Part shown: piece by piece, positions 1 through 64,000 of the stretch
Position numbering within the stretch: the first letter of the stretch is position 1
Layout of the letters: every line of letters starts with the position of its first letter
Assembly (NCBI GenBank): GCA_947445225.1
Contig: CANFCX010000001.1
Span: 24,189 to 88,188 of the forward strand
Direction: 5' to 3'
Source of the DNA: Rhodospirillales bacterium
Lineage (GTDB): Bacteria > Pseudomonadota > Alphaproteobacteria > CACIAM-22H2
Length of the DNA: 64,000 nt
The notes under the pieces: generated by a model
The model's input: the letters and a program-made list of their open reading frames with translations, nothing else
Told to the model about the DNA's origin: nothing
Database searches by the model: none
Made by a program: the position numbers and the translations under genes

Positions 1-178
1 CGGCACCTATCACCACGTCTCGCCGCAGCATTTGAAGCGTTATCTCGCCGAATTTGATTTCCGCTACAACGAGCGCACCGCGCTTGGCGTTGACGACAAG
101 ATGCGTGCGGATCGCGCCCTGGCCGGCATCGAAGGACGCCGCCTCACGTATCGGCGGATTAACAAACCCGCCGCCTAA
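1..178 (+). mobile_element. IS1595-family transposase, C-terminal fragment (5' end outside window)
   Basis: Frame 1 translates to ...HLKRYLAEFDFRYNERTALGVDDKMRADRALAGIEGRRLTYRRINKPAA*, matching the conserved C-terminus of IS1595/ISXO2-like DDE transposases; stop TAA at 176-178. Confidence 0.65.
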
Positions 179-352
179 GCCGTCGCTTTTCGACGAATTC
201 ATGGCGCGCTGGCTTTCGGTTTCTTCTTAGCCTTGGCGCGCTTTTTCTTCCCCAACGGGGCGTGAGCCTTCGGGGGCGATTTGAGCATGTGGTCGATTAC
301 ATGCTCAAATCGTTCCTTCGATCCGGGCTCGATTTTGGGGGGAGATTTAGCC

Positions 353-1015
353 ATGGCAGCCACCAAGAAAAACCGACGCAGCAGTAAGCCAACCGGACGT
401 GGCTTGCCGGTCGCTGAGTTGCTGAAGGTGGTCTACCATTTTGACGGCACCACGCCGCCTGGGTACGACTTTGAGATTGGTATGAAAGAGTATGCTGCCA
501 TCGGCTTCTTCATGGTGCATTGGGCTTTTCTTGAGGATGTCCTGTTTCTGCGAACACAAATATTTGCACGACGGGCGAAACAGCCGCTCCCTGCCATGGC
601 GCGCGATCTCTCGTTCACTAGGCGCATCCAGACGCTGAGGGAGTTGATCCAGAACGTCATAAAACAACCAACCGCTCGTGAACGATGGTTTCGATTGCTG
701 CAAAAAATCGCCAATGCGGAAGGTCGTAGGCATAAGTTGGCCCACGGACTCTGGCTCTATAATCCCAAACGTCCGGAACACCTGCTTTTGGGCGCATCTC
801 AGCGAATGTCGAAGCGCGCACGACTGGTTCATTTTGATTTCAAAGAAACGGCCGAATTCGCGCTTTCAATCGGCCGGCTATCTTTCGAGCTTGCACATCC
901 GCGTCCGGGCTCTGGCCGGCCCGCGAAGTCGTCGGACGAATTTTTCGCATCGATGAGTAGATCGTTCCTGCTAACGCTTCAAGGGAAAGACCCGAAAACT
1001 CTGGGTCTTCCGTAG
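353..1015 (+). CDS. hypothetical protein, lower GC than surroundings; possible HEPN-like Rx5H motif (RRHKLAH)
   Basis: ORF 281..1015; internal ATG at 353 (MAATKKNRRSS...) preceded by GGGGGGAGA SD-like run 8 nt upstream; GC visibly lower than flanks; sits next to the IS1595 remnant. Confidence 0.5.
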   Translation: MAATKKNRRSSKPTGRGLPVAELLKVVYHFDGTTPPGYDFEIGMKEYAAIGFFMVHWAFLEDVLFLRTQIFARRAKQPLPAMARDLSFTRRIQTLRELIQNVIKQPTARERWFRLLQKIANAEGRRHKLAHGLWLYNPKRPEHLLLGASQRMSKRARLVHFDFKETAEFALSIGRLSFELAHPRPGSGRPAKSSDEFFASMSRSFLLTLQGKDPKTLGLP

Positions 1016-1099
1016 CCCATAAGCGGAGAACCAGCGCGCCTTCAGTCAGCATCGCTGGGGTAACTTCCTTAAGGAGGATATCCAAAGTACGAGCGCCGG

Positions 1100-1360
1100 C
1101 CTGTCGGTTGCGACCTTTGCGCCCACCATCATTCTGTGTCAAGTATATAACTCCTCCCTCGATGGGGGGAGGGTTGGGTGGGGGTGCCTCCGGAAACGAA
1201 CCTCTTCGCGGCGAAGCCGCAATATTTGTCGGGCTCCGCCCGAGTCCCCCCACCCGGCGCAAATGCGCCGACCGCCCCCCCACAAGGAGGGAGGTTAGCC
1301 ATGTAGGCGGCGGCTAATTTGTCGGGGGTATGGGGGCCTCCCGGCCCCCATGACTTGCCT
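1100..1360. repeat. GC-rich hairpin-dense intergenic block containing one copy of the TGGGGGCC-N4-GGCCCCCA element (1331-1350)
   Basis: Palindromes CTCCTCCCTCgatGGGGGGAGGG, GGTGGGGGTGC...GTCCCCCCACCC, TGGGGGCCTCCCGGCCCCCA read directly in the sequence. Confidence 0.5.
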
Positions 1361-1767
1361 TAAGCACTAGCGAGCGCCTCGAGCTTAGCGTCGGCGATGC
1401 GTTGGCGGGATTCGAGGGCGGCGCGGGTGGCGTCGTCCTTGGCCGCGGCCATGTCGTCCTTGATGTCGCGCAATTCTGTTTCGATCGCGGCGCGGTCGAG
1501 TTTATCGACCGGGGTCGCTTCCTCGGCCAGCACGGCACATCGATCGGGAGTGACTTCGGCGAAGCCACCGGCGACGAACAGCCGCTCGGCGATCTTGCCG
1601 TCATCGTGGATGGCAATGACGCCCGGGCGGATGGTGGAGATCAGCGGCGCGTGACCGGGCAGCACGCCGAAATCGCCTTCGCCGCCGGGGATGACGACCA
1701 TGTCGACCGCGCGGCTGACCAACAGACGCTCCGGCGAGACCAGCTCGAACTGGACTTTATCGGCCAT
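1360..1767 (-). CDS. atpC: F0F1 ATP synthase subunit epsilon
   Basis: 135 aa, MADKVQFELVSPERLL..., typical epsilon subunit; directly downstream of atpD. Confidence 0.92.
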   Translation of the reverse strand: MADKVQFELVSPERLLVSRAVDMVVIPGGEGDFGVLPGHAPLISTIRPGVIAIHDDGKIAERLFVAGGFAEVTPDRCAVLAEEATPVDKLDRAAIETELRDIKDDMAAAKDDATRAALESRQRIADAKLEALASA

Positions 1768-1790
1768 GGCGATCTCCCGCGCTTCCGCCC

Positions 1791-4140
<2,350 letters not shown>

Positions 4141-4144
4141 GGGT

Positions 4145-4315
4145 TACCCCCCAAGCCCTCTCCTCGGGGAGAGGGCGCGCGCGCAGCGCGCGGTGAGGGG
4201 CGCTCGCGATCCGCCTCCCCAAAGCTCGGCCGTCGCCGCGGCTGGACCTCCGCGGCCCCTCACCCGGCCGCGCGTTCGCGCGCGACCGGCCTCTCCCCAG
4301 GGAGAGGCGGGCAAA
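4145..4315. repeat. Intergenic (atpA-atpG) GC-rich palindromic repeat cluster, CTCTCC..GGAGAG family
   Basis: CCCTCTCCTCGGGGAGAGGG at 4156-4175, CCTCTCCCCAGGGAGAGG at 4290-4307, flanking inverted GGTGAGGGGCG / GCCCCTCACC. Confidence 0.6.
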
Positions 4316-4340
4316 AGCCAATGTTTGGTGTCCGCGCACT

Positions 4341-5869
<1,529 letters not shown>

Positions 5870-5870
<1 letters not shown>

Positions 5871-6430
5871 TAGTCCACACCTTTCATGGCGAGCTGCAGT
5901 CTTTTGAGTTTTGTGTCGAGCGAGGAATCGACCATGCGCGAGCCAATCTTGACCCGCAGCCCGGAGATCAGCGCGGGATCGACCTTCGTCTCCATCGAAA
6001 CCTTCTTGCCGAGCGCCGCGCGCAGCGCATCGCCCAAAGCCGCCGATTGTTTTTCGGTCAGCGCCTTGGCTGAAACGATCTCGGCGCGGATTTCGCCGCG
6101 CCGCGACGCGAGCAGCCGCGCATACGCTTCGGCGATGGCGGAAAGCAGGAATAGCCGGCGATTGCGGGCGAGCACGGCGACAAAGCGGCGGGTGAGATCG
6201 GAAACCGTAACGCGGGCAAGCAGTGCGGCCATCGCCTTGCCCTGCTCCACCCGCGAGACCAAAGGCGAGGCGACGAACCGGCGCAGATCGGGGCTTTCCT
6301 CGACCAACGCCTTCAGCCGCGCCAGATCGGCGGCGACGCCATCGAGCAGCTTGGCATCCTCGGCCAGATCGTACAGCGCGCCAACATAACGCCCGCTTAA
6401 TGAGGATGCGCCACCCGCGCCGGATGCCAC
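5870..6430 (-). CDS. atpH: F0F1 ATP synthase subunit delta (OSCP)
   Basis: C-terminal 187 aa of ORF 5870..7078; GTG start at 6430 with GGAGAG 6 nt upstream; [17 protein letters not shown]... delta-like. Confidence 0.82.
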
Positions 6431-6623
6431 AGCAAACTCTCCACAATCTCGGGACCGAAGGCCCCGACCAAGCCCTTGAGAATACAGTAAAATCGGAAGT
6501 GCCGCGAGGACCGCCCGGGAAGCCCTCGCGTGAGGCGCGCGATTGCTAGCATAACCCTGTTGGTGGCGCAACACGGCAAGGCGCCGCAGCCCCCGGTTTT
6601 TCCAGGAACAACGCCGCCGCCTT

Positions 6624-6750
6624 ACCCTCTCCCCACCGGGAGCACCAACTCCCCTCTCCCCACCGGGGAGAGGGAGGGGCCCGCGCCGCTCGGCGCGGGA
6701 GGGTGAGGGAGGAAGTCGCAGGGGCCGTGAGGCCCCTGCACCCCATCCAA
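6624..6750. repeat. GC-rich palindromic intergenic repeats (CCCTCTCCCCACCGGGGAGAGGG type), upstream of atp operon
   Basis: Two tandem copies of CCCTCTCCCCACCGGG plus perfect palindrome CCCTCTCCCCACCGGGGAGAGGGAGGGG read in sequence. Confidence 0.55.
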
Positions 6751-6817
6751 TGGGAGAAATCAAACCGGAGCCGACCGCGCCTTGATCCGTGCGCCTACTA
6801 GGCGTACATAACTTCTC

Positions 6818-7099
6818 ATGCCCCGCGCCGCGCAACGTCAGGATCGGATCAGCCTTCGGCTCAGCCCGCAATCGAAGCGAAAGCTGGAGCGGGCGGCAGC
6901 CTATGCCGATAAGACGGTAACCGATTTCGTGCTCGACAGCGCGCTCAAGACCGCCGACGACATCGTGCGCGAGCAGGAGACGATCACGCTGACTCCCGCG
7001 GAATTTCAGCGCTTCTCCGATGCGCTTCTCAATCCGCCGCCTCTGAATAAGGTGCTGCGGAAAGCGCTCCGGGAACATCGCCGCATTACCGGCACCTAA
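6818..7099 (+). CDS. DUF1778-family (RHH) antitoxin, partner of GNAT toxin (TacA/AtaR-like)
   Basis: 93 aa, ...SLRLSPQSKRKLERAAAYADKTVTDFVLDSAL... typical DUF1778; ATGA overlap with downstream GNAT gene. Confidence 0.8.
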   Translation: MPRAAQRQDRISLRLSPQSKRKLERAAAYADKTVTDFVLDSALKTADDIVREQETITLTPAEFQRFSDALLNPPPLNKVLRKALREHRRITGT

Positions 7100-7602
7100 T
7101 GATCGCGACGGGTTCGGTTCGCACCGAGCCGCTGTCGCCGCACCATGAGCGCGATACTTTTGCCTGCGGTGAAGCGGCGCTCGATCGCTACCTGCGGACG
7201 CAGGCCGGTCAGGACGATCGTCGGCGCGTGTCCCGCGTCTTCGTCGCGGTCGAGGCGGGCTTTTCTCGGGTCATCGGCTTCCATGCCCTCAGCGCGACGG
7301 CGATCGACGCGAGGAGTTTCCCCGCGGAGATCGCCCGCCGCTTGCCGAAATATCCCGTTCCAGTGGCGTTGCTCGGGCGCCTCGCCGTCGATCTCGCCTG
7401 GCAGGGGCGCGGGCTCGGCGACTTCCTCGTCGCCGATGCCGTCCGGCGCGTGGCGAGCGTCGGCGAACATGTCGCCATTCATTCCATTGTCGTCGAAGCC
7501 ATGAGTGAGAAGGCGCGTGCCTTCTACGAGCGTTTCGGGTTCCGGCCATTGACCGACGATGGCCGGCGCCTCTTCCTGCTCCTGACGCCAGGCACTGCCT
7601 GA
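7099..7602 (+). CDS. GNAT-family acetyltransferase toxin (TacT/AtaT/KacT-like)
   Basis: 167 aa with HERDTFACGEAALDRYL... and acetyl-CoA motif WQGRGLG; classic gene order antitoxin-toxin. Confidence 0.8.
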   Translation: MIATGSVRTEPLSPHHERDTFACGEAALDRYLRTQAGQDDRRRVSRVFVAVEAGFSRVIGFHALSATAIDARSFPAEIARRLPKYPVPVALLGRLAVDLAWQGRGLGDFLVADAVRRVASVGEHVAIHSIVVEAMSEKARAFYERFGFRPLTDDGRRLFLLLTPGTA

Positions 7603-7614
7603 GGCGGTCCCACG

Positions 7615-7651
7615 CCCGAACCCCTCTCCCCGGTGGGGAGAGGGATTCGGG
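7615..7651. repeat. Perfect 37-nt palindrome CCCGAACCCCTCTCCCCGGTGGGGAGAGGGATTCGGG (likely terminator / REP-like element)
   Basis: Read directly; same CTCTCCCC..GGGGAGAG core as repeats at 4145-4315 and 6624-6750. Confidence 0.65.
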
Positions 7652-7659
7652 TGCGGGCG

Positions 7660-7892
7660 TGATGCGGCACTTTTCGGGAGGTTCCGGCCGGTCGGCTTTT
7701 GTGGCATATTGCAATGCACTTTGCCAATTTGCATGGGTATTTTCCGCAAAATGCGATGCACAATGAAAGTGTGCTCTGCGGCATAAAATTATCTTATTGA
7801 AAAACAACAATAATTTAGGACGCCGACTTTCGTATAGTTTGGCACGGCGCATGCAGCCCTACTTTAGTAGCGTGCGACAAGGAGTATTTCTA
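7660..7892 (+). promoter_or_regulatory. AT-rich putative promoter/operator region upstream of LuxR-type regulator; contains two TGCRATGCAC boxes
   Basis: GC drops sharply; TTGCAATGCAC and AATGCGATGCAC about 40 nt apart; AGGAG SD 8 nt upstream of ATG at 7893. Confidence 0.3.
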
Positions 7893-8525
7893 ATGAAGCT
7901 TTTGCTCATCCACCCGGCGACCGCGACCCGCTCGGTTCTGTCCCATGCCCTCGGCAAGATGTGGCGCGAGGCCGTGGTGGCCGAACGCGATACCGCCGGG
8001 CCGGCGCCGGGCGTCGACGAGCCGGGCATGATCGTCGTCGATGGTGCGTTGTGCGCTGACATGAACGCCGCCGATCTTCGCCTGTTGTGCCGCGCAGCCG
8101 CAGCCGCGCCCGTGGTCTTGCTCTCGACTTTCGTGGATTTGCCCGGCGTCATCGCCGCTTTCGACCGCGGCATGGCCGGCGTGGTGCCCAAATCCCTTTC
8201 GGTGGCCGCCATGGTTCAGGCGCTGCGCCTGATCGCCTCGGGTGAACGTTTCGTCCCGGCCTCCGTGCTCGCCGCCGTGCGCCCGATGGGCGGTGACCGC
8301 GGCGGGGAGACGCCCACGCTCGATCGCCTCACCCCGCGCGAACGCGAGGTACTCGGCCTGCTGCTCGAAGGCGGCTCGAACAAGGCCATCGGCCGCACCC
8401 TCAGCCTGACCGAAGCCACGGTCAAAGCCTACATGATGACGTTGTGCCGGAAACTCGGCGCGCGCAATCGCGCCCACGCCGTCCGCATCGCCGTCCAAAA
8501 CGGCTTCGCCGCCGCCGCGGCCTGA
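7893..8525 (+). CDS. LuxR/FixJ-family transcriptional regulator with atypical receiver-like N-domain
   Basis: C-terminal LuxR HTH (LTPREREVLGLLLEGGSNKAIGRTLSLTEATVKAYMMTLCRKLGARNRAHAV); N-terminus MKLLLIHPATATRSV lacks canonical acidic pocket. Confidence 0.8.
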   Translation: MKLLLIHPATATRSVLSHALGKMWREAVVAERDTAGPAPGVDEPGMIVVDGALCADMNAADLRLLCRAAAAAPVVLLSTFVDLPGVIAAFDRGMAGVVPKSLSVAAMVQALRLIASGERFVPASVLAAVRPMGGDRGGETPTLDRLTPREREVLGLLLEGGSNKAIGRTLSLTEATVKAYMMTLCRKLGARNRAHAVRIAVQNGFAAAAA

Positions 8526-8632
8526 AGTCGCCGGGGCCGCGAGCCCCACACACAAATTTCCCGTTAGGGCGCGGAGGCACCTCATACCCATCGAGCGATC
8601 GAGGGTGTGAGGGCCTCCCCCCTCGCCTCCAC
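8526..8632. repeat. GC-rich intergenic element between convergent luxR-like gene and priA
   Basis: GAGGGTGTGAGGGCCTCCCCCCTCGCCTCC hairpin-rich segment, related to GGGGGCC family. Confidence 0.4.
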
Positions 8633-10888
8633 CTACATGAAGCTGTAGGGGTCAACGTCGACCTCGATCTTCACACCGGGTTTGATCTTGGTCGAATCCA
8701 GCCATTGGCGCAGGATTGCCTGGAGATTCGCGGCCTTGCCGGTTTTGAGCAGGAGCCGGAAGCGGTGGCGGCCGCGCAGCAGCGATAGCGGGGCGGCGGC
8801 CGGGCCGAGCACCCTGACGCCTTCGATCCGCGGCGCGTTGCGGGCGAGCGCGCGCGCGCCCGCTTCCGCCTCATCCGCCGCAGGCGCCGACACCACGATC
8901 GCCGCCAGCCGGCCGAAGGGCGGGAGCAGGCGGTCGCGCCGGTCCTCTGCCTCGCTCGCCATGAAGCGGTCGCGGGCGCCCGCCGCCAGCGCCTGCGTCA
9001 CCGGGTGTTGCGGCAGATAGGTCTGGAGATAGACCCGGCCCGGGTGTTCGGCTCGGCCGGCCCGCCCCGCCACCTGGTGAAGAAGCTGGAAGGTCCGTTC
9101 CGCCGCGCGCAGATCGCCGCCGGCCAGCCCCAAATCCGCATCGACCACCCCGACCGTGGTGAGCAGCGGGAAATGATGGCCCTTCGCCATCACCTGGGTG
9201 CCGACCAGGATGTCGATCTCGCGCGCCTGCATCCGATCGACCAGGGCCTCGGCCTCGCGCGGGCCGGTCACGGTATCGCTGGTCATGATCGCGATGCGGG
9301 CCTGGGGCCAGGCCGCGGCGGCTTCCTCGGCCACCCGCTCCACGCCGGGGCCGCAGGCGATCAGGCTGTCCTCGGCCTGACAATGCGGGCAGAGGCGCGG
9401 CAGGGGTTGGCTTTCCCCACAATGATGACAGGCCAGCCGCCCGGCCGCGCGGTGTTCCACCAGCCAGGCCGCGCAGTTGGCGCAGCGCATCCGATGGCCG
9501 CAGCCCCGGCACAAGGTCAGCGGCGCATAGCCGCGGCGGTTGAGGAACAACATCGCCTGCTCTCCGCGCTCCAGCGATTGCGTGACCGCCGTCCGCAGGA
9601 CCGGGGACAGCCAGTGCCGGCGCGGCGGCGGATGGCGGCGCAGATCGACGATCGTCACTTGCGGCATTTGCGCCCCGCCATGGCGATCGGTCAGCACCAG
9701 CCGCGTGTACCGCCCGTCCTCGACATTGGTCAGCGTCTCCAGCGACGGCGTCGCCGAGGCCAACACCGCCGGGATCGCCGCCAACCGCGCCCGCACCACC
9801 GCCATGTCGCGGGCGTGGTAGATGACGCCCTCCTCCTGCTTGAAGGCGGCCTCGTGTTCTTCGTCCACGACGATGACACCCAGCGCCGCCAGCGGCAGGA
9901 ACAGGGCCGAACGCGCGCCCACCGCCACGCGGGCATGGCCGGCGGCGATGGCGTGCCAGGTCGCCCGCCGCACCGCCGGCGTCAGGTCCGAATGCCAGAC
10001 CGCCGGATCGGCACCGAAGCGGCGGCGGAACCGCTCCAGCCATTGCGCCGACAGCGCGATTTCCGGCAGCAGGACCAAGGCCTGCCGCCCCCGCCGCAGC
10101 GCCTCGGCGATCGCCTCGAAATACACCTCGGTCTTACCCGAGCCGGTCACGCCATCGAGCAGCGTCACCGAAAACCCGCCATCGCCCACCCGCCGCCGCA
10201 GCGCCGCCGCCGCCTCTTCCTGCGCGGGCGACAGGGACGGCGCCAGCGGCAAGCCGTCGGCGCCCGTTGGCCCCCACACCGGCGCCGCCGGTTCCAGCGG
10301 CGTGGCCTCGATCAGCCCGGCCTCGACCATGCCTTGGACAACCGCGCCGCTCACCCCGGCGGCCTTGGCTAGCGCGGGCGACGGCCACGGGCCGGGTTGG
10401 CTCAGCCTCACCAATACCCGCTGCCGCGCCGGCGGCAGCCGCGCGCCCGCGGGCGGGGGCACAACCAGCCGGTAGACCAAGCGCGGGGCCGGCGGGTGCA
10501 GGATCGTGGCGGTGTTGATCGCCATGCGCAGCACCTTGCCGCGCGGCGTCAGCGTGTAGGCGGCGACCCAATCGATCAGCCGGCACAGATCGGCGGGCAG
10601 CGGCGGCAGGTCGAGCTTTTCGATGACCGGCTTAAGACGCGCGCCGTCCACCGGCTCTGAATCCGGGGTCGCGGGCGCCCACACCACGCCGATTCCGCGG
10701 GTTTTGCCCAACGGCACGGCGACGATGTCGCCCGGATTCAGTGCCATCCCTTTGGCTGATGGATCGTCGGTCCCGGGAAGCGGAAGATAGTCGAAAGCCC
10801 GGTCCACCGGCACCGGCAGCAACACCGCCACGCGATGGGTCGATGCGCGCGATCCGTCGGGGGGCGAAGTGGCGCGGGCGGCAGGCAT
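8633..10888 (-). CDS. priA: Primosomal protein N' (replication restart helicase PriA)
   Basis: 751 aa; Walker A GVTGSGKT, Cys4 zinc motifs CRGCGHRMRCANC...CHHCG...CPHC typical of PriA. Confidence 0.93.
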   Translation of the reverse strand: MPAARATSPPDGSRASTHRVAVLLPVPVDRAFDYLPLPGTDDPSAKGMALNPGDIVAVPLGKTRGIGVVWAPATPDSEPVDGARLKPVIEKLDLPPLPADLCRLIDWVAAYTLTPRGKVLRMAINTATILHPPAPRLVYRLVVPPPAGARLPPARQRVLVRLSQPGPWPSPALAKAAGVSGAVVQGMVEAGLIEATPLEPAAPVWGPTGADGLPLAPSLSPAQEEAAAALRRRVGDGGFSVTLLDGVTGSGKTEVYFEAIAEALRRGRQALVLLPEIALSAQWLERFRRRFGADPAVWHSDLTPAVRRATWHAIAAGHARVAVGARSALFLPLAALGVIVVDEEHEAAFKQEEGVIYHARDMAVVRARLAAIPAVLASATPSLETLTNVEDGRYTRLVLTDRHGGAQMPQVTIVDLRRHPPPRRHWLSPVLRTAVTQSLERGEQAMLFLNRRGYAPLTLCRGCGHRMRCANCAAWLVEHRAAGRLACHHCGESQPLPRLCPHCQAEDSLIACGPGVERVAEEAAAAWPQARIAIMTSDTVTGPREAEALVDRMQAREIDILVGTQVMAKGHHFPLLTTVGVVDADLGLAGGDLRAAERTFQLLHQVAGRAGRAEHPGRVYLQTYLPQHPVTQALAAGARDRFMASEAEDRRDRLLPPFGRLAAIVVSAPAADEAEAGARALARNAPRIEGVRVLGPAAAPLSLLRGRHRFRLLLKTGKAANLQAILRQWLDSTKIKPGVKIEVDVDPYSFM

Positions 10889-10976
10889 GGGCTAGACTCT
10901 GCGAAGCGGGGGCGGTTTTCCCCGTCCCCTTATAACGCCGGACCGGCGTGAGCGGCACGATGATCGAGCAAGGACG

Positions 10977-11702
10977 ATGGCCAGCGATCCCGAAAAGATA
11001 ACCAAGGCCCCGACCGCCGTGGACATGGCCGCCGCCGATGTCGCGGTCTATCTGCGCCGGCACCCGGATTTCCTGGACAAAAACCCCGAGATTCTGGCCG
11101 CGATGCTGCCGCCCACGCGGCGCGACGGCGACGGTGTGGTCGATTTCCAGCGCGTCATGGTCGAAAAGCTGCGCGCCGAGGTCGATCGACTGCGTTCGGC
11201 CGAATACGAGCTGGTCTCGCTCGGCCGCAGCAACATGCACCATCAGGGCCGCGTCCATGCCGCCGCGCTCGCGCTGCTGGGCTCCACCACGCTCGAACAC
11301 CTGATCGAACTTATCGGCACCGATCTCGCCGTCGACCTGGACGTGGACGCCGCCACCTTGTGTTTTGAGGCGCCGCCCAATGCCGGCCCCGACGGCGTTG
11401 CCTGCCGGGGCCTGCGCCTGGTCCCGCGCGGCGCGGTCGAACGCCTGCTCGATGGCGGCAAATCCATTGTCCTGCTCGCAGACGAAACCGGCGACAGGGA
11501 TTTGTTCGGCGAGGCCGCCAGCCTGGTCCGTTCGCAGGCCCTGATCCGCATCGAACCGCGGAGGGGCGCACCCTTCGGCATCCTGGCGCTGGGCAGCCGA
11601 CAGCCCGAAAAATTCCACCCCGGCCAGGGAACCGAGCTGCTCGCCTTCCTCGGCCGCGTCGCCGAGCATTGCATCCGGTCATGGTTGGACCGCGCGACCT
11701 GA
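10977..11702 (+). CDS. DUF484-family protein (commonly upstream of xerC)
   Basis: 241 aa; VAVYLRRHPDFLDKNPEIL motif; 3' end overlaps xerC. Confidence 0.75.
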   Translation: MASDPEKITKAPTAVDMAAADVAVYLRRHPDFLDKNPEILAAMLPPTRRDGDGVVDFQRVMVEKLRAEVDRLRSAEYELVSLGRSNMHHQGRVHAAALALLGSTTLEHLIELIGTDLAVDLDVDAATLCFEAPPNAGPDGVACRGLRLVPRGAVERLLDGGKSIVLLADETGDRDLFGEAASLVRSQALIRIEPRRGAPFGILALGSRQPEKFHPGQGTELLAFLGRVAEHCIRSWLDRAT

Positions 11703-12646
11703 GCGAATTCCTTCCCAACCCCGAAACCGCGGACGCGGTCGCCGGCTGGCTCGAATGGCTGGCGACGGAACGCCGCGCCTCCCGCCACACACTGGCCGCC
11801 TATCGCCACGACCTGCTCGCCTTCCTCGGCTTCATGGGTGGACATCTGGGCAGCGCCCCGACCCCGGCCGATCTGGCGCTTCTCCGCACCGGCGATTTCC
11901 GCGCCTTCCTCGCCCGCCGCGCCGGCAACGGCCTGACCGCCGCAACCAATGCCCGCGCGCTGTCGGTCCTGCGTTCGTTTTTTCGCTGGCTCGACCGCAA
12001 CGGCCGCGGGAAATGCGCCGGCCTCGCTGGCCTGCGTTCACCCAAGCTGCCGCGATCGGTGCCGCGCCCGCTGACCGTTGACGACGCACGCAACGCGGTC
12101 GATCAGGTCGGCGATCTCAGCGACGAACCATGGGTGGGTTTACGCGATACCGCATTGCTTTGCCTGCTCTATGGATGTGGCCTGCGTATCGACGAGGCGT
12201 TGTCGCTGAACCGCCGCGACATCGCGCCCCTGCTCCAGGGCAGCGACAGCCTGATCGTGCTCGGCAAGGGCCGCAAGCAGCGCATGGTCCCGGTTCTGCC
12301 CGCCGTGCGTGAGGCGCTGGCCGCCTATCTCGCTGTCTGCCCCCACGCCGCGGGCGTCACCGCGCCAGTGTTCTTCGGCATGCGCGGGAAACGCCTGCAC
12401 GCCGGCATCGTGCAGAAACGCGTGCGGGAGCTGCGCGGCCTCATCGGCTTGCCCGACCGGGCGACACCGCACGCACTCCGCCACAGCTTCGCCACCCATC
12501 TGCTCGCCGCCGGCGGCGATCTGCGCGCCATTCAGGAATTGCTCGGCCACGCCTCGCTGTCGACGACCCAGCGCTACACCGAAATCGACGAAACCCAATT
12601 GCTCGCCGTGTACGATAAGGCGCATCCGCGGGCCCGTCGGGCTTAG
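11669..12646 (+). CDS. xerC: Tyrosine recombinase XerC
   Basis: 325 aa; C-terminal LRHSFATHLLAAGGDLRAIQELLGHASLSTTQRYTEID catalytic region; exact start (11669 vs 11681) uncertain. Confidence 0.9.
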   Translation: MHPVMVGPRDLSEFLPNPETADAVAGWLEWLATERRASRHTLAAYRHDLLAFLGFMGGHLGSAPTPADLALLRTGDFRAFLARRAGNGLTAATNARALSVLRSFFRWLDRNGRGKCAGLAGLRSPKLPRSVPRPLTVDDARNAVDQVGDLSDEPWVGLRDTALLCLLYGCGLRIDEALSLNRRDIAPLLQGSDSLIVLGKGRKQRMVPVLPAVREALAAYLAVCPHAAGVTAPVFFGMRGKRLHAGIVQKRVRELRGLIGLPDRATPHALRHSFATHLLAAGGDLRAIQELLGHASLSTTQRYTEIDETQLLAVYDKAHPRARRA

Positions 12647-12845
12647 CCCGACGGGGTTGGAATCAGCAAGGCGTAGTAGGGGTAGAAATGTGGGGGCCGG
12701 GAGGCCCCCACACCCCCGATAGTTTGGTGGAGTTCCCGCGCCCCAGGTTCAGGTCGGTGTGGGGGCCTCCCCGTCGGGAGAAGCCCGACCGGAATCCGGA
12801 GTCAAGCCGGCTTCGCCGGCAGGGCCCCCACGACTTCTTACTTCC
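12647..12845. repeat. Intergenic repeat block: TGGGGGCCGGGAGGCCCCCACACCCCCGATA hairpin plus ~65-nt MITE-like unit shared with 31684-31770
   Basis: 12691-12720 and 12769-12831 read directly; near-identical unit GTGGGGGCC..CGGGNGAAGCCCGAC..CGCCGGCAGGG..CCCCCAC at 31684-31770. Confidence 0.6.
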
Positions 12846-15800
12846 CTAATTCCCCTGCGCGCGCTGGCCCGGCGGCGTCGCGGCGCGCGGACCGAGGGTT
12901 GCCGGCGCGGGGATGAAATCGCGGAACAGGATTTCGTCGGTGACGGTCCACGGTTGGCCGGCGGGATTGAGATAGAAGCGCCGCATTTCTTCCAGGTTGA
13001 ACGGGCGCGAGCCGATGCGGCCGAGAACGGCGATTTGACCGCCGGTTTCATCCACGCCGCGGTCGCGGTCCAGCCCCTTGGACAGGGACAGGGCCGGCCA
13101 TGAGGTCGGCGCCCAGGCGATCAGCTCGGGTTTGGGCTCGGGGCTGAAGCCGTAGAAATTCGGCTGTTTGTCGGGCGCGGTTAGGTGGACGACCTTGAGC
13201 CCGTTCACGCCGTCGGCGACATAGGCGTAAGCGGTGGCGTTGGTGGTGCCGACGATCACGTCGTGCGCGTCGTTGATCCGGCCTTCGGCGTTGTACATCA
13301 TGTACATGAAGGGCTTTTCGGGATTTTCGACGTCGACGATCGCCAGCCCCTGTTTTTTCGCGCCGACATAGGCATAGGTGCGGGCGACATAGACGCGCTG
13401 CGGATCGTCCATCGGCACGGACGCACCCTCGACCAGGCGCGGTTTGTCGGGATGGGTTACGTCCACGACCTTGAGCCCGGTGCGGTCGGTCACGAACAGA
13501 TAGCGGAATTGCAGGGCAGAGGCGCGCGCGTCGTCGAGCTTCACAACCGCCTCCAGCTTGGGCTTCAGCGGATTGTCCATGTTGAGCACAACGATGCCGG
13601 CATCGGCGGCGACGTAGAAATAATACCCGGCGATGGTCAGGTGGCGTGCGCCCTTGAGGATGTTGTTTTCGTTCCAGGTGACCGCGCGCGTCAGGAAATT
13701 GTTGCGCGGCTCGCCATCGGCCAGCGTGTTGACGTCGGTCGCGATCAAGCCTTCTTCGGAGTCGGTGATGAAGGCGTAGTTGTAGATCGGGTGGAAGGGC
13801 TGCTCCTGATTGGTCACGCGCATCAGGTCGCCCTTGTTGCGGTCGGGATGGATGGGCTGGCTGGTGGGCAACACGACGCAGGTCGCGTTTTTCGAGGCGA
13901 TATGCGTGTCTTGGCCGAACAGGGAGAACGGCGCGCTGATGATGCGCTGCGACACGCTTTTGTTGGCGATGCTGGCGGTGTCATAGACACGCATCCCGCC
14001 CTTGCCTTCGGCGACAAACAGATATTCGCCGCGCAGTTGGAGGCACGACGCCGGGCCGCCGGCGGAATGGGTGAAGGCTCCGAAAGCCGCCGAGTTGGGC
14101 AGCCGCCGGCCGCGCGCTTCGTGTTCGGCGTAAAAATCGGGGTAGGCGTATTTGTGCAGATAACTGCCGATGACCGCCTGCGGCTCTTCGATTTCGGTCA
14201 CCTGCACGGCTTCGATACCGCCGGCGCCGCCGACCCAGGCGTTGTAGCCGACGAAATTGATGAAGTTGGTCCCTTGCAGCAGAAGCTGGGCCATGATCGC
14301 GTTGTTGTCGTTGGCTTGCGACAAATGGCAATCGGTGCAGGTCTTGGTCTCGGTCTTGCGCTCCGTATGCGGATAATGCGGGGCGAAGGCCTGGCTCGAA
14401 TAACCCGATGCGGCGATCGGCGGCTGCTGGATATAGATGCGGTCGCGGTTGATGTTCTGCGACGAAAGCACCAGCGCCGAGGTCGAGCGAATCGGCGCGA
14501 TGATGCCGTTGCGAACCGGCCCGTGGCGGCCGAGCTGGAAGATTTCGTCGCGGGCGACCTGCGGGTTGTACGTGGCGAAGTTGCGGCTTTCGGTGTCTTC
14601 GTAGTGGTGCCGCGGCGTCTTGCGATTGGCCTGGATCGGCAGATGGCAGCCGCCGCAACTGGTCGACCACGACAAATGGCAGGTGAAACACGCCATCTCG
14701 TCGTCGGGATGGGCGAGGTTTTCCTCCCCGATGCCGGGGCCCCATTTCATCGACAGATCCTTGGACATCAGCTTCGCCCGCGCCGCCTTGGCGTTGTATT
14801 GCGGGCTGCTGGGATCGACGCTGTCCTTGACCAGGCTCATTTCCCATTCCAGGCCCGGCCACACCGACGAACGCTGAAACAGCTTGTTGTCGCGCCATTC
14901 GAACCGGGGACGGCCGTCGCTAAGGCGCTTCAAGGCCAAATCGCGCCCGCCCGGCGGCGCCGCCGGGCCGCTGGTGAGCAGCGTCGGATACGCCCTCGCC
15001 GTGCCGTGGCAATCGGCGCATTGGATTTCGATGGCCGCGGCGACCTCGCCGACGATATGGCCGTTGTTGTGTGCGTCCTGCGAGAAATGGCAATCGACGC
15101 ATTGCATGCCGACGTCGACATGGATCGACGACATGTGGACGGCCTTGCTGAATTTGTCCTTGTCGTCATTGGCGACTTGTTTGCCCGCCGCATCCAGCAG
15201 ATTGCCCTTGCGGTCGCGCTTGAAGATGGCGCGGAAGTTCCAGCCATGGCCGTGATAATCGGCGAATTGCGTGTCCTTGAGCGTCGGGTTGAGTTCCGCC
15301 ACCTTCCTGAGGAATTCGGCGTCGCCCCATTTGCCGCGGATGGCGGCTTCTTCGGGGTTGCGCATCAGGATGGCGTGTTCTTCCTCGGTGGTCGGATATT
15401 TCTGCTTCGCCGGCCACATCGCCTGGGCATCGGATTCATAGTCCCACATCGTGAAGCCGAGCATCGAGTTGAGGAAGATGTTCGGCTGATGCATGTGGCA
15501 GATCATGCATTGGCTGGTCGGGATGGCGTTGGTGAATTCGTGTTTGATCGGGTGCCCGGATTCACCCTTGCGGATGGTGGGATCGGCGGTCTGGGTCGTG
15601 CCGGTGCTGCCGAATTTGGCGTAGGGCCCGGAATGGCGGGGGTCGCGGTCGTTGGCGTAAACGACGTGGCAGGACGAACAGCCGGAATGGCGGAAATCGC
15701 CAGGCTGATCGTTGGTGCCCATCATCCACAAAAAGGGATCGTTCAGGCGTGTCTTGGTGATGTTGATCGCGGGCACGGCGATGCGCAAACCGGTGGCGGG

Positions 15801-16793
15801 CCCGCGGTTGGATTGCCGGATGTCGGGTCGTCCCGGCTCTTCCAGCCGCTGCAAAGCGCCGAGCGAATTGGGCAAGCCGATTTCGGGGAATTGGGTGCCG
15901 ATGTTGCGGCCGCCGCGCTCGAAAATGCGGAAGATGTCCCCCGGGGGGATGACCTCCCAGGCGGGCAGCGGCACCAGCTCGGGCAGGATGCCGCGTTTTT
16001 TCATCGCCTCGGTGGGCGCGACCGGAGCCTTCAGCGAGGCCGGCTGCCCATCGCGGGTATAGCCTTCGCCCAGGATGTAATTCTTGAACGGCAGGATTCC
16101 GTTGTTGTAGGAGGCGCCGCCCCACAACATCGCGCCGGTCGCCATCAGGCTGCGTTCGACCGCCTGAATGGTAAGCATGTGGCAGGCGCCGCAGGCCTCG
16201 CGCGCCACGCGCAGATCGCCGGGGTTGATGAAGCGCACATATTCCGGCGCTTCCTTGATGATCAGGGTGTAGGTCCGTTCCTGATTGGCGCTCGACGGGT
16301 AATGCCAGGTTTCGGGAAAACGCGGCAACACATGGGCGCCGTCCATCGCCGCCCGGTAAGCGGGCTCGTAGACCGGGGCGTGATGTTCTTCGGCATGGGC
16401 GGATTCGGTCGGCTTGATGACGATATGGGCGCCGGGCTTATAGCCGGCGAGCGGGTCCGGTTCATGGCTCGTGTCGGGGGCGTGCGCGGCCGCCTGGTCG
16501 CCGCCGGGCCCATGGCTGCCGGCCGGACGAACCACGGTGGGGTTGCCCCCGTGGCAATCGGCGCAGCCGATATTGAGGGCCGAGTTCTGATGCATGTTGG
16601 GTTGGTCGGTCGCGGTATGGCAGGTCAGACAGCCCGCGCTTTTGGCGTCGGCTTGGGCCTTGGTCTGCCCGGCCGGAGCGGGCGGCGTGAACGCGTATTT
16701 GATGTCACGCGGCTTTTCACCCTCGGCGGCAAAAACCGCGACGGCGACGCCGGAAGCCAACAGGATGCCACAGAATATCCGCCACCCGCGCAT
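12846..16793 (-). CDS. Secreted decahaem c-type cytochrome fused to C-terminal LVIVD-repeat beta-propeller (1315 aa)
   Basis: Signal peptide; ten CxxCH motifs (CLTCH, CADCH, CGACH, CSSCH, CMICH, CVDCH, CADCH, CFTCH, CGGCH, CTDCH) in first ~830 aa; C-terminal repeats LKVVDVTHPDKP / LAIVDVENPEKP / LKVVHLTAPDKQ typical of LVIVD repeats. Confidence 0.85.
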   Translation of the reverse strand: MRGWRIFCGILLASGVAVAVFAAEGEKPRDIKYAFTPPAPAGQTKAQADAKSAGCLTCHTATDQPNMHQNSALNIGCADCHGGNPTVVRPAGSHGPGGDQAAAHAPDTSHEPDPLAGYKPGAHIVIKPTESAHAEEHHAPVYEPAYRAAMDGAHVLPRFPETWHYPSSANQERTYTLIIKEAPEYVRFINPGDLRVAREACGACHMLTIQAVERSLMATGAMLWGGASYNNGILPFKNYILGEGYTRDGQPASLKAPVAPTEAMKKRGILPELVPLPAWEVIPPGDIFRIFERGGRNIGTQFPEIGLPNSLGALQRLEEPGRPDIRQSNRGPATGLRIAVPAINITKTRLNDPFLWMMGTNDQPGDFRHSGCSSCHVVYANDRDPRHSGPYAKFGSTGTTQTADPTIRKGESGHPIKHEFTNAIPTSQCMICHMHQPNIFLNSMLGFTMWDYESDAQAMWPAKQKYPTTEEEHAILMRNPEEAAIRGKWGDAEFLRKVAELNPTLKDTQFADYHGHGWNFRAIFKRDRKGNLLDAAGKQVANDDKDKFSKAVHMSSIHVDVGMQCVDCHFSQDAHNNGHIVGEVAAAIEIQCADCHGTARAYPTLLTSGPAAPPGGRDLALKRLSDGRPRFEWRDNKLFQRSSVWPGLEWEMSLVKDSVDPSSPQYNAKAARAKLMSKDLSMKWGPGIGEENLAHPDDEMACFTCHLSWSTSCGGCHLPIQANRKTPRHHYEDTESRNFATYNPQVARDEIFQLGRHGPVRNGIIAPIRSTSALVLSSQNINRDRIYIQQPPIAASGYSSQAFAPHYPHTERKTETKTCTDCHLSQANDNNAIMAQLLLQGTNFINFVGYNAWVGGAGGIEAVQVTEIEEPQAVIGSYLHKYAYPDFYAEHEARGRRLPNSAAFGAFTHSAGGPASCLQLRGEYLFVAEGKGGMRVYDTASIANKSVSQRIISAPFSLFGQDTHIASKNATCVVLPTSQPIHPDRNKGDLMRVTNQEQPFHPIYNYAFITDSEEGLIATDVNTLADGEPRNNFLTRAVTWNENNILKGARHLTIAGYYFYVAADAGIVVLNMDNPLKPKLEAVVKLDDARASALQFRYLFVTDRTGLKVVDVTHPDKPRLVEGASVPMDDPQRVYVARTYAYVGAKKQGLAIVDVENPEKPFMYMMYNAEGRINDAHDVIVGTTNATAYAYVADGVNGLKVVHLTAPDKQPNFYGFSPEPKPELIAWAPTSWPALSLSKGLDRDRGVDETGGQIAVLGRIGSRPFNLEEMRRFYLNPAGQPWTVTDEILFRDFIPAPATLGPRAATPPGQRAQGN

Positions 16794-16801
16794 CGGCTAC
16801 C

Positions 16802-18688
16802 TCAATAAGTCAGGATCAGATTGGCCAGGACGGAATAAAAGAGGTCCTGGCTGCGGCTGGTTTCGTACAGATCGCGCAGCCCGTCGCTCGGCACCAAGAC
16901 CGCGCCGGACAGCCGGAACACGATGTTCTGCATGAACAGAGGCCGGTAGATCGCGGCGACCGAAAGGTCATAACCGATGTCGTGATGGATGTCGGCCTGG
17001 TTGCGGAGGAATTCGAGCGAGGAGGTATCCATGAATTCCAGCTTGTTGAAATTCGTGGACAGCCGCAGTTCCGGGGTCACGTCCATGTCGGTGCCGAAGC
17101 CGAGCAGCCGGATGCCGGGATTGTTGAAATTGGATTGCCCGATTTCCTTCGACGGGCGCAGCGACGGCAACACGCCGTTGCGGGGCGAAAGGGCGACACC
17201 GCCGCCGCCGATGAAGGGGATCGACTGGCGTATCCAATAGCTGGTGTCGGCGCCGGCGAATTGCGGGTTCTCGAAGATGGCGTCGAAACCCTCTTCCCGG
17301 TTGTCGAAGGGGTCCTTGTCGCCGCTGGCGACCAAAGCGGAGGCGCGCACGCGGATCCAGTCGAAATCGATGGAAGGCTCGATCGCGGCGAAATAGGCGC
17401 GAATGTCCGACTTATCGATTCCGCTGAACTGGTTATGATCGTCGGTGCCAAAGGCGTAATAGGCCGAGCCGGTCAGGTTGAGCCGGCCGAAATGCCCGTC
17501 GCCGTTGAGGCCGAGATAGTGGACATCGTATTTGCGCGGCCGCTGGTCGCCGATCGTGGCCGGGCGCTGCAGGAAGAAGTTCTTGTCGTAGTAGAAATCC
17601 TCGCTCTCGTCGTTGACGTTGTACATATACGTCGCCTGCGAGGTGAAGCCGACCACCGGGAAATCCTGCGCATAGACATTGGCAATATAGATATCGTCCT
17701 TGCGCAGCGGCTGGCCGATGTCGTTGAGGCCGCTATTGGTGTCCTTTTCCAGCCGGCGGAACCAGGCCAGATTGTATTGATAGAGGTTGTTCGAGCGGTT
17801 GCCGAACAGTCGCGCGCCCAACTGAATGTCCTGGAACACGAAGCCGCGGAAATCCGAGGAAAACGGCTGGATGCCGATGCGGATCGAATCGAAATCGTAA
17901 CGGTCCGACACGTTGCGTAGGTGATAGTCGATGAAGCCTTCCTGGAAGGCGATCATGTTGTCGGAGCGCACGGTGCCCTGGTTGGGGTCGGCGAACAGCA
18001 CGCCGCGTTCCTCGACCTCCGCGCGGTTGTATTGAATGACCGGCGTGATGCGGAATTCGTAATCGGGCGGGCGGTAGGCGGTGTCGCCCTTGATCAGCGA
18101 GGCGCTCAAGATCACGGTCTCGACGAACACGTTTTGGTTGGTGTCGCCGAACAGATCGACGGAGTTGGCGCGCCGCGTGGTCGAAATGCCCACCGGAATC
18201 GGCGTGCGCCGCGGCTCGTAGACCGTGTCCGAAATCGCGCTGAGGTTGATGAACCAATCGTCCCACAGCGGGCGGTCGCCTTTGAGCGTGTTCTGGTTGT
18301 ACGGGTCCCACCAGCGTTCGTTGACGCCGATCGCCTCGATCAGGCGCCAGCGATCCGGGATCGGGATGAATTCGCGCGGCAACACCGGCGACGGCGGCGG
18401 CACGGCACCGGGATCGGTGATCGGAGCCACGCGCGGCGGCGCGGGCGGCGGCGCGCCGGGCCGCCGCTGATCCTGGGCGACGATGGGCGCGACGGCGCCG
18501 GGTTGGGGAATTCCGAAATTGCCAGGGCTTCTCCCCGCCGGGGCGAGGAGAGGCGATTCCTCCTTGCCGGCCCAGGCCGGAACGGGAAGGCTCACCGCCG
18601 CCAGGGCCAAAATAAGGGGCAGCGAAGCCAATCCCGAAAGTCCGACCGTCTTTGTCCGCCGGCGCATCCTAGATGACCCCGCACACAT
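16802..18688 (-). CDS. Outer-membrane beta-barrel protein (porin-like, ~620 aa)
   Basis: Signal peptide MRRRTKTVGLSGLASLPLILALAAVSLPVPAWA (ATG at 18667 probably the true start); alternating amphipathic strands; C-terminal ...LANLILTY aromatic terminus typical of OMPs. Confidence 0.7.
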   Translation of the reverse strand: MCAGSSRMRRRTKTVGLSGLASLPLILALAAVSLPVPAWAGKEESPLLAPAGRSPGNFGIPQPGAVAPIVAQDQRRPGAPPPAPPRVAPITDPGAVPPPSPVLPREFIPIPDRWRLIEAIGVNERWWDPYNQNTLKGDRPLWDDWFINLSAISDTVYEPRRTPIPVGISTTRRANSVDLFGDTNQNVFVETVILSASLIKGDTAYRPPDYEFRITPVIQYNRAEVEERGVLFADPNQGTVRSDNMIAFQEGFIDYHLRNVSDRYDFDSIRIGIQPFSSDFRGFVFQDIQLGARLFGNRSNNLYQYNLAWFRRLEKDTNSGLNDIGQPLRKDDIYIANVYAQDFPVVGFTSQATYMYNVNDESEDFYYDKNFFLQRPATIGDQRPRKYDVHYLGLNGDGHFGRLNLTGSAYYAFGTDDHNQFSGIDKSDIRAYFAAIEPSIDFDWIRVRASALVASGDKDPFDNREEGFDAIFENPQFAGADTSYWIRQSIPFIGGGGVALSPRNGVLPSLRPSKEIGQSNFNNPGIRLLGFGTDMDVTPELRLSTNFNKLEFMDTSSLEFLRNQADIHHDIGYDLSVAAIYRPLFMQNIVFRLSGAVLVPSDGLRDLYETSRSQDLFYSVLANLILTY

Positions 18689-20558
18689 TCTGCGCCTTGG
18701 TAATGCCCAGGAAGGGGGTGAACGGGCAACTGACGTAACGCAGCCGAGTGCCGCGCGGGGACAGGTTGTCCGACCGCACGGCCGGGCGCGCGTTGCTCAA
18801 TCCGTTGCCCTTGCCGCCATGATAGAGGCCAAGCGCGGCGATCATGTCGTCCTGGTCGATGCCATCGCCCGAAACGCCGACGCCGCCGACCAACACGCCG
18901 TTGCGGTAGATCGGCACGCCGCCGGCGAATATCTGGATGCCGTTGGCCAGCCGGTTGGACCCGCCGGCCGCGGCGACCGCTGCCAGCCCGGTGCAGCCAG
19001 CGGCGTTGGTGGCGTTGCCGGGGTTGGTCAGGTGATTGGCGATGTCGGTGGAGACGAGGTCGAGCTGCAGCCCGGTGCTGAACGGGCTCCATTGCTGAAA
19101 GGGACGGCTCAACGGCCCCACCGACTGGCCATCGACGCCATCGGGGAAATAGGGGCGCGCGATGTTGCCGATGGCGCGAGCGCTATACGCGATGCCGTCG
19201 GCGAAAGCGGTCGGCCCGATCAAGGACCGTGCCTGGGCAATGTAATCGACGGCCAGCGCCAGCGCGGTGATTTCCGCGCCCGCGGTCGTCCGCGAGAAAA
19301 ACACGGCGGTTCGGCCTTTTTGCAGTGACACGTCGGTGCCGAAGACGGGCGCATCGGGGGTACGCACCAAACCCAGGACCAGGCCATTGGTGTCGACCAC
19401 ACTGATGGTGACCTGGGCGTAGCTGCCCAGCGGGCGCCGGATTTGCGCACGCGCCAGAAGCGCCACATCGAGGGCATGGCGCAGGATGGAGTTGACCTCG
19501 GCGGCGGTCAGCACATTGGCCGCGCCACCCACCACGGTGGCGGCGTCGCCACCGGCGGTCGGCGGAAAACGGTTGGCGCCGGCCGCGTTTTCCAACACGA
19601 AGGCGCGGCCGTTGTTGAAGACGCCGCCCGGATCGGGGATGTAGCCCGAACCCGCCGCGCCGAAAACCTGACCGGCGATGACGGCGGCGTTGGCATAACC
19701 GGCGACCGCGACCAGCGCCCCACCGGCGGGCGGGAAAGCCGGGGCCGAGCTGGGGTTGCTGCGGAAATCGGCCGGCGTGGCGTCCGAATAGCGGAGCGTG
19801 CGACCACCGGCGGTGATGCGGTTGGCGCGAATGTCGATGGGCGCGTCGAAGCCGTTGGTCCCGGCCAGCGCGATGACCTCGTCGGGATCGACGTCGCGAT
19901 TGATGATGTCGAGATCCAGGCTGTAGACACCATCGGAGATGGCGCCGACGCCGCCGACGACCCGGCCGTTCTTGTACAAGGGGAAGCCGCCGGTATCGGC
20001 GGACAACCCGGCAGGCGAACGTTTGGGGCCGCGCGTGGCCACGCCGGGGAATTGCAGGTTCAGGTCCGAACACGGCAATTGGCTGAATTGAACGCCGAAC
20101 AGCGGGCCGCCGGGCTGTTGTTTTTCGCCGACGTTGAAATGTTCCTGGACGATCTGGCTGGCCACCCGGGTGGAAAACGCGTTGCCGGCGGACGACAGAT
20201 AAGCGCCGGTGACCGCCTTGGCGATGGCCAAGAGGGTATCGGTATTGGCGATGGCGGCGCCTTCGAGGCCGGTGGCGACACCGCGCCCGGAACTGACCGT
20301 GATCGTCGTTGCGGCGCCGGTCATGCGGAAGACGCCGAGCACGTTGCCGACGCGATCGACGACGGCGATGGTGGCCAACCGGCCGCGCGCCGTGGCCTCC
20401 GTCACCGCCTGCGAAATCACCACGCCGACATCGGCGACCGTGAGGTTCTGCGCGCGCGCCGGAGCGGCGGACAGGGCGGTAAGACCGGCTAGACCCAGCA
20501 GGACCGCGAGAACCCGCCGCGCGACATAGTTCCCGGTCATGGCGGTCCTCGCGGTCAT
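18669..20558 (-). CDS. Secreted protein with two tandem GlcG/HbpS-like (DUF336, haem-binding/degrading-type) domains
   Basis: Signal peptide; motifs RLATIAVVDRVGNVLGVFRMTGA and QVTISVVDTNGLVLGLVRTPDAPVFGTDVSLQKGRTAVFFS, plus GGVGVSGDGIDQDDMIAALG typical of GlcG family. Confidence 0.7.
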   Translation of the reverse strand: MTARTAMTGNYVARRVLAVLLGLAGLTALSAAPARAQNLTVADVGVVISQAVTEATARGRLATIAVVDRVGNVLGVFRMTGAATTITVSSGRGVATGLEGAAIANTDTLLAIAKAVTGAYLSSAGNAFSTRVASQIVQEHFNVGEKQQPGGPLFGVQFSQLPCSDLNLQFPGVATRGPKRSPAGLSADTGGFPLYKNGRVVGGVGAISDGVYSLDLDIINRDVDPDEVIALAGTNGFDAPIDIRANRITAGGRTLRYSDATPADFRSNPSSAPAFPPAGGALVAVAGYANAAVIAGQVFGAAGSGYIPDPGGVFNNGRAFVLENAAGANRFPPTAGGDAATVVGGAANVLTAAEVNSILRHALDVALLARAQIRRPLGSYAQVTISVVDTNGLVLGLVRTPDAPVFGTDVSLQKGRTAVFFSRTTAGAEITALALAVDYIAQARSLIGPTAFADGIAYSARAIGNIARPYFPDGVDGQSVGPLSRPFQQWSPFSTGLQLDLVSTDIANHLTNPGNATNAAGCTGLAAVAAAGGSNRLANGIQIFAGGVPIYRNGVLVGGVGVSGDGIDQDDMIAALGLYHGGKGNGLSNARPAVRSDNLSPRGTRLRYVSCPFTPFLGITKAQNVCGVI

Positions 20559-21025
20559 TGCGCGATACCCACCCGGAACACGCCGAATTTGAAGCTGTCG
20601 GCCGTGCGATAGGCAACGATCACGTTAAAAGGGAATTCCTGGCCGGTGAGGTCTTCCTTCAACACCTTGAAGACGAGCCGGTTGCCGACGGGCTGGATGC
20701 GATTGTCGATCAGATGGTCGGTGTCGCCGTCCCAGCGCACCCAATAGCCGAGATTGCTGCGCTGCAGCAGCAAATTTCCCCAGGGTTTGGCGATGACATA
20801 GGTGGCGAGCGGCTGATCGCCGTGCAGATCGATTTCGCGGATGATCTCGGCGGCCTCCGGGCGAATGGCGATCGGCGCCAGCATCGCACCTTCAACGCTC
20901 AACGCCTCGCCCCGGCCGGACGCCGGGGCCAGCAACGCCAACGCCATGAAAAAAAAGGTAAATCCAAATCTGGACGGACCGGCTTTCGGTCGTGTTCCAC
21001 TTGGATCGTGCGCCAACAGCGCCAT
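20555..21025 (-). CDS. Small secreted hypothetical protein (~156 aa)
   Basis: In-frame ATG (MALLAHDPSG...) downstream of cytochrome stop; hydrophobic FGFTFFFMALALLAPASG signal-like segment; 4-nt overlap with next gene. Confidence 0.5.
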   Translation of the reverse strand: MALLAHDPSGTRPKAGPSRFGFTFFFMALALLAPASGRGEALSVEGAMLAPIAIRPEAAEIIREIDLHGDQPLATYVIAKPWGNLLLQRSNLGYWVRWDGDTDHLIDNRIQPVGNRLVFKVLKEDLTGQEFPFNVIVAYRTADSFKFGVFRVGIAQ

Positions 21026-21072
21026 CCGGTCATCCCCCATTTTTTTTGCCCGGCCAACAAAGCCGCGCCACT

Positions 21073-22779
21073 TTAACGCGGCGCGCCCGTTTGGCCAACC
21101 CCCGGCGCGCCGCCGACGGCTTGCGGACGCATCGGACCCATGGCCGGCGTGTGGAAGACGTGGCAGGCCACGCAGGTCGACGGCACCAACGTAGTCACTT
21201 CTTCCCCGCCATGGCAGCGGCGGCAATTGGCGATCCCCGGGAGCAGGACCTCGGAACTGGCAACGGATTTCGGCGCGGCGTGGCAATCGACGCAATCGGT
21301 GTTTTTGTGTTTGCTGTGATCGAATTTGCCCTTGGGCATCCAGGTCGCCGCCACGAACACCGGCTTGACCCGGAAATTGGGTCTCTCGTCGAGCCGGGTC
21401 GTCCGTTCGACGAGGTGGCAACTCCCGCAGATGCTCTTGCCGTAGACGATCTCGATGGTCGCATCGGCGCGGCTGCGCGCCCAGGCCAGCGCTTCGGTGC
21501 GCGCCGCTTCCTCGATCGGCGTGCCGGCACGGCGACGCACGGCGGCCGGCGCCGTGGGATCCTCGAAACCGCCTTCGAGTGCGACGCGGCCGTAGAAATC
21601 GTTGAGGACCTTGGCGACTTCGTCGGGTTTGCCATGCGGCACTTCGCGGTCGAGCGCCTGGGCCTCGAACTTCAATTTGTGGCAATCGCGGCAATCGGTC
21701 TCCATGTCAACCGCACGCATGCCCACGCCGCCGGTCTCCGGGCGGTGGCAATCATTGCAGACCATTTTCTGCAAGCCGGTGGGGCCACGCACGCCGGCTG
21801 GCACCAAATGTTTGTCATGCGGGAAGATTAGGTTGGAATTTTCCTTCAGCGCCGGATCACCGATCGCCAACCGCGCCAGGGTCCGCGTTGCCGGGTCGGT
21901 CACCACCGACGGCCGAAATTCGGGGTGATCGCGGCCGAAATCGCTGACGTTGATCAGCTTGGTCGTGGGGATGATCGCGGTCAGCCGCACATGGCAATCG
22001 TCGCACAAGGCTTGCGCCGTCTGGATCGCCGGCTGCCGGCCTTGATGTTCCTTGTGGCAAGACGCGCAGCGAGTCTCTTCCAGTGCCGGCAGTTGCACCG
22101 TCTTCACATCGGCGTGGTGGGCGATGTCGCTGTGGCAGGTAAGGCAGGCCTGGTCCTGGACCATGATGAAGGGCCGCTCGTGGCAGGTCGTGCAATCACT
22201 CGCGAAATATTTGTGCACGCCGGAGATTTCGCCGGATTCCCATGACTTGTCCGCCGCGATCGGCATCGCCGTCATGCTTTTGTGAAGGTCGGGTATGAAA
22301 AAGGCAGCGACCGGAAGGACCAGGAAAAGCAGGAGCACGGTGGCGAACGCGGTCCACGACAATACGCGTTTGCTGAACGCGGCATCACCCAGGCGGGCAT
22401 GGCTGCGCTGCGTTAGTTCGGCGAGATCGTCTCCCAGCGGCTGCACCAATTCGACGGTAACCGCGACGCCATAGCCAGGCGGCGCTTCCACCACATCGAT
22501 CTTGTAGGGACCGACGGCGATCGAATCGCCGGGCCGGACACGACCTGAATTGGCGGCGGCGCCATTGATGGAAAGATCGTTGCTGCCAACCGCGGAGGCG
22601 TAGACCTGGCCCTCGCGCACATGTATTTCGGCGTGGTCGAGCGCGACCCGCGGATCAGGAAGATAGACTTCGTTCTTGGTGCCGCGGCCGATGCGGATGA
22701 ATTCCACGGTGGCGTCTTGGTCGCGCCGGGAGACGCCACGATTGCCGCGCCGAGTCAAATAGCCGACTTGGACAAGCAC
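21073..22779 (-). CDS. FHA domain - transmembrane helix - periplasmic decahaem c-type cytochrome fusion (568 aa)
   Basis: N-terminal FHA (IRIGRGTKNEVYLPDPRVALDHAEIHVREGQVYASAVGSNDLSINGAAANSGRVRPGDSIAVGPYKI), TM VLSWTAFATVLLLFLVLPVAAFFIP, then ten CxxCH motifs (CTTCH, CLTCH, CASCH, CDDCH, CNDCH, CRDCH, CGSCH, CVDCH, CRRCH, CVACH); GTG start with GGGAG SD. Confidence 0.85.
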   Translation of the reverse strand: MLVQVGYLTRRGNRGVSRRDQDATVEFIRIGRGTKNEVYLPDPRVALDHAEIHVREGQVYASAVGSNDLSINGAAANSGRVRPGDSIAVGPYKIDVVEAPPGYGVAVTVELVQPLGDDLAELTQRSHARLGDAAFSKRVLSWTAFATVLLLFLVLPVAAFFIPDLHKSMTAMPIAADKSWESGEISGVHKYFASDCTTCHERPFIMVQDQACLTCHSDIAHHADVKTVQLPALEETRCASCHKEHQGRQPAIQTAQALCDDCHVRLTAIIPTTKLINVSDFGRDHPEFRPSVVTDPATRTLARLAIGDPALKENSNLIFPHDKHLVPAGVRGPTGLQKMVCNDCHRPETGGVGMRAVDMETDCRDCHKLKFEAQALDREVPHGKPDEVAKVLNDFYGRVALEGGFEDPTAPAAVRRRAGTPIEEAARTEALAWARSRADATIEIVYGKSICGSCHLVERTTRLDERPNFRVKPVFVAATWMPKGKFDHSKHKNTDCVDCHAAPKSVASSEVLLPGIANCRRCHGGEEVTTLVPSTCVACHVFHTPAMGPMRPQAVGGAPGVGQTGAPR

Positions 22780-22803
22780 GGTATTACTCCCGCTCCGAAA
22801 TCG

Positions 22804-23661
22804 TTACCAGTAGAAGAAAACGGAGAAAACGTGGGTCGTCAGCGCCGCCAAAAGGCCGACCGACAACGGCACGTGGAACATCAGCCAAATTTCCAGGAAA
22901 GCCCGGTATTGCACGTCGCGCCGCGCGCGACCGACAAGGTCGCTCTTGCGGCTCAACAAGGTCAGCAATTTACGCACGGCGACGGCGTCTTCCACCGAGA
23001 CCTTGGTCGCGAGTTGTTTGATCCTGGCCAGCGCGCGCGAAGTCGGGCAATTGGGATCGCGGCCGGAAAGCTGACGCCACACCGACCCGCCGATCTGAGT
23101 ATTGCGTCCGGAATCGAGCACCGCCCGCGTGATCTCGTCGGGCAGTCCCATGGAAACTTCGCGGCTTTCGGTATCGAGCGCGGCGATGCGCGTGAAAATC
23201 TCGGTCAGTGTCAGCCCGCCGCGGTTCTGGGTCATCAAGGCGGGATACCGTTGATAGAAAAACACGCCGAACACGCCCGACAGGATGACCAGCATCATCA
23301 AGGTGTAGGCAAGCGTATGCACGTTCCAGCCGAACTGGAACCCGGTGTGCAGCGTGGCCACGACGATCAGCGCGAGGCCGAGATAGACATGCGCCGATAG
23401 CCAGCCCTGAAGTTTCGTCGGACCCTGGTTGTACCGCCGTTTACGTACGCCGAACCACATCAGCCACAGGATCAAGCCCGCGCCGATCGTGCCCAACACA
23501 TAACCGAGCCACGTGCCGCCATTGGGCGGGTCCAACGGGCTGTGGGCGCCGTAGACGATCGCAGCCGCCAGCGCGCCCAGGACGGCGACCTTCAAATACC
23601 GGAAGTTGCGGTAGACGAGATAGGATTGATGCATCGTCTTTTGGCTGTTGGCCGACCTCAA
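22804..23661 (-). CDS. Polytopic membrane protein with conserved intramembrane histidines (candidate b-type haem/quinol-interacting subunit)
   Basis: 285 aa, five predicted TM helices each with His (SAHVYLG, TLHTGF, NVHTLAY, MFHVPLS, TTHVFSV); TTG start overlapping upstream stop (TTGA). Confidence 0.55.
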   Translation of the reverse strand: MRSANSQKTMHQSYLVYRNFRYLKVAVLGALAAAIVYGAHSPLDPPNGGTWLGYVLGTIGAGLILWLMWFGVRKRRYNQGPTKLQGWLSAHVYLGLALIVVATLHTGFQFGWNVHTLAYTLMMLVILSGVFGVFFYQRYPALMTQNRGGLTLTEIFTRIAALDTESREVSMGLPDEITRAVLDSGRNTQIGGSVWRQLSGRDPNCPTSRALARIKQLATKVSVEDAVAVRKLLTLLSRKSDLVGRARRDVQYRAFLEIWLMFHVPLSVGLLAALTTHVFSVFFYW

Positions 23662-26057
23662 AGACCCCGGTTAGACAGCGAGAAGAATTCCTCGGGGCTG
23701 ACACGAATGGCGGCGCCGGTCGGACAGGCCCGCACGCAGGACGGGCCGCCTTCGATGCCTTTGCACATGTCGCATTTCACCGCCATCTTGCGTTTGTTCG
23801 GGTCTTTTTTCTTGCCGTGGGTGGCTTCCCAATCCTCGCCCGGCCCGTGGCCCAGCCCGAACAACATCCAGGCCAGCAAGCCCGGCTTGGCCGGCGGCTC
23901 CGCCGACATGTGAATGACGTGATAAGGACAATTGCGCTCGCAATTGCCGCAACCGATGCATTTTTCGTCGATGAACACTTCACCATTGGGCGAACGGTGG
24001 ATGGCGTCGGCCGGGCAATCGGACATGCAATGCGGGTGTTCGCAATGCCGGCACGAGGTTGGCACATGGATCGAGGCATAGGTCGGGCCGGCTTCGCGAT
24101 CCAGCCGCGACACCCCGTGATGGGTCTCGGCGCAGGCCTTTTCGCAATTGTCGCACCGCACGCACAGCGATTCGTCGATCAACAGAACGTCGGTCGCCTC
24201 GCCCAAACCTTGGTCGAGCAGGAACTGCATCAGATTCGAATGGTCGGGCCGGCCTTCCATGCGGGCGTTTTCGACGAGCCGTGCCTGGAACCGAGATTCG
24301 ACCTCGACGCGCAACTCGGGCGAGCGATCGAGCAGGCCGCGGAAGGCGCCGCCATCGAGTTTGATGGCCTCCGTCGCCACCGCCGCCCGCACCGTGGCGG
24401 TGCGCGGGCTCTTGGTCAGCAGCGCCATTTCGCCGACATAATGGCCGGCGGGGACATAGGACAAAACCACGTCGCGGCCGCCCAGGTTGCGCGCCACGGT
24501 CACCGACCCGCTGCGGATCAAATAGACGTTGTCGCCGATATCGCCTTCCTTGATCAGCACGTCGCCGGCGCTGAAGGACTGGATCGTGGCCGTGCGCACG
24601 ACATCGACCAGGTCGCGCTTGGAGACCTGCGGCGCTAGATGCGTCTGCACCTGGCGGATCATGGCGGTTTCGTCGAGCACACGTTTAGCCGCGGCGATCG
24701 AACGGGTCAGCTTGATAACCTGCCGGCGCGGGGTCTCGATCAACACGCAATCGGCGCCCGCCACCACCGTCGCCGTGCGCCGGCGGCCGGAGATCAAACC
24801 CATCTCGCCGAAGAATTCGCCGGTCTTCAGCGTCACCTTGATCGCTGGGTTTTCGGCGCTGACCTGGACATCGACCGACCCCGACAGGATCGAATAGAAG
24901 CTGTCGGAATAATCGTTGCGCTTGAAAACGATCTCGCCCTGTTTGGGCACATGGACGTCGCTGTCGAGCAGGAATTCGCGAAGCTGCAGCTTGGTCAACG
25001 AGGAGAACATCGGCACGCGCTGCTGCACGCCCTCCAGGAACTGCGAGACGGTCACCCCTTGCAGCCCCGTGAGTTTTGCCTCGAGCAGCGGCTCGTCCGC
25101 CGGCTTCACCTCATGCCCGAGGATATATTCGACCACCTCGTAGCCCTGGTTCATGCAGTGTTTGATCAGGGGATAACCGGCGAGCGCGCCGATGATGTAC
25201 AGCCCCTTCACGTTCGATTCGTAGCTGTCGCTGACCCCCGGAACCGAGGCCGGATCGGCGTTGGGGAACACGATGCCGCAGGCCTCGACGAATTTGCGCG
25301 GCGGCAGGGCGCCGATACGGGCGATGACCCGGTGGCACTTGACCACCGCCTCGCCCTCCGGCGTTTTCAGGAAAATGGCGCTGGGATCGGTCTCGACCTT
25401 AATGACCTTGGTATTGAAATAACACTGGATGCGGCCTTCCTTGATGGCCGATTCGATCAGCGCGACGTTGCCCGCCTTGGCGCGCGCGAAATCACCCATG
25501 ACGTTGACGACGATGACCTCGTTTTGGGCGGCCAGCGCGATGGCGTTTTCGAGCCCGGCATCACCGGCGCCGATCACAACGATGGTTTCGTCTTTGTATT
25601 CTTCCGGGTCGTCGAGTTGGTACTGGACGTTGGGGCCGGTTTCGCCGGGTACGCCGAGGGTGCGGATATTGCCCTGCAACCCAATGGCGAGCACGACGGC
25701 ATCGGCGGTGAGCGTTTGTTTGTTGGCGAGCGTGATCGTGAAGATCGCGCCTTCCTTCTTGATGCCCGCGACATCGGCGTTTTGGCGCAGGTTGAATTTC
25801 AACTCGCCGGCGCTTTTGTCCCAGGAACCGAGGATGGTTTCGCGGGCGCCTTCCTTGAATTGAAGATCGCTGCGCAGGGGCAGGACCTCCGGCGTCGCCA
25901 TGACGTGTTTTTTCTTCTGATACTTGTAGATCGTATCGGAAAGATGGGTGGTGCGTTCGAGCAGCACATAAGACGCGCCACGCTTGGCCGCGCGTCCCGC
26001 CGCGCTTAATCCGGCCGGGCCCGATCCGACAATCGCGATCGCATAGTGTTCGGCCAT
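23658..26057 (-). CDS. FAD/NAD(P)-binding oxidoreductase fused to two cNMP-binding domains and a C-terminal 4x[4Fe-4S] ferredoxin domain (799 aa)
   Basis: GSGPAG and GAGDAG dinucleotide folds; two CRP-type cNMP signatures (FGEMGLISGRRRTATVVA; VGEMALLTKSPRTATVRA); four Cys clusters CVRCDNCEKAC, CRHCEHPHCMSDCP, CIGCGNCERNCP, CDMCKG..CVRACP. Confidence 0.85.
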   Translation of the reverse strand: MAEHYAIAIVGSGPAGLSAAGRAAKRGASYVLLERTTHLSDTIYKYQKKKHVMATPEVLPLRSDLQFKEGARETILGSWDKSAGELKFNLRQNADVAGIKKEGAIFTITLANKQTLTADAVVLAIGLQGNIRTLGVPGETGPNVQYQLDDPEEYKDETIVVIGAGDAGLENAIALAAQNEVIVVNVMGDFARAKAGNVALIESAIKEGRIQCYFNTKVIKVETDPSAIFLKTPEGEAVVKCHRVIARIGALPPRKFVEACGIVFPNADPASVPGVSDSYESNVKGLYIIGALAGYPLIKHCMNQGYEVVEYILGHEVKPADEPLLEAKLTGLQGVTVSQFLEGVQQRVPMFSSLTKLQLREFLLDSDVHVPKQGEIVFKRNDYSDSFYSILSGSVDVQVSAENPAIKVTLKTGEFFGEMGLISGRRRTATVVAGADCVLIETPRRQVIKLTRSIAAAKRVLDETAMIRQVQTHLAPQVSKRDLVDVVRTATIQSFSAGDVLIKEGDIGDNVYLIRSGSVTVARNLGGRDVVLSYVPAGHYVGEMALLTKSPRTATVRAAVATEAIKLDGGAFRGLLDRSPELRVEVESRFQARLVENARMEGRPDHSNLMQFLLDQGLGEATDVLLIDESLCVRCDNCEKACAETHHGVSRLDREAGPTYASIHVPTSCRHCEHPHCMSDCPADAIHRSPNGEVFIDEKCIGCGNCERNCPYHVIHMSAEPPAKPGLLAWMLFGLGHGPGEDWEATHGKKKDPNKRKMAVKCDMCKGIEGGPSCVRACPTGAAIRVSPEEFFSLSNRGL

Positions 26058-26244
26058 GCCGGTCCGCCCCCTCGGACACGTCAGCGTTTGTCGAGACCCC
26101 CCCGAACCCGAATCGACGCTTTACGAAAGGCCCGCGCCGCCAGGATTTCATATACACGTTAGGGTTATAGACCGACGGTTGTCAATTTCGGAGTGTCCTT
26201 CTACAGTGCATTTCTGTCCGGTCGAACGCACCCGCAACAGGGGG

Positions 26245-27933
26245 AACCATCGGGTGACGAAGCGGCAAGCTTTGCATCGCCTATCGCTAAAATCCGCGGC
26301 CGGCGCCGTGGCGTTGGTTTGCCTTGCCGGATCGGCGGTGGGGCAGGTCGCCGGCAGTGGCTGGATCGTCGATCCGCGATCGGGTTGTGCAACCAGCAAT
26401 CCCTTTCCCAAGGACGGCGAGAGCATCGCTTGGTTTGGCGGCTGCCGCGACGGCAAACTCGACGGGCCCGGCCTGCTTATCTGGTACCGAAGCGGGTTTG
26501 AGGCCGAACGCGACGAGGGTTTTTTCCAAGGCGGGGAGCTGGACGGACCGGCGACGATCACCTTCGCCGACGGTAACTCCGTGCGCGGCGATTACCGCAT
26601 GGGTGAACGCCATGGCGAGTTCCTCGTCCATCAGCGCGACGGAACCGCCCTTTATCGCCTCTACGATCTCGGCCGGCTCGCCGCCGAACGCCCGGCCACC
26701 GGCGAAGATGCCGTGCGCCTCCAATCGCGTGCGACCGCCGCCGTCGCCCCAATCGCACCCACGCCCGTGCCGGCCGCCCCACCGCGCGCCCAAGCGGCGG
26801 CGCCTCCTGCCATGGCCGAACCGGAACCCAGGCCGATGGCGGCCGCGCCGATCGAGCCGCTGCGGCCGCAGCCCGCCCCGCCACCATTGGCCAGCCTGAC
26901 CCCACCGCCACCGCCGCCGCCGCTGCCCGCCCCCACCCGGCCTTCGACATCGGCGGCATTCGGCAGCGCGGCGCGCAGCGACGTCGAAATCGACCTGGGC
27001 GTGTTGGCGTCGCTGCGGGCGCCATCGGCGGCGTCCTCCAGTCGATCGACCGCGCCGGTGAAGCTGCGTCCGCCTCGGGCGGCCGCGCCAACGGCGGCGA
27101 CGCGACGCGCCCCGGTCCAGGCCGCGGTTCGGCCCGCCGTGTTCGTCGATGCCTCGGTGATCGACGGTCTGGGCGCGGTTCGCGCGGTCGCCGCCGCCAG
27201 GCCCGCCGCCACCCGCGCCAACTTCGTCCAGCAATCCGCCGCGCTGGTGCCGGATTGGTACTTGCCCGCGGGACAGACTTTCGCTGCGGCGGACTACACC
27301 CCAGCCGCCGCGCCGATCTCCGCGGTCACGCCTGAAATTCTTTTCGCCGAGGGCTACCGCCACGAGCGCGACGGGCGCATGAGCCAGGCCGAGGCGCTCT
27401 ACGATACCGTCTACCGCCTCTATGCCGAAACGCCGATGGCAGTCCTCGCCGGGGAACGCCTGGCCTGGGTGCGGCAGCAAACCACCGGTTTGCCCATGCC
27501 GCAGCAAACCATGCTGGCCGCCGCCGGAAGTGCCTCGATCGGGCAGTCCACGACCCCGATCGGGCGGTCAACCGCGCCGATCCCGCCGGCGACGACACCA
27601 ATGTCGCCCGCGACCGCGACTTTCGCGCCGCCGCAGCCGTCGGCGCCGCCGGTGCAGTCCGCGCAAATTCCGGTCGCCGCCGTGGTGCGTTCACGTGTGG
27701 GCGCCTATCTGTGCACCGTCGATGGGCTGTATTCCAACAGCTCGCGCTGGTGCGGCGTTGTCCGCCGTGAATATGACCGTTATTTCGAGGTCGAGGTCAG
27801 CAAGGTGACGATCAAGACGCCGCTGGCCGTGGGCTTTAACAGTTCGGCCTGTACCGGCAACAAGTTCATCGGCTATTTCTCTTTCGGCGAGCGCGTCTGG
27901 GTACCCCAGAATTGCATGGCGGAGACTCTTTAA
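26245..27933 (+). CDS. Secreted MORN-repeat protein with Pro/Ala-rich linker and Cys-containing C-terminal domain
   Basis: GTG start 26245 with GGGGGAA SD; signal peptide VTKRQALHRLSLKSAAGAVALVCLAGSAVGQ; MORN-like repeats WFGGCRDGKLDGPGLLIWY..GFFQGGELDGPATITFADGN..GDYRMGERHGEFL. Confidence 0.6.
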   Translation, partial: NHRVTKRQALHRLSLKSAAGAVALVCLAGSAVGQVAGSGWIVDPRSGCATSNPFPKDGESIAWFGGCRDGKLDGPGLLIWYRSGFEAERDEGFFQGGELDGPATITFADGNSVRGDYRMGERHGEFLVHQRDGTALYRLYDLGRLAAERPATGEDAVRLQSRATAAVAPIAPTPVPAAPPRAQAAAPPAMAEPEPRPMAAAPIEPLRPQPAPPPLASLTPPPPPPPLPAPTRPSTSAAFGSAARSDVEIDLGVLASLRAPSAASSSRSTAPVKLRPPRAAAPTAATRRAPVQAAVRPAVFVDASVIDGLGAVRAVAAARPAATRANFVQQSAALVPDWYLPAGQTFAAADYTPAAAPISAVTPEILFAEGYRHERDGRMSQAEALYDTVYRLYAETPMAVLAGERLAWVRQQTTGLPMPQQTMLAAAGSASIGQSTTPIGRSTAPIPPATTPMSPATATFAPPQPSAPPVQSAQIPVAAVVRSRVGAYLCTVDGLYSNSSRWCGVVRREYDRYFEVEVSKVTIKTPLAVGFNSSACTGNKFIGYFSFGERVWVPQNCMAETL

Positions 27934-29117
27934 TGGCTGATCGGTTCAAGACCCGTCTTTTGGTCACGAGTTTTCTGACCGGCGTCGCCGTTGCCGGGAT
28001 CCTGACCGGCGCACCCGATCGGGCCGAAGCGCAAACCGTGCTGTCGATCGGCTCCCTGGACGGATTGAATACCTTCCTCTCCGGCATGGACGCGGCCTTG
28101 CGCGCGGCGCGCGTGGCGGGCGATTCGGCGAGCGCGGCCGGCACCGGCGATCTGACCGTCTGGCACAATCCTAGCGAGGCCCGTAGCTGGTCGGACTCCG
28201 CCGCCGCCGCGGACGACCCGTGGACAAAGGCCAATCTGAAAGTCGTCGATCTGTTCACCCAAATGGGTGGGGAACGTATGGACCGCGCCCTTGTGTTCCG
28301 GCGCGGCGCGGACGGCTTCTCCGCCGCCATCGACGGCATGGGCGCGGCCTGGTTCGCCGCGGCCGAGGCCGCTCAGGTCGGGTTGCTCCGCCAATTGGTC
28401 AAGGACAGCGCCGCGGTGCCCACCGCGCTTAAGGACGCGGTCGCCGACGCCGATGCCGAGACCTTGGGTGATGTCGTCGCCGCGGTGGCGCAAGCCGCGC
28501 GCAGCGGCGTGATCTTCCTGACCCGCGGGGGCACGGCCACCGTCACCATTCGCGACCCCCAAATCAGCGTCGCCGGTGGCGCGCCCTTTGTGTTGTCGCC
28601 CAGCGGCATCGTTGTCGGCGACATCGCGGTTTCCGGCGCCACCCAATTGTCGGTGGCGCTGACCGCGCCCGGCGACATCGCCGACGGCCAGCACCTTCTC
28701 TATGTCTACAATCCCGGCCGCGCCTTGCTGGCGGCCGCCGAATTCCAGATTTCGATCGCCAACGGGGCGACCGTCGCCGCCCTGCCGGTTTCGGCGACGG
28801 CTCCAGCTTCGGGTGTCGCCCTTCTCCCCGCCAATGGCAGCATCGATGGCCGCGTCGCCTCGGGACAGGAAGCGGTCTACCGCTTCGACCTGCTCGCCCC
28901 CGCCGCCGTCGCCATCCATTCGACCGGCCCAACCGATGTTTTTGGCCGGCTCGAAAACGCCAATGGGACGGTGCTCGCCGAAAACGACGATGGCGGCAGT
29001 TGGTACAATTTCAGGCTGGCCCGTAACCTCGCCGCCGGCACCTATTACCTGCGGGTGCGCCATTGCTGCTCCGGCAATGGCAGCTTCACCCTGAACACGG
29101 CGACGGCGGCGCAGTAG
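27933..29117 (+). CDS. Secreted protein with C-terminal pre-peptidase (PPC)-like beta-sandwich domain
   Basis: TAATG overlap with upstream gene; signal peptide; C-terminal GQEAVYRFDL..GPTDVFGRLENANGTVLAENDDGGSWYNFRL..AGTYYLRVRH matches PPC-type domain. Confidence 0.55.
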   Translation: MADRFKTRLLVTSFLTGVAVAGILTGAPDRAEAQTVLSIGSLDGLNTFLSGMDAALRAARVAGDSASAAGTGDLTVWHNPSEARSWSDSAAAADDPWTKANLKVVDLFTQMGGERMDRALVFRRGADGFSAAIDGMGAAWFAAAEAAQVGLLRQLVKDSAAVPTALKDAVADADAETLGDVVAAVAQAARSGVIFLTRGGTATVTIRDPQISVAGGAPFVLSPSGIVVGDIAVSGATQLSVALTAPGDIADGQHLLYVYNPGRALLAAAEFQISIANGATVAALPVSATAPASGVALLPANGSIDGRVASGQEAVYRFDLLAPAAVAIHSTGPTDVFGRLENANGTVLAENDDGGSWYNFRLARNLAAGTYYLRVRHCCSGNGSFTLNTATAAQ

Positions 29118-29122
29118 CAGTA

Positions 29123-29156
29123 ATGGGGGCCGCAGGCCCCCACCCCCGATAATTGT
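29123..29156. repeat. ATGGGGGCCGCAGGCCCCCACCCCCGATA hairpin element (same family as 1331-1350, 12691-12720, 31741-31770)
   Basis: Read directly in the intergenic gap between convergent genes. Confidence 0.55.
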
Positions 29157-31295
29157 TTACCGAACCGGCCGGGGTTGGGCGATGCCGCCGAATTCCAGGT
29201 CGACGAGGGCCTGGAATTTGCGGCGGATTTCCTGGGTCAGGTCGCGCGCCTGTTCCGGGTTGCGGACGATGCGCGGGGTGAGCAGCACGATGAGTTCCGT
29301 GCGGCTGGCGCTTTCGTTCTTGGCGCCGAACAATGCGCCCACCACTGGAATCTGATGCAGGAAGGGGATGCCCGAATCGCCCTTGTCGTTGCGCTCGCGG
29401 ATCAACCCGCCGAGCAGCACGGTCGATCCTGTCTCCACCGCTACGGTTGACAGAATCCGGCGCTGGCTGAAGGTCGGCGAATCGATGTTGGTGACCGTCG
29501 TGCGGCTGACGTCGCTGACCGATTGGATGATGTCGAGGGTCACGATCCCGCTGGCATTGACCCGCGGCGTGACCTCGAGGATAACGCCGGTGTCGCGATA
29601 TTGAACGGTGTTGACGATCAAGGGAGTCGCGGTCACCGCGCTGGTCGCCGTTTGTGTGATGATCGGCACGACGTCGCCGACCTGAAGCCGCGCGATCTGG
29701 TTGTCGAGCACGAGAAGCTGCGGCGACGAAATCACGTTGATCTGGGTGAGCGAAGACAACGCATCGAGAACCGCGCGCGTCTGGCCGCCATTGGTCAGGC
29801 TGAATGCAAAACCCGGCAGGGTCGGCGAGATGCCCGTGGTTAGGGCGCCGGTGGAGAGGATCGTCCGCCCGTTATCGGCGATGCCCAACCCGCCGCTCTG
29901 CAGGAAATATTGCAGCCCGTATCGCAGCGAATTGTTGAGCGTGACTTCGACGATGCTGGCTTCGATCAACACCTGAAGCGGCACGATGTCGAGCTGATTG
30001 AGCACATCCTGGACCAGGGCGTAGTCGCGGCTGGTCGCCGAAATCAGCAAGGCATTGCCGGCCTCGTCCGCGGTCACCCGCACCGGCCCGCGGCCTCCGG
30101 CCACGGCGATCGTGGCCTCCACGCGCGGCCCATCGGAAGGGGCACCGGCCGCCGGCGATAGCCCTTGCGGCTCGTTTGCCGGCGCGTTCACCCGTCCCAG
30201 CGTTTCCTCGCCGTTGCGGCCGAAGATGCCTTGCAGAATCTTGACCAGCTCGGTCGCCTTGGCGTTTTGGACGCGATAGACGAAAAGCTGCGGATCGGCG
30301 GCGTTGCGCGTGCGATCGAGCCGCGTAATCCAGTGGAACGCCTCTTCGACGTAACGCTGTTCGCGCGCCATCACGATCACGGCGTTGAGGCGGTTGACCG
30401 GGATGAAGCGGACCTGGCCCGCCAGCAAGCCCTTTTGCTGGCCGCCGAAGATGTTGTTCAGGTCATTGACCAGAACGTTGACGTCGATGTTATCCACGCT
30501 CGCCAGCAGCATGTTCATGCCGGCGAACTGATCGACATCGAACAAACGGACCGATTCCTGGACCGAGGCAATTTCCTGCGCGTTGCCGGCGACGATGAGA
30601 AGGCCGCGTGATTCGTCCACGATGACGATCCGGCCTTTCGGCACGATCAGTTCCAGCACCTTCTGAAGTTCGGTGGCGGAAATGAATTGCAGCGGGAAGA
30701 CTTGCAGGCTCTGGCCGGCGGGCAACGGCAGGCCGGCCACGCCGGGGCGCGGCGCCACGCCAGGGCGCACGCCCTCGCGCTGCACGACCACGCGGTACAG
30801 CCCGGCGGTCTCGATCAAGGTCGCGCCGCGCGCGTTCAATGCCGCCTCCAAAACCGGCAGCACCGCGTCGCGCGTCAACGGGCGCGCGGTACGCAGGGTG
30901 ACGGTTCCCGATACGTCGGGATCAATCAAGTAGTTGAGGCCCAGTATGTCGCGCAGCACCACGCCGATGACCTCGCGGATATCGGCATCCTCGAAATTCA
31001 GGGTGACGTCGCCGATGGCATTGGGCCGGGGCGTCCTGGGTTCGCCGACCGCGTCCCGGCCGGAAGCCGGGTAGAATTCCTCGATCTTGGCGGCAACCGG
31101 CGTGCGGGTTTGAGACGCCGGCAGCGGCGCCGCGGGCCGCACGGCCGCGATCGGCGGCGGCGGGGCAGGGGCGATCCGTGTCTGCGGCGGCAGGCCGGGC
31201 GGCGTCCCGGCGGCAGGGATGTCCTGGAGCGGGTCGAGGCCACAGCCGGCGAGCAGCAGCAAGACAGCAGCGAATGGACGTGCCGATCGGATCAA
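29157..31295 (-). CDS. gspD: Secretin, GspD-type (type II secretion outer-membrane channel), lipoprotein-type signal, isolated from other gsp genes
   Basis: 712 aa; N-terminal MIRSARPFAAVLLLLAGCG lipobox; N0 domain (VTLNFEDADIREVIGVVLRDILGLNYLIDP..); C-terminal secretin domain (..VVGALFGAKNESASRTELIVLLTPRIV). Confidence 0.85.
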   Translation of the reverse strand: MIRSARPFAAVLLLLAGCGLDPLQDIPAAGTPPGLPPQTRIAPAPPPPIAAVRPAAPLPASQTRTPVAAKIEEFYPASGRDAVGEPRTPRPNAIGDVTLNFEDADIREVIGVVLRDILGLNYLIDPDVSGTVTLRTARPLTRDAVLPVLEAALNARGATLIETAGLYRVVVQREGVRPGVAPRPGVAGLPLPAGQSLQVFPLQFISATELQKVLELIVPKGRIVIVDESRGLLIVAGNAQEIASVQESVRLFDVDQFAGMNMLLASVDNIDVNVLVNDLNNIFGGQQKGLLAGQVRFIPVNRLNAVIVMAREQRYVEEAFHWITRLDRTRNAADPQLFVYRVQNAKATELVKILQGIFGRNGEETLGRVNAPANEPQGLSPAAGAPSDGPRVEATIAVAGGRGPVRVTADEAGNALLISATSRDYALVQDVLNQLDIVPLQVLIEASIVEVTLNNSLRYGLQYFLQSGGLGIADNGRTILSTGALTTGISPTLPGFAFSLTNGGQTRAVLDALSSLTQINVISSPQLLVLDNQIARLQVGDVVPIITQTATSAVTATPLIVNTVQYRDTGVILEVTPRVNASGIVTLDIIQSVSDVSRTTVTNIDSPTFSQRRILSTVAVETGSTVLLGGLIRERNDKGDSGIPFLHQIPVVGALFGAKNESASRTELIVLLTPRIVRNPEQARDLTQEIRRKFQALVDLEFGGIAQPRPVR

Positions 31296-31342
31296 CGGAT
31301 AATCCCCCTGCGCCGATTATAGGTGTGTTGCCGGGAAAACGC

Positions 31343-31714
31343 ATGACGGATTCGTCTTCGGCGCCCGGGCGCGGGCGAATCGCCAGCTATCGCGCGTTCT
31401 GGCCGTTTTATGTGGGCGAGCACCGGCACGCCTGGACGCGGCGGCTGCATTTCATCGGGACCTTGGGCGCGCTCGGCGCGCTGGTCGCGGCGGTGGCTTC
31501 GCGCGAGCCCTGGTTTCTGCTCGCCGCGCCGGTCTGCGGCTACGGCTTCGCCTGGGCCGCGCATGGGCTCATCGAAAAAAACCGGCCGGCGACGTTCCAA
31601 TACCCGCTATGGAGCCTGATCGGCGATTTCCACATGGCCGCGCTGATGGCCGTGGGCAGGATGCAAAGAGAAGTGGACAAGGTTGTGGGGGCCCGTCGGG
31701 CGAAGCCCGACTAG
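31343..31714 (+). CDS. DUF962 (Mpo1-like) membrane protein
   Basis: YRAFWPFYVGEHRHAWTRRLHFIGT..GYGFAWAAHGLIEKNRPATFQYPLWSLIGDFHM typical of DUF962. Confidence 0.6.
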   Translation: MTDSSSAPGRGRIASYRAFWPFYVGEHRHAWTRRLHFIGTLGALGALVAAVASREPWFLLAAPVCGYGFAWAAHGLIEKNRPATFQYPLWSLIGDFHMAALMAVGRMQREVDKVVGARRAKPD

Positions 31715-31770
31715 CTCAGGAATCGGCCGGTTTCGCCGGCAGGGAGGCCCCCACGCCCCCAATAAATCCC
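31684..31770. repeat. ~85-nt MITE-like GC-rich repeat, near-identical to 12769-12831 plus terminal GGCCCCCACGCCCCCAATA hairpin
   Basis: GTGGGGGCCCGTCGGGCGAAGCCCGAC...GGCCGGTTTCGCCGGCAGGGAGGCCCCCAC aligned by eye with the 12769-12831 copy. Confidence 0.6.
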
Positions 31771-31778
31771 TTCGGCGT

Positions 31779-32393
31779 CTAGGTCTTCCGGCGGAGCGGG
31801 CGGATGGGGGCGATGTCGGCGGCTTCGGGCTCACCCCAACGTTTGACCAAACCGAGATCGAGATCGAACTGGTCGAGGATGCGGCCAACCGTTTGGTTGA
31901 CGATGTCGTCCACGGTGGCCGGTTTTGCATAAAAAGCCGGCACCGGCGGCATCACCACCGCGCCCATCTCCGTCACTGCCGCCATGCTCCGCAGATGCCC
32001 CAGATGCAGCGGCGTTTCGCGCACGGCCAACACCAGCCGCCGCCTTTCCTTCAGCGTCACGTCGGCGGCCCGGCTCAACAGGCTCGAGGTCACCCCGGAG
32101 GCGATCTCCGACAAAGTGCGGATCGAACAGGGCACGATCGCCATGCCGAGTGTCTTGAACGAGCCGCTGGCCAGCGACGCGCCGATATCCGTGACCGCAT
32201 GGAAAACCGAGGCGAGGTCGCGCACCTGGGCGACCTTCATCGTCGTTTCATGAGCCAGGGTGATTTCGGCGGAGCGCGACATCACCAAATGTGTCTCGAC
32301 ATCGGTCCCGCGCAGCGCTTCCAGCAGCCGAATCCCGTACACCACGCCGGACGCGCCGCTGATGCCGACCACTAATCTTTTGGAAGAAGCCAT
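31779..32393 (-). CDS. ubiX: Flavin prenyltransferase UbiX
   Basis: ATG at 32393 (MASSKRLVVGISGASGVVYGIRLLEAL...), classic UbiX/Pad1 N-terminus. Confidence 0.9.
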   Translation of the reverse strand: MASSKRLVVGISGASGVVYGIRLLEALRGTDVETHLVMSRSAEITLAHETTMKVAQVRDLASVFHAVTDIGASLASGSFKTLGMAIVPCSIRTLSEIASGVTSSLLSRAADVTLKERRRLVLAVRETPLHLGHLRSMAAVTEMGAVVMPPVPAFYAKPATVDDIVNQTVGRILDQFDLDLGLVKRWGEPEAADIAPIRPLRRKT

Positions 32394-32479
32394 GACGCCC
32401 ATCCTACCGGCGGCCCGGCAAAGCGGCAATGCGAAGCGCGGCCTTGCCTCGCCGGTATGAAAGACGCAACCTATCTCCC

Positions 32480-33103
32480 GTGAGCCCCGATTCGCCCGAA
32501 GCCGAAAACGCCAACGCGGTCCATCGCGAGAAGATGGCGCGGATCAAGGCGGCGCGCGACCGCATGATGGCGACCAAGACCGAACAACGCGGGCTGCTGA
32601 TCGTCCATACCGGCAAGGGCAAGGGCAAATCGACCGCCGCCTTCGGCATGGCCTTGCGCGCCATCGGCCATGGCATGCGAATTGGCATTGTGCAATTCAT
32701 CAAGGGCGCGTGGAATTGCGGCGAGCGCGATGCGTTGGAACATTTCGCCGAGTTGGTGACCATCCGCGCGATGGGGGAAGGCTTCACCTGGGAAACCCAG
32801 GATCGCGAGCGCGACATCGCCGCGGCAGGCCGGGCCTGGGACATGGCGAAATCGATGATCGCCGATGCCGGTTACGACATGGTGATTCTCGACGAGTTGA
32901 ACGTCGCGTTGCGTTATGGCTATCTGCCCCTGGCCGAAGTCCTGGATGTGTTCCGGGCGCGGCCGCCGGGGCAACATGTCGTTGTCACCGGCCGCAACGC
33001 CGCGCCCGAATTGATCGAGCTGGCCGATCTCGTCACCGAAATGACCTTGGTCAAACATCCGTTTCGCGATGGAATCAAGGCGCAGAAGGGGGTCGAGTTT
33101 TGA
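32480..33103 (+). CDS. cobO: Cob(I)yrinic acid a,c-diamide adenosyltransferase (CobO/BtuR)
   Basis: ...LIVHTGKGKGKSTAAFGMALRAIGHGMRIGIVQFIKGAW...HPFRDGIKAQKGVEF conserved CobO; start codon uncertain (GTG 32480 or ATG 32534). Confidence 0.85.
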   Translation: MSPDSPEAENANAVHREKMARIKAARDRMMATKTEQRGLLIVHTGKGKGKSTAAFGMALRAIGHGMRIGIVQFIKGAWNCGERDALEHFAELVTIRAMGEGFTWETQDRERDIAAAGRAWDMAKSMIADAGYDMVILDELNVALRYGYLPLAEVLDVFRARPPGQHVVVTGRNAAPELIELADLVTEMTLVKHPFRDGIKAQKGVEF

Positions 33104-33150
33104 GGCCGCTCGCCGCCATTCACGCCCCTACCCAAAGATTGGAGGCACCC

Positions 33151-33852
33151 ATGCTCCGCGCCGCTGTCCCACAGTGCACACAATCCCGCCGTTCCTTCCT
33201 GACCACTGGGCTGGCCGCAGGAATCGGCGCCGCCGCCTTCGCCGCGCCCGCCCGCGCCGATCAGGCCCTGGTCGATCGCGCCCGACTCACCTTGCAGGCG
33301 CTGCTCGTCGACCGCGACTACGCAAACTTCCAACGCCTATTGCCTTTGGCCCGGGCCACCTTGATCGTGCCCAATCTGTTCAAGGCGGGATTGATCCTGG
33401 GCGCCGAGGGTGGCGATGGTCTTCTCCTCGCCCGCGATCCCGCGCGCGGCTGGAGCCCGCCCGCCTTCTACGCCCTGGGCGGCGGCAGCATTGGCCTGCA
33501 GTTCGGCGTGCAGGACGCCCAGGTCGTGTTGTTGATCATGAATGAAAAGGGGCTGAACGCGCTCACCCGCGATCAGGTCAAGCTAGGCGCCGACATCAGC
33601 ATCGCCGCCGGCCCGGTTGGCGCCGGGCTGGACGCGGCGACGACGACCAATCTGGGTGAGGACATCTATTCTTTCTCCAAGACCCGCGGGCTGTTCGGCG
33701 GCTTGTCGCTCGAAGGCACGGTCATCTATCGCCGCGACGATTTTAACGCCGCCTATTACGGCGCCGGCGCCACGACCCAGACCATCGTCTTCGATCGGCG
33801 TTTCACCAATCCCGGCGCCGCCGCCTTGATCGCCGCCCTGCCGCGAACCTGA
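33151..33852 (+). CDS. Tat-secreted SYLF (DUF500/Ysc84-like) lipid-binding domain protein
   Basis: ATG 33151; twin-arginine motif [20 protein letters not shown]; SYLF-type sequence ([26 protein letters not shown]..). Confidence 0.7.
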
Positions 33853-33857
33853 CCGCC

Positions 33858-35375
33858 GTGAGCCGCGCCGGGGCGACGGATACCGGCATCCGCCGCGACC
33901 GCAAGCGGACCGCCGCCCTGATGATCCAGGGCACCGGCTCGGATGTCGGCAAATCGCTGATCGTCGCCGGGCTGGCCCGCGCCTTCACGCGACGCGGGCT
34001 GCGCGTGCGCCCTTTCAAGCCGCAAAACATGTCCAACAACGCCGCCGTCACCGTAGATGGCGGCGAAATCGGGCGCGCCCAGGCGCTTCAAGCCCGCGCC
34101 TGCGGAATCGCGCCGCATTCCGACATGAACCCGGTGCTGCTCAAGCCGCAATCGGACACCGGCGCGCAAATCGTCGTGCAAGGCCGCGTCCATGGCTGGG
34201 CGAACGCCGCGGAGTATCGAAACCTCAAGCGGACTTTGCTTCCCGCCGTATTGGAAAGCTTCGGCCGGATCGCCGCGGATGCCGATCTGGTCCTGGTCGA
34301 AGGCGCCGGCAGCCCCGCCGAAATCAACCTCCGCGACGGCGACATCGCCAATATGGGTTTTGCGCTGGCCGCCGAAGTTCCGGTCGTTCTTGTCGGCGAC
34401 ATCGAACGCGGCGGCGTGATCGCCAGCCTGGTCGGCACCCATTTGCTGCTGGAACCGGCCGAACGCGCGGCCCTGAAAGGTTTCATCGTCAACAAATTCC
34501 GCGGCGATCCCCGATTATTCGACGACGGCATCCGCGCGATCGTGGAGCGCACGGGCATGGAGTGCCTCGGCGTGGCACCCTATTTCGACGCCGCGTCGGC
34601 GCTGCCGGCCGAGGATTCCGCCAGCCTCGATTCGACCCGGCTCCAGCCCCGGACCGACGGCCGAATCCGAGTCGCCATTCCGCGTTTGCCGCGCATCGCC
34701 AATTTCGACGATCTGGACCCACTCGCGGCCGAAGCGGACGTGTCGGTTGAAATGGTGCCGGCGGGCCGACCCTTGCCCGAAGATGCCGAATTGATCGTGC
34801 TGCCCGGGTCCAAATCCACGCTGTCCGATCTGGCTTTCCTGCGGCGGCAGGGCTGGGACATCGACATCCTCGCCCATGTCCGTCGCGGCGGTGCGGTGAT
34901 CGGCCTTTGCGCCGGTTATCAGATGCTGGGTAAACGTATCGCCGATCCCGACGGTGTGGACGGAAACGCGGGCGAAGCCCCCGGTCTCGGCTTGCTCGCC
35001 GTGGAAACGATCATGGGCAGGGACAAGACGCTGATCGCGGTGAAGGGCGGCGATGGCTTGAGCGGTGCGCCGATCCACGGTTATGAAATGCATGTCGGCG
35101 CCACGACCGGCCCCGATCTTGAACGCCCGATGCTGGTCATCGATGGCAAGCCCCATGGCGCCTCCAGCCGCGATGGCCGCGTCCGCGGCTGTTATATCCA
35201 TGGGTTGCTCGCCTCGGACGATTATCGCGGCAAACTTTTGCGGGGGTTGCGTCCGGGCCGCGACGGCGGCGTCGCTTATGACACGCTGGTTGAAACGACC
35301 CTCGACCGGCTCGCCGATCATTTGGCCGAAGCACTCGATCTCGACCGGCTGCTGACGATAGCCCGGGCGCGGTGA
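33858..35375 (+). CDS. cobQ: Cobyric acid synthase CobQ/CbiP
   Basis: [22 protein letters not shown]... N-terminus and glutamine amidotransferase C-domain; start may be ATG 33921. Confidence 0.9.
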
Positions 35376-36368
35376 TCAGCGTCCGAGGCTGACCCAGGCC
35401 AGACCGGCGACCAGCATGGCGTTGAGCAGGCACGCCGCCACGAACATGTACAGCGACCGGCGGATATCGCCGGCGGTGGCCCGCGCCCGGCCTTCGCCGA
35501 TCCAGCGGTCGTTGACGAATTCACCGGGGTATCGCCGGGGCCCGGCCAAAGCGAGGTCGAGCGCGCCCGCCATCGCCGCCTCCGGCCAGCCGGAATTGAT
35601 CGAGCGATGATGGCCCGAATCGCGCAACGTCGTTTTCAACGCCCGCCAGGGGCTGGCGGTGGGCACGAAAAACGCGGCGAGAATCATCAGCACCGCGCTC
35701 AACCGGGCGGGAACGAGGTTCAGCGCGTCGTCGAGCCGCGCCGCGGTCATGCCGAACGCCCGATACCGCGCGCTGCGATGGCCGATCATGCTGTCGAGCG
35801 TGCTGGCGGTCTTGTAGACGAACAGGCCGGGCAGCCCGGCCAGGGCGTACCAAAATACCGGCGCCACCACGGCGTCGGAGAAATTCTCGGCGCAGGATTC
35901 GATGGCGGCGCGGGCCACGCCGTGTTCATCCAGGCTTTCCGGATCGCGGCCGACGATATGGCGCACGGCGTCCCGCCCGGCGTATAGTCCGCCCTTGTCC
36001 AGGGCCACGGCCACCGCTCGCACGTGATCGAACAGGCTGCGCTGCGCGACCAGGACGGCGACCAGGAAAACTTCGAGCGGCCCACTCCAGACCCGGCCTT
36101 GGCCGATCCATTGGATGAACCAAGCGACCCCGCCAGCCGACCCGCACAACACCAGGACGACGAAGGCGCCGCGCAGCGTTCGGTCGGCGTTGCTGCGGCT
36201 GTCCCGGTTGAGGCGGCGTTCCAGGAATTCGATCGCCCGGCCGACCAGCGCGACCGGGTGCGGCACGAAACGGAACAGTTGCGGCAGATCGCCGAGAACG
36301 GCGTCTATCGCCAACGCCAGCAATAGAATAATGAATGGATCGACGGCGACGATCTCGGCTTCCCCCAT
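35376..36368 (-). CDS. cobD: Adenosylcobinamide-phosphate synthase CobD/CbiB
   Basis: 330-aa C-terminal portion of ORF 35376..37382 from ATG 36368 (MGEAEIVAVDPFIILLLALAIDAVLGDLPQ...), typical CobD; upstream part of the long ORF is antisense to cbiX. Confidence 0.9.
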   Translation of the reverse strand: MGEAEIVAVDPFIILLLALAIDAVLGDLPQLFRFVPHPVALVGRAIEFLERRLNRDSRSNADRTLRGAFVVLVLCGSAGGVAWFIQWIGQGRVWSGPLEVFLVAVLVAQRSLFDHVRAVAVALDKGGLYAGRDAVRHIVGRDPESLDEHGVARAAIESCAENFSDAVVAPVFWYALAGLPGLFVYKTASTLDSMIGHRSARYRAFGMTAARLDDALNLVPARLSAVLMILAAFFVPTASPWRALKTTLRDSGHHRSINSGWPEAAMAGALDLALAGPRRYPGEFVNDRWIGEGRARATAGDIRRSLYMFVAACLLNAMLVAGLAWVSLGR

Positions 36369-36434
36369 GGCCAAAGCATGGGACGCGGAGTCGGGCGCGT
36401 CAATGAGAGCGAAACCAAGGTCGAGGCCGTAACG

Positions 36435-37400
36435 ATGGACGATGTCGCGATTCTGATCTGCGCCCATGGCAGCCGCGATGGCGACGCCATCACCGAACTG
36501 GAGGCGCTGGCCGCCGGCATGAGGCGGCGCCTGCCCCACCGCGAAATCGGCGCGGCCTATCTGGAATTCGCCCGCCCCACCATCCGCGAGGGGCTGGAAG
36601 CGCTGGTCGCGCGCGGCGCCCGCCGCATCCATGCGCTTCCCGCCATGCTGTTCGCCGCCGGCCATGTGAAAAACGACCTGCCTTGGGAGTTGAACAGCTT
36701 CGCCGCCGAGCATAAGGGCGTGGAATTGGCCTATGGCCGCGATCTCGGCATCGACGCCCGTTTGTTGGCGGCGGCGCGCGCCCGCATCGAGGCGGCCGAA
36801 AAAGTGTCGCCGCGCGCGATCGCGCGCAAGGATACCTTGCTGCTGGTCATCGGCCGCGGCACCAACGATCCCGACGCCAACGGCAACATCGCCAAGATCG
36901 CGCGCATGTTGTGGGAAGGCATGGGTTTCGGTTATGCGACGGTCGGCTATAGCGGCGTGGCCCCGCCGCTGACGCCCGACGCCCTGGCTTATGCCCAGCG
37001 GCTCGGCTTCAAGCGGATCGTGGTTTTTCCCTATTTCCTGTTCACCGGGGTGCTGGTGAAGCGGATTTACGCCGCCACCGACGAGGCCGCCGCCGCCCAT
37101 CCCGAAACCGAGATTCTCAAGGCGAGCTATCTCAACGATCACCCCGAGGTACTGGACACCTTCATCGACCATCTGGCCGAAATCGGCCGCGGCGAGAATC
37201 TGATGAATTGCCGGCTGTGCAAATACCGCGAAAGGCTGGTCGGGTACGAAAGTGCCGTGGGAACGCCCCAGGTCGGGCATCATCTCCATGTCCGCGGCAT
37301 TGGCACCGATGCCGATCATCACCACGATCACGATCATGACCACGGCCATGGGCATGGGCATGACCATCACGACCACGGCCACCGGCGCGATTCAAAATAG
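36435..37400 (+). CDS. cbiX: Sirohydrochlorin cobaltochelatase CbiX (long form with His-rich C-terminal tail)
   Basis: MDDVAILICAHGSRDGD...; C-terminal HHHDHDHDHGHGHGHDHHDHGH metal-binding tail. Confidence 0.85.
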   Translation: MDDVAILICAHGSRDGDAITELEALAAGMRRRLPHREIGAAYLEFARPTIREGLEALVARGARRIHALPAMLFAAGHVKNDLPWELNSFAAEHKGVELAYGRDLGIDARLLAAARARIEAAEKVSPRAIARKDTLLLVIGRGTNDPDANGNIAKIARMLWEGMGFGYATVGYSGVAPPLTPDALAYAQRLGFKRIVVFPYFLFTGVLVKRIYAATDEAAAAHPETEILKASYLNDHPEVLDTFIDHLAEIGRGENLMNCRLCKYRERLVGYESAVGTPQVGHHLHVRGIGTDADHHHDHDHDHGHGHGHDHHDHGHRRDSK

Positions 37401-37404
37401 CCGC

Positions 37405-38958
37405 ATGAGGCAGTTCGACGCCTATGTGATGGTCGATTGGAGCGCCGCCTCGAAACCCGTCACCGGAAAAAACAGCATCTGGTATGCGGTCGGGCGGCGC
37501 GGCAAGGCCGGGCCGGACATCGAAACCGTCAATGTCGCGACACGTTCTGCCGCGATCGCGGAAATCAGGCGCCGGCTGATGGATTTCACGGCGCGGAAAC
37601 AATCGGTGTTGGTCGGCTGGGACTTCCCGCACGGTTATCCGCGCGGATTCGCGCGCCGCCTCGGGTTGAGCGGTACACCCTGGCACGAGACCTGGCGTTT
37701 CCTCGCCGAATGCAGCGACCTTCTCGACGGGGACGACAATTCCAATAACCGCTTCGAGATCGCCGCCGCCCTCAACCGCAGCCATTTCAAAGCCGGCTTT
37801 CCGTTTTGGGGCCATCCGGCGGGCCGGGAAATCGTCGGGTTAAAACCCACGAAGACTCCGGAGTTCGGGCCGGGTGAAATCGCGGAAAGGCGACTGATCG
37901 AAACGGCGCCTTATGTCGCCAAGGCGAAATCGGTCTGGCAGCTCGCTTATAACGGCTCCGTCGGCAGCCAAGCGCTTTTGGGCATCCCCTGGGTGCATCG
38001 GTTGCGGCACGATCGCGACCTGGCCCCGCATTCCACGATATGGCCGTTCGAGACCGGGCTGCGCGCCCTGACCCGTCCGGCGCCGGCCGCGCCCTGGATC
38101 GTCCACGCCGAAATCTATCCGTCCCTGTGGTCCTCGCGGATCAAGCCGGGTCCCGGCCAGACCCTGGACGAGGCACAGGTTCGCGCCGTCGTCTCCCTTC
38201 TCGCCGAGCGCGACGAGGCCGGGGCGCTGCCGCGTATGTTCGCCGGCCCCTCCAATTTGAGCGCGACCGAACGGCGGAGCGTGGAACAGGAGGAAGGCTG
38301 GATATTTGGCGTGTCCGGAAAGCTCGACTATGAACGCGATCCCCAAGCCATCTACCGGCGTTCCTTCGCGACCATCGCCGAGGAAACCGATCTCGCGCGC
38401 CTGCCGCGTGACATGGTGGCGATCGCCACCCGCCTTATCCATGCCTGCGGCATGACCGATATCGTCGACGATCTCGCCTGGTCGGCGGACGCCGCGACCG
38501 CCGGGCGCCAAGCGCTCGCGCGCGGAGCCCCGATCCTGGTCGATTCGCGCATGGTCGAAGCCGGCATCATCGCCGCGCGGCTAAAGGGCGGCAACCGCAT
38601 CGTCTGCACATTGCGCGACAAAGGCGTGGACGGGCTCGCGCGCAAACTCGGCACGACACGTTCCGCCGCCGCCGTGGAAAAATGGCGCGCCCGGCTTGCC
38701 GGCGCCGTCGTCGCCATCGGCAACGCGCCCACCGCGCTGTTCCGCCTGCTCGAATTGCTCGACGAAGGGGCCGACCGCCCGGCGGTGATCCTTGGCTTTC
38801 CCGTCGGTTTCGTTGGCGCCGCCGAGGCCAAAGCGGCGCTGGAGGCCGATTCGCGCGGCGTGCCCTTCATTACTTTGCGCGGCCGTCGCGGCGGCAGCGC
38901 CATGGCCGCGGCCGCCGTCAACGCCCTGGCCCGGCCGGAAACCGAGGATGGCGCATGA
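37405..38958 (+). CDS. cobH: Precorrin-8X methylmutase CobH/CbiC with ~330-aa N-terminal domain of unknown function
   Basis: C-terminal ~210 aa (DYERDPQAIYRRSFATIAEETDLARLPRDMVAIATRLIHACGMTD...GFPVGFVGAAEAK) is CobH; N-terminal domain MRQFDAYVMVDWSAASKP... is continuous in frame with no stop. Confidence 0.75.
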   Translation: MRQFDAYVMVDWSAASKPVTGKNSIWYAVGRRGKAGPDIETVNVATRSAAIAEIRRRLMDFTARKQSVLVGWDFPHGYPRGFARRLGLSGTPWHETWRFLAECSDLLDGDDNSNNRFEIAAALNRSHFKAGFPFWGHPAGREIVGLKPTKTPEFGPGEIAERRLIETAPYVAKAKSVWQLAYNGSVGSQALLGIPWVHRLRHDRDLAPHSTIWPFETGLRALTRPAPAAPWIVHAEIYPSLWSSRIKPGPGQTLDEAQVRAVVSLLAERDEAGALPRMFAGPSNLSATERRSVEQEEGWIFGVSGKLDYERDPQAIYRRSFATIAEETDLARLPRDMVAIATRLIHACGMTDIVDDLAWSADAATAGRQALARGAPILVDSRMVEAGIIAARLKGGNRIVCTLRDKGVDGLARKLGTTRSAAAVEKWRARLAGAVVAIGNAPTALFRLLELLDEGADRPAVILGFPVGFVGAAEAKAALEADSRGVPFITLRGRRGGSAMAAAAVNALARPETEDGA

Positions 38959-40160
38959 CACCCTGGCTTTTTGTCGTCGGCGTCGGCGAGGACGGGCTGG
39001 ACGGGCTGCCGTCGTCCCATCGCGCGTTGATCGATTCCGCGGAAGTTCTGGTCGGCGGCGAGCGTCTGCTCGCCATGGTTCCCGCGGGCAAGGCCGAACG
39101 CATCGCCTGGTCCAGGCCGTTTGCCGATTCATTTCCCGCCATCGCCGCCCAGCGCGGGCGCCTGGTCGTCGCGCTCGCCTCGGGCGACCCGCTGTGGTTC
39201 GGCGCCGGCGCCTCCCTGCTCGACCGGTTCACGATCGAGGACATGACGATTCTGCCCACGCCCGGCGCCTTCAGCCTGGCGGCGGCACGCCTGGGCTGGC
39301 CGCTCGCGGGCGTGGAGACGATCAGCCTCGCGGCGCGCCCGCTCGCGCAGCTCCACCTTTTTCTCGCGCCCGGAATCCGCATCCTGGCGCTTTCACAGGA
39401 CGGGACGACACCCGCGCAAGCCGCCGCGCTGTTGCGCGAGGCGGGTTGGGGGCCAAGCCGATTTGTCCTGCTTGAAAGGCTCGGCGGCGAGCGGGAGCGA
39501 ATCGTCGAGGGCACGGCGGAAAATTGGCTGGCCGAACGCTGCAACGTACTCAACACGATCGCCATCGAGTGTCGCCCCGGACCGGGGGCCAAACCACGCT
39601 CGCGCACCGCCGGTTTGCCCGACGACGCCTTCCGCCATGACGGCCAGATCACCAAACAAGAGGTGCGCGCCGCGACGCTCGCCGCGCTCGCGCCGCTGCC
39701 GGGCGCGCTGCTTTGGGACATCGGCGCCGGCTGCGGCTCGATCGGCATCGAATGGTCGCGTGCCGCCCGCGATGCCCAGGCCATCGCCATCGAACGCGAT
39801 GAATCGCGGCGTGCGCTGATCGCCGCCAATGCCGCGGGACTCGGCGTACCCGGCCTGCGGATCGTGGCCGGCGCCGCGCCCGGCGCACTCGCAAAATTGC
39901 CGACGCCGGACGCCGTTTTCATCGGCGGCGGCATCGGCGATCCCGGCCTTGTCGAGGCGGCGTGGGCCGCGCTGAAACCGCGCGGTCGGCTCGTCGCCAA
40001 CGCGGTGACGGTCGCGGGCGAAGCCGCCCTGGCGGCGGCGCGGGCGGCTTACGGCGGCGAGCTGGCGCGACTCCAGGTCTCGCGCGCCGAGAAGCTCGGC
40101 GATCATTTGGCATGGCGGCCCTTGTTGCCGGTCACGCAATGGGCGGCGACGAAGGTCTGA
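38955..40160 (+). CDS. cobL: Precorrin-6Y C5,15-methyltransferase (decarboxylating) CobL/CbiET
   Basis: ATGA overlap with cobH; MTPWLFVVGVGEDGLDGL... tetrapyrrole methylase N-domain and SAM-MTase C-domain (LWDIGAGCGSIGIE). Confidence 0.9.
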   Translation: MTPWLFVVGVGEDGLDGLPSSHRALIDSAEVLVGGERLLAMVPAGKAERIAWSRPFADSFPAIAAQRGRLVVALASGDPLWFGAGASLLDRFTIEDMTILPTPGAFSLAAARLGWPLAGVETISLAARPLAQLHLFLAPGIRILALSQDGTTPAQAAALLREAGWGPSRFVLLERLGGERERIVEGTAENWLAERCNVLNTIAIECRPGPGAKPRSRTAGLPDDAFRHDGQITKQEVRAATLAALAPLPGALLWDIGAGCGSIGIEWSRAARDAQAIAIERDESRRALIAANAAGLGVPGLRIVAGAAPGALAKLPTPDAVFIGGGIGDPGLVEAAWAALKPRGRLVANAVTVAGEAALAAARAAYGGELARLQVSRAEKLGDHLAWRPLLPVTQWAATKV

Positions 40161-40163
40161 GCG

Positions 40164-40871
40164 ATGGGTATCGGCACCCTTTACGGTCTCGGTGTCGGGC
40201 CGGGCGATCCGGAGCTTCTCACGCTCAAGGCCCTGCGCCTGTTGCGCGCCTGCCCGGTGATCGCCTATCCCGCGCCGGAGGAAGGCAACAGTTTCGCGCG
40301 CTCCATCGTTGCGCCCCACCTGATCGGAAACCAGCGGGAGATCGAAATCCGCATGCCGTTAAGCGCCGAGCGATTCCCCGCGGCGGAGGCTTATGACCGC
40401 GGCGCCGAGGCCATCGCGGCCGAGCTGCGCGCGGGAAACGACGTGGCGGTGTTGTGCCAGGGCGACCCGTTTCTCTATGGCTCCTTCCAATATCTGTTCG
40501 CGCGCATGGCCGACAACTTCAAGGTTGTGGTTGTTCCGGGCGTTTCGTCGATCACCGCGTCGGCGGCGGCGCTGCGCATGTCATTGGCGGCCCGCGACGA
40601 TATCGTCACGATTATCCCCGGGACGCTGCCGGAGGACCGGCTGGAAGCGATGCTCGCCGCGGCCGATGCGGCGGCCATTCTCAAACTAGGGCGGCATTTC
40701 GCCAAGGTGCGTACGGTGTTGGACCGGCTTGGCCTCGCCGATCGCGCCCGTTATATCGAACGCGCCACGCTGGACGGCCAGGCCATGACACCGCTCGCCA
40801 GCGTCGATCCGGCGCGGGTTCCCTATTTCTCGATGATCCTCGTGCATAAACGCGGCGCGGCTTTCCGATGA
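40164..40871 (+). CDS. cobI: Precorrin-2 C20-methyltransferase CobI/CbiL
   Basis: MGIGTLYGLGVGPGDPELLTLKALRLL... typical. Confidence 0.9.
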   Translation: MGIGTLYGLGVGPGDPELLTLKALRLLRACPVIAYPAPEEGNSFARSIVAPHLIGNQREIEIRMPLSAERFPAAEAYDRGAEAIAAELRAGNDVAVLCQGDPFLYGSFQYLFARMADNFKVVVVPGVSSITASAAALRMSLAARDDIVTIIPGTLPEDRLEAMLAAADAAAILKLGRHFAKVRTVLDRLGLADRARYIERATLDGQAMTPLASVDPARVPYFSMILVHKRGAAFR

Positions 40872-42685
40872 ACCGGACACGTCTGCCCCAGGGCGCCGCG
40901 CTGGTCGCGTTGACCGCCGACGGCGCGCGGCTCGCCGCACGTCTGCAGCCCGCCTTGCCGGGCGCCCGCATCCATGGGCTCGGTTCCCGCATTGCCGACG
41001 CCGATGAGATTTTCTCCGACACGGCCGAACACCTGCGTTTCCTCTTCGCCGCCGGCCGGCCCATCATCGGTATCTGCGCGGCCGGCATCCTGATCCGCGC
41101 GCTGGCGCCGCTGATCGCCAACAAACGCGCCGAACCGCCGGTCATCGCCGTCGCGGCCGATGGCGGCGCGGTCGTGCCGCTTCTCGGCGGGCATCGCGGC
41201 GCCAACCGGCTCGCCAAATCCATCGCTTCCGCGCTCGGCGGCGTCGCTTCGATCACAACCGCCGGTGATACGGCCCTCGGTTTTGCCCTGGACGACCCGC
41301 CGGCGGGATGGCGCGTCGCCAATGTCGAGGCCGCCAAGGCAATGGCGGCCGCGCTTCTTGCGGGCGACTCCGTGGCGTTGGTGGTGGAGTCCGGCGACGC
41401 CACCTGGCTGCGTGAATCGGGGATCGCCTTCGTGGAAGCCGCCCCGCTCCGCGTGTTGGTCACCGATCGCGCCGTCATCGGCGATGCCTCTACGCTCGTC
41501 CTGCATCCGCCGGTTCTGGCCGTGGGTGTGGGCTGCGAGCGGGATGCCGACCCGGAGGAACTTGCCCGGCTGGTCGATGGCACCTTGGCGGCGCATGGGC
41601 TGTCGCCGCTTGCGGTCGCCTGTGTCGCCAGCATCGACTTGAAGGCCGACGAACCGGCCGTGCAGTCGCTGGCGCGAAGACTGGGCGTACCGGCCAGGTT
41701 CTACCCCGCCGCGCGGCTGGAGGACGAAAAGCCGCGCCTGCGCAACCCGTCCGAAGTCGTGTTCCGCGAAACCGGCTGTCATGGCGTCGCCGAGGGCGCC
41801 GCGCTGGCCGCCGCCGGGAGAGAATCCGTGCTGGTCGTGCCCAAGATCAAATCGGCGCGCGCCACCGGCGCCGTCGCGCGCAGTCCGGCCGACATCGATG
41901 CGACGGCGGTTGGCCGCGGGCGCGGCCGTCTGGCGATAATCGGCATCGGTCCCGGCGCGGCCGCGTTACGTACACCGGAGGCCTCCGCCGCTTTGGCCGA
42001 AGCGACCGATATTGTCGGCTATTCCCTTTACCTGGAACTGCTCGGGTCGGCCGTCACCGGCAAACGCATCCACGAACGGCCATTGGGCGCGGAGACCGAA
42101 CGAACGCAACTCGCGCTCGACCTCGCCGCCGCCGGAGCGACCGTGGCGTTGATTTCATCCGGCGACGCCGGAATCTATGGCTTGGCGAGCCTCGCCTTCG
42201 AATTACTCGACCGCGAGAACCGGGCCGATTGGAATCGCATCGCCATCGCGGTTTTACCGGGGGTTTCCGCGCTCCAGGCGGCGGCCGCCGCGGCCGGGGC
42301 CGTCCTCGGCCATGATTTCGCGGCGATTTCGCTGTCCGATTTGTTGACGCCCTGGCCCGATATCGAGCGGCGGCTGCGGGCCGCGGCCGAGGGCGATTTC
42401 GTCGTCGCCCTTTACAATCCCGCCTCGGCGAAGCGGCAACGCGGGATCGGCGTGGCCCGCGACATCCTGCTGGCCCATCGCGCCCCCGACACGCCTGTCG
42501 TGTTGGCGCGCAATCTGGGCCGCGACGGCCAAGTTGTCGACACCATCAGCTTGGCGGAACTCGGCCCCGACAAGGTCGACATGCTGACCATCGTATTGAT
42601 CGGCTCGACCCAATCGCGAAGAATGCGCCGCGGCCGGGAGGATTGGGTCTACACGCCGCGCGGTTACGAACGGAAATCGACGTAG
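40868..42685 (+). CDS. cobJ: CbiG-like (cobalt-precorrin-5A hydrolase) domain fused to precorrin-3B C17-methyltransferase CobJ/CbiH
   Basis: N-terminal ~340 aa with CbiG_C/CobE-like VGVGCERDADPEEL..; C-terminal RLAIIGIGPGAAALRTPEA... tetrapyrrole methylase. Confidence 0.85.
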   Translation: MNRTRLPQGAALVALTADGARLAARLQPALPGARIHGLGSRIADADEIFSDTAEHLRFLFAAGRPIIGICAAGILIRALAPLIANKRAEPPVIAVAADGGAVVPLLGGHRGANRLAKSIASALGGVASITTAGDTALGFALDDPPAGWRVANVEAAKAMAAALLAGDSVALVVESGDATWLRESGIAFVEAAPLRVLVTDRAVIGDASTLVLHPPVLAVGVGCERDADPEELARLVDGTLAAHGLSPLAVACVASIDLKADEPAVQSLARRLGVPARFYPAARLEDEKPRLRNPSEVVFRETGCHGVAEGAALAAAGRESVLVVPKIKSARATGAVARSPADIDATAVGRGRGRLAIIGIGPGAAALRTPEASAALAEATDIVGYSLYLELLGSAVTGKRIHERPLGAETERTQLALDLAAAGATVALISSGDAGIYGLASLAFELLDRENRADWNRIAIAVLPGVSALQAAAAAAGAVLGHDFAAISLSDLLTPWPDIERRLRAAAEGDFVVALYNPASAKRQRGIGVARDILLAHRAPDTPVVLARNLGRDGQVVDTISLAELGPDKVDMLTIVLIGSTQSRRMRRGREDWVYTPRGYERKST

Positions 42686-44505
42686 AAGGCCTCGATCTGG
42701 CCCTGGCGACCGCGCACCTCCACCATGCCGATGGATTTGACGGGAAGATCGAGCTTCGACGCCTGCCGCGTGACCCCGCTCATCACGACCACGACATTGC
42801 CGGCATTGTCGATGGACTTGCCGAGCTGCTCCAGCCGGTTCGCGGTGTTCACCGTGTCGCCGACGATGGTGTAGTTGATGCGGCCGGGCGCGCCGATATT
42901 GCCGACGACGACGTCACCCGAATGCAGGCCGATGCGAATGCCCAAGGCCCCGCCCTCGCGCCCCATGGCCTCGGCGATGGCCAGCGCGGCGCGGCAGCCA
43001 CGGGCGGCATGGTCTTTCTGTTTCTCGGGCGCGCCCCAAAAGGCCATGACGGCGTCGCCGATGAATTTGTCCACGGTGCCACCCTCGGCCTCGATGCAGG
43101 CGGTGACCAGCCCGAAATGCCGGTTGAGCAGCGCCGCGACTTCCGGCGCCGGGAGTTTTTCCGCCATCGTGGTGAACCCGGCGATGTCGGTGAACATCAC
43201 CGTGACCGTACGTTCCTTCGACGGCATCGCGCCCTTTGCCGCGTCCCATTCGCCATGGCCGACCAATCGTTGCACCAGCTTCCTGGGGACATAGGTCTCG
43301 AACCAACGCAACCCGACGACCATGGCATTGAAGGCCTGGGCCGCGGCGTTCAGCTCCACGAACAGGGTGCGGGGCAACCTTTCGACCGTATCCAGCGACA
43401 GATCGCTCACCCGCCGCGCCGCGATCGAAAGCCGGATCAGCGGCACGGTTAAATATCGGGAATAACCGTAAGCGACCAGCAACGAGACGAGCAGAACCGC
43501 GATCCCGGCGATCGCCGCCCAGCGCAGGCGTGTCAGTTCGTCGGTGATGTCGGTGGCGGCAAAATAGACGCCGACTTCCCAGGGCTTGTCGCTGTAGCGG
43601 TTCAAGACGCGCGACAACATGGCGTATTGAGTGCCACCGGATTCGGCGAGCCGGATGCCGGTCTTTTCGGTGAAGTCGCGGTCGAGCACGTTCAAACTCT
43701 GCGGACGGTCGAATGCCAGGAGAACCGGATCCCCGACCTCCGCGATCGTGGGCAGCAAATTGTCGCCGCGCGGCGGCCGGCGCGTCTGAAGAAGGGGATG
43801 GGCGAGGACCATGTGATGGTCGTAAAGAATGAAAGCCGTGCCCTTGAGGGTGCGCGCGGTGTCGTCGAGAATTTGCGAAAACTGGTCCACCTGGACGGTG
43901 GCCGCCAACAGCCCGACATAATTGCCGCCGATGCGAACCGGGTGGCGAACATTGACCAGCACCTGATCAGCGGTTTCCGGCAGCACGATTTCCGCCCAAT
44001 ACAGTCCCGTCCTATCGCGCGCCACGTCCATGGCGTTGCTGATGACCGGCATCGCGCGCACGTCGATGACGTCGAGCGCGACTCCATTCGGATGGCGAAG
44101 GGCCCGCAGCATCGAATTGTCGGCGCCGATGAGTACGAGCGAACGCACTTCGGGAGTCGCCGACAAGGCGCCGGCAAAGTATTTGCCCAGATCGCCGGTC
44201 TCGAAGGTGATGGTACCGGCCTCGATCTGGCGGGCAAGGTGGGTGAGCTGATTCTCCACCGGCCGCAGATATTGGTCGATCACGCTGACGATCTGCTGGC
44301 TTGCGGCTTCGGATTTGTCGCGCAGCAGGTCGATGGTATTGGTGCGGGCGCTCCAGATTCCGAGCGCCAGGACCGATGCCACGGCAAGGAAGACGAGGCC
44401 GCCGAAACCAAGCACCAAACCGGTGGCGATCTTGATCTCGGCCGACGGGTGCGGCGCCTCGCCCTGTGCGGCCGGGGCGGCGATGGCGGGGGAGTCGCTT
44501 TTCAT
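42664..44505 (-). CDS. Membrane-bound class III adenylate/guanylate cyclase with periplasmic sensor domain and HAMP
   Basis: Two TM segments flanking ~270-aa periplasmic region, HAMP, then cyclase domain (FTDIAGFTTMAE..GDAVMAFWGAP..RIGLHSGDVVVGNIG). Confidence 0.85.
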   Translation of the reverse strand: MKSDSPAIAAPAAQGEAPHPSAEIKIATGLVLGFGGLVFLAVASVLALGIWSARTNTIDLLRDKSEAASQQIVSVIDQYLRPVENQLTHLARQIEAGTITFETGDLGKYFAGALSATPEVRSLVLIGADNSMLRALRHPNGVALDVIDVRAMPVISNAMDVARDRTGLYWAEIVLPETADQVLVNVRHPVRIGGNYVGLLAATVQVDQFSQILDDTARTLKGTAFILYDHHMVLAHPLLQTRRPPRGDNLLPTIAEVGDPVLLAFDRPQSLNVLDRDFTEKTGIRLAESGGTQYAMLSRVLNRYSDKPWEVGVYFAATDITDELTRLRWAAIAGIAVLLVSLLVAYGYSRYLTVPLIRLSIAARRVSDLSLDTVERLPRTLFVELNAAAQAFNAMVVGLRWFETYVPRKLVQRLVGHGEWDAAKGAMPSKERTVTVMFTDIAGFTTMAEKLPAPEVAALLNRHFGLVTACIEAEGGTVDKFIGDAVMAFWGAPEKQKDHAARGCRAALAIAEAMGREGGALGIRIGLHSGDVVVGNIGAPGRINYTIVGDTVNTANRLEQLGKSIDNAGNVVVVMSGVTRQASKLDLPVKSIGMVEVRGRQGQIEAFYVDFRS

Positions 44506-44530
44506 GGCGGCACCAAGCTAAGAATACCGG

Positions 44531-45301
44531 ATGATCGTGCATTTCATCGGCGCGGGGCCGGGTGCCGCAGACCTTATCACGGTGCGCGGCCTCAACCTCA
44601 TTCGGCGCTGTCCCGTAATTCTGTATGCCGGATCGCTGGTCCCGGATGCGGTGGTCGCGGAGGCGCCCCAAGGCGCCCGAATCGTCGATACCGCGCCGCT
44701 CCACCTGGATCAAATCGTGGAAGAGATGCGCGCCGCCCATGCCCGCAACGAGGACGTGGCCCGAATCCATTCCGGCGATCCCTCGCTTTACGGGGCCATC
44801 GGGGAGCAGATGCGGCGGCTCGACGCTTTGGGCATCCCGTATGACGTGACGCCGGGCGTGCCGGCCTATGCGGCGGCGGCGGCGGCCCTGCGCGCCGAGC
44901 TGACCCTGCCGGGACTTAGCCAGACCGTGATCCTGACCCGCACCGCCGTGCGGGCCTCAGCGATGCCCGAGGGGGAGTCGCTGTCCCGGCTGGGGGCTAG
45001 CGGGGCGACGCTCGCCATTCATCTGTCGATCAACAACCTCGCCGTCGTTCTTCGCGAATTGACACCTTTGTATGGCGGCGATTGCCCGGTCGCCGTCGTC
45101 CACCGCGCCTCGTGGCCGGACGAGGCGATCCTGCGCGGCACACTCGCCGACATCCGCGCCAAGGTGAAGGCGGCGGGTTTCACGCGCACGGCCATGATCC
45201 TGGTCGGCCGCGCCTTGGCGCCGGCCGGCTTCGACGACAGCCGGCTTTATGCCGCCGACCATCGCCATGTCTGCCGCAAGGCCGGAAACGATCAGGACTG
45301 A
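44531..45301 (+). CDS. cobM: Precorrin-4 C11-methyltransferase CobM/CbiF
   Basis: [38 protein letters not shown]... typical. Confidence 0.9.
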
Positions 45302-46050
45302 AGCCGCGCCCTTATCCAGGCGAACGCCGCCGCGGGCGTGGCCACGGTTTCGCCCTGGTCCTTGACCGGCCGCCGCAGAAGGATCACCGGGATGCGAGCC
45401 TCGCGCGCGGCGATCAGCTTCGCCGCGGTCGCGCCGCCCCCGCTGGCTTTGGCGATGACCACGTCGATGTGGTGGCGGGCAAGCAGGGTCCGTTCGGATT
45501 CGAGCGTGAACGGCCCGCGGCCGAGAACGATTTCATAAGCGTTCAGTTGCAGACGCGCCTTGGGCGGATCGATCAGGCGCACCAGGAACCAGGTGTCCGC
45601 GATCCCGGAAAACGCCGGCAGGGCGCGGCTCCCGACGGTGAGGAACACCCGCCGGCCGAGCCCCGGCAACAACGAAGCCGCCGCGGCCGCGTCCTCGACC
45701 TCGACCCAGCGATCGCCGTCCTGACGCTCCCAAGCGGGCCGGGCGAGTCGCAACAAGGGCACGCCGGCGGCGGCGCAGGCGACATCGGCATTGGCGGCGA
45801 TCTCGGTGGCGAAGGGGTGGGTGGCGTCCACGACAAGCTCGACGTTCCGTTCGGCAAGAAAGGCGGCGAGGCCGCTCTTTCCGCCGAAACCGCCCCTGCG
45901 GACTTCCCCCGGCGGCAGATGTGGATGTTCGGTGCGGCCGGCAAGCGAGGTCACGATTTCTACTCCCGGCACCTGGCTGAGCATCTCCGCCAAGGCCACG
46001 GCCTCGGCCGTGCCGCCCAGGATGAGCAACCGGCGGCTAGGGCCCGGCAT
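45292..46050 (-). CDS. cobK: Precorrin-6A reductase CobK/CbiJ
   Basis: ATG at 46050 ([17 protein letters not shown]...); CobK-like throughout. Confidence 0.85.
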
Positions 46051-47155
46051 GGCCGAGCAAGACGCCGCCCCGATCGAAGACCGCCACGTCGACCGCGACG
46101 CCGCCGGCCAGCGCGGCCAGCGCGGTTTCGCGCGCACGGCGCGCGACCTGTTCGGCAAGCCGCGGCCCCCAGGAAGCACCGGCGGCGGCCATGATCTGCC
46201 CCGCCGTGGTGGCGCCGGCCACCGCGTGCAGCGCCTCGTCCGGTGCTCCGATCTCGCGCAACAGGCTCATCAACGCCACGCTGTCCACGGATGAACGGCC
46301 GGAATGAAGGTCGAGGTGCCCGGCCGCGAGTTTCGACAATTTTCCGAAGCCGCCGGCGATTGTCAGGCGCGGCACCGGATGCGACCTCAGATATTTGAGA
46401 AGGCCGCCGGCGAAATCGCCCATGTCGATCAGGGCGACCTCCGGCAATCCGTAGAGGCTCTGCACGGCCGCTTCCGAAGTCGATCCGGTGCAGGCCGCGA
46501 TATGCCCCCGTCCGGCGGCGCGGGCGACATCGACGCCGCGTTGAATCGCGTGAATCCAGGACGAACAGGAATAGGGAATGACAACCCCGGTGGTGCCCAA
46601 GATGGAAAGGCCGCCAACGATGCCCAGCCGCGCATTCATGGTTTTTTTCGCGAGTTCGACCCCGCCGGGTATGGAGATGGTGACCATGACATCGCCGCTG
46701 CCGCCAAAGGCACCGGCGATTTCGCCGATGGTCTGTCGAATCATCCCGCGCGGCGCCGGGTTGATCGCGGGTTCGCCGGGCGCCAGCGACAATCCGGGCA
46801 AGGTCACCGTGCCGACACCCTCCCCGGCCTTGAAGACGACGCCACCGCCCTCCGCGCCGCGCGCGACCTCGACGACAATCAACGCGCCATGGGTGATGTC
46901 AGGATCGTCGCCGGCATCCTTGATAATGGCGGCGCGCGCCCAACCGGCGCCGAGTTCACCGCAGGCGACGGCAAAACTCGGTCTTTCGCCGCGCGGCAGG
47001 GCAATCGCGACCGGGTTTGGAAAGACCCCCGTCAGCAGGGCCTGATAGGCGGCCCGCGCGGCGGCGGTGGCGCAGGCGCCCGTGGTCCAGCCACGGCGCA
47101 AATCGCGCCGGTCGGCCGGCCTGGTCGCCGATTCTTCGGGATCGACATCGGCCAC
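46037..47155 (-). CDS. cbiD: Cobalt-precorrin-5B (C1)-methyltransferase CbiD
   Basis: LRRGWTTGACATAAARAA... hallmark CbiD N-terminus. Confidence 0.88.
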   Translation of the reverse strand: MADVDPEESATRPADRRDLRRGWTTGACATAAARAAYQALLTGVFPNPVAIALPRGERPSFAVACGELGAGWARAAIIKDAGDDPDITHGALIVVEVARGAEGGGVVFKAGEGVGTVTLPGLSLAPGEPAINPAPRGMIRQTIGEIAGAFGGSGDVMVTISIPGGVELAKKTMNARLGIVGGLSILGTTGVVIPYSCSSWIHAIQRGVDVARAAGRGHIAACTGSTSEAAVQSLYGLPEVALIDMGDFAGGLLKYLRSHPVPRLTIAGGFGKLSKLAAGHLDLHSGRSSVDSVALMSLLREIGAPDEALHAVAGATTAGQIMAAAGASWGPRLAEQVARRARETALAALAGGVAVDVAVFDRGGVLLGHAGP

Positions 47156-47229
47156 GAAAAAATCCTCAAGGTTTTCCCGTTCATCAAAGCGGCTATCGAT
47201 GGCTCATGGCAAGTCCCGTGCGCGGCGGC

Positions 47230-48459
47230 TCACCAGGTCATCGCGCCGATACCATTCAGCCAAGCCACGGCCACAGCGATGGACAGCAGCGCGATCGGGA
47301 TGCCCGACCGGGCATGGTCGGCGAAACTCAGGCGAACACCCACCGTCGCCGCTCGCTCCACCACGATCAGATTGGCGATGCTGCCGACCAGCAGAAAATT
47401 GCCGGCGAGCGTCGATAGCAGGCCCAGGCCGTGCAGCGCGCCGCGCGGCAATTCCGGCCACATTTCCAGCAGCATCACGACCGCGGGCACGTTGCCGATC
47501 GTGTTGCTGAGGACCAGGGCCAACGGCGCCATCAAATGCAGGCGGTCGGGCAGCCAATCCTGTTCCGCCAGCATTCCCAGAAAAGCGTCGGGCAGGCCGG
47601 TGGCGGCAAAGGCGTCGTTGACGACGAACAAGGCGGCAAAAAGAACAAGAAGTGGCCAGTCGACGGTCACGAGCATGTCGCGGCTGGCGAAGCGGCGGCT
47701 GAACAGCATCGCCGAGGCAACCAAAAGCGCCGCACTTTCGCGCGGCAGCTCCGTCGCGAACAAGACGAGGAGGACACCAACCCCGAGGCCGGCGCCAAAA
47801 AGCTGCCGCCGATCCATTCTTGGCGAATCCTGAAAATCAATACTCGGACCGCGTGGCGCCAGGGACTCGCGCCATAGGAACCCCACGACGGCATAAACGA
47901 TGGCCATGGAAAGGACGGAAGGCACGACGCAGACCGCCGCGAAGCTCCAAAAATCGAGCGCGCCGACCTGGCCGATCAGGATGTTCTGTGGATTGCCGAT
48001 GAGTGTCGCCGCGGAGCCGGCGTTGCTCGCGCCGGCGAGCGCGATCAAAAAAGGCCGGGGATCCAGGCCGCGGGCACGAACCCCGGCGCAGAGCAGCGGC
48101 GTCATCGCGAAGACAACGACATCGTTGACCAGGATCGCCGACAGACCGCCGCCGACGGCCACGGTCAACGCCAGCAATGTCCGTGGGCTACCCTCGTGCC
48201 GCGCGATCCAGGAAGCGGCCGCGTCGTAAAAGCCGAGTGCCGCAAAGCGCGCCGACAGGACCATCAACCCGAACAGCAGCAAGACGGTCGGGAAGTCGAT
48301 GGCGTCGGGAAGACGGTCGGCGGGCAACACACCCGAAGCGACCAGAATGACCGCCCCGGTCAGCGCGGCGCCGGTGCGATCCAGCCGCAACCCCGGCACC
48401 CGGCCCACCGCCATCACGATATAGACGGCGGCGAAAACCGCGCTGGCTAACCAGGGCAC
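47230..48459 (-). CDS. ArsB/NhaD/DASS-superfamily anion/metal permease (12-TM), first gene of the cbiD-cobK operon
   Basis: 409 aa, highly hydrophobic, internal repeat topology; family assignment from general sequence character only. Confidence 0.65.
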   Translation of the reverse strand: MPWLASAVFAAVYIVMAVGRVPGLRLDRTGAALTGAVILVASGVLPADRLPDAIDFPTVLLLFGLMVLSARFAALGFYDAAASWIARHEGSPRTLLALTVAVGGGLSAILVNDVVVFAMTPLLCAGVRARGLDPRPFLIALAGASNAGSAATLIGNPQNILIGQVGALDFWSFAAVCVVPSVLSMAIVYAVVGFLWRESLAPRGPSIDFQDSPRMDRRQLFGAGLGVGVLLVLFATELPRESAALLVASAMLFSRRFASRDMLVTVDWPLLVLFAALFVVNDAFAATGLPDAFLGMLAEQDWLPDRLHLMAPLALVLSNTIGNVPAVVMLLEMWPELPRGALHGLGLLSTLAGNFLLVGSIANLIVVERAATVGVRLSFADHARSGIPIALLSIAVAVAWLNGIGAMTW

Positions 48460-48495
48460 AGCGCGGCCAGGACCGGCAAAGCCCCGGCGAGAGCC

Positions 48496-50517
48496 TCAGG
48501 CGCCGTGCACCGCCATGGGCTGGGGCGCGGCGGCCATCGGAACCTGGGACCCGGGTTGCACGCGCGGCGCTGCCACCGGCCGGCGAGCTTGGGTAACACG
48601 CTCCTGCGCCGCCTCAAGGATCAGGCGCAGCAGGTCGGCGTAACGCAGCCCGGCGTAACTCGCCATGATGTTGAGCTTGCCGTCCCAGCACCAACCGGGA
48701 TTGGGGTTGACCTCGAGCAGTTTGATCGCGCCGTCGGCATCGGCGCGGAAGTCGAATCGCGCATAGTCGCGACAGCCCAGGCGCTCGAACAGCACGGTCG
48801 AGTAGTCGACCAGGCGGCGCCGCACATCCTCGTCGATCGCCGCCGGCTTGTACTTGATCTGCGTCCAATACGGCGATTCCGGCACCCATTTCGATTCATA
48901 CGAGAGAATCTTGGGCAAATCGGCGTTGAGCCCGCTGAAATCGACCTCGAGCGTCGGCAGCACCTGATAGGACAATCCGGGATTGCCGATGATGCCGATG
49001 CTGTATTCCGCGCCGGTCAGATATTCCTGCACCAGCACCGGGCGCCCCGGCAATTCCTCGCGTAGCTTTTCCAGATAGGTGATCGCTTCTTCCGGCGTCC
49101 ACACCACGGCGTCCTTGGTGATGCCGATGCTGCTGTCGCCGAAACAGGGCTTGATCAGCGCCGGAAAGATCGACGGCAGGTTCGCGGATTGGTCGTCCGG
49201 GTTGACATAGGTTTCGGCCGGGACCGGGAGATCGAGCGATTCGGCGATCGAACGGACCAGCGCCTTGTTGTAACAAAGGCCGAGGCAGCTCGCGCCGGCC
49301 CCGGTATAGGGCACGCCCAGCATTTCGAGCAACGCCGGCACATGCGGCTCGAGGAAGGCATCGTTGTTGAAGCCTTCGTCGCAGAGATTGAGCACGAATT
49401 TGGGCGGGTTGGCTCGAAGCTGGCTGACCATCGCGGTGTGATTGTCGATGAAGTCGAATTTGTAGCCCGGCAATTCGCCCAGGGCCTCGCGCAGGCGCTT
49501 GATGGTCTCGAAGTCTTCCTTGTTGAACTGGCCGCCGCGCTTGACCATGTCGGGCAGGCGCGGATCACCCATGACGACGCTGACCTCCGGGTAGGCGATG
49601 CCACGCACCGCCGTGACCGCGACCTTGCGCGGCGCCTGCGCCGTCAGGAACATACGCGTGGCCATCATACCAAGGTCTTGGTTGCGCCCGGATTCGGTGC
49701 CCACCCAATCGTGGAACCGCAGCGATTCGAAACCGACTCGTTCCAGCAGCTCGCGGATGCGTTCACGCGAATAGAGCCGCTCGGCATAGAACTGATCGGC
49801 GATCACGCCGCGTTCGGCATGCACCACGACTTCGCGCGAAACCAGGCGTTGTTGATCGTTGGCGAGCGAGCGTTCCCGGCAGACGAAGTGGTTCTGGTCG
49901 ATCCATTCCCAGGACCGGCGCTCGAAGTGCGTCCGTAGCCAGTCGCCATCGGCGAGGTCCATGGCCAGCGTCCCGTTGGAGGCCAGCGCCCGTTTCACCG
50001 CCTCCAGCACCGCCACGTCGTCTTCCTCGCGGTCGAAATAGCCGTAGGAATTGCCCATCAGCGTGACGCAGTGGAAGGAATTCTCCGGAACCCGGAATTT
50101 GCGGGCGTCGCCTTCATGGAAGGAGACGTTGAGGCCCAACTGCTTGGCGCGCTTGCGGGCGAGCCGGACCAGATACCGCGAGCGGTCGATGCCGGTGACG
50201 GCGTTGAAACCCCGGCGCGCGAGTTCGATGACGTGGCGACCCTGGCCGCAGCAGAGATCGAGGATTCGATCGTTCGGCTCCAAACCCGAGGACTTGATCA
50301 GCGAATCGATTTCGCGGCCGGTGTTGGTGTCGTTTTCGACGACATCGCCATCTGTTTGGATGTAGAGCGAATTGAACAACGTCCGCCACCAATCGGAGGG
50401 CAGATGGCGTTCGAGATCGGAAACCGGGCCAAGCGTCCGTACCGGTCCCTGCGGCTTGGGCGTACCGTTCCCATTGGGTTTGTGGACGCCGTTGCCGTTG
50501 GACGACTTTTTCGCCAT
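48496..50517 (-). CDS. Class I SAM-dependent methyltransferase fused to ATP-grasp (D-Ala-D-Ala ligase-like) domain
   Basis: ATG at 50517 (MAKKSSNGNG...); MTase motif I ILDLCCGQGRHVIELARRG; C-terminal ATP-grasp (..VLVQEYLTGAEYSIGIIGNPG..LLEVNPNPGW..). Confidence 0.7.
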   Translation of the reverse strand: MAKKSSNGNGVHKPNGNGTPKPQGPVRTLGPVSDLERHLPSDWWRTLFNSLYIQTDGDVVENDTNTGREIDSLIKSSGLEPNDRILDLCCGQGRHVIELARRGFNAVTGIDRSRYLVRLARKRAKQLGLNVSFHEGDARKFRVPENSFHCVTLMGNSYGYFDREEDDVAVLEAVKRALASNGTLAMDLADGDWLRTHFERRSWEWIDQNHFVCRERSLANDQQRLVSREVVVHAERGVIADQFYAERLYSRERIRELLERVGFESLRFHDWVGTESGRNQDLGMMATRMFLTAQAPRKVAVTAVRGIAYPEVSVVMGDPRLPDMVKRGGQFNKEDFETIKRLREALGELPGYKFDFIDNHTAMVSQLRANPPKFVLNLCDEGFNNDAFLEPHVPALLEMLGVPYTGAGASCLGLCYNKALVRSIAESLDLPVPAETYVNPDDQSANLPSIFPALIKPCFGDSSIGITKDAVVWTPEEAITYLEKLREELPGRPVLVQEYLTGAEYSIGIIGNPGLSYQVLPTLEVDFSGLNADLPKILSYESKWVPESPYWTQIKYKPAAIDEDVRRRLVDYSTVLFERLGCRDYARFDFRADADGAIKLLEVNPNPGWCWDGKLNIMASYAGLRYADLLRLILEAAQERVTQARRPVAAPRVQPGSQVPMAAAPQPMAVHGA

Positions 50518-50900
50518 TGCGCGCTCGCGTTTTCGGGTTGATGGGGAAGGAAAACCGGCTTCGCCGGAAAAGACATCGGACGCGCGCCCGCCCAGGCCGG
50601 CTTCGTGCAACGAAGCGGGTGATGAGTCTATGGCCGCCTCCGACCGTAATTTGGCCGGCGGCGGCAGACTACTCCCAGGGTCGGGATCGGGTGATTGACG
50701 AGGCATTCTCGCGCACGTTCGTCGAGCCGCTACTTAACGTCGCGGTCGGACGGCCGTCAAGCGGTTCGGAAACGATTCGAGGCGAGCGACACAGAAAATT
50801 GAAGAGTGCGACCGATGGGTCACGGTGGGCGAGTCGGGCGTGCGTCCAAACGCGGAGATTCGGCCGCCTATGTTTCGCCCAAAAGCCGGTATAGGCTGAG

Positions 50901-51746
50901 GTGATGAACGACAATTCCACGATCGATCTGCCGGTGTTCGAGAGCGGATGGGTTTGGCTGGTTGGCGCCGGACCCGGCGAGCCAGGATTGCTGACGCTGC
51001 TTGCCCATCACGCGCTCCGCTCGGCCGACGCCATCGTCTACGACGCGCTTGTCGATCCGCGCATCCTGAAACTCGCGCGGCTGGGCGCACGCCTGGAATA
51101 TGCGGGCAAGCGCGGCGGCAAGCCTTCCTCCCGGCAGCCCGACATTTCCGGACGGCTGATCCAACTCGCGCGCCGCAAACTCCGCGTGCTCCGCCTCAAG
51201 GGCGGCGATCCGTTCGTGTTCGGCCGCGGCGGCGAAGAAGCGCTGGCACTGGTCGCCGCCGGCATCCCCTTCCGGCTGGTGCCCGGCATCACCGCCGCCA
51301 TCGGGGGACTCGCTTATGCCGGCATCCCGGTCACGCATCGCGACACCAACGCCGCCGTGACCTTCGTCACCGGCCACGCCGCGGGCGGCGACGTCCCCGA
51401 CGACGTGGACTGGACCGCCCTGTCGCGCGGCGCGCCGGTCTTGGTGATCTACATGGCCCTCAAACACATCGACCGGATCGCCGCGCGGCTGATCGCGGCG
51501 GGACGTCCGGGCACCGAACCGGTCGCCATCGTCAGCAAAGCCGCGACGCCGGACCAGCGCGTGCTGGAAACGACACTGGAGTCCTGTGCCGCGGATACCA
51601 CGGCGCATCACATCGAGCCGCCGGCGTTGATCGTGGTCGGCGAGACGGTGCGGCTGCGCGCCGGCCTCGACTGGATCGGCGCGTTGTCCGGGCGGGTTCT
51701 CGACGCCGATCCCCTCCGCAACCGGATTCGGCGGAAAAGCGTGTGA
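50901..51746 (+). CDS. cobA: Uroporphyrinogen-III C-methyltransferase CobA (SUMT)
   Basis: VWLVGAGPGEPGLLTLLAHHALRSADAIVYDAL... typical SUMT. Confidence 0.9.
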   Translation: MMNDNSTIDLPVFESGWVWLVGAGPGEPGLLTLLAHHALRSADAIVYDALVDPRILKLARLGARLEYAGKRGGKPSSRQPDISGRLIQLARRKLRVLRLKGGDPFVFGRGGEEALALVAAGIPFRLVPGITAAIGGLAYAGIPVTHRDTNAAVTFVTGHAAGGDVPDDVDWTALSRGAPVLVIYMALKHIDRIAARLIAAGRPGTEPVAIVSKAATPDQRVLETTLESCAADTTAHHIEPPALIVVGETVRLRAGLDWIGALSGRVLDADPLRNRIRRKSV

Positions 51747-52039
51747 GATACCGTTCCTGCCTGCGCGCCGGGTTGTCGGGCGCCGCTTTCCTTTTTGTTT
51801 CGGCCTGCGCGCCCTCCGGCCTGCAATGGGTGCGCGAAGGCGCGGGTCCGGACGATTTCCGCCGCGACCGAGCCGATTGCCTCGACCGCGCCGGCGATTT
51901 CGACTTCATGTCCGGCGGCCGCCGCGACGAATCCCGGGAGGAACGCCCGATCGACCGCAGCCAGGGACAGATCTATCGCACCTGCTTGGAGGCGCTGGGG
52001 TATCGGCAGGTGCGCGTGAATTCAGGGCGCGGGTCGTGA
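51743..52039 (+). CDS. Small lipoprotein, hypothetical (98 aa)
   Basis: GTG 51743 overlapping cobA stop; VRYRSCLRAGLSGAAFLFVSAC lipobox; GTGA overlap with SCO1 start. Confidence 0.45.
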   Translation: MRYRSCLRAGLSGAAFLFVSACAPSGLQWVREGAGPDDFRRDRADCLDRAGDFDFMSGGRRDESREERPIDRSQGQIYRTCLEALGYRQVRVNSGRGS

Positions 52040-52662
52040 CCGGATACGCACGCATCGTGGCCGTCGTGCTCGCCGTTCTGATCGGCGGCGGCGTCGGGCT
52101 GCTGGCGCGGCTTGTGCTCTCCCCATCGGAAGCGCCGATCGTCACCGTCCTGCGCGAGGGTGCTGTGACCGGCGCCTCGTTGATCGGCGGTCCGTTCACC
52201 CTGGTCGATCAAAACGGTATGACCCGCCAGGACGCCGAATTTCGCGGGCGGCTCATGCTGGTGTATTTCGGGTTCACCTATTGCCCCGATGCCTGTCCCA
52301 CGAGCCTGCAGGTCATGAGCGACGCGCTCGACCTGATCGGCAATGACGCGCCGCGCGTTCAACCGATTCTCATCACCATCGATCCAGCGCGCGACACGCC
52401 GGAAAGACTGAAAGACTACGCCGCGCATTTCCATCCGCTGCTGCTGGCGCTCACCGGTACCGCCGAGCAGGTGGCGGAAGCGGCGCGCGCCTATCGCGTC
52501 TATTACGCGAAAGCGGCGGCCACGGCGCCGGGCGATCCCGACTACATGATGGATCATTCGTCGTTCATTTATCTGATGGGATCGGACGGAAAATACCTGA
52601 CCCATTTCCGTCCCGATGTGCCCGCCGATCGCATCGCGGCCAGCCTGCGCGATCATCTGTGA
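52036..52662 (+). CDS. SCO1/SenC-family copper chaperone
   Basis: N-terminal TM, CPDAC (CxxxC) motif, thioredoxin-like fold sequence ..HSSFIYLMGSDGKYL.. Confidence 0.8.
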   Translation: MTGYARIVAVVLAVLIGGGVGLLARLVLSPSEAPIVTVLREGAVTGASLIGGPFTLVDQNGMTRQDAEFRGRLMLVYFGFTYCPDACPTSLQVMSDALDLIGNDAPRVQPILITIDPARDTPERLKDYAAHFHPLLLALTGTAEQVAEAARAYRVYYAKAAATAPGDPDYMMDHSSFIYLMGSDGKYLTHFRPDVPADRIAASLRDHL

Positions 52663-52666
52663 CGAC

Positions 52667-53989
52667 GTGGCGACGCGCGGCCGGGGATTGATCGTCGCCG
52701 CCCCGGCCTCGGGAAGCGGCAAGACCATCGTGACCCTCGCCCTGCTGCGCCTATTGGCGCGCGCGGGGAGCGAAACGGTGGCGGCGAAATGCGGCCCCGA
52801 CTATATCGATTCGGGTTTCCTGGCGGCGGCCAGCGGACGGCCCTGTCTCAATCTGGATGCCTGGGCGATGCGGCCGGCGACGTTGAGCCGGCTGGTCGGC
52901 GATGTCTCGCGCGGCGTCTTTGTGCTCTGCGAGGGCGCGATGGGTTTGTTCGACGGCGCCGAAGGCGGCGGCGGTTCGACCGCCGACATCGCCGCCCTGA
53001 CCGGCTGGCCGGTCCTGTTGGTCGTGGATGCGCGCGGCCAGGGCGCCTCCGCGGCCGCCGTCGTGCGCGGCTTCGTGGGTTTGCAGCCGAATACGACCAT
53101 CGCCGGTGTTGTCTTCAACCGCGTCGGCGGATCCCGCCATGAATCGATACTGCGCCAAGCCATGCTACACATCGTCCCCGACGTGCCGGTATTGGGCGTC
53201 GTCCCGCGCGACGCCCGGCTGGCGTTACCGGAGCGGCATCTGGGTCTGGTGCAGGCGCGGGAACACGCCGAACTCGGCGCCCGGCTCGATGCCGCCGCCG
53301 ACGCCATCGCCCCGGTTCTCGACCTTCCCGCCATCGCCGCCATCGCCCGGACCAGTCCCCTGGCCACGACCGGCGAGTCGCCGGCCCGGCCGCTGCCGCC
53401 GCTTGGCCAGCGCATCGCCGTGGCCGCGGACACCGCCTTTTCCTTTACCTATCCCGCGATTTTGGCCGGATGGCACGCGGCCGGCGCCGAAATCATTCCC
53501 TTTTCGCCGCTGGCGGATGAGGCGCCCGACGATAGGGCGGATGCCGTCTATCTGCCCGGCGGTTATCCCGAGTTGCATGCCGGCAGGCTCGCCGCCAATC
53601 GGCACTTCCTCGAGGGCCTGCGCGGCGCGGCGCGCCGAGGCGCGGCGATCTATGGCGAATGCGGCGGTTATATGGTGTTGGGCCGGACATTGACCGACGC
53701 CGGCGGACAGTGCCACGCGATGGCCGGTCTGCTGCCGGTCGCGACGTCCTTCTCCGAGCGCCGCCTCCATCTCGGCTACCGGCAGGTCGAGTTGGCCGGG
53801 CCTTGCGCGTTGGGCGAGCTCGGCGCCCGTTTCCGCGGCCATGAATTCCACTACGCGACCGTGTTAGGCGAAGGGCCGGGCGATCCTTTGTTCAGCGTCG
53901 CCGATTCGACCGGCCAATCATTGCATGATGCCGGCTGGGTGGACGGCCGCGTCGCCGGCTCCTTCATCCACTTGATCGACGCCGCATAA
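52667..53989 (+). CDS. cobB: Cobyrinic acid a,c-diamide synthase CobB/CbiA
   Basis: IVAAPASGSGKTIVTLALLRLLARAG... P-loop and C-terminal glutaminase domain; GTG start 52667. Confidence 0.88.
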   Translation: MATRGRGLIVAAPASGSGKTIVTLALLRLLARAGSETVAAKCGPDYIDSGFLAAASGRPCLNLDAWAMRPATLSRLVGDVSRGVFVLCEGAMGLFDGAEGGGGSTADIAALTGWPVLLVVDARGQGASAAAVVRGFVGLQPNTTIAGVVFNRVGGSRHESILRQAMLHIVPDVPVLGVVPRDARLALPERHLGLVQAREHAELGARLDAAADAIAPVLDLPAIAAIARTSPLATTGESPARPLPPLGQRIAVAADTAFSFTYPAILAGWHAAGAEIIPFSPLADEAPDDRADAVYLPGGYPELHAGRLAANRHFLEGLRGAARRGAAIYGECGGYMVLGRTLTDAGGQCHAMAGLLPVATSFSERRLHLGYRQVELAGPCALGELGARFRGHEFHYATVLGEGPGDPLFSVADSTGQSLHDAGWVDGRVAGSFIHLIDAA

Positions 53990-54028
53990 GACGATCGCTG
54001 CCGGCGGCGCCGATCCCGCTCTGTCCGG

Positions 54029-54589
54029 TCAGCGGCGCAGAGCCGCGTCCACCGCTTGTGTCACTTCCCGAGAGGTTGGCTCCACATCCGATGGCCATGC
54101 CCCGATGAGCGCGCCGTCCCCGCCGATCAGGTATTTGTGGAAATTCCATTGCGGCGAGCCGGCTTCGCCAAGCTGGGCCGCGATCCACCGATAAAAGGGA
54201 TGGGCCGCGGAACCGGCCACCACTTGCTTGTCGGTCATCGGGAAGGTGACACCGAAATTGGCTTCGCAGAATTGCTTGATCTCGGCCTTGCTGCCCGGCT
54301 CTTGCCCGCCGAAATCGTTCGATGGAACCCCAACCACGACCAGGCCCTTCGCCTCGTATTTTTCCCACAGCGCCTGCAAGGTTTCGTATTGGCCGGTATA
54401 CCCGCAGAAGGAAGCCGTGTTGACCACGAGGACGGGTTTGCCCTTGTAGTCCTTCAGCGCGAGGTCGCCGCCATCGATCGACGGAAAGGTGAAATCGTGA
54501 GCGTTCATCGCCATCGCCCCCATCGAAACCAGCGCCAAACAAACCACCGCAACCGCCCGCGGCGCGAGCCGAACCATCAACTTAGCCAT
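54029..54589 (-). CDS. gpx: Glutathione peroxidase with signal peptide
   Basis: VLVVNTASFCGYTGQYETLQALWEKY... and WNFHKYLI motifs. Confidence 0.88.
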   Translation of the reverse strand: MAKLMVRLAPRAVAVVCLALVSMGAMAMNAHDFTFPSIDGGDLALKDYKGKPVLVVNTASFCGYTGQYETLQALWEKYEAKGLVVVGVPSNDFGGQEPGSKAEIKQFCEANFGVTFPMTDKQVVAGSAAHPFYRWIAAQLGEAGSPQWNFHKYLIGGDGALIGAWPSDVEPTSREVTQAVDAALRR

Positions 54590-55247
54590 ATCGTTCCTCT
54601 TTCCACGGATCCCCGTGATTGTGATAGCCGCGAGCCTCCCAGAAACCGGGACGATCTTGAATCGTGAATTCGAGCCGGCGCACCCATTTCGCGCTTTTCC
54701 AGAAATACAGCTTGGGCACGATCAGCCGCATCGGCCCGCCATGGTCGGAATGAATCGGCTTGCCCTCCCAGGAATGGGCGAGCAGCACGTCGGATTCGGC
54801 GAATTGGGCGAGGGGGATATTCGTCGTATAGCCGTCATAACTATGGGCGATGACGAACTTCGCGCTGTCATGCGGCTTGACCACGGACAGCAGGTGTTTC
54901 GCCGACACACCTTCCCAATGATTGTCGTAGCGGCTCCACGACGTCACGCAGTGAATATCGGACATGTCCTGGATCTGGGGTTGGGTCCGAAACTCGAGCC
55001 AGCCCCAGTTCAATTGGTTCTCGACGGCGCCATCGACGACCAGCCGCCAACGAAACGATTCGATCTTCACCTGAAAGCCGAGATCGAGGATCGGCCAATT
55101 GGTCACATGGCGCTGGCCCGGCGGCAGGCGCGGGCGCGCCCCATCGGCCGCCTTGCCGGTGAGCAGCCGACCTTCTTGCGCCCATTTCTGCTTGGTCTCG
55201 ACCAGCTTCTGGCGGTCCTTGCCCCCCAAGCGGGCATCTCCGGGCAT
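54582..55247 (-). CDS. Sulfite-oxidase-family molybdopterin-dependent oxidoreductase (YuiH/MsrP-like catalytic domain, no signal peptide)
   Basis: Mo-cofactor domain motifs HCVTSWSRYDNHWEGV, HSYDGYTTNIPL, GGPMRLIVP. Confidence 0.7.
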   Translation of the reverse strand: MPGDARLGGKDRQKLVETKQKWAQEGRLLTGKAADGARPRLPPGQRHVTNWPILDLGFQVKIESFRWRLVVDGAVENQLNWGWLEFRTQPQIQDMSDIHCVTSWSRYDNHWEGVSAKHLLSVVKPHDSAKFVIAHSYDGYTTNIPLAQFAESDVLLAHSWEGKPIHSDHGGPMRLIVPKLYFWKSAKWVRRLEFTIQDRPGFWEARGYHNHGDPWKEERYG

Positions 55248-55392
55248 GGTTCGTCTCCTAACGCCAACACTTGACCTCAAGATAGCGCGAATGCGCCCGC
55301 TGGAAAGACGTTGTTTCGGTCACATCGCGTTGATCTGGGATTTCCAGCGGTCGCTTGTGACAAGGAAGACGGAAGCGATTAGGTTCTGGCGC

Positions 55393-57624
55393 ATGATCCG
55401 CAGACGCAATGTTGCCAGCCTGTTCCTGTTGATGGCGGGCTTGGGTTTGTTCCTGGGCTTGGCCGCGGCGGCGCCAAAGACAGCGGTGGCGCAGACCGTT
55501 GCCAACACCGCCGCCGGCCCCGGCCTCGCCGAACTCGAAGCGTTGGCCGCCACGCTGGAGGACGAAGCCGCCCGCCGGCAACTGATCGAACACATCCGCG
55601 CCCTGGTTGCCGTCCAGCAAAAACAGCCGGAGTCGCCGATCGCGCTGCCCCCCGACAGTTTGGGCGCGCAGCTTCTGGCCTTCCTGTCGCAACAGGTCGC
55701 CGACGTCAGCCGCAGCCTGTTTTCGGCCTTGGCCTTTGTTAATGACGCGCCGAATCTGCTGATGTGGGTGTGGCGCCAGGCCGAGAGCCCGGAGGGCCGC
55801 AACCGGCTTCTGGAAATCATCGTCAAGGTCGCCGTCGTCATAGGCATCGGCATGTTGGCCGAGCGGTTCGCACACCGGCTGCTGGCGCGGCCGCGGCGTG
55901 CGGTCGAGGACCGCGACACCGAAACGTTGTGGCTGCGTTTCCTGCTGCGGCTCGCCCGCGCCGGCATCGATCTGGCCGCCATCGTCGCCTTCGCGGCGGT
56001 GGCTTATTCGGTGCTGCCGCTGACCGAGCCCAACCTGACCACCCAGTTGGTCGCGTTGGGCCTGATCAATGCCAGCCTGGTGGCGCGTGCGTTGTTGCTG
56101 TTGGCGCGGATCGCGCTGGCCCCGAATACGCCGTCGCTGCGGCTTGTGCCGCTCGACGATGCCGCGTCCGCGTATGGATTCAGGTGGGCGCATCGACTGG
56201 CCAACACCACCGTCTATGGTTATTTCGCCGCCGAGGCGAGCCTTTTGCTTGGCCTGCCGACGGGGGGCCGGGATTTCATCCTCAAATCGGTCGGGCTGAT
56301 CGTCGCGGGGATGTTGGTATTCCTGATTTTACGCCAGCGGATGGCGGTGGCGGATTGGATTCGCGGCCGCTCGGCCGGGGGTTCACCCGCGCTCGCCGGG
56401 CTGCGCCGGCTGCGCCAGCGCATCGCCGATGTCTGGCATATCTTGGCGATCGCCTACGTCGTCGCCATCTACGCGATCTGGGTTTTGCGGGTTCCCGGCG
56501 GCTTCGAATTCGTCCTGCGCGGCACCGGCCTCACGCTGGCGACGCTGGTCGCGGCCCGCCTTCTTGGGCAATGGGTGACCCGCTTGTTCACGCGGGAAAT
56601 CCTGCTGGGCAGCGAAATCAAGCGGCGGTTCCCGACCTTGCAAAAGCGGCTGAACCGCCATCGCGACCTTTTCCATTCCATTGTCAGGTCGGCGATCAAC
56701 GTGTTTGCCGCCCTGTCCATTCTTCAGGGCTGGGGTATCGGATCGCTTGATTGGCTGCTGTCGGACAAGGGGCGCAACGCCCTCGGCGGCGCCTTTAACA
56801 TTCTTCTTATCCTTCTGGTCGCGCTCGTGTTGTGGGACGCGCTCAACGCGATGATGGAGCGTTATCTGTCGCAGACGGCGAGCGGAGACGCCGCCCGCCG
56901 GCTGGCCCGCGCCCAAACGCTGATGCCGCTGGTGCGCCGCATCGTCTTTGCCGTCATCGCCACTTTCGTCACGTTGATGGTGTTGTCCGAGATCGGCGTC
57001 AACATCACGCCGTTGCTTGCCGGCGCCGGCGCGATCGGCCTCGCCATCGGGTTCGGGGCGCAAAATCTGATCAAGGACCTGTTGAGCGGCGTCTCGCTCT
57101 TGATGGAGGACGTCATCGCCGTGGGCGACGTCGTTGATCTCGACGGCCATGCCGGGGTCGTCGAGGCCATGTCGATTCGGTCGATTCGCCTGCGCGACGA
57201 GGCCGGCACCGTGCACACCGTTCCCTTCAGCGCGGTCACCACGGTCCGCAACATGACGAAGGATTTCGCCTTCGCCGTGATCCAGGTCGGCGTCGGTTAC
57301 CAGGAAGACTACGAAGCGGTGAGCGTTTTGATCTGCGCGGTCGGCGACGGGCTGCGGGCCGATCCGGCATTCGCCGCGCAAATCCTGGCGCCCACGGAAA
57401 TGGTCGGCATCGACAGCTTTGGCGATTCCTCGGTGATCGTCAAAGCCCGGATCAAGACCAAGCCGGCGCAGCAATGGATTGTCACCCGCGAATTCCGCCG
57501 CCGGCTCAAGAAAGCCTTCGACGAACGCGGAATCACCTTCGCCTCGGGTCCGCGCATGGTCCGCGTCGTGACCACCCCGGAACCGGCCGCGCCGGCCATC
57601 CCCACCCCAAGCGCCGCGCGGTAG
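55393..57624 (+). CDS. Large MscS-family mechanosensitive channel (MscK/KefA-like)
   Basis: Signal peptide, long periplasmic/ multi-TM N-region, C-terminal MscS core (ITPLLAGAGAIGLAIGFGAQNLIKDLLSGVSLLMEDVIAVGDVVD). Confidence 0.85.
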   Translation: MIRRRNVASLFLLMAGLGLFLGLAAAAPKTAVAQTVANTAAGPGLAELEALAATLEDEAARRQLIEHIRALVAVQQKQPESPIALPPDSLGAQLLAFLSQQVADVSRSLFSALAFVNDAPNLLMWVWRQAESPEGRNRLLEIIVKVAVVIGIGMLAERFAHRLLARPRRAVEDRDTETLWLRFLLRLARAGIDLAAIVAFAAVAYSVLPLTEPNLTTQLVALGLINASLVARALLLLARIALAPNTPSLRLVPLDDAASAYGFRWAHRLANTTVYGYFAAEASLLLGLPTGGRDFILKSVGLIVAGMLVFLILRQRMAVADWIRGRSAGGSPALAGLRRLRQRIADVWHILAIAYVVAIYAIWVLRVPGGFEFVLRGTGLTLATLVAARLLGQWVTRLFTREILLGSEIKRRFPTLQKRLNRHRDLFHSIVRSAINVFAALSILQGWGIGSLDWLLSDKGRNALGGAFNILLILLVALVLWDALNAMMERYLSQTASGDAARRLARAQTLMPLVRRIVFAVIATFVTLMVLSEIGVNITPLLAGAGAIGLAIGFGAQNLIKDLLSGVSLLMEDVIAVGDVVDLDGHAGVVEAMSIRSIRLRDEAGTVHTVPFSAVTTVRNMTKDFAFAVIQVGVGYQEDYEAVSVLICAVGDGLRADPAFAAQILAPTEMVGIDSFGDSSVIVKARIKTKPAQQWIVTREFRRRLKKAFDERGITFASGPRMVRVVTTPEPAAPAIPTPSAAR

Positions 57625-57654
57625 TCGCGCCGTCCCGCGTCCGATCGTCTTGCC

Positions 57655-58470
57655 ATGGAGCCACACATGCCGCTTCAATCGATCCCGCTTCCCCGCCGTT
57701 ACGGTCCGGTCAATTGGCTCGGATTGTGGACGCTGTATGTCCGCGAGGTGCGGCGCTTCTGGAAGGTCGGAACCCAGACGATCGCCGCGCCCGTGGTCTC
57801 CGCGCTTCTGCTTCTGGCAGTGTTCCTTCTGGCGCTCGGCGGTGCTTCCCAAAGATTCGGCGACGTCGATTTCCTGGAGTTCCTGGCGCCGGGCCTGATC
57901 ATGATGACGATGGTCCAGAACGCCTTCGTTAATACCTCGTCCTCCCTGATGATCTCCAAGGTTCAGGGCAACATCGTCGATACGGTGATGCCCCCCTTGT
58001 CGCCGGGAGAGCAGACATTCGGTTTTGCTCTCGGCGGCGTGACCCGGGGGTTGGTCGTGGGCTTGGCCGTGGCGCTGGCGGTTCTGCCCTTCACCTCCCT
58101 GCACGTTCACGATTGGGCCTTCGTCTTCTTTCACGCCATCGCCGCCTCACTCATGCTTTCGCTGATCGGCATCATCGGCGGCATCTGGTCCGAGAAATTC
58201 GATCAGCTGGCCGCCCTGACCAATTTCGTGGTGACGCCCCTCTCTTTCCTTTCGGGCACCTTCTATTCGGTATCGCGGCTGCCGGAAGGCTGGCAGATCG
58301 CGGCCCATCTCGATCCGTTTTTCTACATGATCGACGGGTTTCGCTATGGTTTCGTCGGCCATGCCGACGGCTCGCTTTCCGCCGGAATTTGGGTTCTGAT
58401 CGTTTGCAATATCGGGCTGTGGTGGCTGACCCACCGCATGTTCGCATCGGGTTACAAACTCAAGACCTAG
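57655..58470 (+). CDS. ABC-2 family transporter permease (no cognate ATPase in window)
   Basis: 271 aa, 6 TM, ABC-2/NodJ-like N-terminus PRRYGPVNWLGLWTLYVREVRRFWK. Confidence 0.7.
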   Translation: MEPHMPLQSIPLPRRYGPVNWLGLWTLYVREVRRFWKVGTQTIAAPVVSALLLLAVFLLALGGASQRFGDVDFLEFLAPGLIMMTMVQNAFVNTSSSLMISKVQGNIVDTVMPPLSPGEQTFGFALGGVTRGLVVGLAVALAVLPFTSLHVHDWAFVFFHAIAASLMLSLIGIIGGIWSEKFDQLAALTNFVVTPLSFLSGTFYSVSRLPEGWQIAAHLDPFFYMIDGFRYGFVGHADGSLSAGIWVLIVCNIGLWWLTHRMFASGYKLKT

Positions 58471-58652
58471 ACCGGTTCGCTCCGGTTCATCGCAGCGACA
58501 CGGCGCCGCGCGGCCGCCTAATTCCGACCGATAGAACGTCATATTCCCGCCGTTGACTTGACCCGCCCGCCCGCCAATACTTGTCGTTTTTCCGCGGGGG
58601 GCCCGGTGGGCTTGAGGAAGGGCGGGCGACCGCCCCAGCAACAGGAGCAGCA

Positions 58653-59828
58653 GTGATTTCCGCCGTGATGCCAACCTATGCCCGGGCGGCTATCGCCTTC
58701 GAGCGTGGGGAGGGAGTCTATCTATTTAGCGCCGACGGCACCCGTTTCCTCGATTTCGCCAGCGGCGTCGGGGTGACTTCGCTTGGACACGGCCATCCCC
58801 ATCTTGTCGGCGCGTTGACCGAACAGGCCTCGCGCCTGTGGCACACCTCGAACCTGTACCGCTGTCCGGGCCAGGAGCGGCTCGCGCAAAGGCTGGTCGA
58901 CAACAGCTTCGCCGACACGGTGTTCTTCACCAATTCCGGGGCCGAAGCCGTGGAATGCGGTTTGAAATTGATCCGCAAACATTTCGACGAAACCGGCAAG
59001 CCCGAACGCTATCGCGTGATCTGCTGCGAAGGCGCGTTCCATGGGCGCACCTTGGCCACCATCGCGGCGGGCGGCCAGGAGAAAAATCTGAAGGGATTCG
59101 ATCCCGTCGTCGATGGATTCGATCACGTCGCGTTCGGGAATTTGAACGAACTGCGCGCGAAGATCGGGCCGGATACCGCCGCCATCCTGGTCGAGCCGAT
59201 ACAGGGCGAGGGCGGCATCCGCGTCGGCGATTCCGACTATCTCAAGGGGTTGCGCGCGGTCGCCGACGAATTCGGCCTTCTCCTTTTTTTCGACGAGGTT
59301 CAGTGCGGCATGGGCCGGACCGGCCGGCTCTTCGCCCATGAATGGTCGGGCGTGACGCCGGACGTGATGGCCGTGGCCAAGGGCATCGGCGGCGGCTTCC
59401 CCGTCGGCGCCTGTCTGGCCACCGAACGCGCCGCCATCGGCATGACCGCCGGGACACATGGTTCGACTTATGCCGGCGGACCGCTGGCCATGGCCGCGGC
59501 CAACGCCGTCCTGGACGTGATCCTGGCCGATGGATTTCTGGCCGGGGTGCGGCGCGTTGGCTCCATTCTTTGGGAGAAGCTGCGTGGTTTGGTCTCGACC
59601 CATCCGCGCGTCTTCACAACCCTGAGCGGCCGCGGGTTGATGCTGGGCCTGAGTTGCGTCGCCGCAAATACCAACGTCGTCGAGCGGCTGCGCGCCAACC
59701 GGCTGTTGGTGGTCGCCGCCGGGGGCAACATGATTCGCCTGCTGCCGCCGCTCATCATCGACGCCCGGCATGTCGAGGAGGCGGGGGATCAAATCGAGAC
59801 CGCCTGCCGGGAATTGGAGGCCGCCTGA
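58653..59828 (+). CDS. argD: Acetylornithine aminotransferase
   Basis: Class III PLP aminotransferase (..[19 protein letters not shown].., ..[16 protein letters not shown]..); adjacent to argF; start GTG 58653 (AGGAG SD) or ATG 58668. Confidence 0.88.
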
Positions 59829-60745
59829 TGGACGAGCCGCGGCATTTCCTCGACATCGACCGCTGCAGCGCCGGCACGCTGCGCGGCATCCTCGAACTCG
59901 CCACTGCCTTCAAGCGGCATCGGCCGCCCAAGGGTGAGCCGCGGCCGCTTGTCGGCAAGACTCTCGCGATGCTCTTCGAGAAGCAATCGACCCGGACGCG
60001 CGTGTCCTTCGAGGTCGGGATGAGCCAACTCGGCGGCGACACGATCGTGCTCAACACCCAGGATTCGCAGTTGGGGCGCGGCGAAAGCATCGCCGACACC
60101 GCTCGCGTGTTGTCGCGGTATGTCGATGCCATCGTGTTGCGCACCAACAGCGAGGACAAGCTGCACGAATTGGCCGATCATTCGCAGGTGCCGGTCATCA
60201 ACGGCCTGACCGACAAGAGCCATCCCTGCCAAGTCCTCGCCGATGTGATGACGTTCGAGGAACATCGCGGCCCCATCCGCGGGCGGGTCGTGGCGTGGAG
60301 CGGCGACGGCAACAACGTCGCGGCTTCGTGGGTCCATGCCGCCATCCGCTTCGATTTCGTGCTGCGGTTGGCGTGTCCGACGGGCCTGCAGCCGCCGGAG
60401 GCGCTGCTGGCCTGGGCGCGCGAGGAAGGCGGCGCGGTTTCCGTCACCCAGGATGTCGAAGCGGCGGTCGCCGATTCCGATTGCGTGGTGACCGACACCT
60501 GGGTCTCCATGGGCCAGTCCGACGGCGAATCCCGGCACAATCTGCTCCAGCCCTACCGCGTCGATGAACGTTTGATGGCGCGCGCCAAGCCCGATGCGAT
60601 TTTCATGCATTGCCTCCCGGCCCGGCGCGACCGCGAGGTGACGGCGGGTGTCATCGACGGACCGCAATCGGTGGTCTGGGATGAAGCCGCGAACCGCCTG
60701 CACGCGCAGAAGGGCCTGCTCGCCTGGTGTCTGAACGGGATTTGA
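59828..60745 (+). CDS. argF: Ornithine carbamoyltransferase
   Basis: STRTRVSFE and HCLPA motifs; ATGA overlap with argD stop. Confidence 0.93.
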
Positions 60746-61668
60746 GCGCACCCCCCGACGACTTTATTCAGTCCTTCAAGGCGGCGCCGCTGACGTTGCG
60801 CGGCCGCCTGTTGCGGCTTGGTCCCGCGATCGACGCGATCCTGCGCCGACACGACTATCCGCTGCCGGTGGCGTCGCTGCTGGGGGAGGCCCTGACGCTG
60901 GCCGCCCTGCTCGCGGCCACGTTGAAATACGATGGCGTCTTCACGCTGCAAACCAAGGGCGACGGCGCGATCCGTTTGCTGGTCGCCGACGTGACCAGCG
61001 ACGGCGCCTTGCGCGGTTATGCCCAATACGATGGCGACCGCCTGGCGACCATCGCCGCCCCTGGGCAGCCCGGGCCATCGGCCTCGGCGCCGCGCCTGCT
61101 GGGCGCCGGGTACCTTGCCTTCACGGTCGATCAGGGAACCCACACCGAACGATATCAAGGCATTGTCGAACTGACCGGGGCGACGTTGGCCGAATGCGCG
61201 CATCATTATTTCCGGCAGTCCGAGCAATTGGAGACGGGGATTCGGATCGCCGTCGGACAAGGCGTCGACGGCACTTGGCGCGCGGGCGGTCTGTTGGTGC
61301 AAAGGCTGCCGCCGCCGGGCGCCGAGGTCGCGGCGCTGGCGCCGCCGCAAGACGAAGACGAGGCCGAGGATGGCTGGCGGCGCGCCCTGGTCATGGTCGG
61401 CAGCGCGGCCACGTCCGAATTGCTGGATCCGGGGCTTGCCGCCGAGACGCTGCTCTATCGCTTGTTCCATGAAAAAGGCGTGCGTGTATGGCCGCCCAAG
61501 GGTCTTCGCCATTCCTGCCGCTGCTCGCCGCACCGGGTCGAGGCAATGCTGCGCCAATTGCAGCCCACCGAACTCACCGACCTGATGATCGACGGGAAGC
61601 TGATCGTGACCTGCGAGTTCTGCAACGCGCGCTACACCTATGACGACCGTGCGCTCGCTTCACCTTGA
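60727..61668 (+). CDS. hslO: Redox-regulated chaperone Hsp33
   Basis: C-terminal zinc centre [11 protein letters not shown]...CEFCNARY; GTG start overlapping argF 3' end. Confidence 0.88.
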
Positions 61669-61731
61669 CCCAAAGGCCACCGGCGCCCATTTATTCAACA
61701 TCGAGACTTCGATAAGGGGGCGGAACCCGCG

Positions 61732-62352
61732 ATGACACCAAAGGCCTGCTACCCAATCTTGGCGCGAGCGATCGGCGCCCTCGCCTTGACGTTGTTATGG
61801 AGCTGCGCCCCGACACCGGCGCAGGCGCCGCTACCGCAACTGACCTACGGACATCTCGGGGTCCTTCGTCTGGATGCCCGCACGGTCGAAATCGTCGCCG
61901 AATATTCTCCGCCGCTGACCTACCCCAATGTCGAACATTTGTTCCCGGTTTCGCCGGAGGCGGCGCTGCGGCGGTGGGCGGTCGATCGTTTGCAACCAGC
62001 CGGGCGACAGGCGCTGGGCGACGGACGGCGCGTCATCGTCCTGATCAAGGACGCCCGAGTCGTGGAAACCCGCCTGCCGCGGACCGAGGGCCTGCGCGGA
62101 GCGTTCACCGAGGACCAATCCGAGCGTTACGATGCCGTGCTGGAGGTGGCCATCGAAATCCGGTCCGACCGCGCCAATTTCCGCGACGCCTTCGTAACGG
62201 CGCGCGCCGAACGCTCGCGGACGGTGACGGAGGGAATCTCCATCAGCGCGCGTGAAAGAGTGTGGTTCGAGATTACCGAAAGCCTGATGAACGATCTGAA
62301 CCGCGAACTGGATCGCCAGATGCGGGAGAACTTCAGGCAGTACTTGTTATAG
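61732..62352 (+). CDS. Lipoprotein, hypothetical
   Basis: LALTLLWSCAP lipobox; no recognisable domain. Confidence 0.5.
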   Translation: MTPKACYPILARAIGALALTLLWSCAPTPAQAPLPQLTYGHLGVLRLDARTVEIVAEYSPPLTYPNVEHLFPVSPEAALRRWAVDRLQPAGRQALGDGRRVIVLIKDARVVETRLPRTEGLRGAFTEDQSERYDAVLEVAIEIRSDRANFRDAFVTARAERSRTVTEGISISARERVWFEITESLMNDLNRELDRQMRENFRQYLL

Positions 62353-62357
62353 CCGCC

Positions 62358-62792
62358 TTAAGCCGAGCGGCCGCGGCGGCGTTTGATCTCGATGCCGACC
62401 GCCGCGGCTTGGGCGTAGACGTCGAGTTTTGCGACCCGCACACGCGCCTCGATCGCCCGTTCATCGGCAAGACAGAGGGCGGCGATGCGTTCGGCCAACG
62501 TCTCGATCAGATTGATGTGGCCGGCGCCGACCAGCGCGCGAATCCCCTCCACGATCGCTTCATAGGACAACACGGCCGACAGCGCGTCGGGAAAAGGCGA
62601 TGGCTGTTGCCGGACGCCCAGATCGACATTGATGCTGACGCGCTGGGGCGCGCGTTTTTCGTGCGCATGGACGCCGATGTTCGCGATGAGAACGAGATCG
62701 CGAATGAATATCGAGTACTGGCCGGTCTCGTCCTGCGTTTCCACTGGTATTCCCCTTCCGGCGCGCAAGCCCCGTCCCGCCGTCCTTCCCAC
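62358..62792 (-). CDS. folB: Dihydroneopterin aldolase
   Basis: IFIRDLVLIANIGVHAHEKRAPQRVSINVDL... FolB fold; start may be internal GTG (~62744). Confidence 0.8.
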   Translation of the reverse strand: MGRTAGRGLRAGRGIPVETQDETGQYSIFIRDLVLIANIGVHAHEKRAPQRVSINVDLGVRQQPSPFPDALSAVLSYEAIVEGIRALVGAGHINLIETLAERIAALCLADERAIEARVRVAKLDVYAQAAAVGIEIKRRRGRSA

Positions 62793-62839
62793 GTTATCGC
62801 GCCCTTCCTCGGCCTTGGCAATTCATCGTAGGTTGCGGC

Positions 62840-63352
62840 ATGGAATTTGTGCTGATCGCACTGGGCACCAATCTCGGCGACCGGCTTGCCAATCTCGGCG
62901 CGGCCCTGCGCGGGCTCGATGGGCCGCTTCGCGACATCGTCACCTCCCCGGTCTATGAAACCGCGCCGCGTTATGTCGAAGACCAGCCGCCTTTCCTCAA
63001 CATGGCCGCACGTGCGGAGACGACCCTCGCGCCGCTCGATCTGCTGGTCAGGCTCAAAGACATCGAACGGGCGCTAGGACGCAAAGATGGCGTGCGCAAC
63101 GGCCCCCGCCTCATCGACCTCGACATCATTTTCTATGGCGCGCGCGTTCTGCGCCTGCCGGGGCTGACCATCCCCCATCCCAGGCTGGCGGAGCGCAGCT
63201 TCGTGCTTCGCCCGCTCGCCGATATCGCGCCCACGTGGCGGCATCCGGAGACGGGCGCGACGGTGACCGAAATGTTGGCCCCCATCGCCGACGATCCCGG
63301 CGTGAGGCTGGCGACGCGGCAATTTGAGCCGATTGCGGGGGGCCCGCGCTAA
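62840..63352 (+). CDS. folK: 2-amino-4-hydroxy-6-hydroxymethyldihydropteridine pyrophosphokinase
   Basis: MEFVLIALGTNLGDRLANL..SPVYETAP..GPRLIDLDII typical HPPK. Confidence 0.9.
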   Translation: MEFVLIALGTNLGDRLANLGAALRGLDGPLRDIVTSPVYETAPRYVEDQPPFLNMAARAETTLAPLDLLVRLKDIERALGRKDGVRNGPRLIDLDIIFYGARVLRLPGLTIPHPRLAERSFVLRPLADIAPTWRHPETGATVTEMLAPIADDPGVRLATRQFEPIAGGPR

Positions 63353-63831
63353 CGCGGCGGCGCGCGCGTGGGACCGAGAACGACGCTGTGTTCGCCCGCG
63401 GCCGATCCCAGAAGGATGCGGTCCTGGGCAATGGACTTCACGGTCCAGCCTTCGATGTCGCCGCCTTCGGGCACGCGCAGGACGCGGCCGGTATTGCCTT
63501 CCCGAAGCATCACAAAACGCCGATCGCCGGAAGTGACCACGCCGGTCAACCGATACCGTCCGATGGTAGCGCCGTCGGGTGCAACCTGGCCGGCCTGGCT
63601 TGGCGCCGGCGCCGCTCGCCGCGCCGCGACAAAAAGCGGGCGGCGGAGCGAATCGGCGAGCGCTTCGAAAGGCGGCAGAACCGGCAGGGCGGCGCCTTCG
63701 GCCCCCTGACCCGGTTGGCGCCCCGAGGCCGGCGGGGAATCGTCCATCGGCAGCACCCAGGGAAGGCCGCCGAGGATGATGAAGACGGCGATCGCCGCCG
63801 CCAGCCTTACGCCCGCGCGTCCCGCTTTCAT
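63349..63831 (-). CDS. Inner-membrane-anchored protein with PilP/GspC-type C-terminal domain (T2SS GspC/GspN-like)
   Basis: N-terminal TM (AAAIAVFIILGGLPWVL), C-terminal YRLTGVVTSGDRRFVMLREGNTGRVLRVPEGGDIEGWTVKSIAQDRILL resembling HR/PilP domain; ATGA coupling to upstream partial gene. Confidence 0.4.
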   Translation of the reverse strand: MKAGRAGVRLAAAIAVFIILGGLPWVLPMDDSPPASGRQPGQGAEGAALPVLPPFEALADSLRRPLFVAARRAAPAPSQAGQVAPDGATIGRYRLTGVVTSGDRRFVMLREGNTGRVLRVPEGGDIEGWTVKSIAQDRILLGSAAGEHSVVLGPTRAPPR

Positions 63832-64000
63832 CGGAACCCCGCCGGCTGCGCGCCAGCCGCCAGCGGCCGGAATCCAACGACGTCGAACTGCACATCGAGA
63901 TTCCGCCCGGCGCCCACGGCCTGGCTCGTGCGCGCCCCGATCGTCACGTTGTCGATCAGAAGCACCGGCCGTTCGCTTTCGAGGGCGTGAAGGAGCGCGA
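63828..64000 (-). CDS. Partial (3' end only) gene, possibly GspM/GspL-like secretion component
   Basis: Frame translates to ...ALLHALESERPVLLIDNVTIGARTSQAVGAGRNLDVQFDVVGFRPLAAGAQPAGFR*; assignment by context only. Confidence 0.25.
   Translation of the reverse strand, partial: ALLHALESERPVLLIDNVTIGARTSQAVGAGRNLDVQFDVVGFRPLAAGAQPAGFR

What the first reader, a model, noticed from the sequence alone, without database searches (positions are those of the whole stretch)
48496..50517. Class I SAM methyltransferase fused to a D-Ala-D-Ala-ligase-type ATP-grasp domain
I do not recognise this domain pairing (methylation plus ATP-dependent carboxylate-amine ligation) as a characterised enzyme. It has a Lys/Asn/Gly-rich N-terminal tail (MAKKSSNGNGVHKPNGNGTPKPQGP) and slightly lower GC than neighbours. 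It sits divergent from cobA. It may make a modified small peptide or amino-acid conjugate.
Basis: seen in the sequence. Interest (0 to 1): 0.55.

Follow-up and report, generated by a model that had tools for sequence, protein, structure and literature searches.

The report
Methyltransferase fused to Ddl-like amide ligase
This is a real single gene that joins a SAM-dependent N-methyltransferase-type domain to a D-Ala-D-Ala-ligase-type ATP-grasp domain; it belongs to a very widespread, strongly conserved family (hundreds of bacterial species, plus chytrid fungi and a choanoflagellate) that nobody has characterised, and it probably makes a small N-methylated peptide-like metabolite.

Summary

It is not a Ddl. 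ATP-binding and catalytic residues are kept, but the D-Ala-binding residues are replaced by family-invariant ones (E15->P, Y216->W, S281/L282->G/K), and all NCBIfam Ddl cut-offs are missed.

The methyltransferase half is closest by far to NmbA, which N-methylates the cysteine amine of bacillithiol (profile E 4e-35; next hit 3e-20).

The fusion occurs in at least 567 species-level genomes across many phyla, at 58-77% identity, and in zoosporic fungi and Monosiga. A split two-gene version exists. No gene neighbourhood is conserved, so the cob genes and CitMHS permease here are incidental. A stand-alone sister clade of the ligase sits beside a CocE/NonD (S15) peptidase-type hydrolase.

No paper on this family was found. 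Best reading (inference, ~0.5): a bifunctional enzyme that forms an amide bond and N-methylates an amine, giving a capped dipeptide-like metabolite. The product is unknown.

The parts
48496..50517 (-). Whole gene: 673-aa methyltransferase/ATP-grasp fusion protein. The stop codon is 48496-48498.
   Evidence: ORF list. Pfam. Full-length homologues at 58-99% identity.
50437..50517 (-). N-terminal Lys/Asn/Gly/Pro-rich tail, residues 1-27. Variable and predicted disordered.
   Evidence: Not conserved in alignment A1, and absent in P0026. pLDDT is below 50 for residues 1-39.
49618..50436 (-). Class I SAM methyltransferase domain with a four-strand Cap, NmbA-like (residues 28-300).
   Evidence: Pfam Methyltransf_25/31/11. 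PDB 9ri2 (NmbA): E 3e-22 for the single sequence and 4.3e-35 for the profile, covering residues 46-274 including the Cap, 30% identity.
50239..50262 (-). SAM-binding motif I, LDLCCGQG (residues 86-93). It corresponds to VLDIAxGxG of NmbA.
   Evidence: Invariant in A1 and A3. Motif definition from PMC12719100. Coordinates checked.
49591..49617 (-). Short inter-domain linker (residues 301-309).
   Evidence: Variable columns between two conserved blocks. Low pLDDT at residues 300-305. In locus L085 the two halves are separate adjacent genes split at this point.
48583..49590 (-). Ddl-fold ATP-grasp ligase domain (residues 310-645), with N-terminal, central and C-terminal subdomains.
49333..49389 (-). 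Family-specific invariant motif NLCDEG..ND.F.E.H.PA (residues 377-395). It replaces the Ddl 'LHGxxGEDG' segment that carries His63.
   Evidence: Invariant columns in A1; N377/C379/G382 are also invariant in A2, which includes stand-alone ligases. Alignment to DdlB.
48865..48900 (-). Omega-loop region YESKWVPESPYW (residues 540-551). K543 corresponds to DdlB Lys215. W544 replaces Tyr216.
   Evidence: Invariant in A1.
48676..48771 (-). Catalytic C-terminal block, RDYARFDFR ... LLEVNPNPGWCWDGK (residues 583-614). R587/D589/E602/N604/G608 correspond to DdlB R255/D257/E270/N272/G276. G613/K614 replace Ser281/Leu282.
   Evidence: HMMER alignment to 1iov/2dln. hhalign. Invariant columns. Coordinates checked.
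47230..48459 (-). Downstream same-strand CitMHS/ArsB-type permease, 36 bp after the stop. Co-transcription is possible in this genome, but it is not a conserved partner.
   Evidence: Pfam CitMHS, E 4.5e-54. It has no counterpart next to the fusion gene in the other loci.

Best explanation
The gene encodes a bifunctional cytoplasmic enzyme.

The C-terminal domain is an ATP-grasp ligase. It uses the Ddl chemistry: ATP phosphorylates a substrate carboxylate to an acyl-phosphate, and the amine of a second substrate attacks it to form an amide bond.

The N-terminal domain uses SAM to methylate an amine, most likely the free alpha-amino group of the acyl (N-terminal) partner, before or after ligation.

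The product would be a small, N-capped dipeptide-like or aminoacyl-amide metabolite. N-methylation would protect it from aminopeptidase-type hydrolases.

Shown: the two folds, intact SAM-binding motifs, intact ATP, Mg and transition-state residues, loss of the D-Ala-specific residues, and the genetic coupling of the two activities (fused in most genomes, adjacent genes in one).

Inferred: N-methylation rather than O- or C-methylation, small-molecule rather than protein substrates, and the order of the two steps.

Unknown: the identity of the substrates and the physiological role. A stress protectant such as an osmolyte or a low-molecular-weight thiol is the most plausible class.

For: 2. New substrate site. 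E15->P322, Y216->W544, S281->G613 and L282->K614, and the His63 segment is replaced by the invariant NLCDEG. All Ddl, D-Ala-D-Lac and D-Ala-D-Ser NCBIfam models fall far below cut-off (best 112 against 243 bits).

3. Methyltransferase. Motif I (LDLCCGQG) and the motif IV/V aromatic residues GYF are invariant. The nearest solved relative is NmbA over its whole length, Cap included. The next relatives are mostly N-methyltransferases acting on amines: CypM, phosphoethanolamine, glycine-sarcosine and glycine N-methyltransferases, and sugar N,N-dimethyltransferases. The best NCBIfam methyltransferase hit is the daptide N-terminal methyltransferase, below cut-off.

4. Coupling of the two activities. 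The fusion is found in at least 567 species genomes and in eukaryotes. In L085 the two halves are adjacent genes 71 bp apart.

5. Alternative partners of the same ligase clade are also amine-modifying or peptide-cleaving. These are GNAT (P0241), SET (P0164) and prolyl oligopeptidase (Monosiga A9UYM3). A CocE/NonD S15 hydrolase lies next to 17 of 27 stand-alone ligases (20 loci in the set carry the hydrolase); those ligases share only 41-100% identity with each other, median 49%.

6. Self-sufficiency. There is no conserved neighbourhood in 89 loci, which suggests the enzyme uses common metabolites as substrates.
Against: No substrate, product or phenotype is known for any member.

NmbA similarity is only 30% identity. 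Class I methyltransferases change acceptor atom easily, so N-methylation is not proven.

The very high conservation (58-77% identity across phyla) and the lack of any transporter, regulator or pathway partner would also fit an enzyme that modifies a conserved macromolecule.

The S15 linkage concerns the stand-alone sister clade, not the fused genes, and those pairs are mostly convergent, so they are not co-transcribed.

Positions 73-305 are confirmed by the printed alignment. The hhalign confidence is low around His63.
Confidence: 0.5

Rival explanations
1. The enzyme makes a new low-molecular-weight thiol. The ligase joins cysteine (or a Cys-containing acid) to an amine, and the NmbA-like domain methylates the cysteine nitrogen, as in N-methyl-bacillithiol but on a different scaffold, in organisms that lack bacillithiol. 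This is a specific sub-case of the best explanation.
For: NmbA is the closest solved relative by 15 orders of magnitude in profile E-value. NmbA's only known reaction is N-methylation of the Cys amine of an aminoacyl-amide, Cys-GlcN-malate (PMC12719100; PMC6282198). Ddl-like ATP-grasp domains already serve thiol synthesis in bifunctional GshF (established knowledge).
Against: Identity to NmbA is 30%, below the 35% lower limit used to define NmbA homologues in PMC12719100. There is no thiol-related neighbour in any locus. The carriers include Alphaproteobacteria and eukaryotes, groups reported to use glutathione. Nothing in the sequence identifies cysteine as a substrate.
Confidence: 0.12
2. 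The enzyme modifies a conserved protein or ribosomal peptide. The ATP-grasp adds an amino acid to a protein carboxylate or amine, as RimK and tubulin ligases do, and the methyltransferase methylates an amine of the same target.
For: Sequence conservation across phyla is unusually high, and the gene stands alone. The nearest characterised methyltransferase relatives other than NmbA act on peptide N-termini: CypM and the daptide methyltransferase. A triple fusion carries a SET domain, typically a protein-lysine methyltransferase (P0164). An LRR fusion occurs in a Lokiarchaeia MAG.
Confidence: 0.15
3. It is a genuine D-Ala-D-Ala (or D-Ala-D-X) ligase for cell-wall synthesis that happens to carry a methyltransferase, as many automatic annotations say.
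For: Pfam Dala_Dala_lig_C and the Ddl fold. JGI labels many homologues 'D-alanine-D-alanine ligase', and the Synchytrium endobioticum records carry the same label.
Against: All curated Ddl/Van models are far below cut-off. The D-Ala1 and D-Ala2 binding residues are replaced. The family occurs in chytrids, blastoclads and a choanoflagellate, eukaryotes not known to make peptidoglycan (my knowledge). There is no mur/fts context in any locus.
Confidence: 0.03
4. It is part of cobalamin metabolism, because it lies inside a cob gene cluster. It could, for example, be a corrinoid-related methylase/amidase-type ligase.
For: In the window it is flanked by cobM, cobK and cbiD on one side and cobA and cobB on the other. 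There is a weak sub-threshold hit to the corrinoid-protein-associated methyltransferase CpaM.
Against: No cob gene family recurs next to the fusion gene in the 89 other loci analysed. Rfam finds no cobalamin or other riboswitch. The CpaM hit scores 44.6 bits against a cut-off of 180.
Confidence: 0.03

Closest known systems
D-alanine--D-alanine ligase / VanA family (EC 6.3.2.4 and depsipeptide ligases; PDB 2dln, 1e4e, 8evv)
   Different: Identity is 19-24%. Glu15, Tyr216, Ser281 and Leu282 and the His63 segment are replaced by other invariant residues. It fails all curated Ddl/Van cut-offs. It is fused to a methyltransferase, is present in eukaryotes not known to make peptidoglycan, and has no cell-wall gene context.
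NmbA, N-methyl-bacillithiol synthase (Chlorobaculum tepidum CT1040; PDB 9RI2; PMC12719100, PMC6282198)
   Same: It is a class I SAM methyltransferase with the same extra Cap segments, alignable over nearly the whole NmbA chain (residues 14-240 of 266). It is the best solved relative by a wide margin.
   Different: Identity is 30%. This domain is fused to a ligase, whereas NmbA is a stand-alone 266-aa protein. The carriers are mostly lineages not reported to make bacillithiol. The acceptor is unknown.
Peptide N-terminal alpha-N-methyltransferases CypM (linaridins, PDB 7WZG) and the daptide methyltransferase (NF041820)
   Same: They belong to the same methyltransferase subgroup with a four-strand Cap. 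They methylate a free alpha-amine next to an amide bond.
   Different: Similarity is weak (E 2e-13 for the profile; 64 bits against a cut-off of 175). No RiPP precursor or other RiPP gene lies nearby.
Ngg, the bifunctional N-acetylglutaminylglutamine synthetase of the NAGGN osmolyte pathway (GNAT + ATP-grasp) [from my knowledge, not tested here]
   Same: The logic is the same: one polypeptide joins an ATP-grasp dipeptide ligase to an enzyme that caps the N-terminal amine, giving a peptidase-resistant dipeptide solute. A GNAT fusion of this very ligase clade exists (P0241).
   Different: The cap is a methyl group, not an acetyl group. The ATP-grasp is of the Ddl type, not the RimK/cyanophycin type. 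No amidotransferase partner gene is present.
GshF (bifunctional gamma-glutamylcysteine ligase + Ddl-like ATP-grasp) [from my knowledge]
   Same: A Ddl-like ATP-grasp domain has been recruited as the C-terminal half of a bifunctional enzyme that makes a small protective peptide.
   Different: The N-terminal partner is a glutamate-cysteine ligase, not a methyltransferase. No GshF structure appears among the listed PDB sequence hits (best 60 of 97; best 60 of 63).
Carnosine synthase (ATP-grasp) plus carnosine N-methyltransferase, giving anserine [from my knowledge; papers listed]
   Same: ATP-grasp dipeptide synthesis is followed by SAM-dependent N-methylation to give a stable methylated dipeptide.
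   Different: Those are separate, unrelated animal enzymes. The methylation is on the imidazole ring, not the alpha-amine.

Membership tests
D-Ala-D-Ala ligase (Ddl/Van) | Three-subdomain ATP-grasp fold of the Ddl type | tested here: met
D-Ala-D-Ala ligase (Ddl/Van) | ATP, Mg and transition-state residues (DdlB K144, K215, R255, D257, E270, N272, G276) | tested here: met
   K456, K543, R587, D589, E602, N604 and G608 align to them and are invariant in the fused family.
D-Ala-D-Ala ligase (Ddl/Van) | D-Ala1 site triad Glu15-Ser150-Tyr216 | tested here: not met
   Glu15 aligns to Pro322 and Tyr216 to Trp544. Only Ser150 (Ser462/463) is kept.
D-Ala-D-Ala ligase (Ddl/Van) | D-Ala2 carboxylate site Ser281/Leu282 | tested here: not met
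   They are replaced by the invariant Gly613-Lys614 within NPNPGWCWDGK.
D-Ala-D-Ala ligase (Ddl/Van) | Score above curated family cut-off (NCBIfam NF002378, TIGR01205, Van models) | tested here: not met
   The best score is 112.4 bits against a cut-off of 243. All other models are lower.
NmbA (N-methyl-bacillithiol synthase) | Class I SAM methyltransferase with motifs I-VI and the NmbA-type Cap, alignable over the full length | tested here: met
   E 3e-22 for the single sequence and 4.3e-35 for the profile, covering NmbA residues 14-245. Motif I LDLCCGQG and the aromatic GYF are conserved.
NmbA (N-methyl-bacillithiol synthase) | Sequence identity within the range used to define NmbA homologues (35-95%, PMC12719100) | tested here: not met
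   30% identity over 221 aligned positions.
NmbA (N-methyl-bacillithiol synthase) | Co-occurrence with bshA, bshB and bshC in the same genome | not testable with these tools
   Only 64 kb of this genome is available, and I did not search it for bsh genes; no whole-genome look-up was possible.
NmbA (N-methyl-bacillithiol synthase) | Methylation of the cysteine nitrogen of bacillithiol | not testable with these tools
   This is a biochemical property. The fusion to a ligase and the eukaryotic members argue for a different acceptor (inference).
Bifunctional 'N-capping enzyme + ATP-grasp dipeptide ligase' (Ngg-like logic) | One polypeptide, or an operon, couples an amine-modifying domain to an ATP-grasp amide ligase | tested here: met
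   It is a fusion here and in at least 567 genomes. A split operon occurs in L085. GNAT and SET variants exist.
Bifunctional 'N-capping enzyme + ATP-grasp dipeptide ligase' (Ngg-like logic) | Homology to Ngg itself (GNAT domain, RimK/cyanophycin-type ATP-grasp) | tested here: not met
   There is no GNAT domain. The ATP-grasp is of the Ddl type; RimK and cyanophycin synthetase are distant.

The most novel reading that the evidence does not exclude
The family synthesises a metabolite that has not yet been described: an N-methylated dipeptide or aminoacyl-amide, possibly a new low-molecular-weight thiol or a compatible solute. It would be made by one self-contained enzyme shared, at about 50-75% identity, by hundreds of bacterial species from many phyla and by flagellated opisthokonts (chytrids, blastoclads, Olpidium, Monosiga).
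Probability: 0.3. Interest if true: 0.75.

Novelty: new variant of a known kind. Interest (0 to 1): 0.55.

Why it matters
Both domains belong to well-understood superfamilies, but this pairing has no characterised member. It is nonetheless one of the more widespread 'conserved hypothetical' enzymes:
- 686 clusters (at 50% identity) match with E <= 1e-30.
- At least 567 species-level genomes carry it.
- Members occur in environmentally dominant but poorly studied lineages (Planctomycetota, Stellaceae, Hyphomicrobiaceae, Nitrospirota, Omnitrophota and others) and in early-diverging fungi and a choanoflagellate.

An enzyme this constrained (mean column identity 73% across phyla) that needs no partner genes probably makes something physiologically important from common precursors. 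Identifying the product could reveal a new protective metabolite.

It would also correct thousands of 'D-alanine-D-alanine ligase' mis-annotations, including those that suggest D-Ala-D-Ala synthesis in fungi. And it would give the recently defined NmbA class of N-directed methyltransferases a second function.

Cultured carriers (Hyphomicrobium zavarzinii ATCC 27496, Filomicrobium insigne) make the question directly testable.

Tried and rejected
1. Gene-neighbourhood inference for the fused gene. All-against-all clustering of ORFs from 84 and then 90 sequences (fetched loci plus the window), plus Pfam-annotated contexts, found no partner present in more than 12 loci. The recurrent neighbours are lineage synteny: sigma factor, pseudouridine synthase, DUF6476 and ornithine decarboxylase in Stellaceae-type Alphaproteobacteria; RsmB in Hyphomicrobiaceae. 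I rejected the CitMHS permease and the cob genes as functional partners.

2. Riboswitch or RNA regulation. Rfam at gathering thresholds over the whole window, and at E <= 1 over 50300-51000, found nothing. Promoter and terminator scans were at background level.

3. Recent horizontal transfer inferred from low GC. Rejected, because GC3 equals that of the neighbours. Older inter-phylum transfer remains likely, because Hyphomicrobiaceae copies (58-61%) are less similar to this alphaproteobacterial protein than planctomycete copies are (65-73%).

4. Plasmid carriage. No tblastn hit in PLSDB at E <= 1e-20.

5. Literature. Seven of the nine searches were aimed at the fusion and found no paper on it. 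Two hits were checked and found irrelevant: the beta-lactone peptide paper, where the fusion is CysFE rather than methyltransferase/ATP-grasp, and the 'CAGE complex' preprint, which shows a similar phyletic pattern but concerns an unrelated ~1 MDa complex.

6. Mycosporine (MysB/C/D) and cell-wall roles were considered from memory and rejected. The methyltransferase is not of the O-methyltransferase type, no sugar-cyclase or mur genes recur nearby, and the family has eukaryotic members.

7. The AFDB Foldseek library was unavailable. The full-length AlphaFold model was only moderate (pLDDT 73.7), so I make no claim about how the two domains pack.

8. The first metagenome scan, with an alignment that was too diverse, failed.
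Full report
**1. What is in the sequence**

The minus strand carries an uninterrupted ORF ending at 48496. A longer version from 50706 is possible on paper. But 24 aligned homologues of 632-690 aa begin at the equivalent of 50517, and none covers the extension.

Pfam finds a class I SAM methyltransferase (Methyltransf_25, residues 85-182, E 2.6e-20) and Dala_Dala_lig_C (residues 450-634, E 1.5e-20).

The N-terminal Lys/Asn/Gly-rich tail is real. It is, however, a variable, predicted-disordered region that some homologues lack.

GC is lower than in the neighbours (0.63 against 0.66-0.71), but third-position GC is the same (0.81 against 0.79-0.845). The difference therefore reflects amino-acid composition, not foreign origin.

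The gene is divergent from a genuine cobA at 50901-51746. A CitMHS-type permease follows it 36 bp downstream on the same strand, and then come cbiD and cobK.

**2. The ligase half**

An AlphaFold model of residues 305-646, built on 26 diverse sequences, is confident (pLDDT 93.9, pTM 0.92).

I aligned the domain to E. coli DdlB with HMMER and hhalign (99.6% probability, 293 columns).

The catalytic inventory is kept:

| DdlB | This protein |
|---|---|
| K144 | K456 |
| S150 | S462/463 |
| K215 | K543 |
| R255 | R587 |
| D257 | D589 |
| E270 | E602 |
| N272 | N604 |
| G276 | G608 |

Most of these are invariant in the family.

The residues that hold the two D-alanines are not kept:

| DdlB | This protein |
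|---|---|
| Glu15 | Pro322 |
| Tyr216 | Trp544 |
| Ser281-Leu282 | Gly613-Lys614 |
| 'LHGxxGEDG' segment (His63) | invariant NLCDEG..ND.F.E.H |

These replacements sit within the invariant motifs GDPRLPD, YESKW and NPNPGWCWDGK.

All curated Ddl, D-Ala-D-Lac and D-Ala-D-Ser models are far below their cut-offs (best 112 against 243 bits).

Conclusion: this is an active Ddl-type amide ligase with a different, fixed substrate pair. It is not a D-Ala-D-Ala ligase.

Residues 73-305 match the alignment printed.

**3. The methyltransferase half**

The closest solved protein is PDB 9RI2, with E 3e-22 for the single sequence. A profile of the domain plus stand-alone relatives gives 4.3e-35, against 2.6e-20 for the next hit. 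The match covers almost the whole chain, including the substrate-binding Cap. Identity is 30%.

9RI2 is NmbA of Chlorobaculum tepidum. It methylates the nitrogen of the cysteine in bacillithiol, and its authors describe it as the founder of a new class of N-directed natural-product methyltransferases (PMC12719100; discovery in PMC6282198).

Motif I (LDLCCGQG) and the aromatic GYF residues that NmbA uses for SAM binding are invariant here.

The next-best relatives are mostly N-methyltransferases acting on amines. They include CypM, which methylates a peptide N-terminus. The best NCBIfam methyltransferase model is the daptide N-terminal methyltransferase, below cut-off.

**4. How common it is**

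The word-indexed search returned more than 5,500 hits. The top 120 are all full-length fusions at 68-99% identity.

The exhaustive search of 50%-identity representatives found 686 clusters at E <= 1e-30.

The carriers include:
- Alphaproteobacteria: Rhodospirillaceae, Stellaceae and Hyphomicrobiaceae, including cultured Hyphomicrobium zavarzinii and Filomicrobium insigne;
- many Planctomycetota;
- Gammaproteobacteria, Nitrospirota, Nitrospinae, Sumerlaeota, Hydrogenedentota, Omnitrophota, Chlamydiae and others.

The best match (97%) is a Lake Baikal Rhodospirillaceae MAG. That places the window.

Mean column identity over 24 sequences from several phyla is 73%. Hyphomicrobiaceae copies (58-61%) are less similar to this alphaproteobacterial protein than planctomycete copies are (65-73%). 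This points to old inter-phylum transfer combined with strong constraint (inference).

The same architecture, at 47-51% identity, occurs in eukaryotes:
- Monosiga brevicollis (A9UYM4);
- the chytrids Gonapodya, Polyrhizophydium, Synchytrium and Quaeritorhiza;
- Olpidium;
- the blastoclads Blastocladiella, Paraphysoderma and Coelomomyces.

All are annotated as hypothetical, 'ATP-grasp domain-containing' or, for Synchytrium, 'D-alanine--D-alanine ligase'.

**5. Coupling of the two halves and other partners**

In one alphaproteobacterial metagenome contig (L085) the two halves are separate genes 71 bp apart.

Stand-alone ligases of the same clade, at 36-59% identity to the window's ligase half, are numerous. 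Some have no methyltransferase nearby.

The same ligase clade is also found fused to other domains:
- a GNAT acetyltransferase (P0241);
- a SET domain, in a methyltransferase/ligase/SET protein (P0164);
- a prolyl oligopeptidase, in Monosiga A9UYM3. Its locus tag is adjacent to that of the methyltransferase/ligase gene;
- leucine-rich repeats, in a Lokiarchaeia MAG (P0184).

A metagenome scan seeded with stand-alone ligases returned 45 fused and 27 stand-alone loci. In 17 of the 27 stand-alone loci a CocE/NonD-family hydrolase lies beside the ligase (20 loci in the set carry it). The hydrolase has Peptidase_S15 plus PepX_C domains and scores 250-264 bits on TIGR00976, against a cut-off of 66. 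It is usually convergent, 14-62 bp from the ligase stop codon. The ligases in these loci are only 41-100% identical to each other (median 49%).

No such hydrolase lies near any fused gene or anywhere in the window.

**6. Context of the fused gene**

Clustering of all ORFs from 84 and then 90 sequences (fetched loci plus the window) found nothing beyond lineage-level synteny, with at most 12 loci sharing a neighbour. Individually annotated contexts from five very different genomes share nothing.

The cob genes and the permease in this window are therefore incidental. No riboswitch or other Rfam family is present. No plasmid copy was found.

**7. Interpretation**

The evidence fits a self-contained bifunctional enzyme with two activities:
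- a Ddl-type ligase that activates a carboxylate as an acyl-phosphate and joins it to an amine;
- an NmbA/CypM-type methyltransferase that methylates a free amine of the substrate or product.

All alternative partners of this ligase clade either modify amines (GNAT, SET) or cleave peptides from a free N-terminus or after proline (S15, S9). This supports a small peptide-like product whose amine can be left free and turned over, or capped.

An N-methyl cap would make the product resistant to aminopeptidase-type hydrolases. This is the logic of the N-acetylated dipeptide osmolyte NAGGN (my knowledge).

I put this reading at about 0.5. A cysteine-containing thiol is an attractive sub-case because of the NmbA link (0.12). 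Modification of a protein cannot be excluded, given the extreme conservation and isolation of the gene (0.15). Cell-wall D-Ala-D-Ala synthesis and a cobalamin role are each unlikely (0.03).

Substrates, product and physiological role are unknown.

**8. Novelty and verdict**

Seven of the nine full-text searches were aimed at the fusion and found no paper on it; the other two looked up 9RI2 and NmbA. No curated family model claims the protein.

The parts are known kinds. The combination, and the ligase clade with its own invariant substrate motifs, are uncharacterised. I rate it a new variant of a known kind, with moderate interest (0.55). It is not mechanistically astonishing. But it is a very widespread, strongly constrained enzyme whose product is unknown, and cultured hosts make it directly testable.

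Noticed in passing
L092-L168 (for example L096:8025-10076:-, L140:8036-9955:-, L146:2323-4371:-, L150:2356-4824:-, L168:2293-4404:-): Stand-alone ligases of the same clade, with no methyltransferase nearby, sit next to a CocE/NonD (Peptidase_S15 + PepX_C) hydrolase. The pair is usually convergent and 14-62 bp apart. It recurs across ligases that are only 41-100% identical (median 49%), so this is a conserved ligase/hydrolase pair of unknown function.
   Followed up: partly
L094:3720-4880:-, L140:9959-11017:-, L146:4375-5652:-: In 7 of the ligase/S15 loci a conserved ORF of about 350 aa lies just upstream of the S15 gene on the same strand. It has no Pfam or PDB match, even at E <= 1. By eye it has ATP-grasp-like motifs (KP...G.G, E-x-H-x-R), but this is unverified.
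   Followed up: partly
Proteins P0249 / P0127 (Monosiga brevicollis MONBRDRAFT_25175 and _25176): In Monosiga the methyltransferase/ligase gene has consecutive locus-tag and UniProt numbers with a paralogous ligase fused to a prolyl oligopeptidase (S9). Both lie on the same 1.3-Mb scaffold. Physical adjacency is inferred from the numbering only.
   Followed up: no
Proteins P0164, P0241, P0184: Rare variants of the ligase clade: methyltransferase + ligase + SET domain (ENA contig), ligase + GNAT acetyltransferase (JGI), and leucine-rich repeats + ligase in a Lokiarchaeia MAG. Each was seen once.
   Followed up: no
L016 (DATKVG010000067.1, 'Candidatus Bathyarchaeia archaeon' MAG), match 8001-9920: A copy 68% identical to the window protein lies in a MAG labelled archaeal. 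This is either inter-domain transfer or a binning contaminant.
   Followed up: no
L005, L006, L015, L017, L018, L024, L026, L085: In Stellaceae-type Alphaproteobacteria the gene keeps a fixed context: sigma factor, pseudouridine synthase, DUF6476, the target gene, then an ornithine/arginine/DAP decarboxylase 0.3-1.5 kb downstream. I read this as synteny within a single lineage, but the decarboxylase is a possible lead to an amine substrate.
   Followed up: partly
window 44531-47155 and 50901-53989: The cobalamin genes are interrupted by unrelated genes. cobM (+), cobK (-) and cbiD (-) lie on one side, cobA (+) and cobB/cbiA (+) on the other. The CitMHS permease, the fusion gene and a SCO1/SenC gene (51826-52662) sit in between. 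The listed cobK ORF overlaps cbiD by 143 nt, and the SCO1 ORF overlaps cobB by 47 nt, probably because the listed starts are too early.
   Followed up: no
window 47230-48459 (-): The CitMHS/ArsB-superfamily permease has the magnetosome transporter MamN as its best NCBIfam hit, far below cut-off (64 against 500 bits). It is an uncharacterised anion-permease relative.
   Followed up: no
window 42664-44505 (-): A membrane adenylate/guanylate cyclase. It has a weak dCache_1 hit below the Pfam cut-off (24 against 45 bits) and a class III cyclase domain. It lies next to the cob genes.
   Followed up: no
L035: 10729-10881: A second, isolated copy of the last ~50 residues of the ligase domain (69% identical) lies 850 bp downstream of the complete gene in a gammaproteobacterial MAG. 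It is either a duplicated fragment or an assembly artefact.
   Followed up: no
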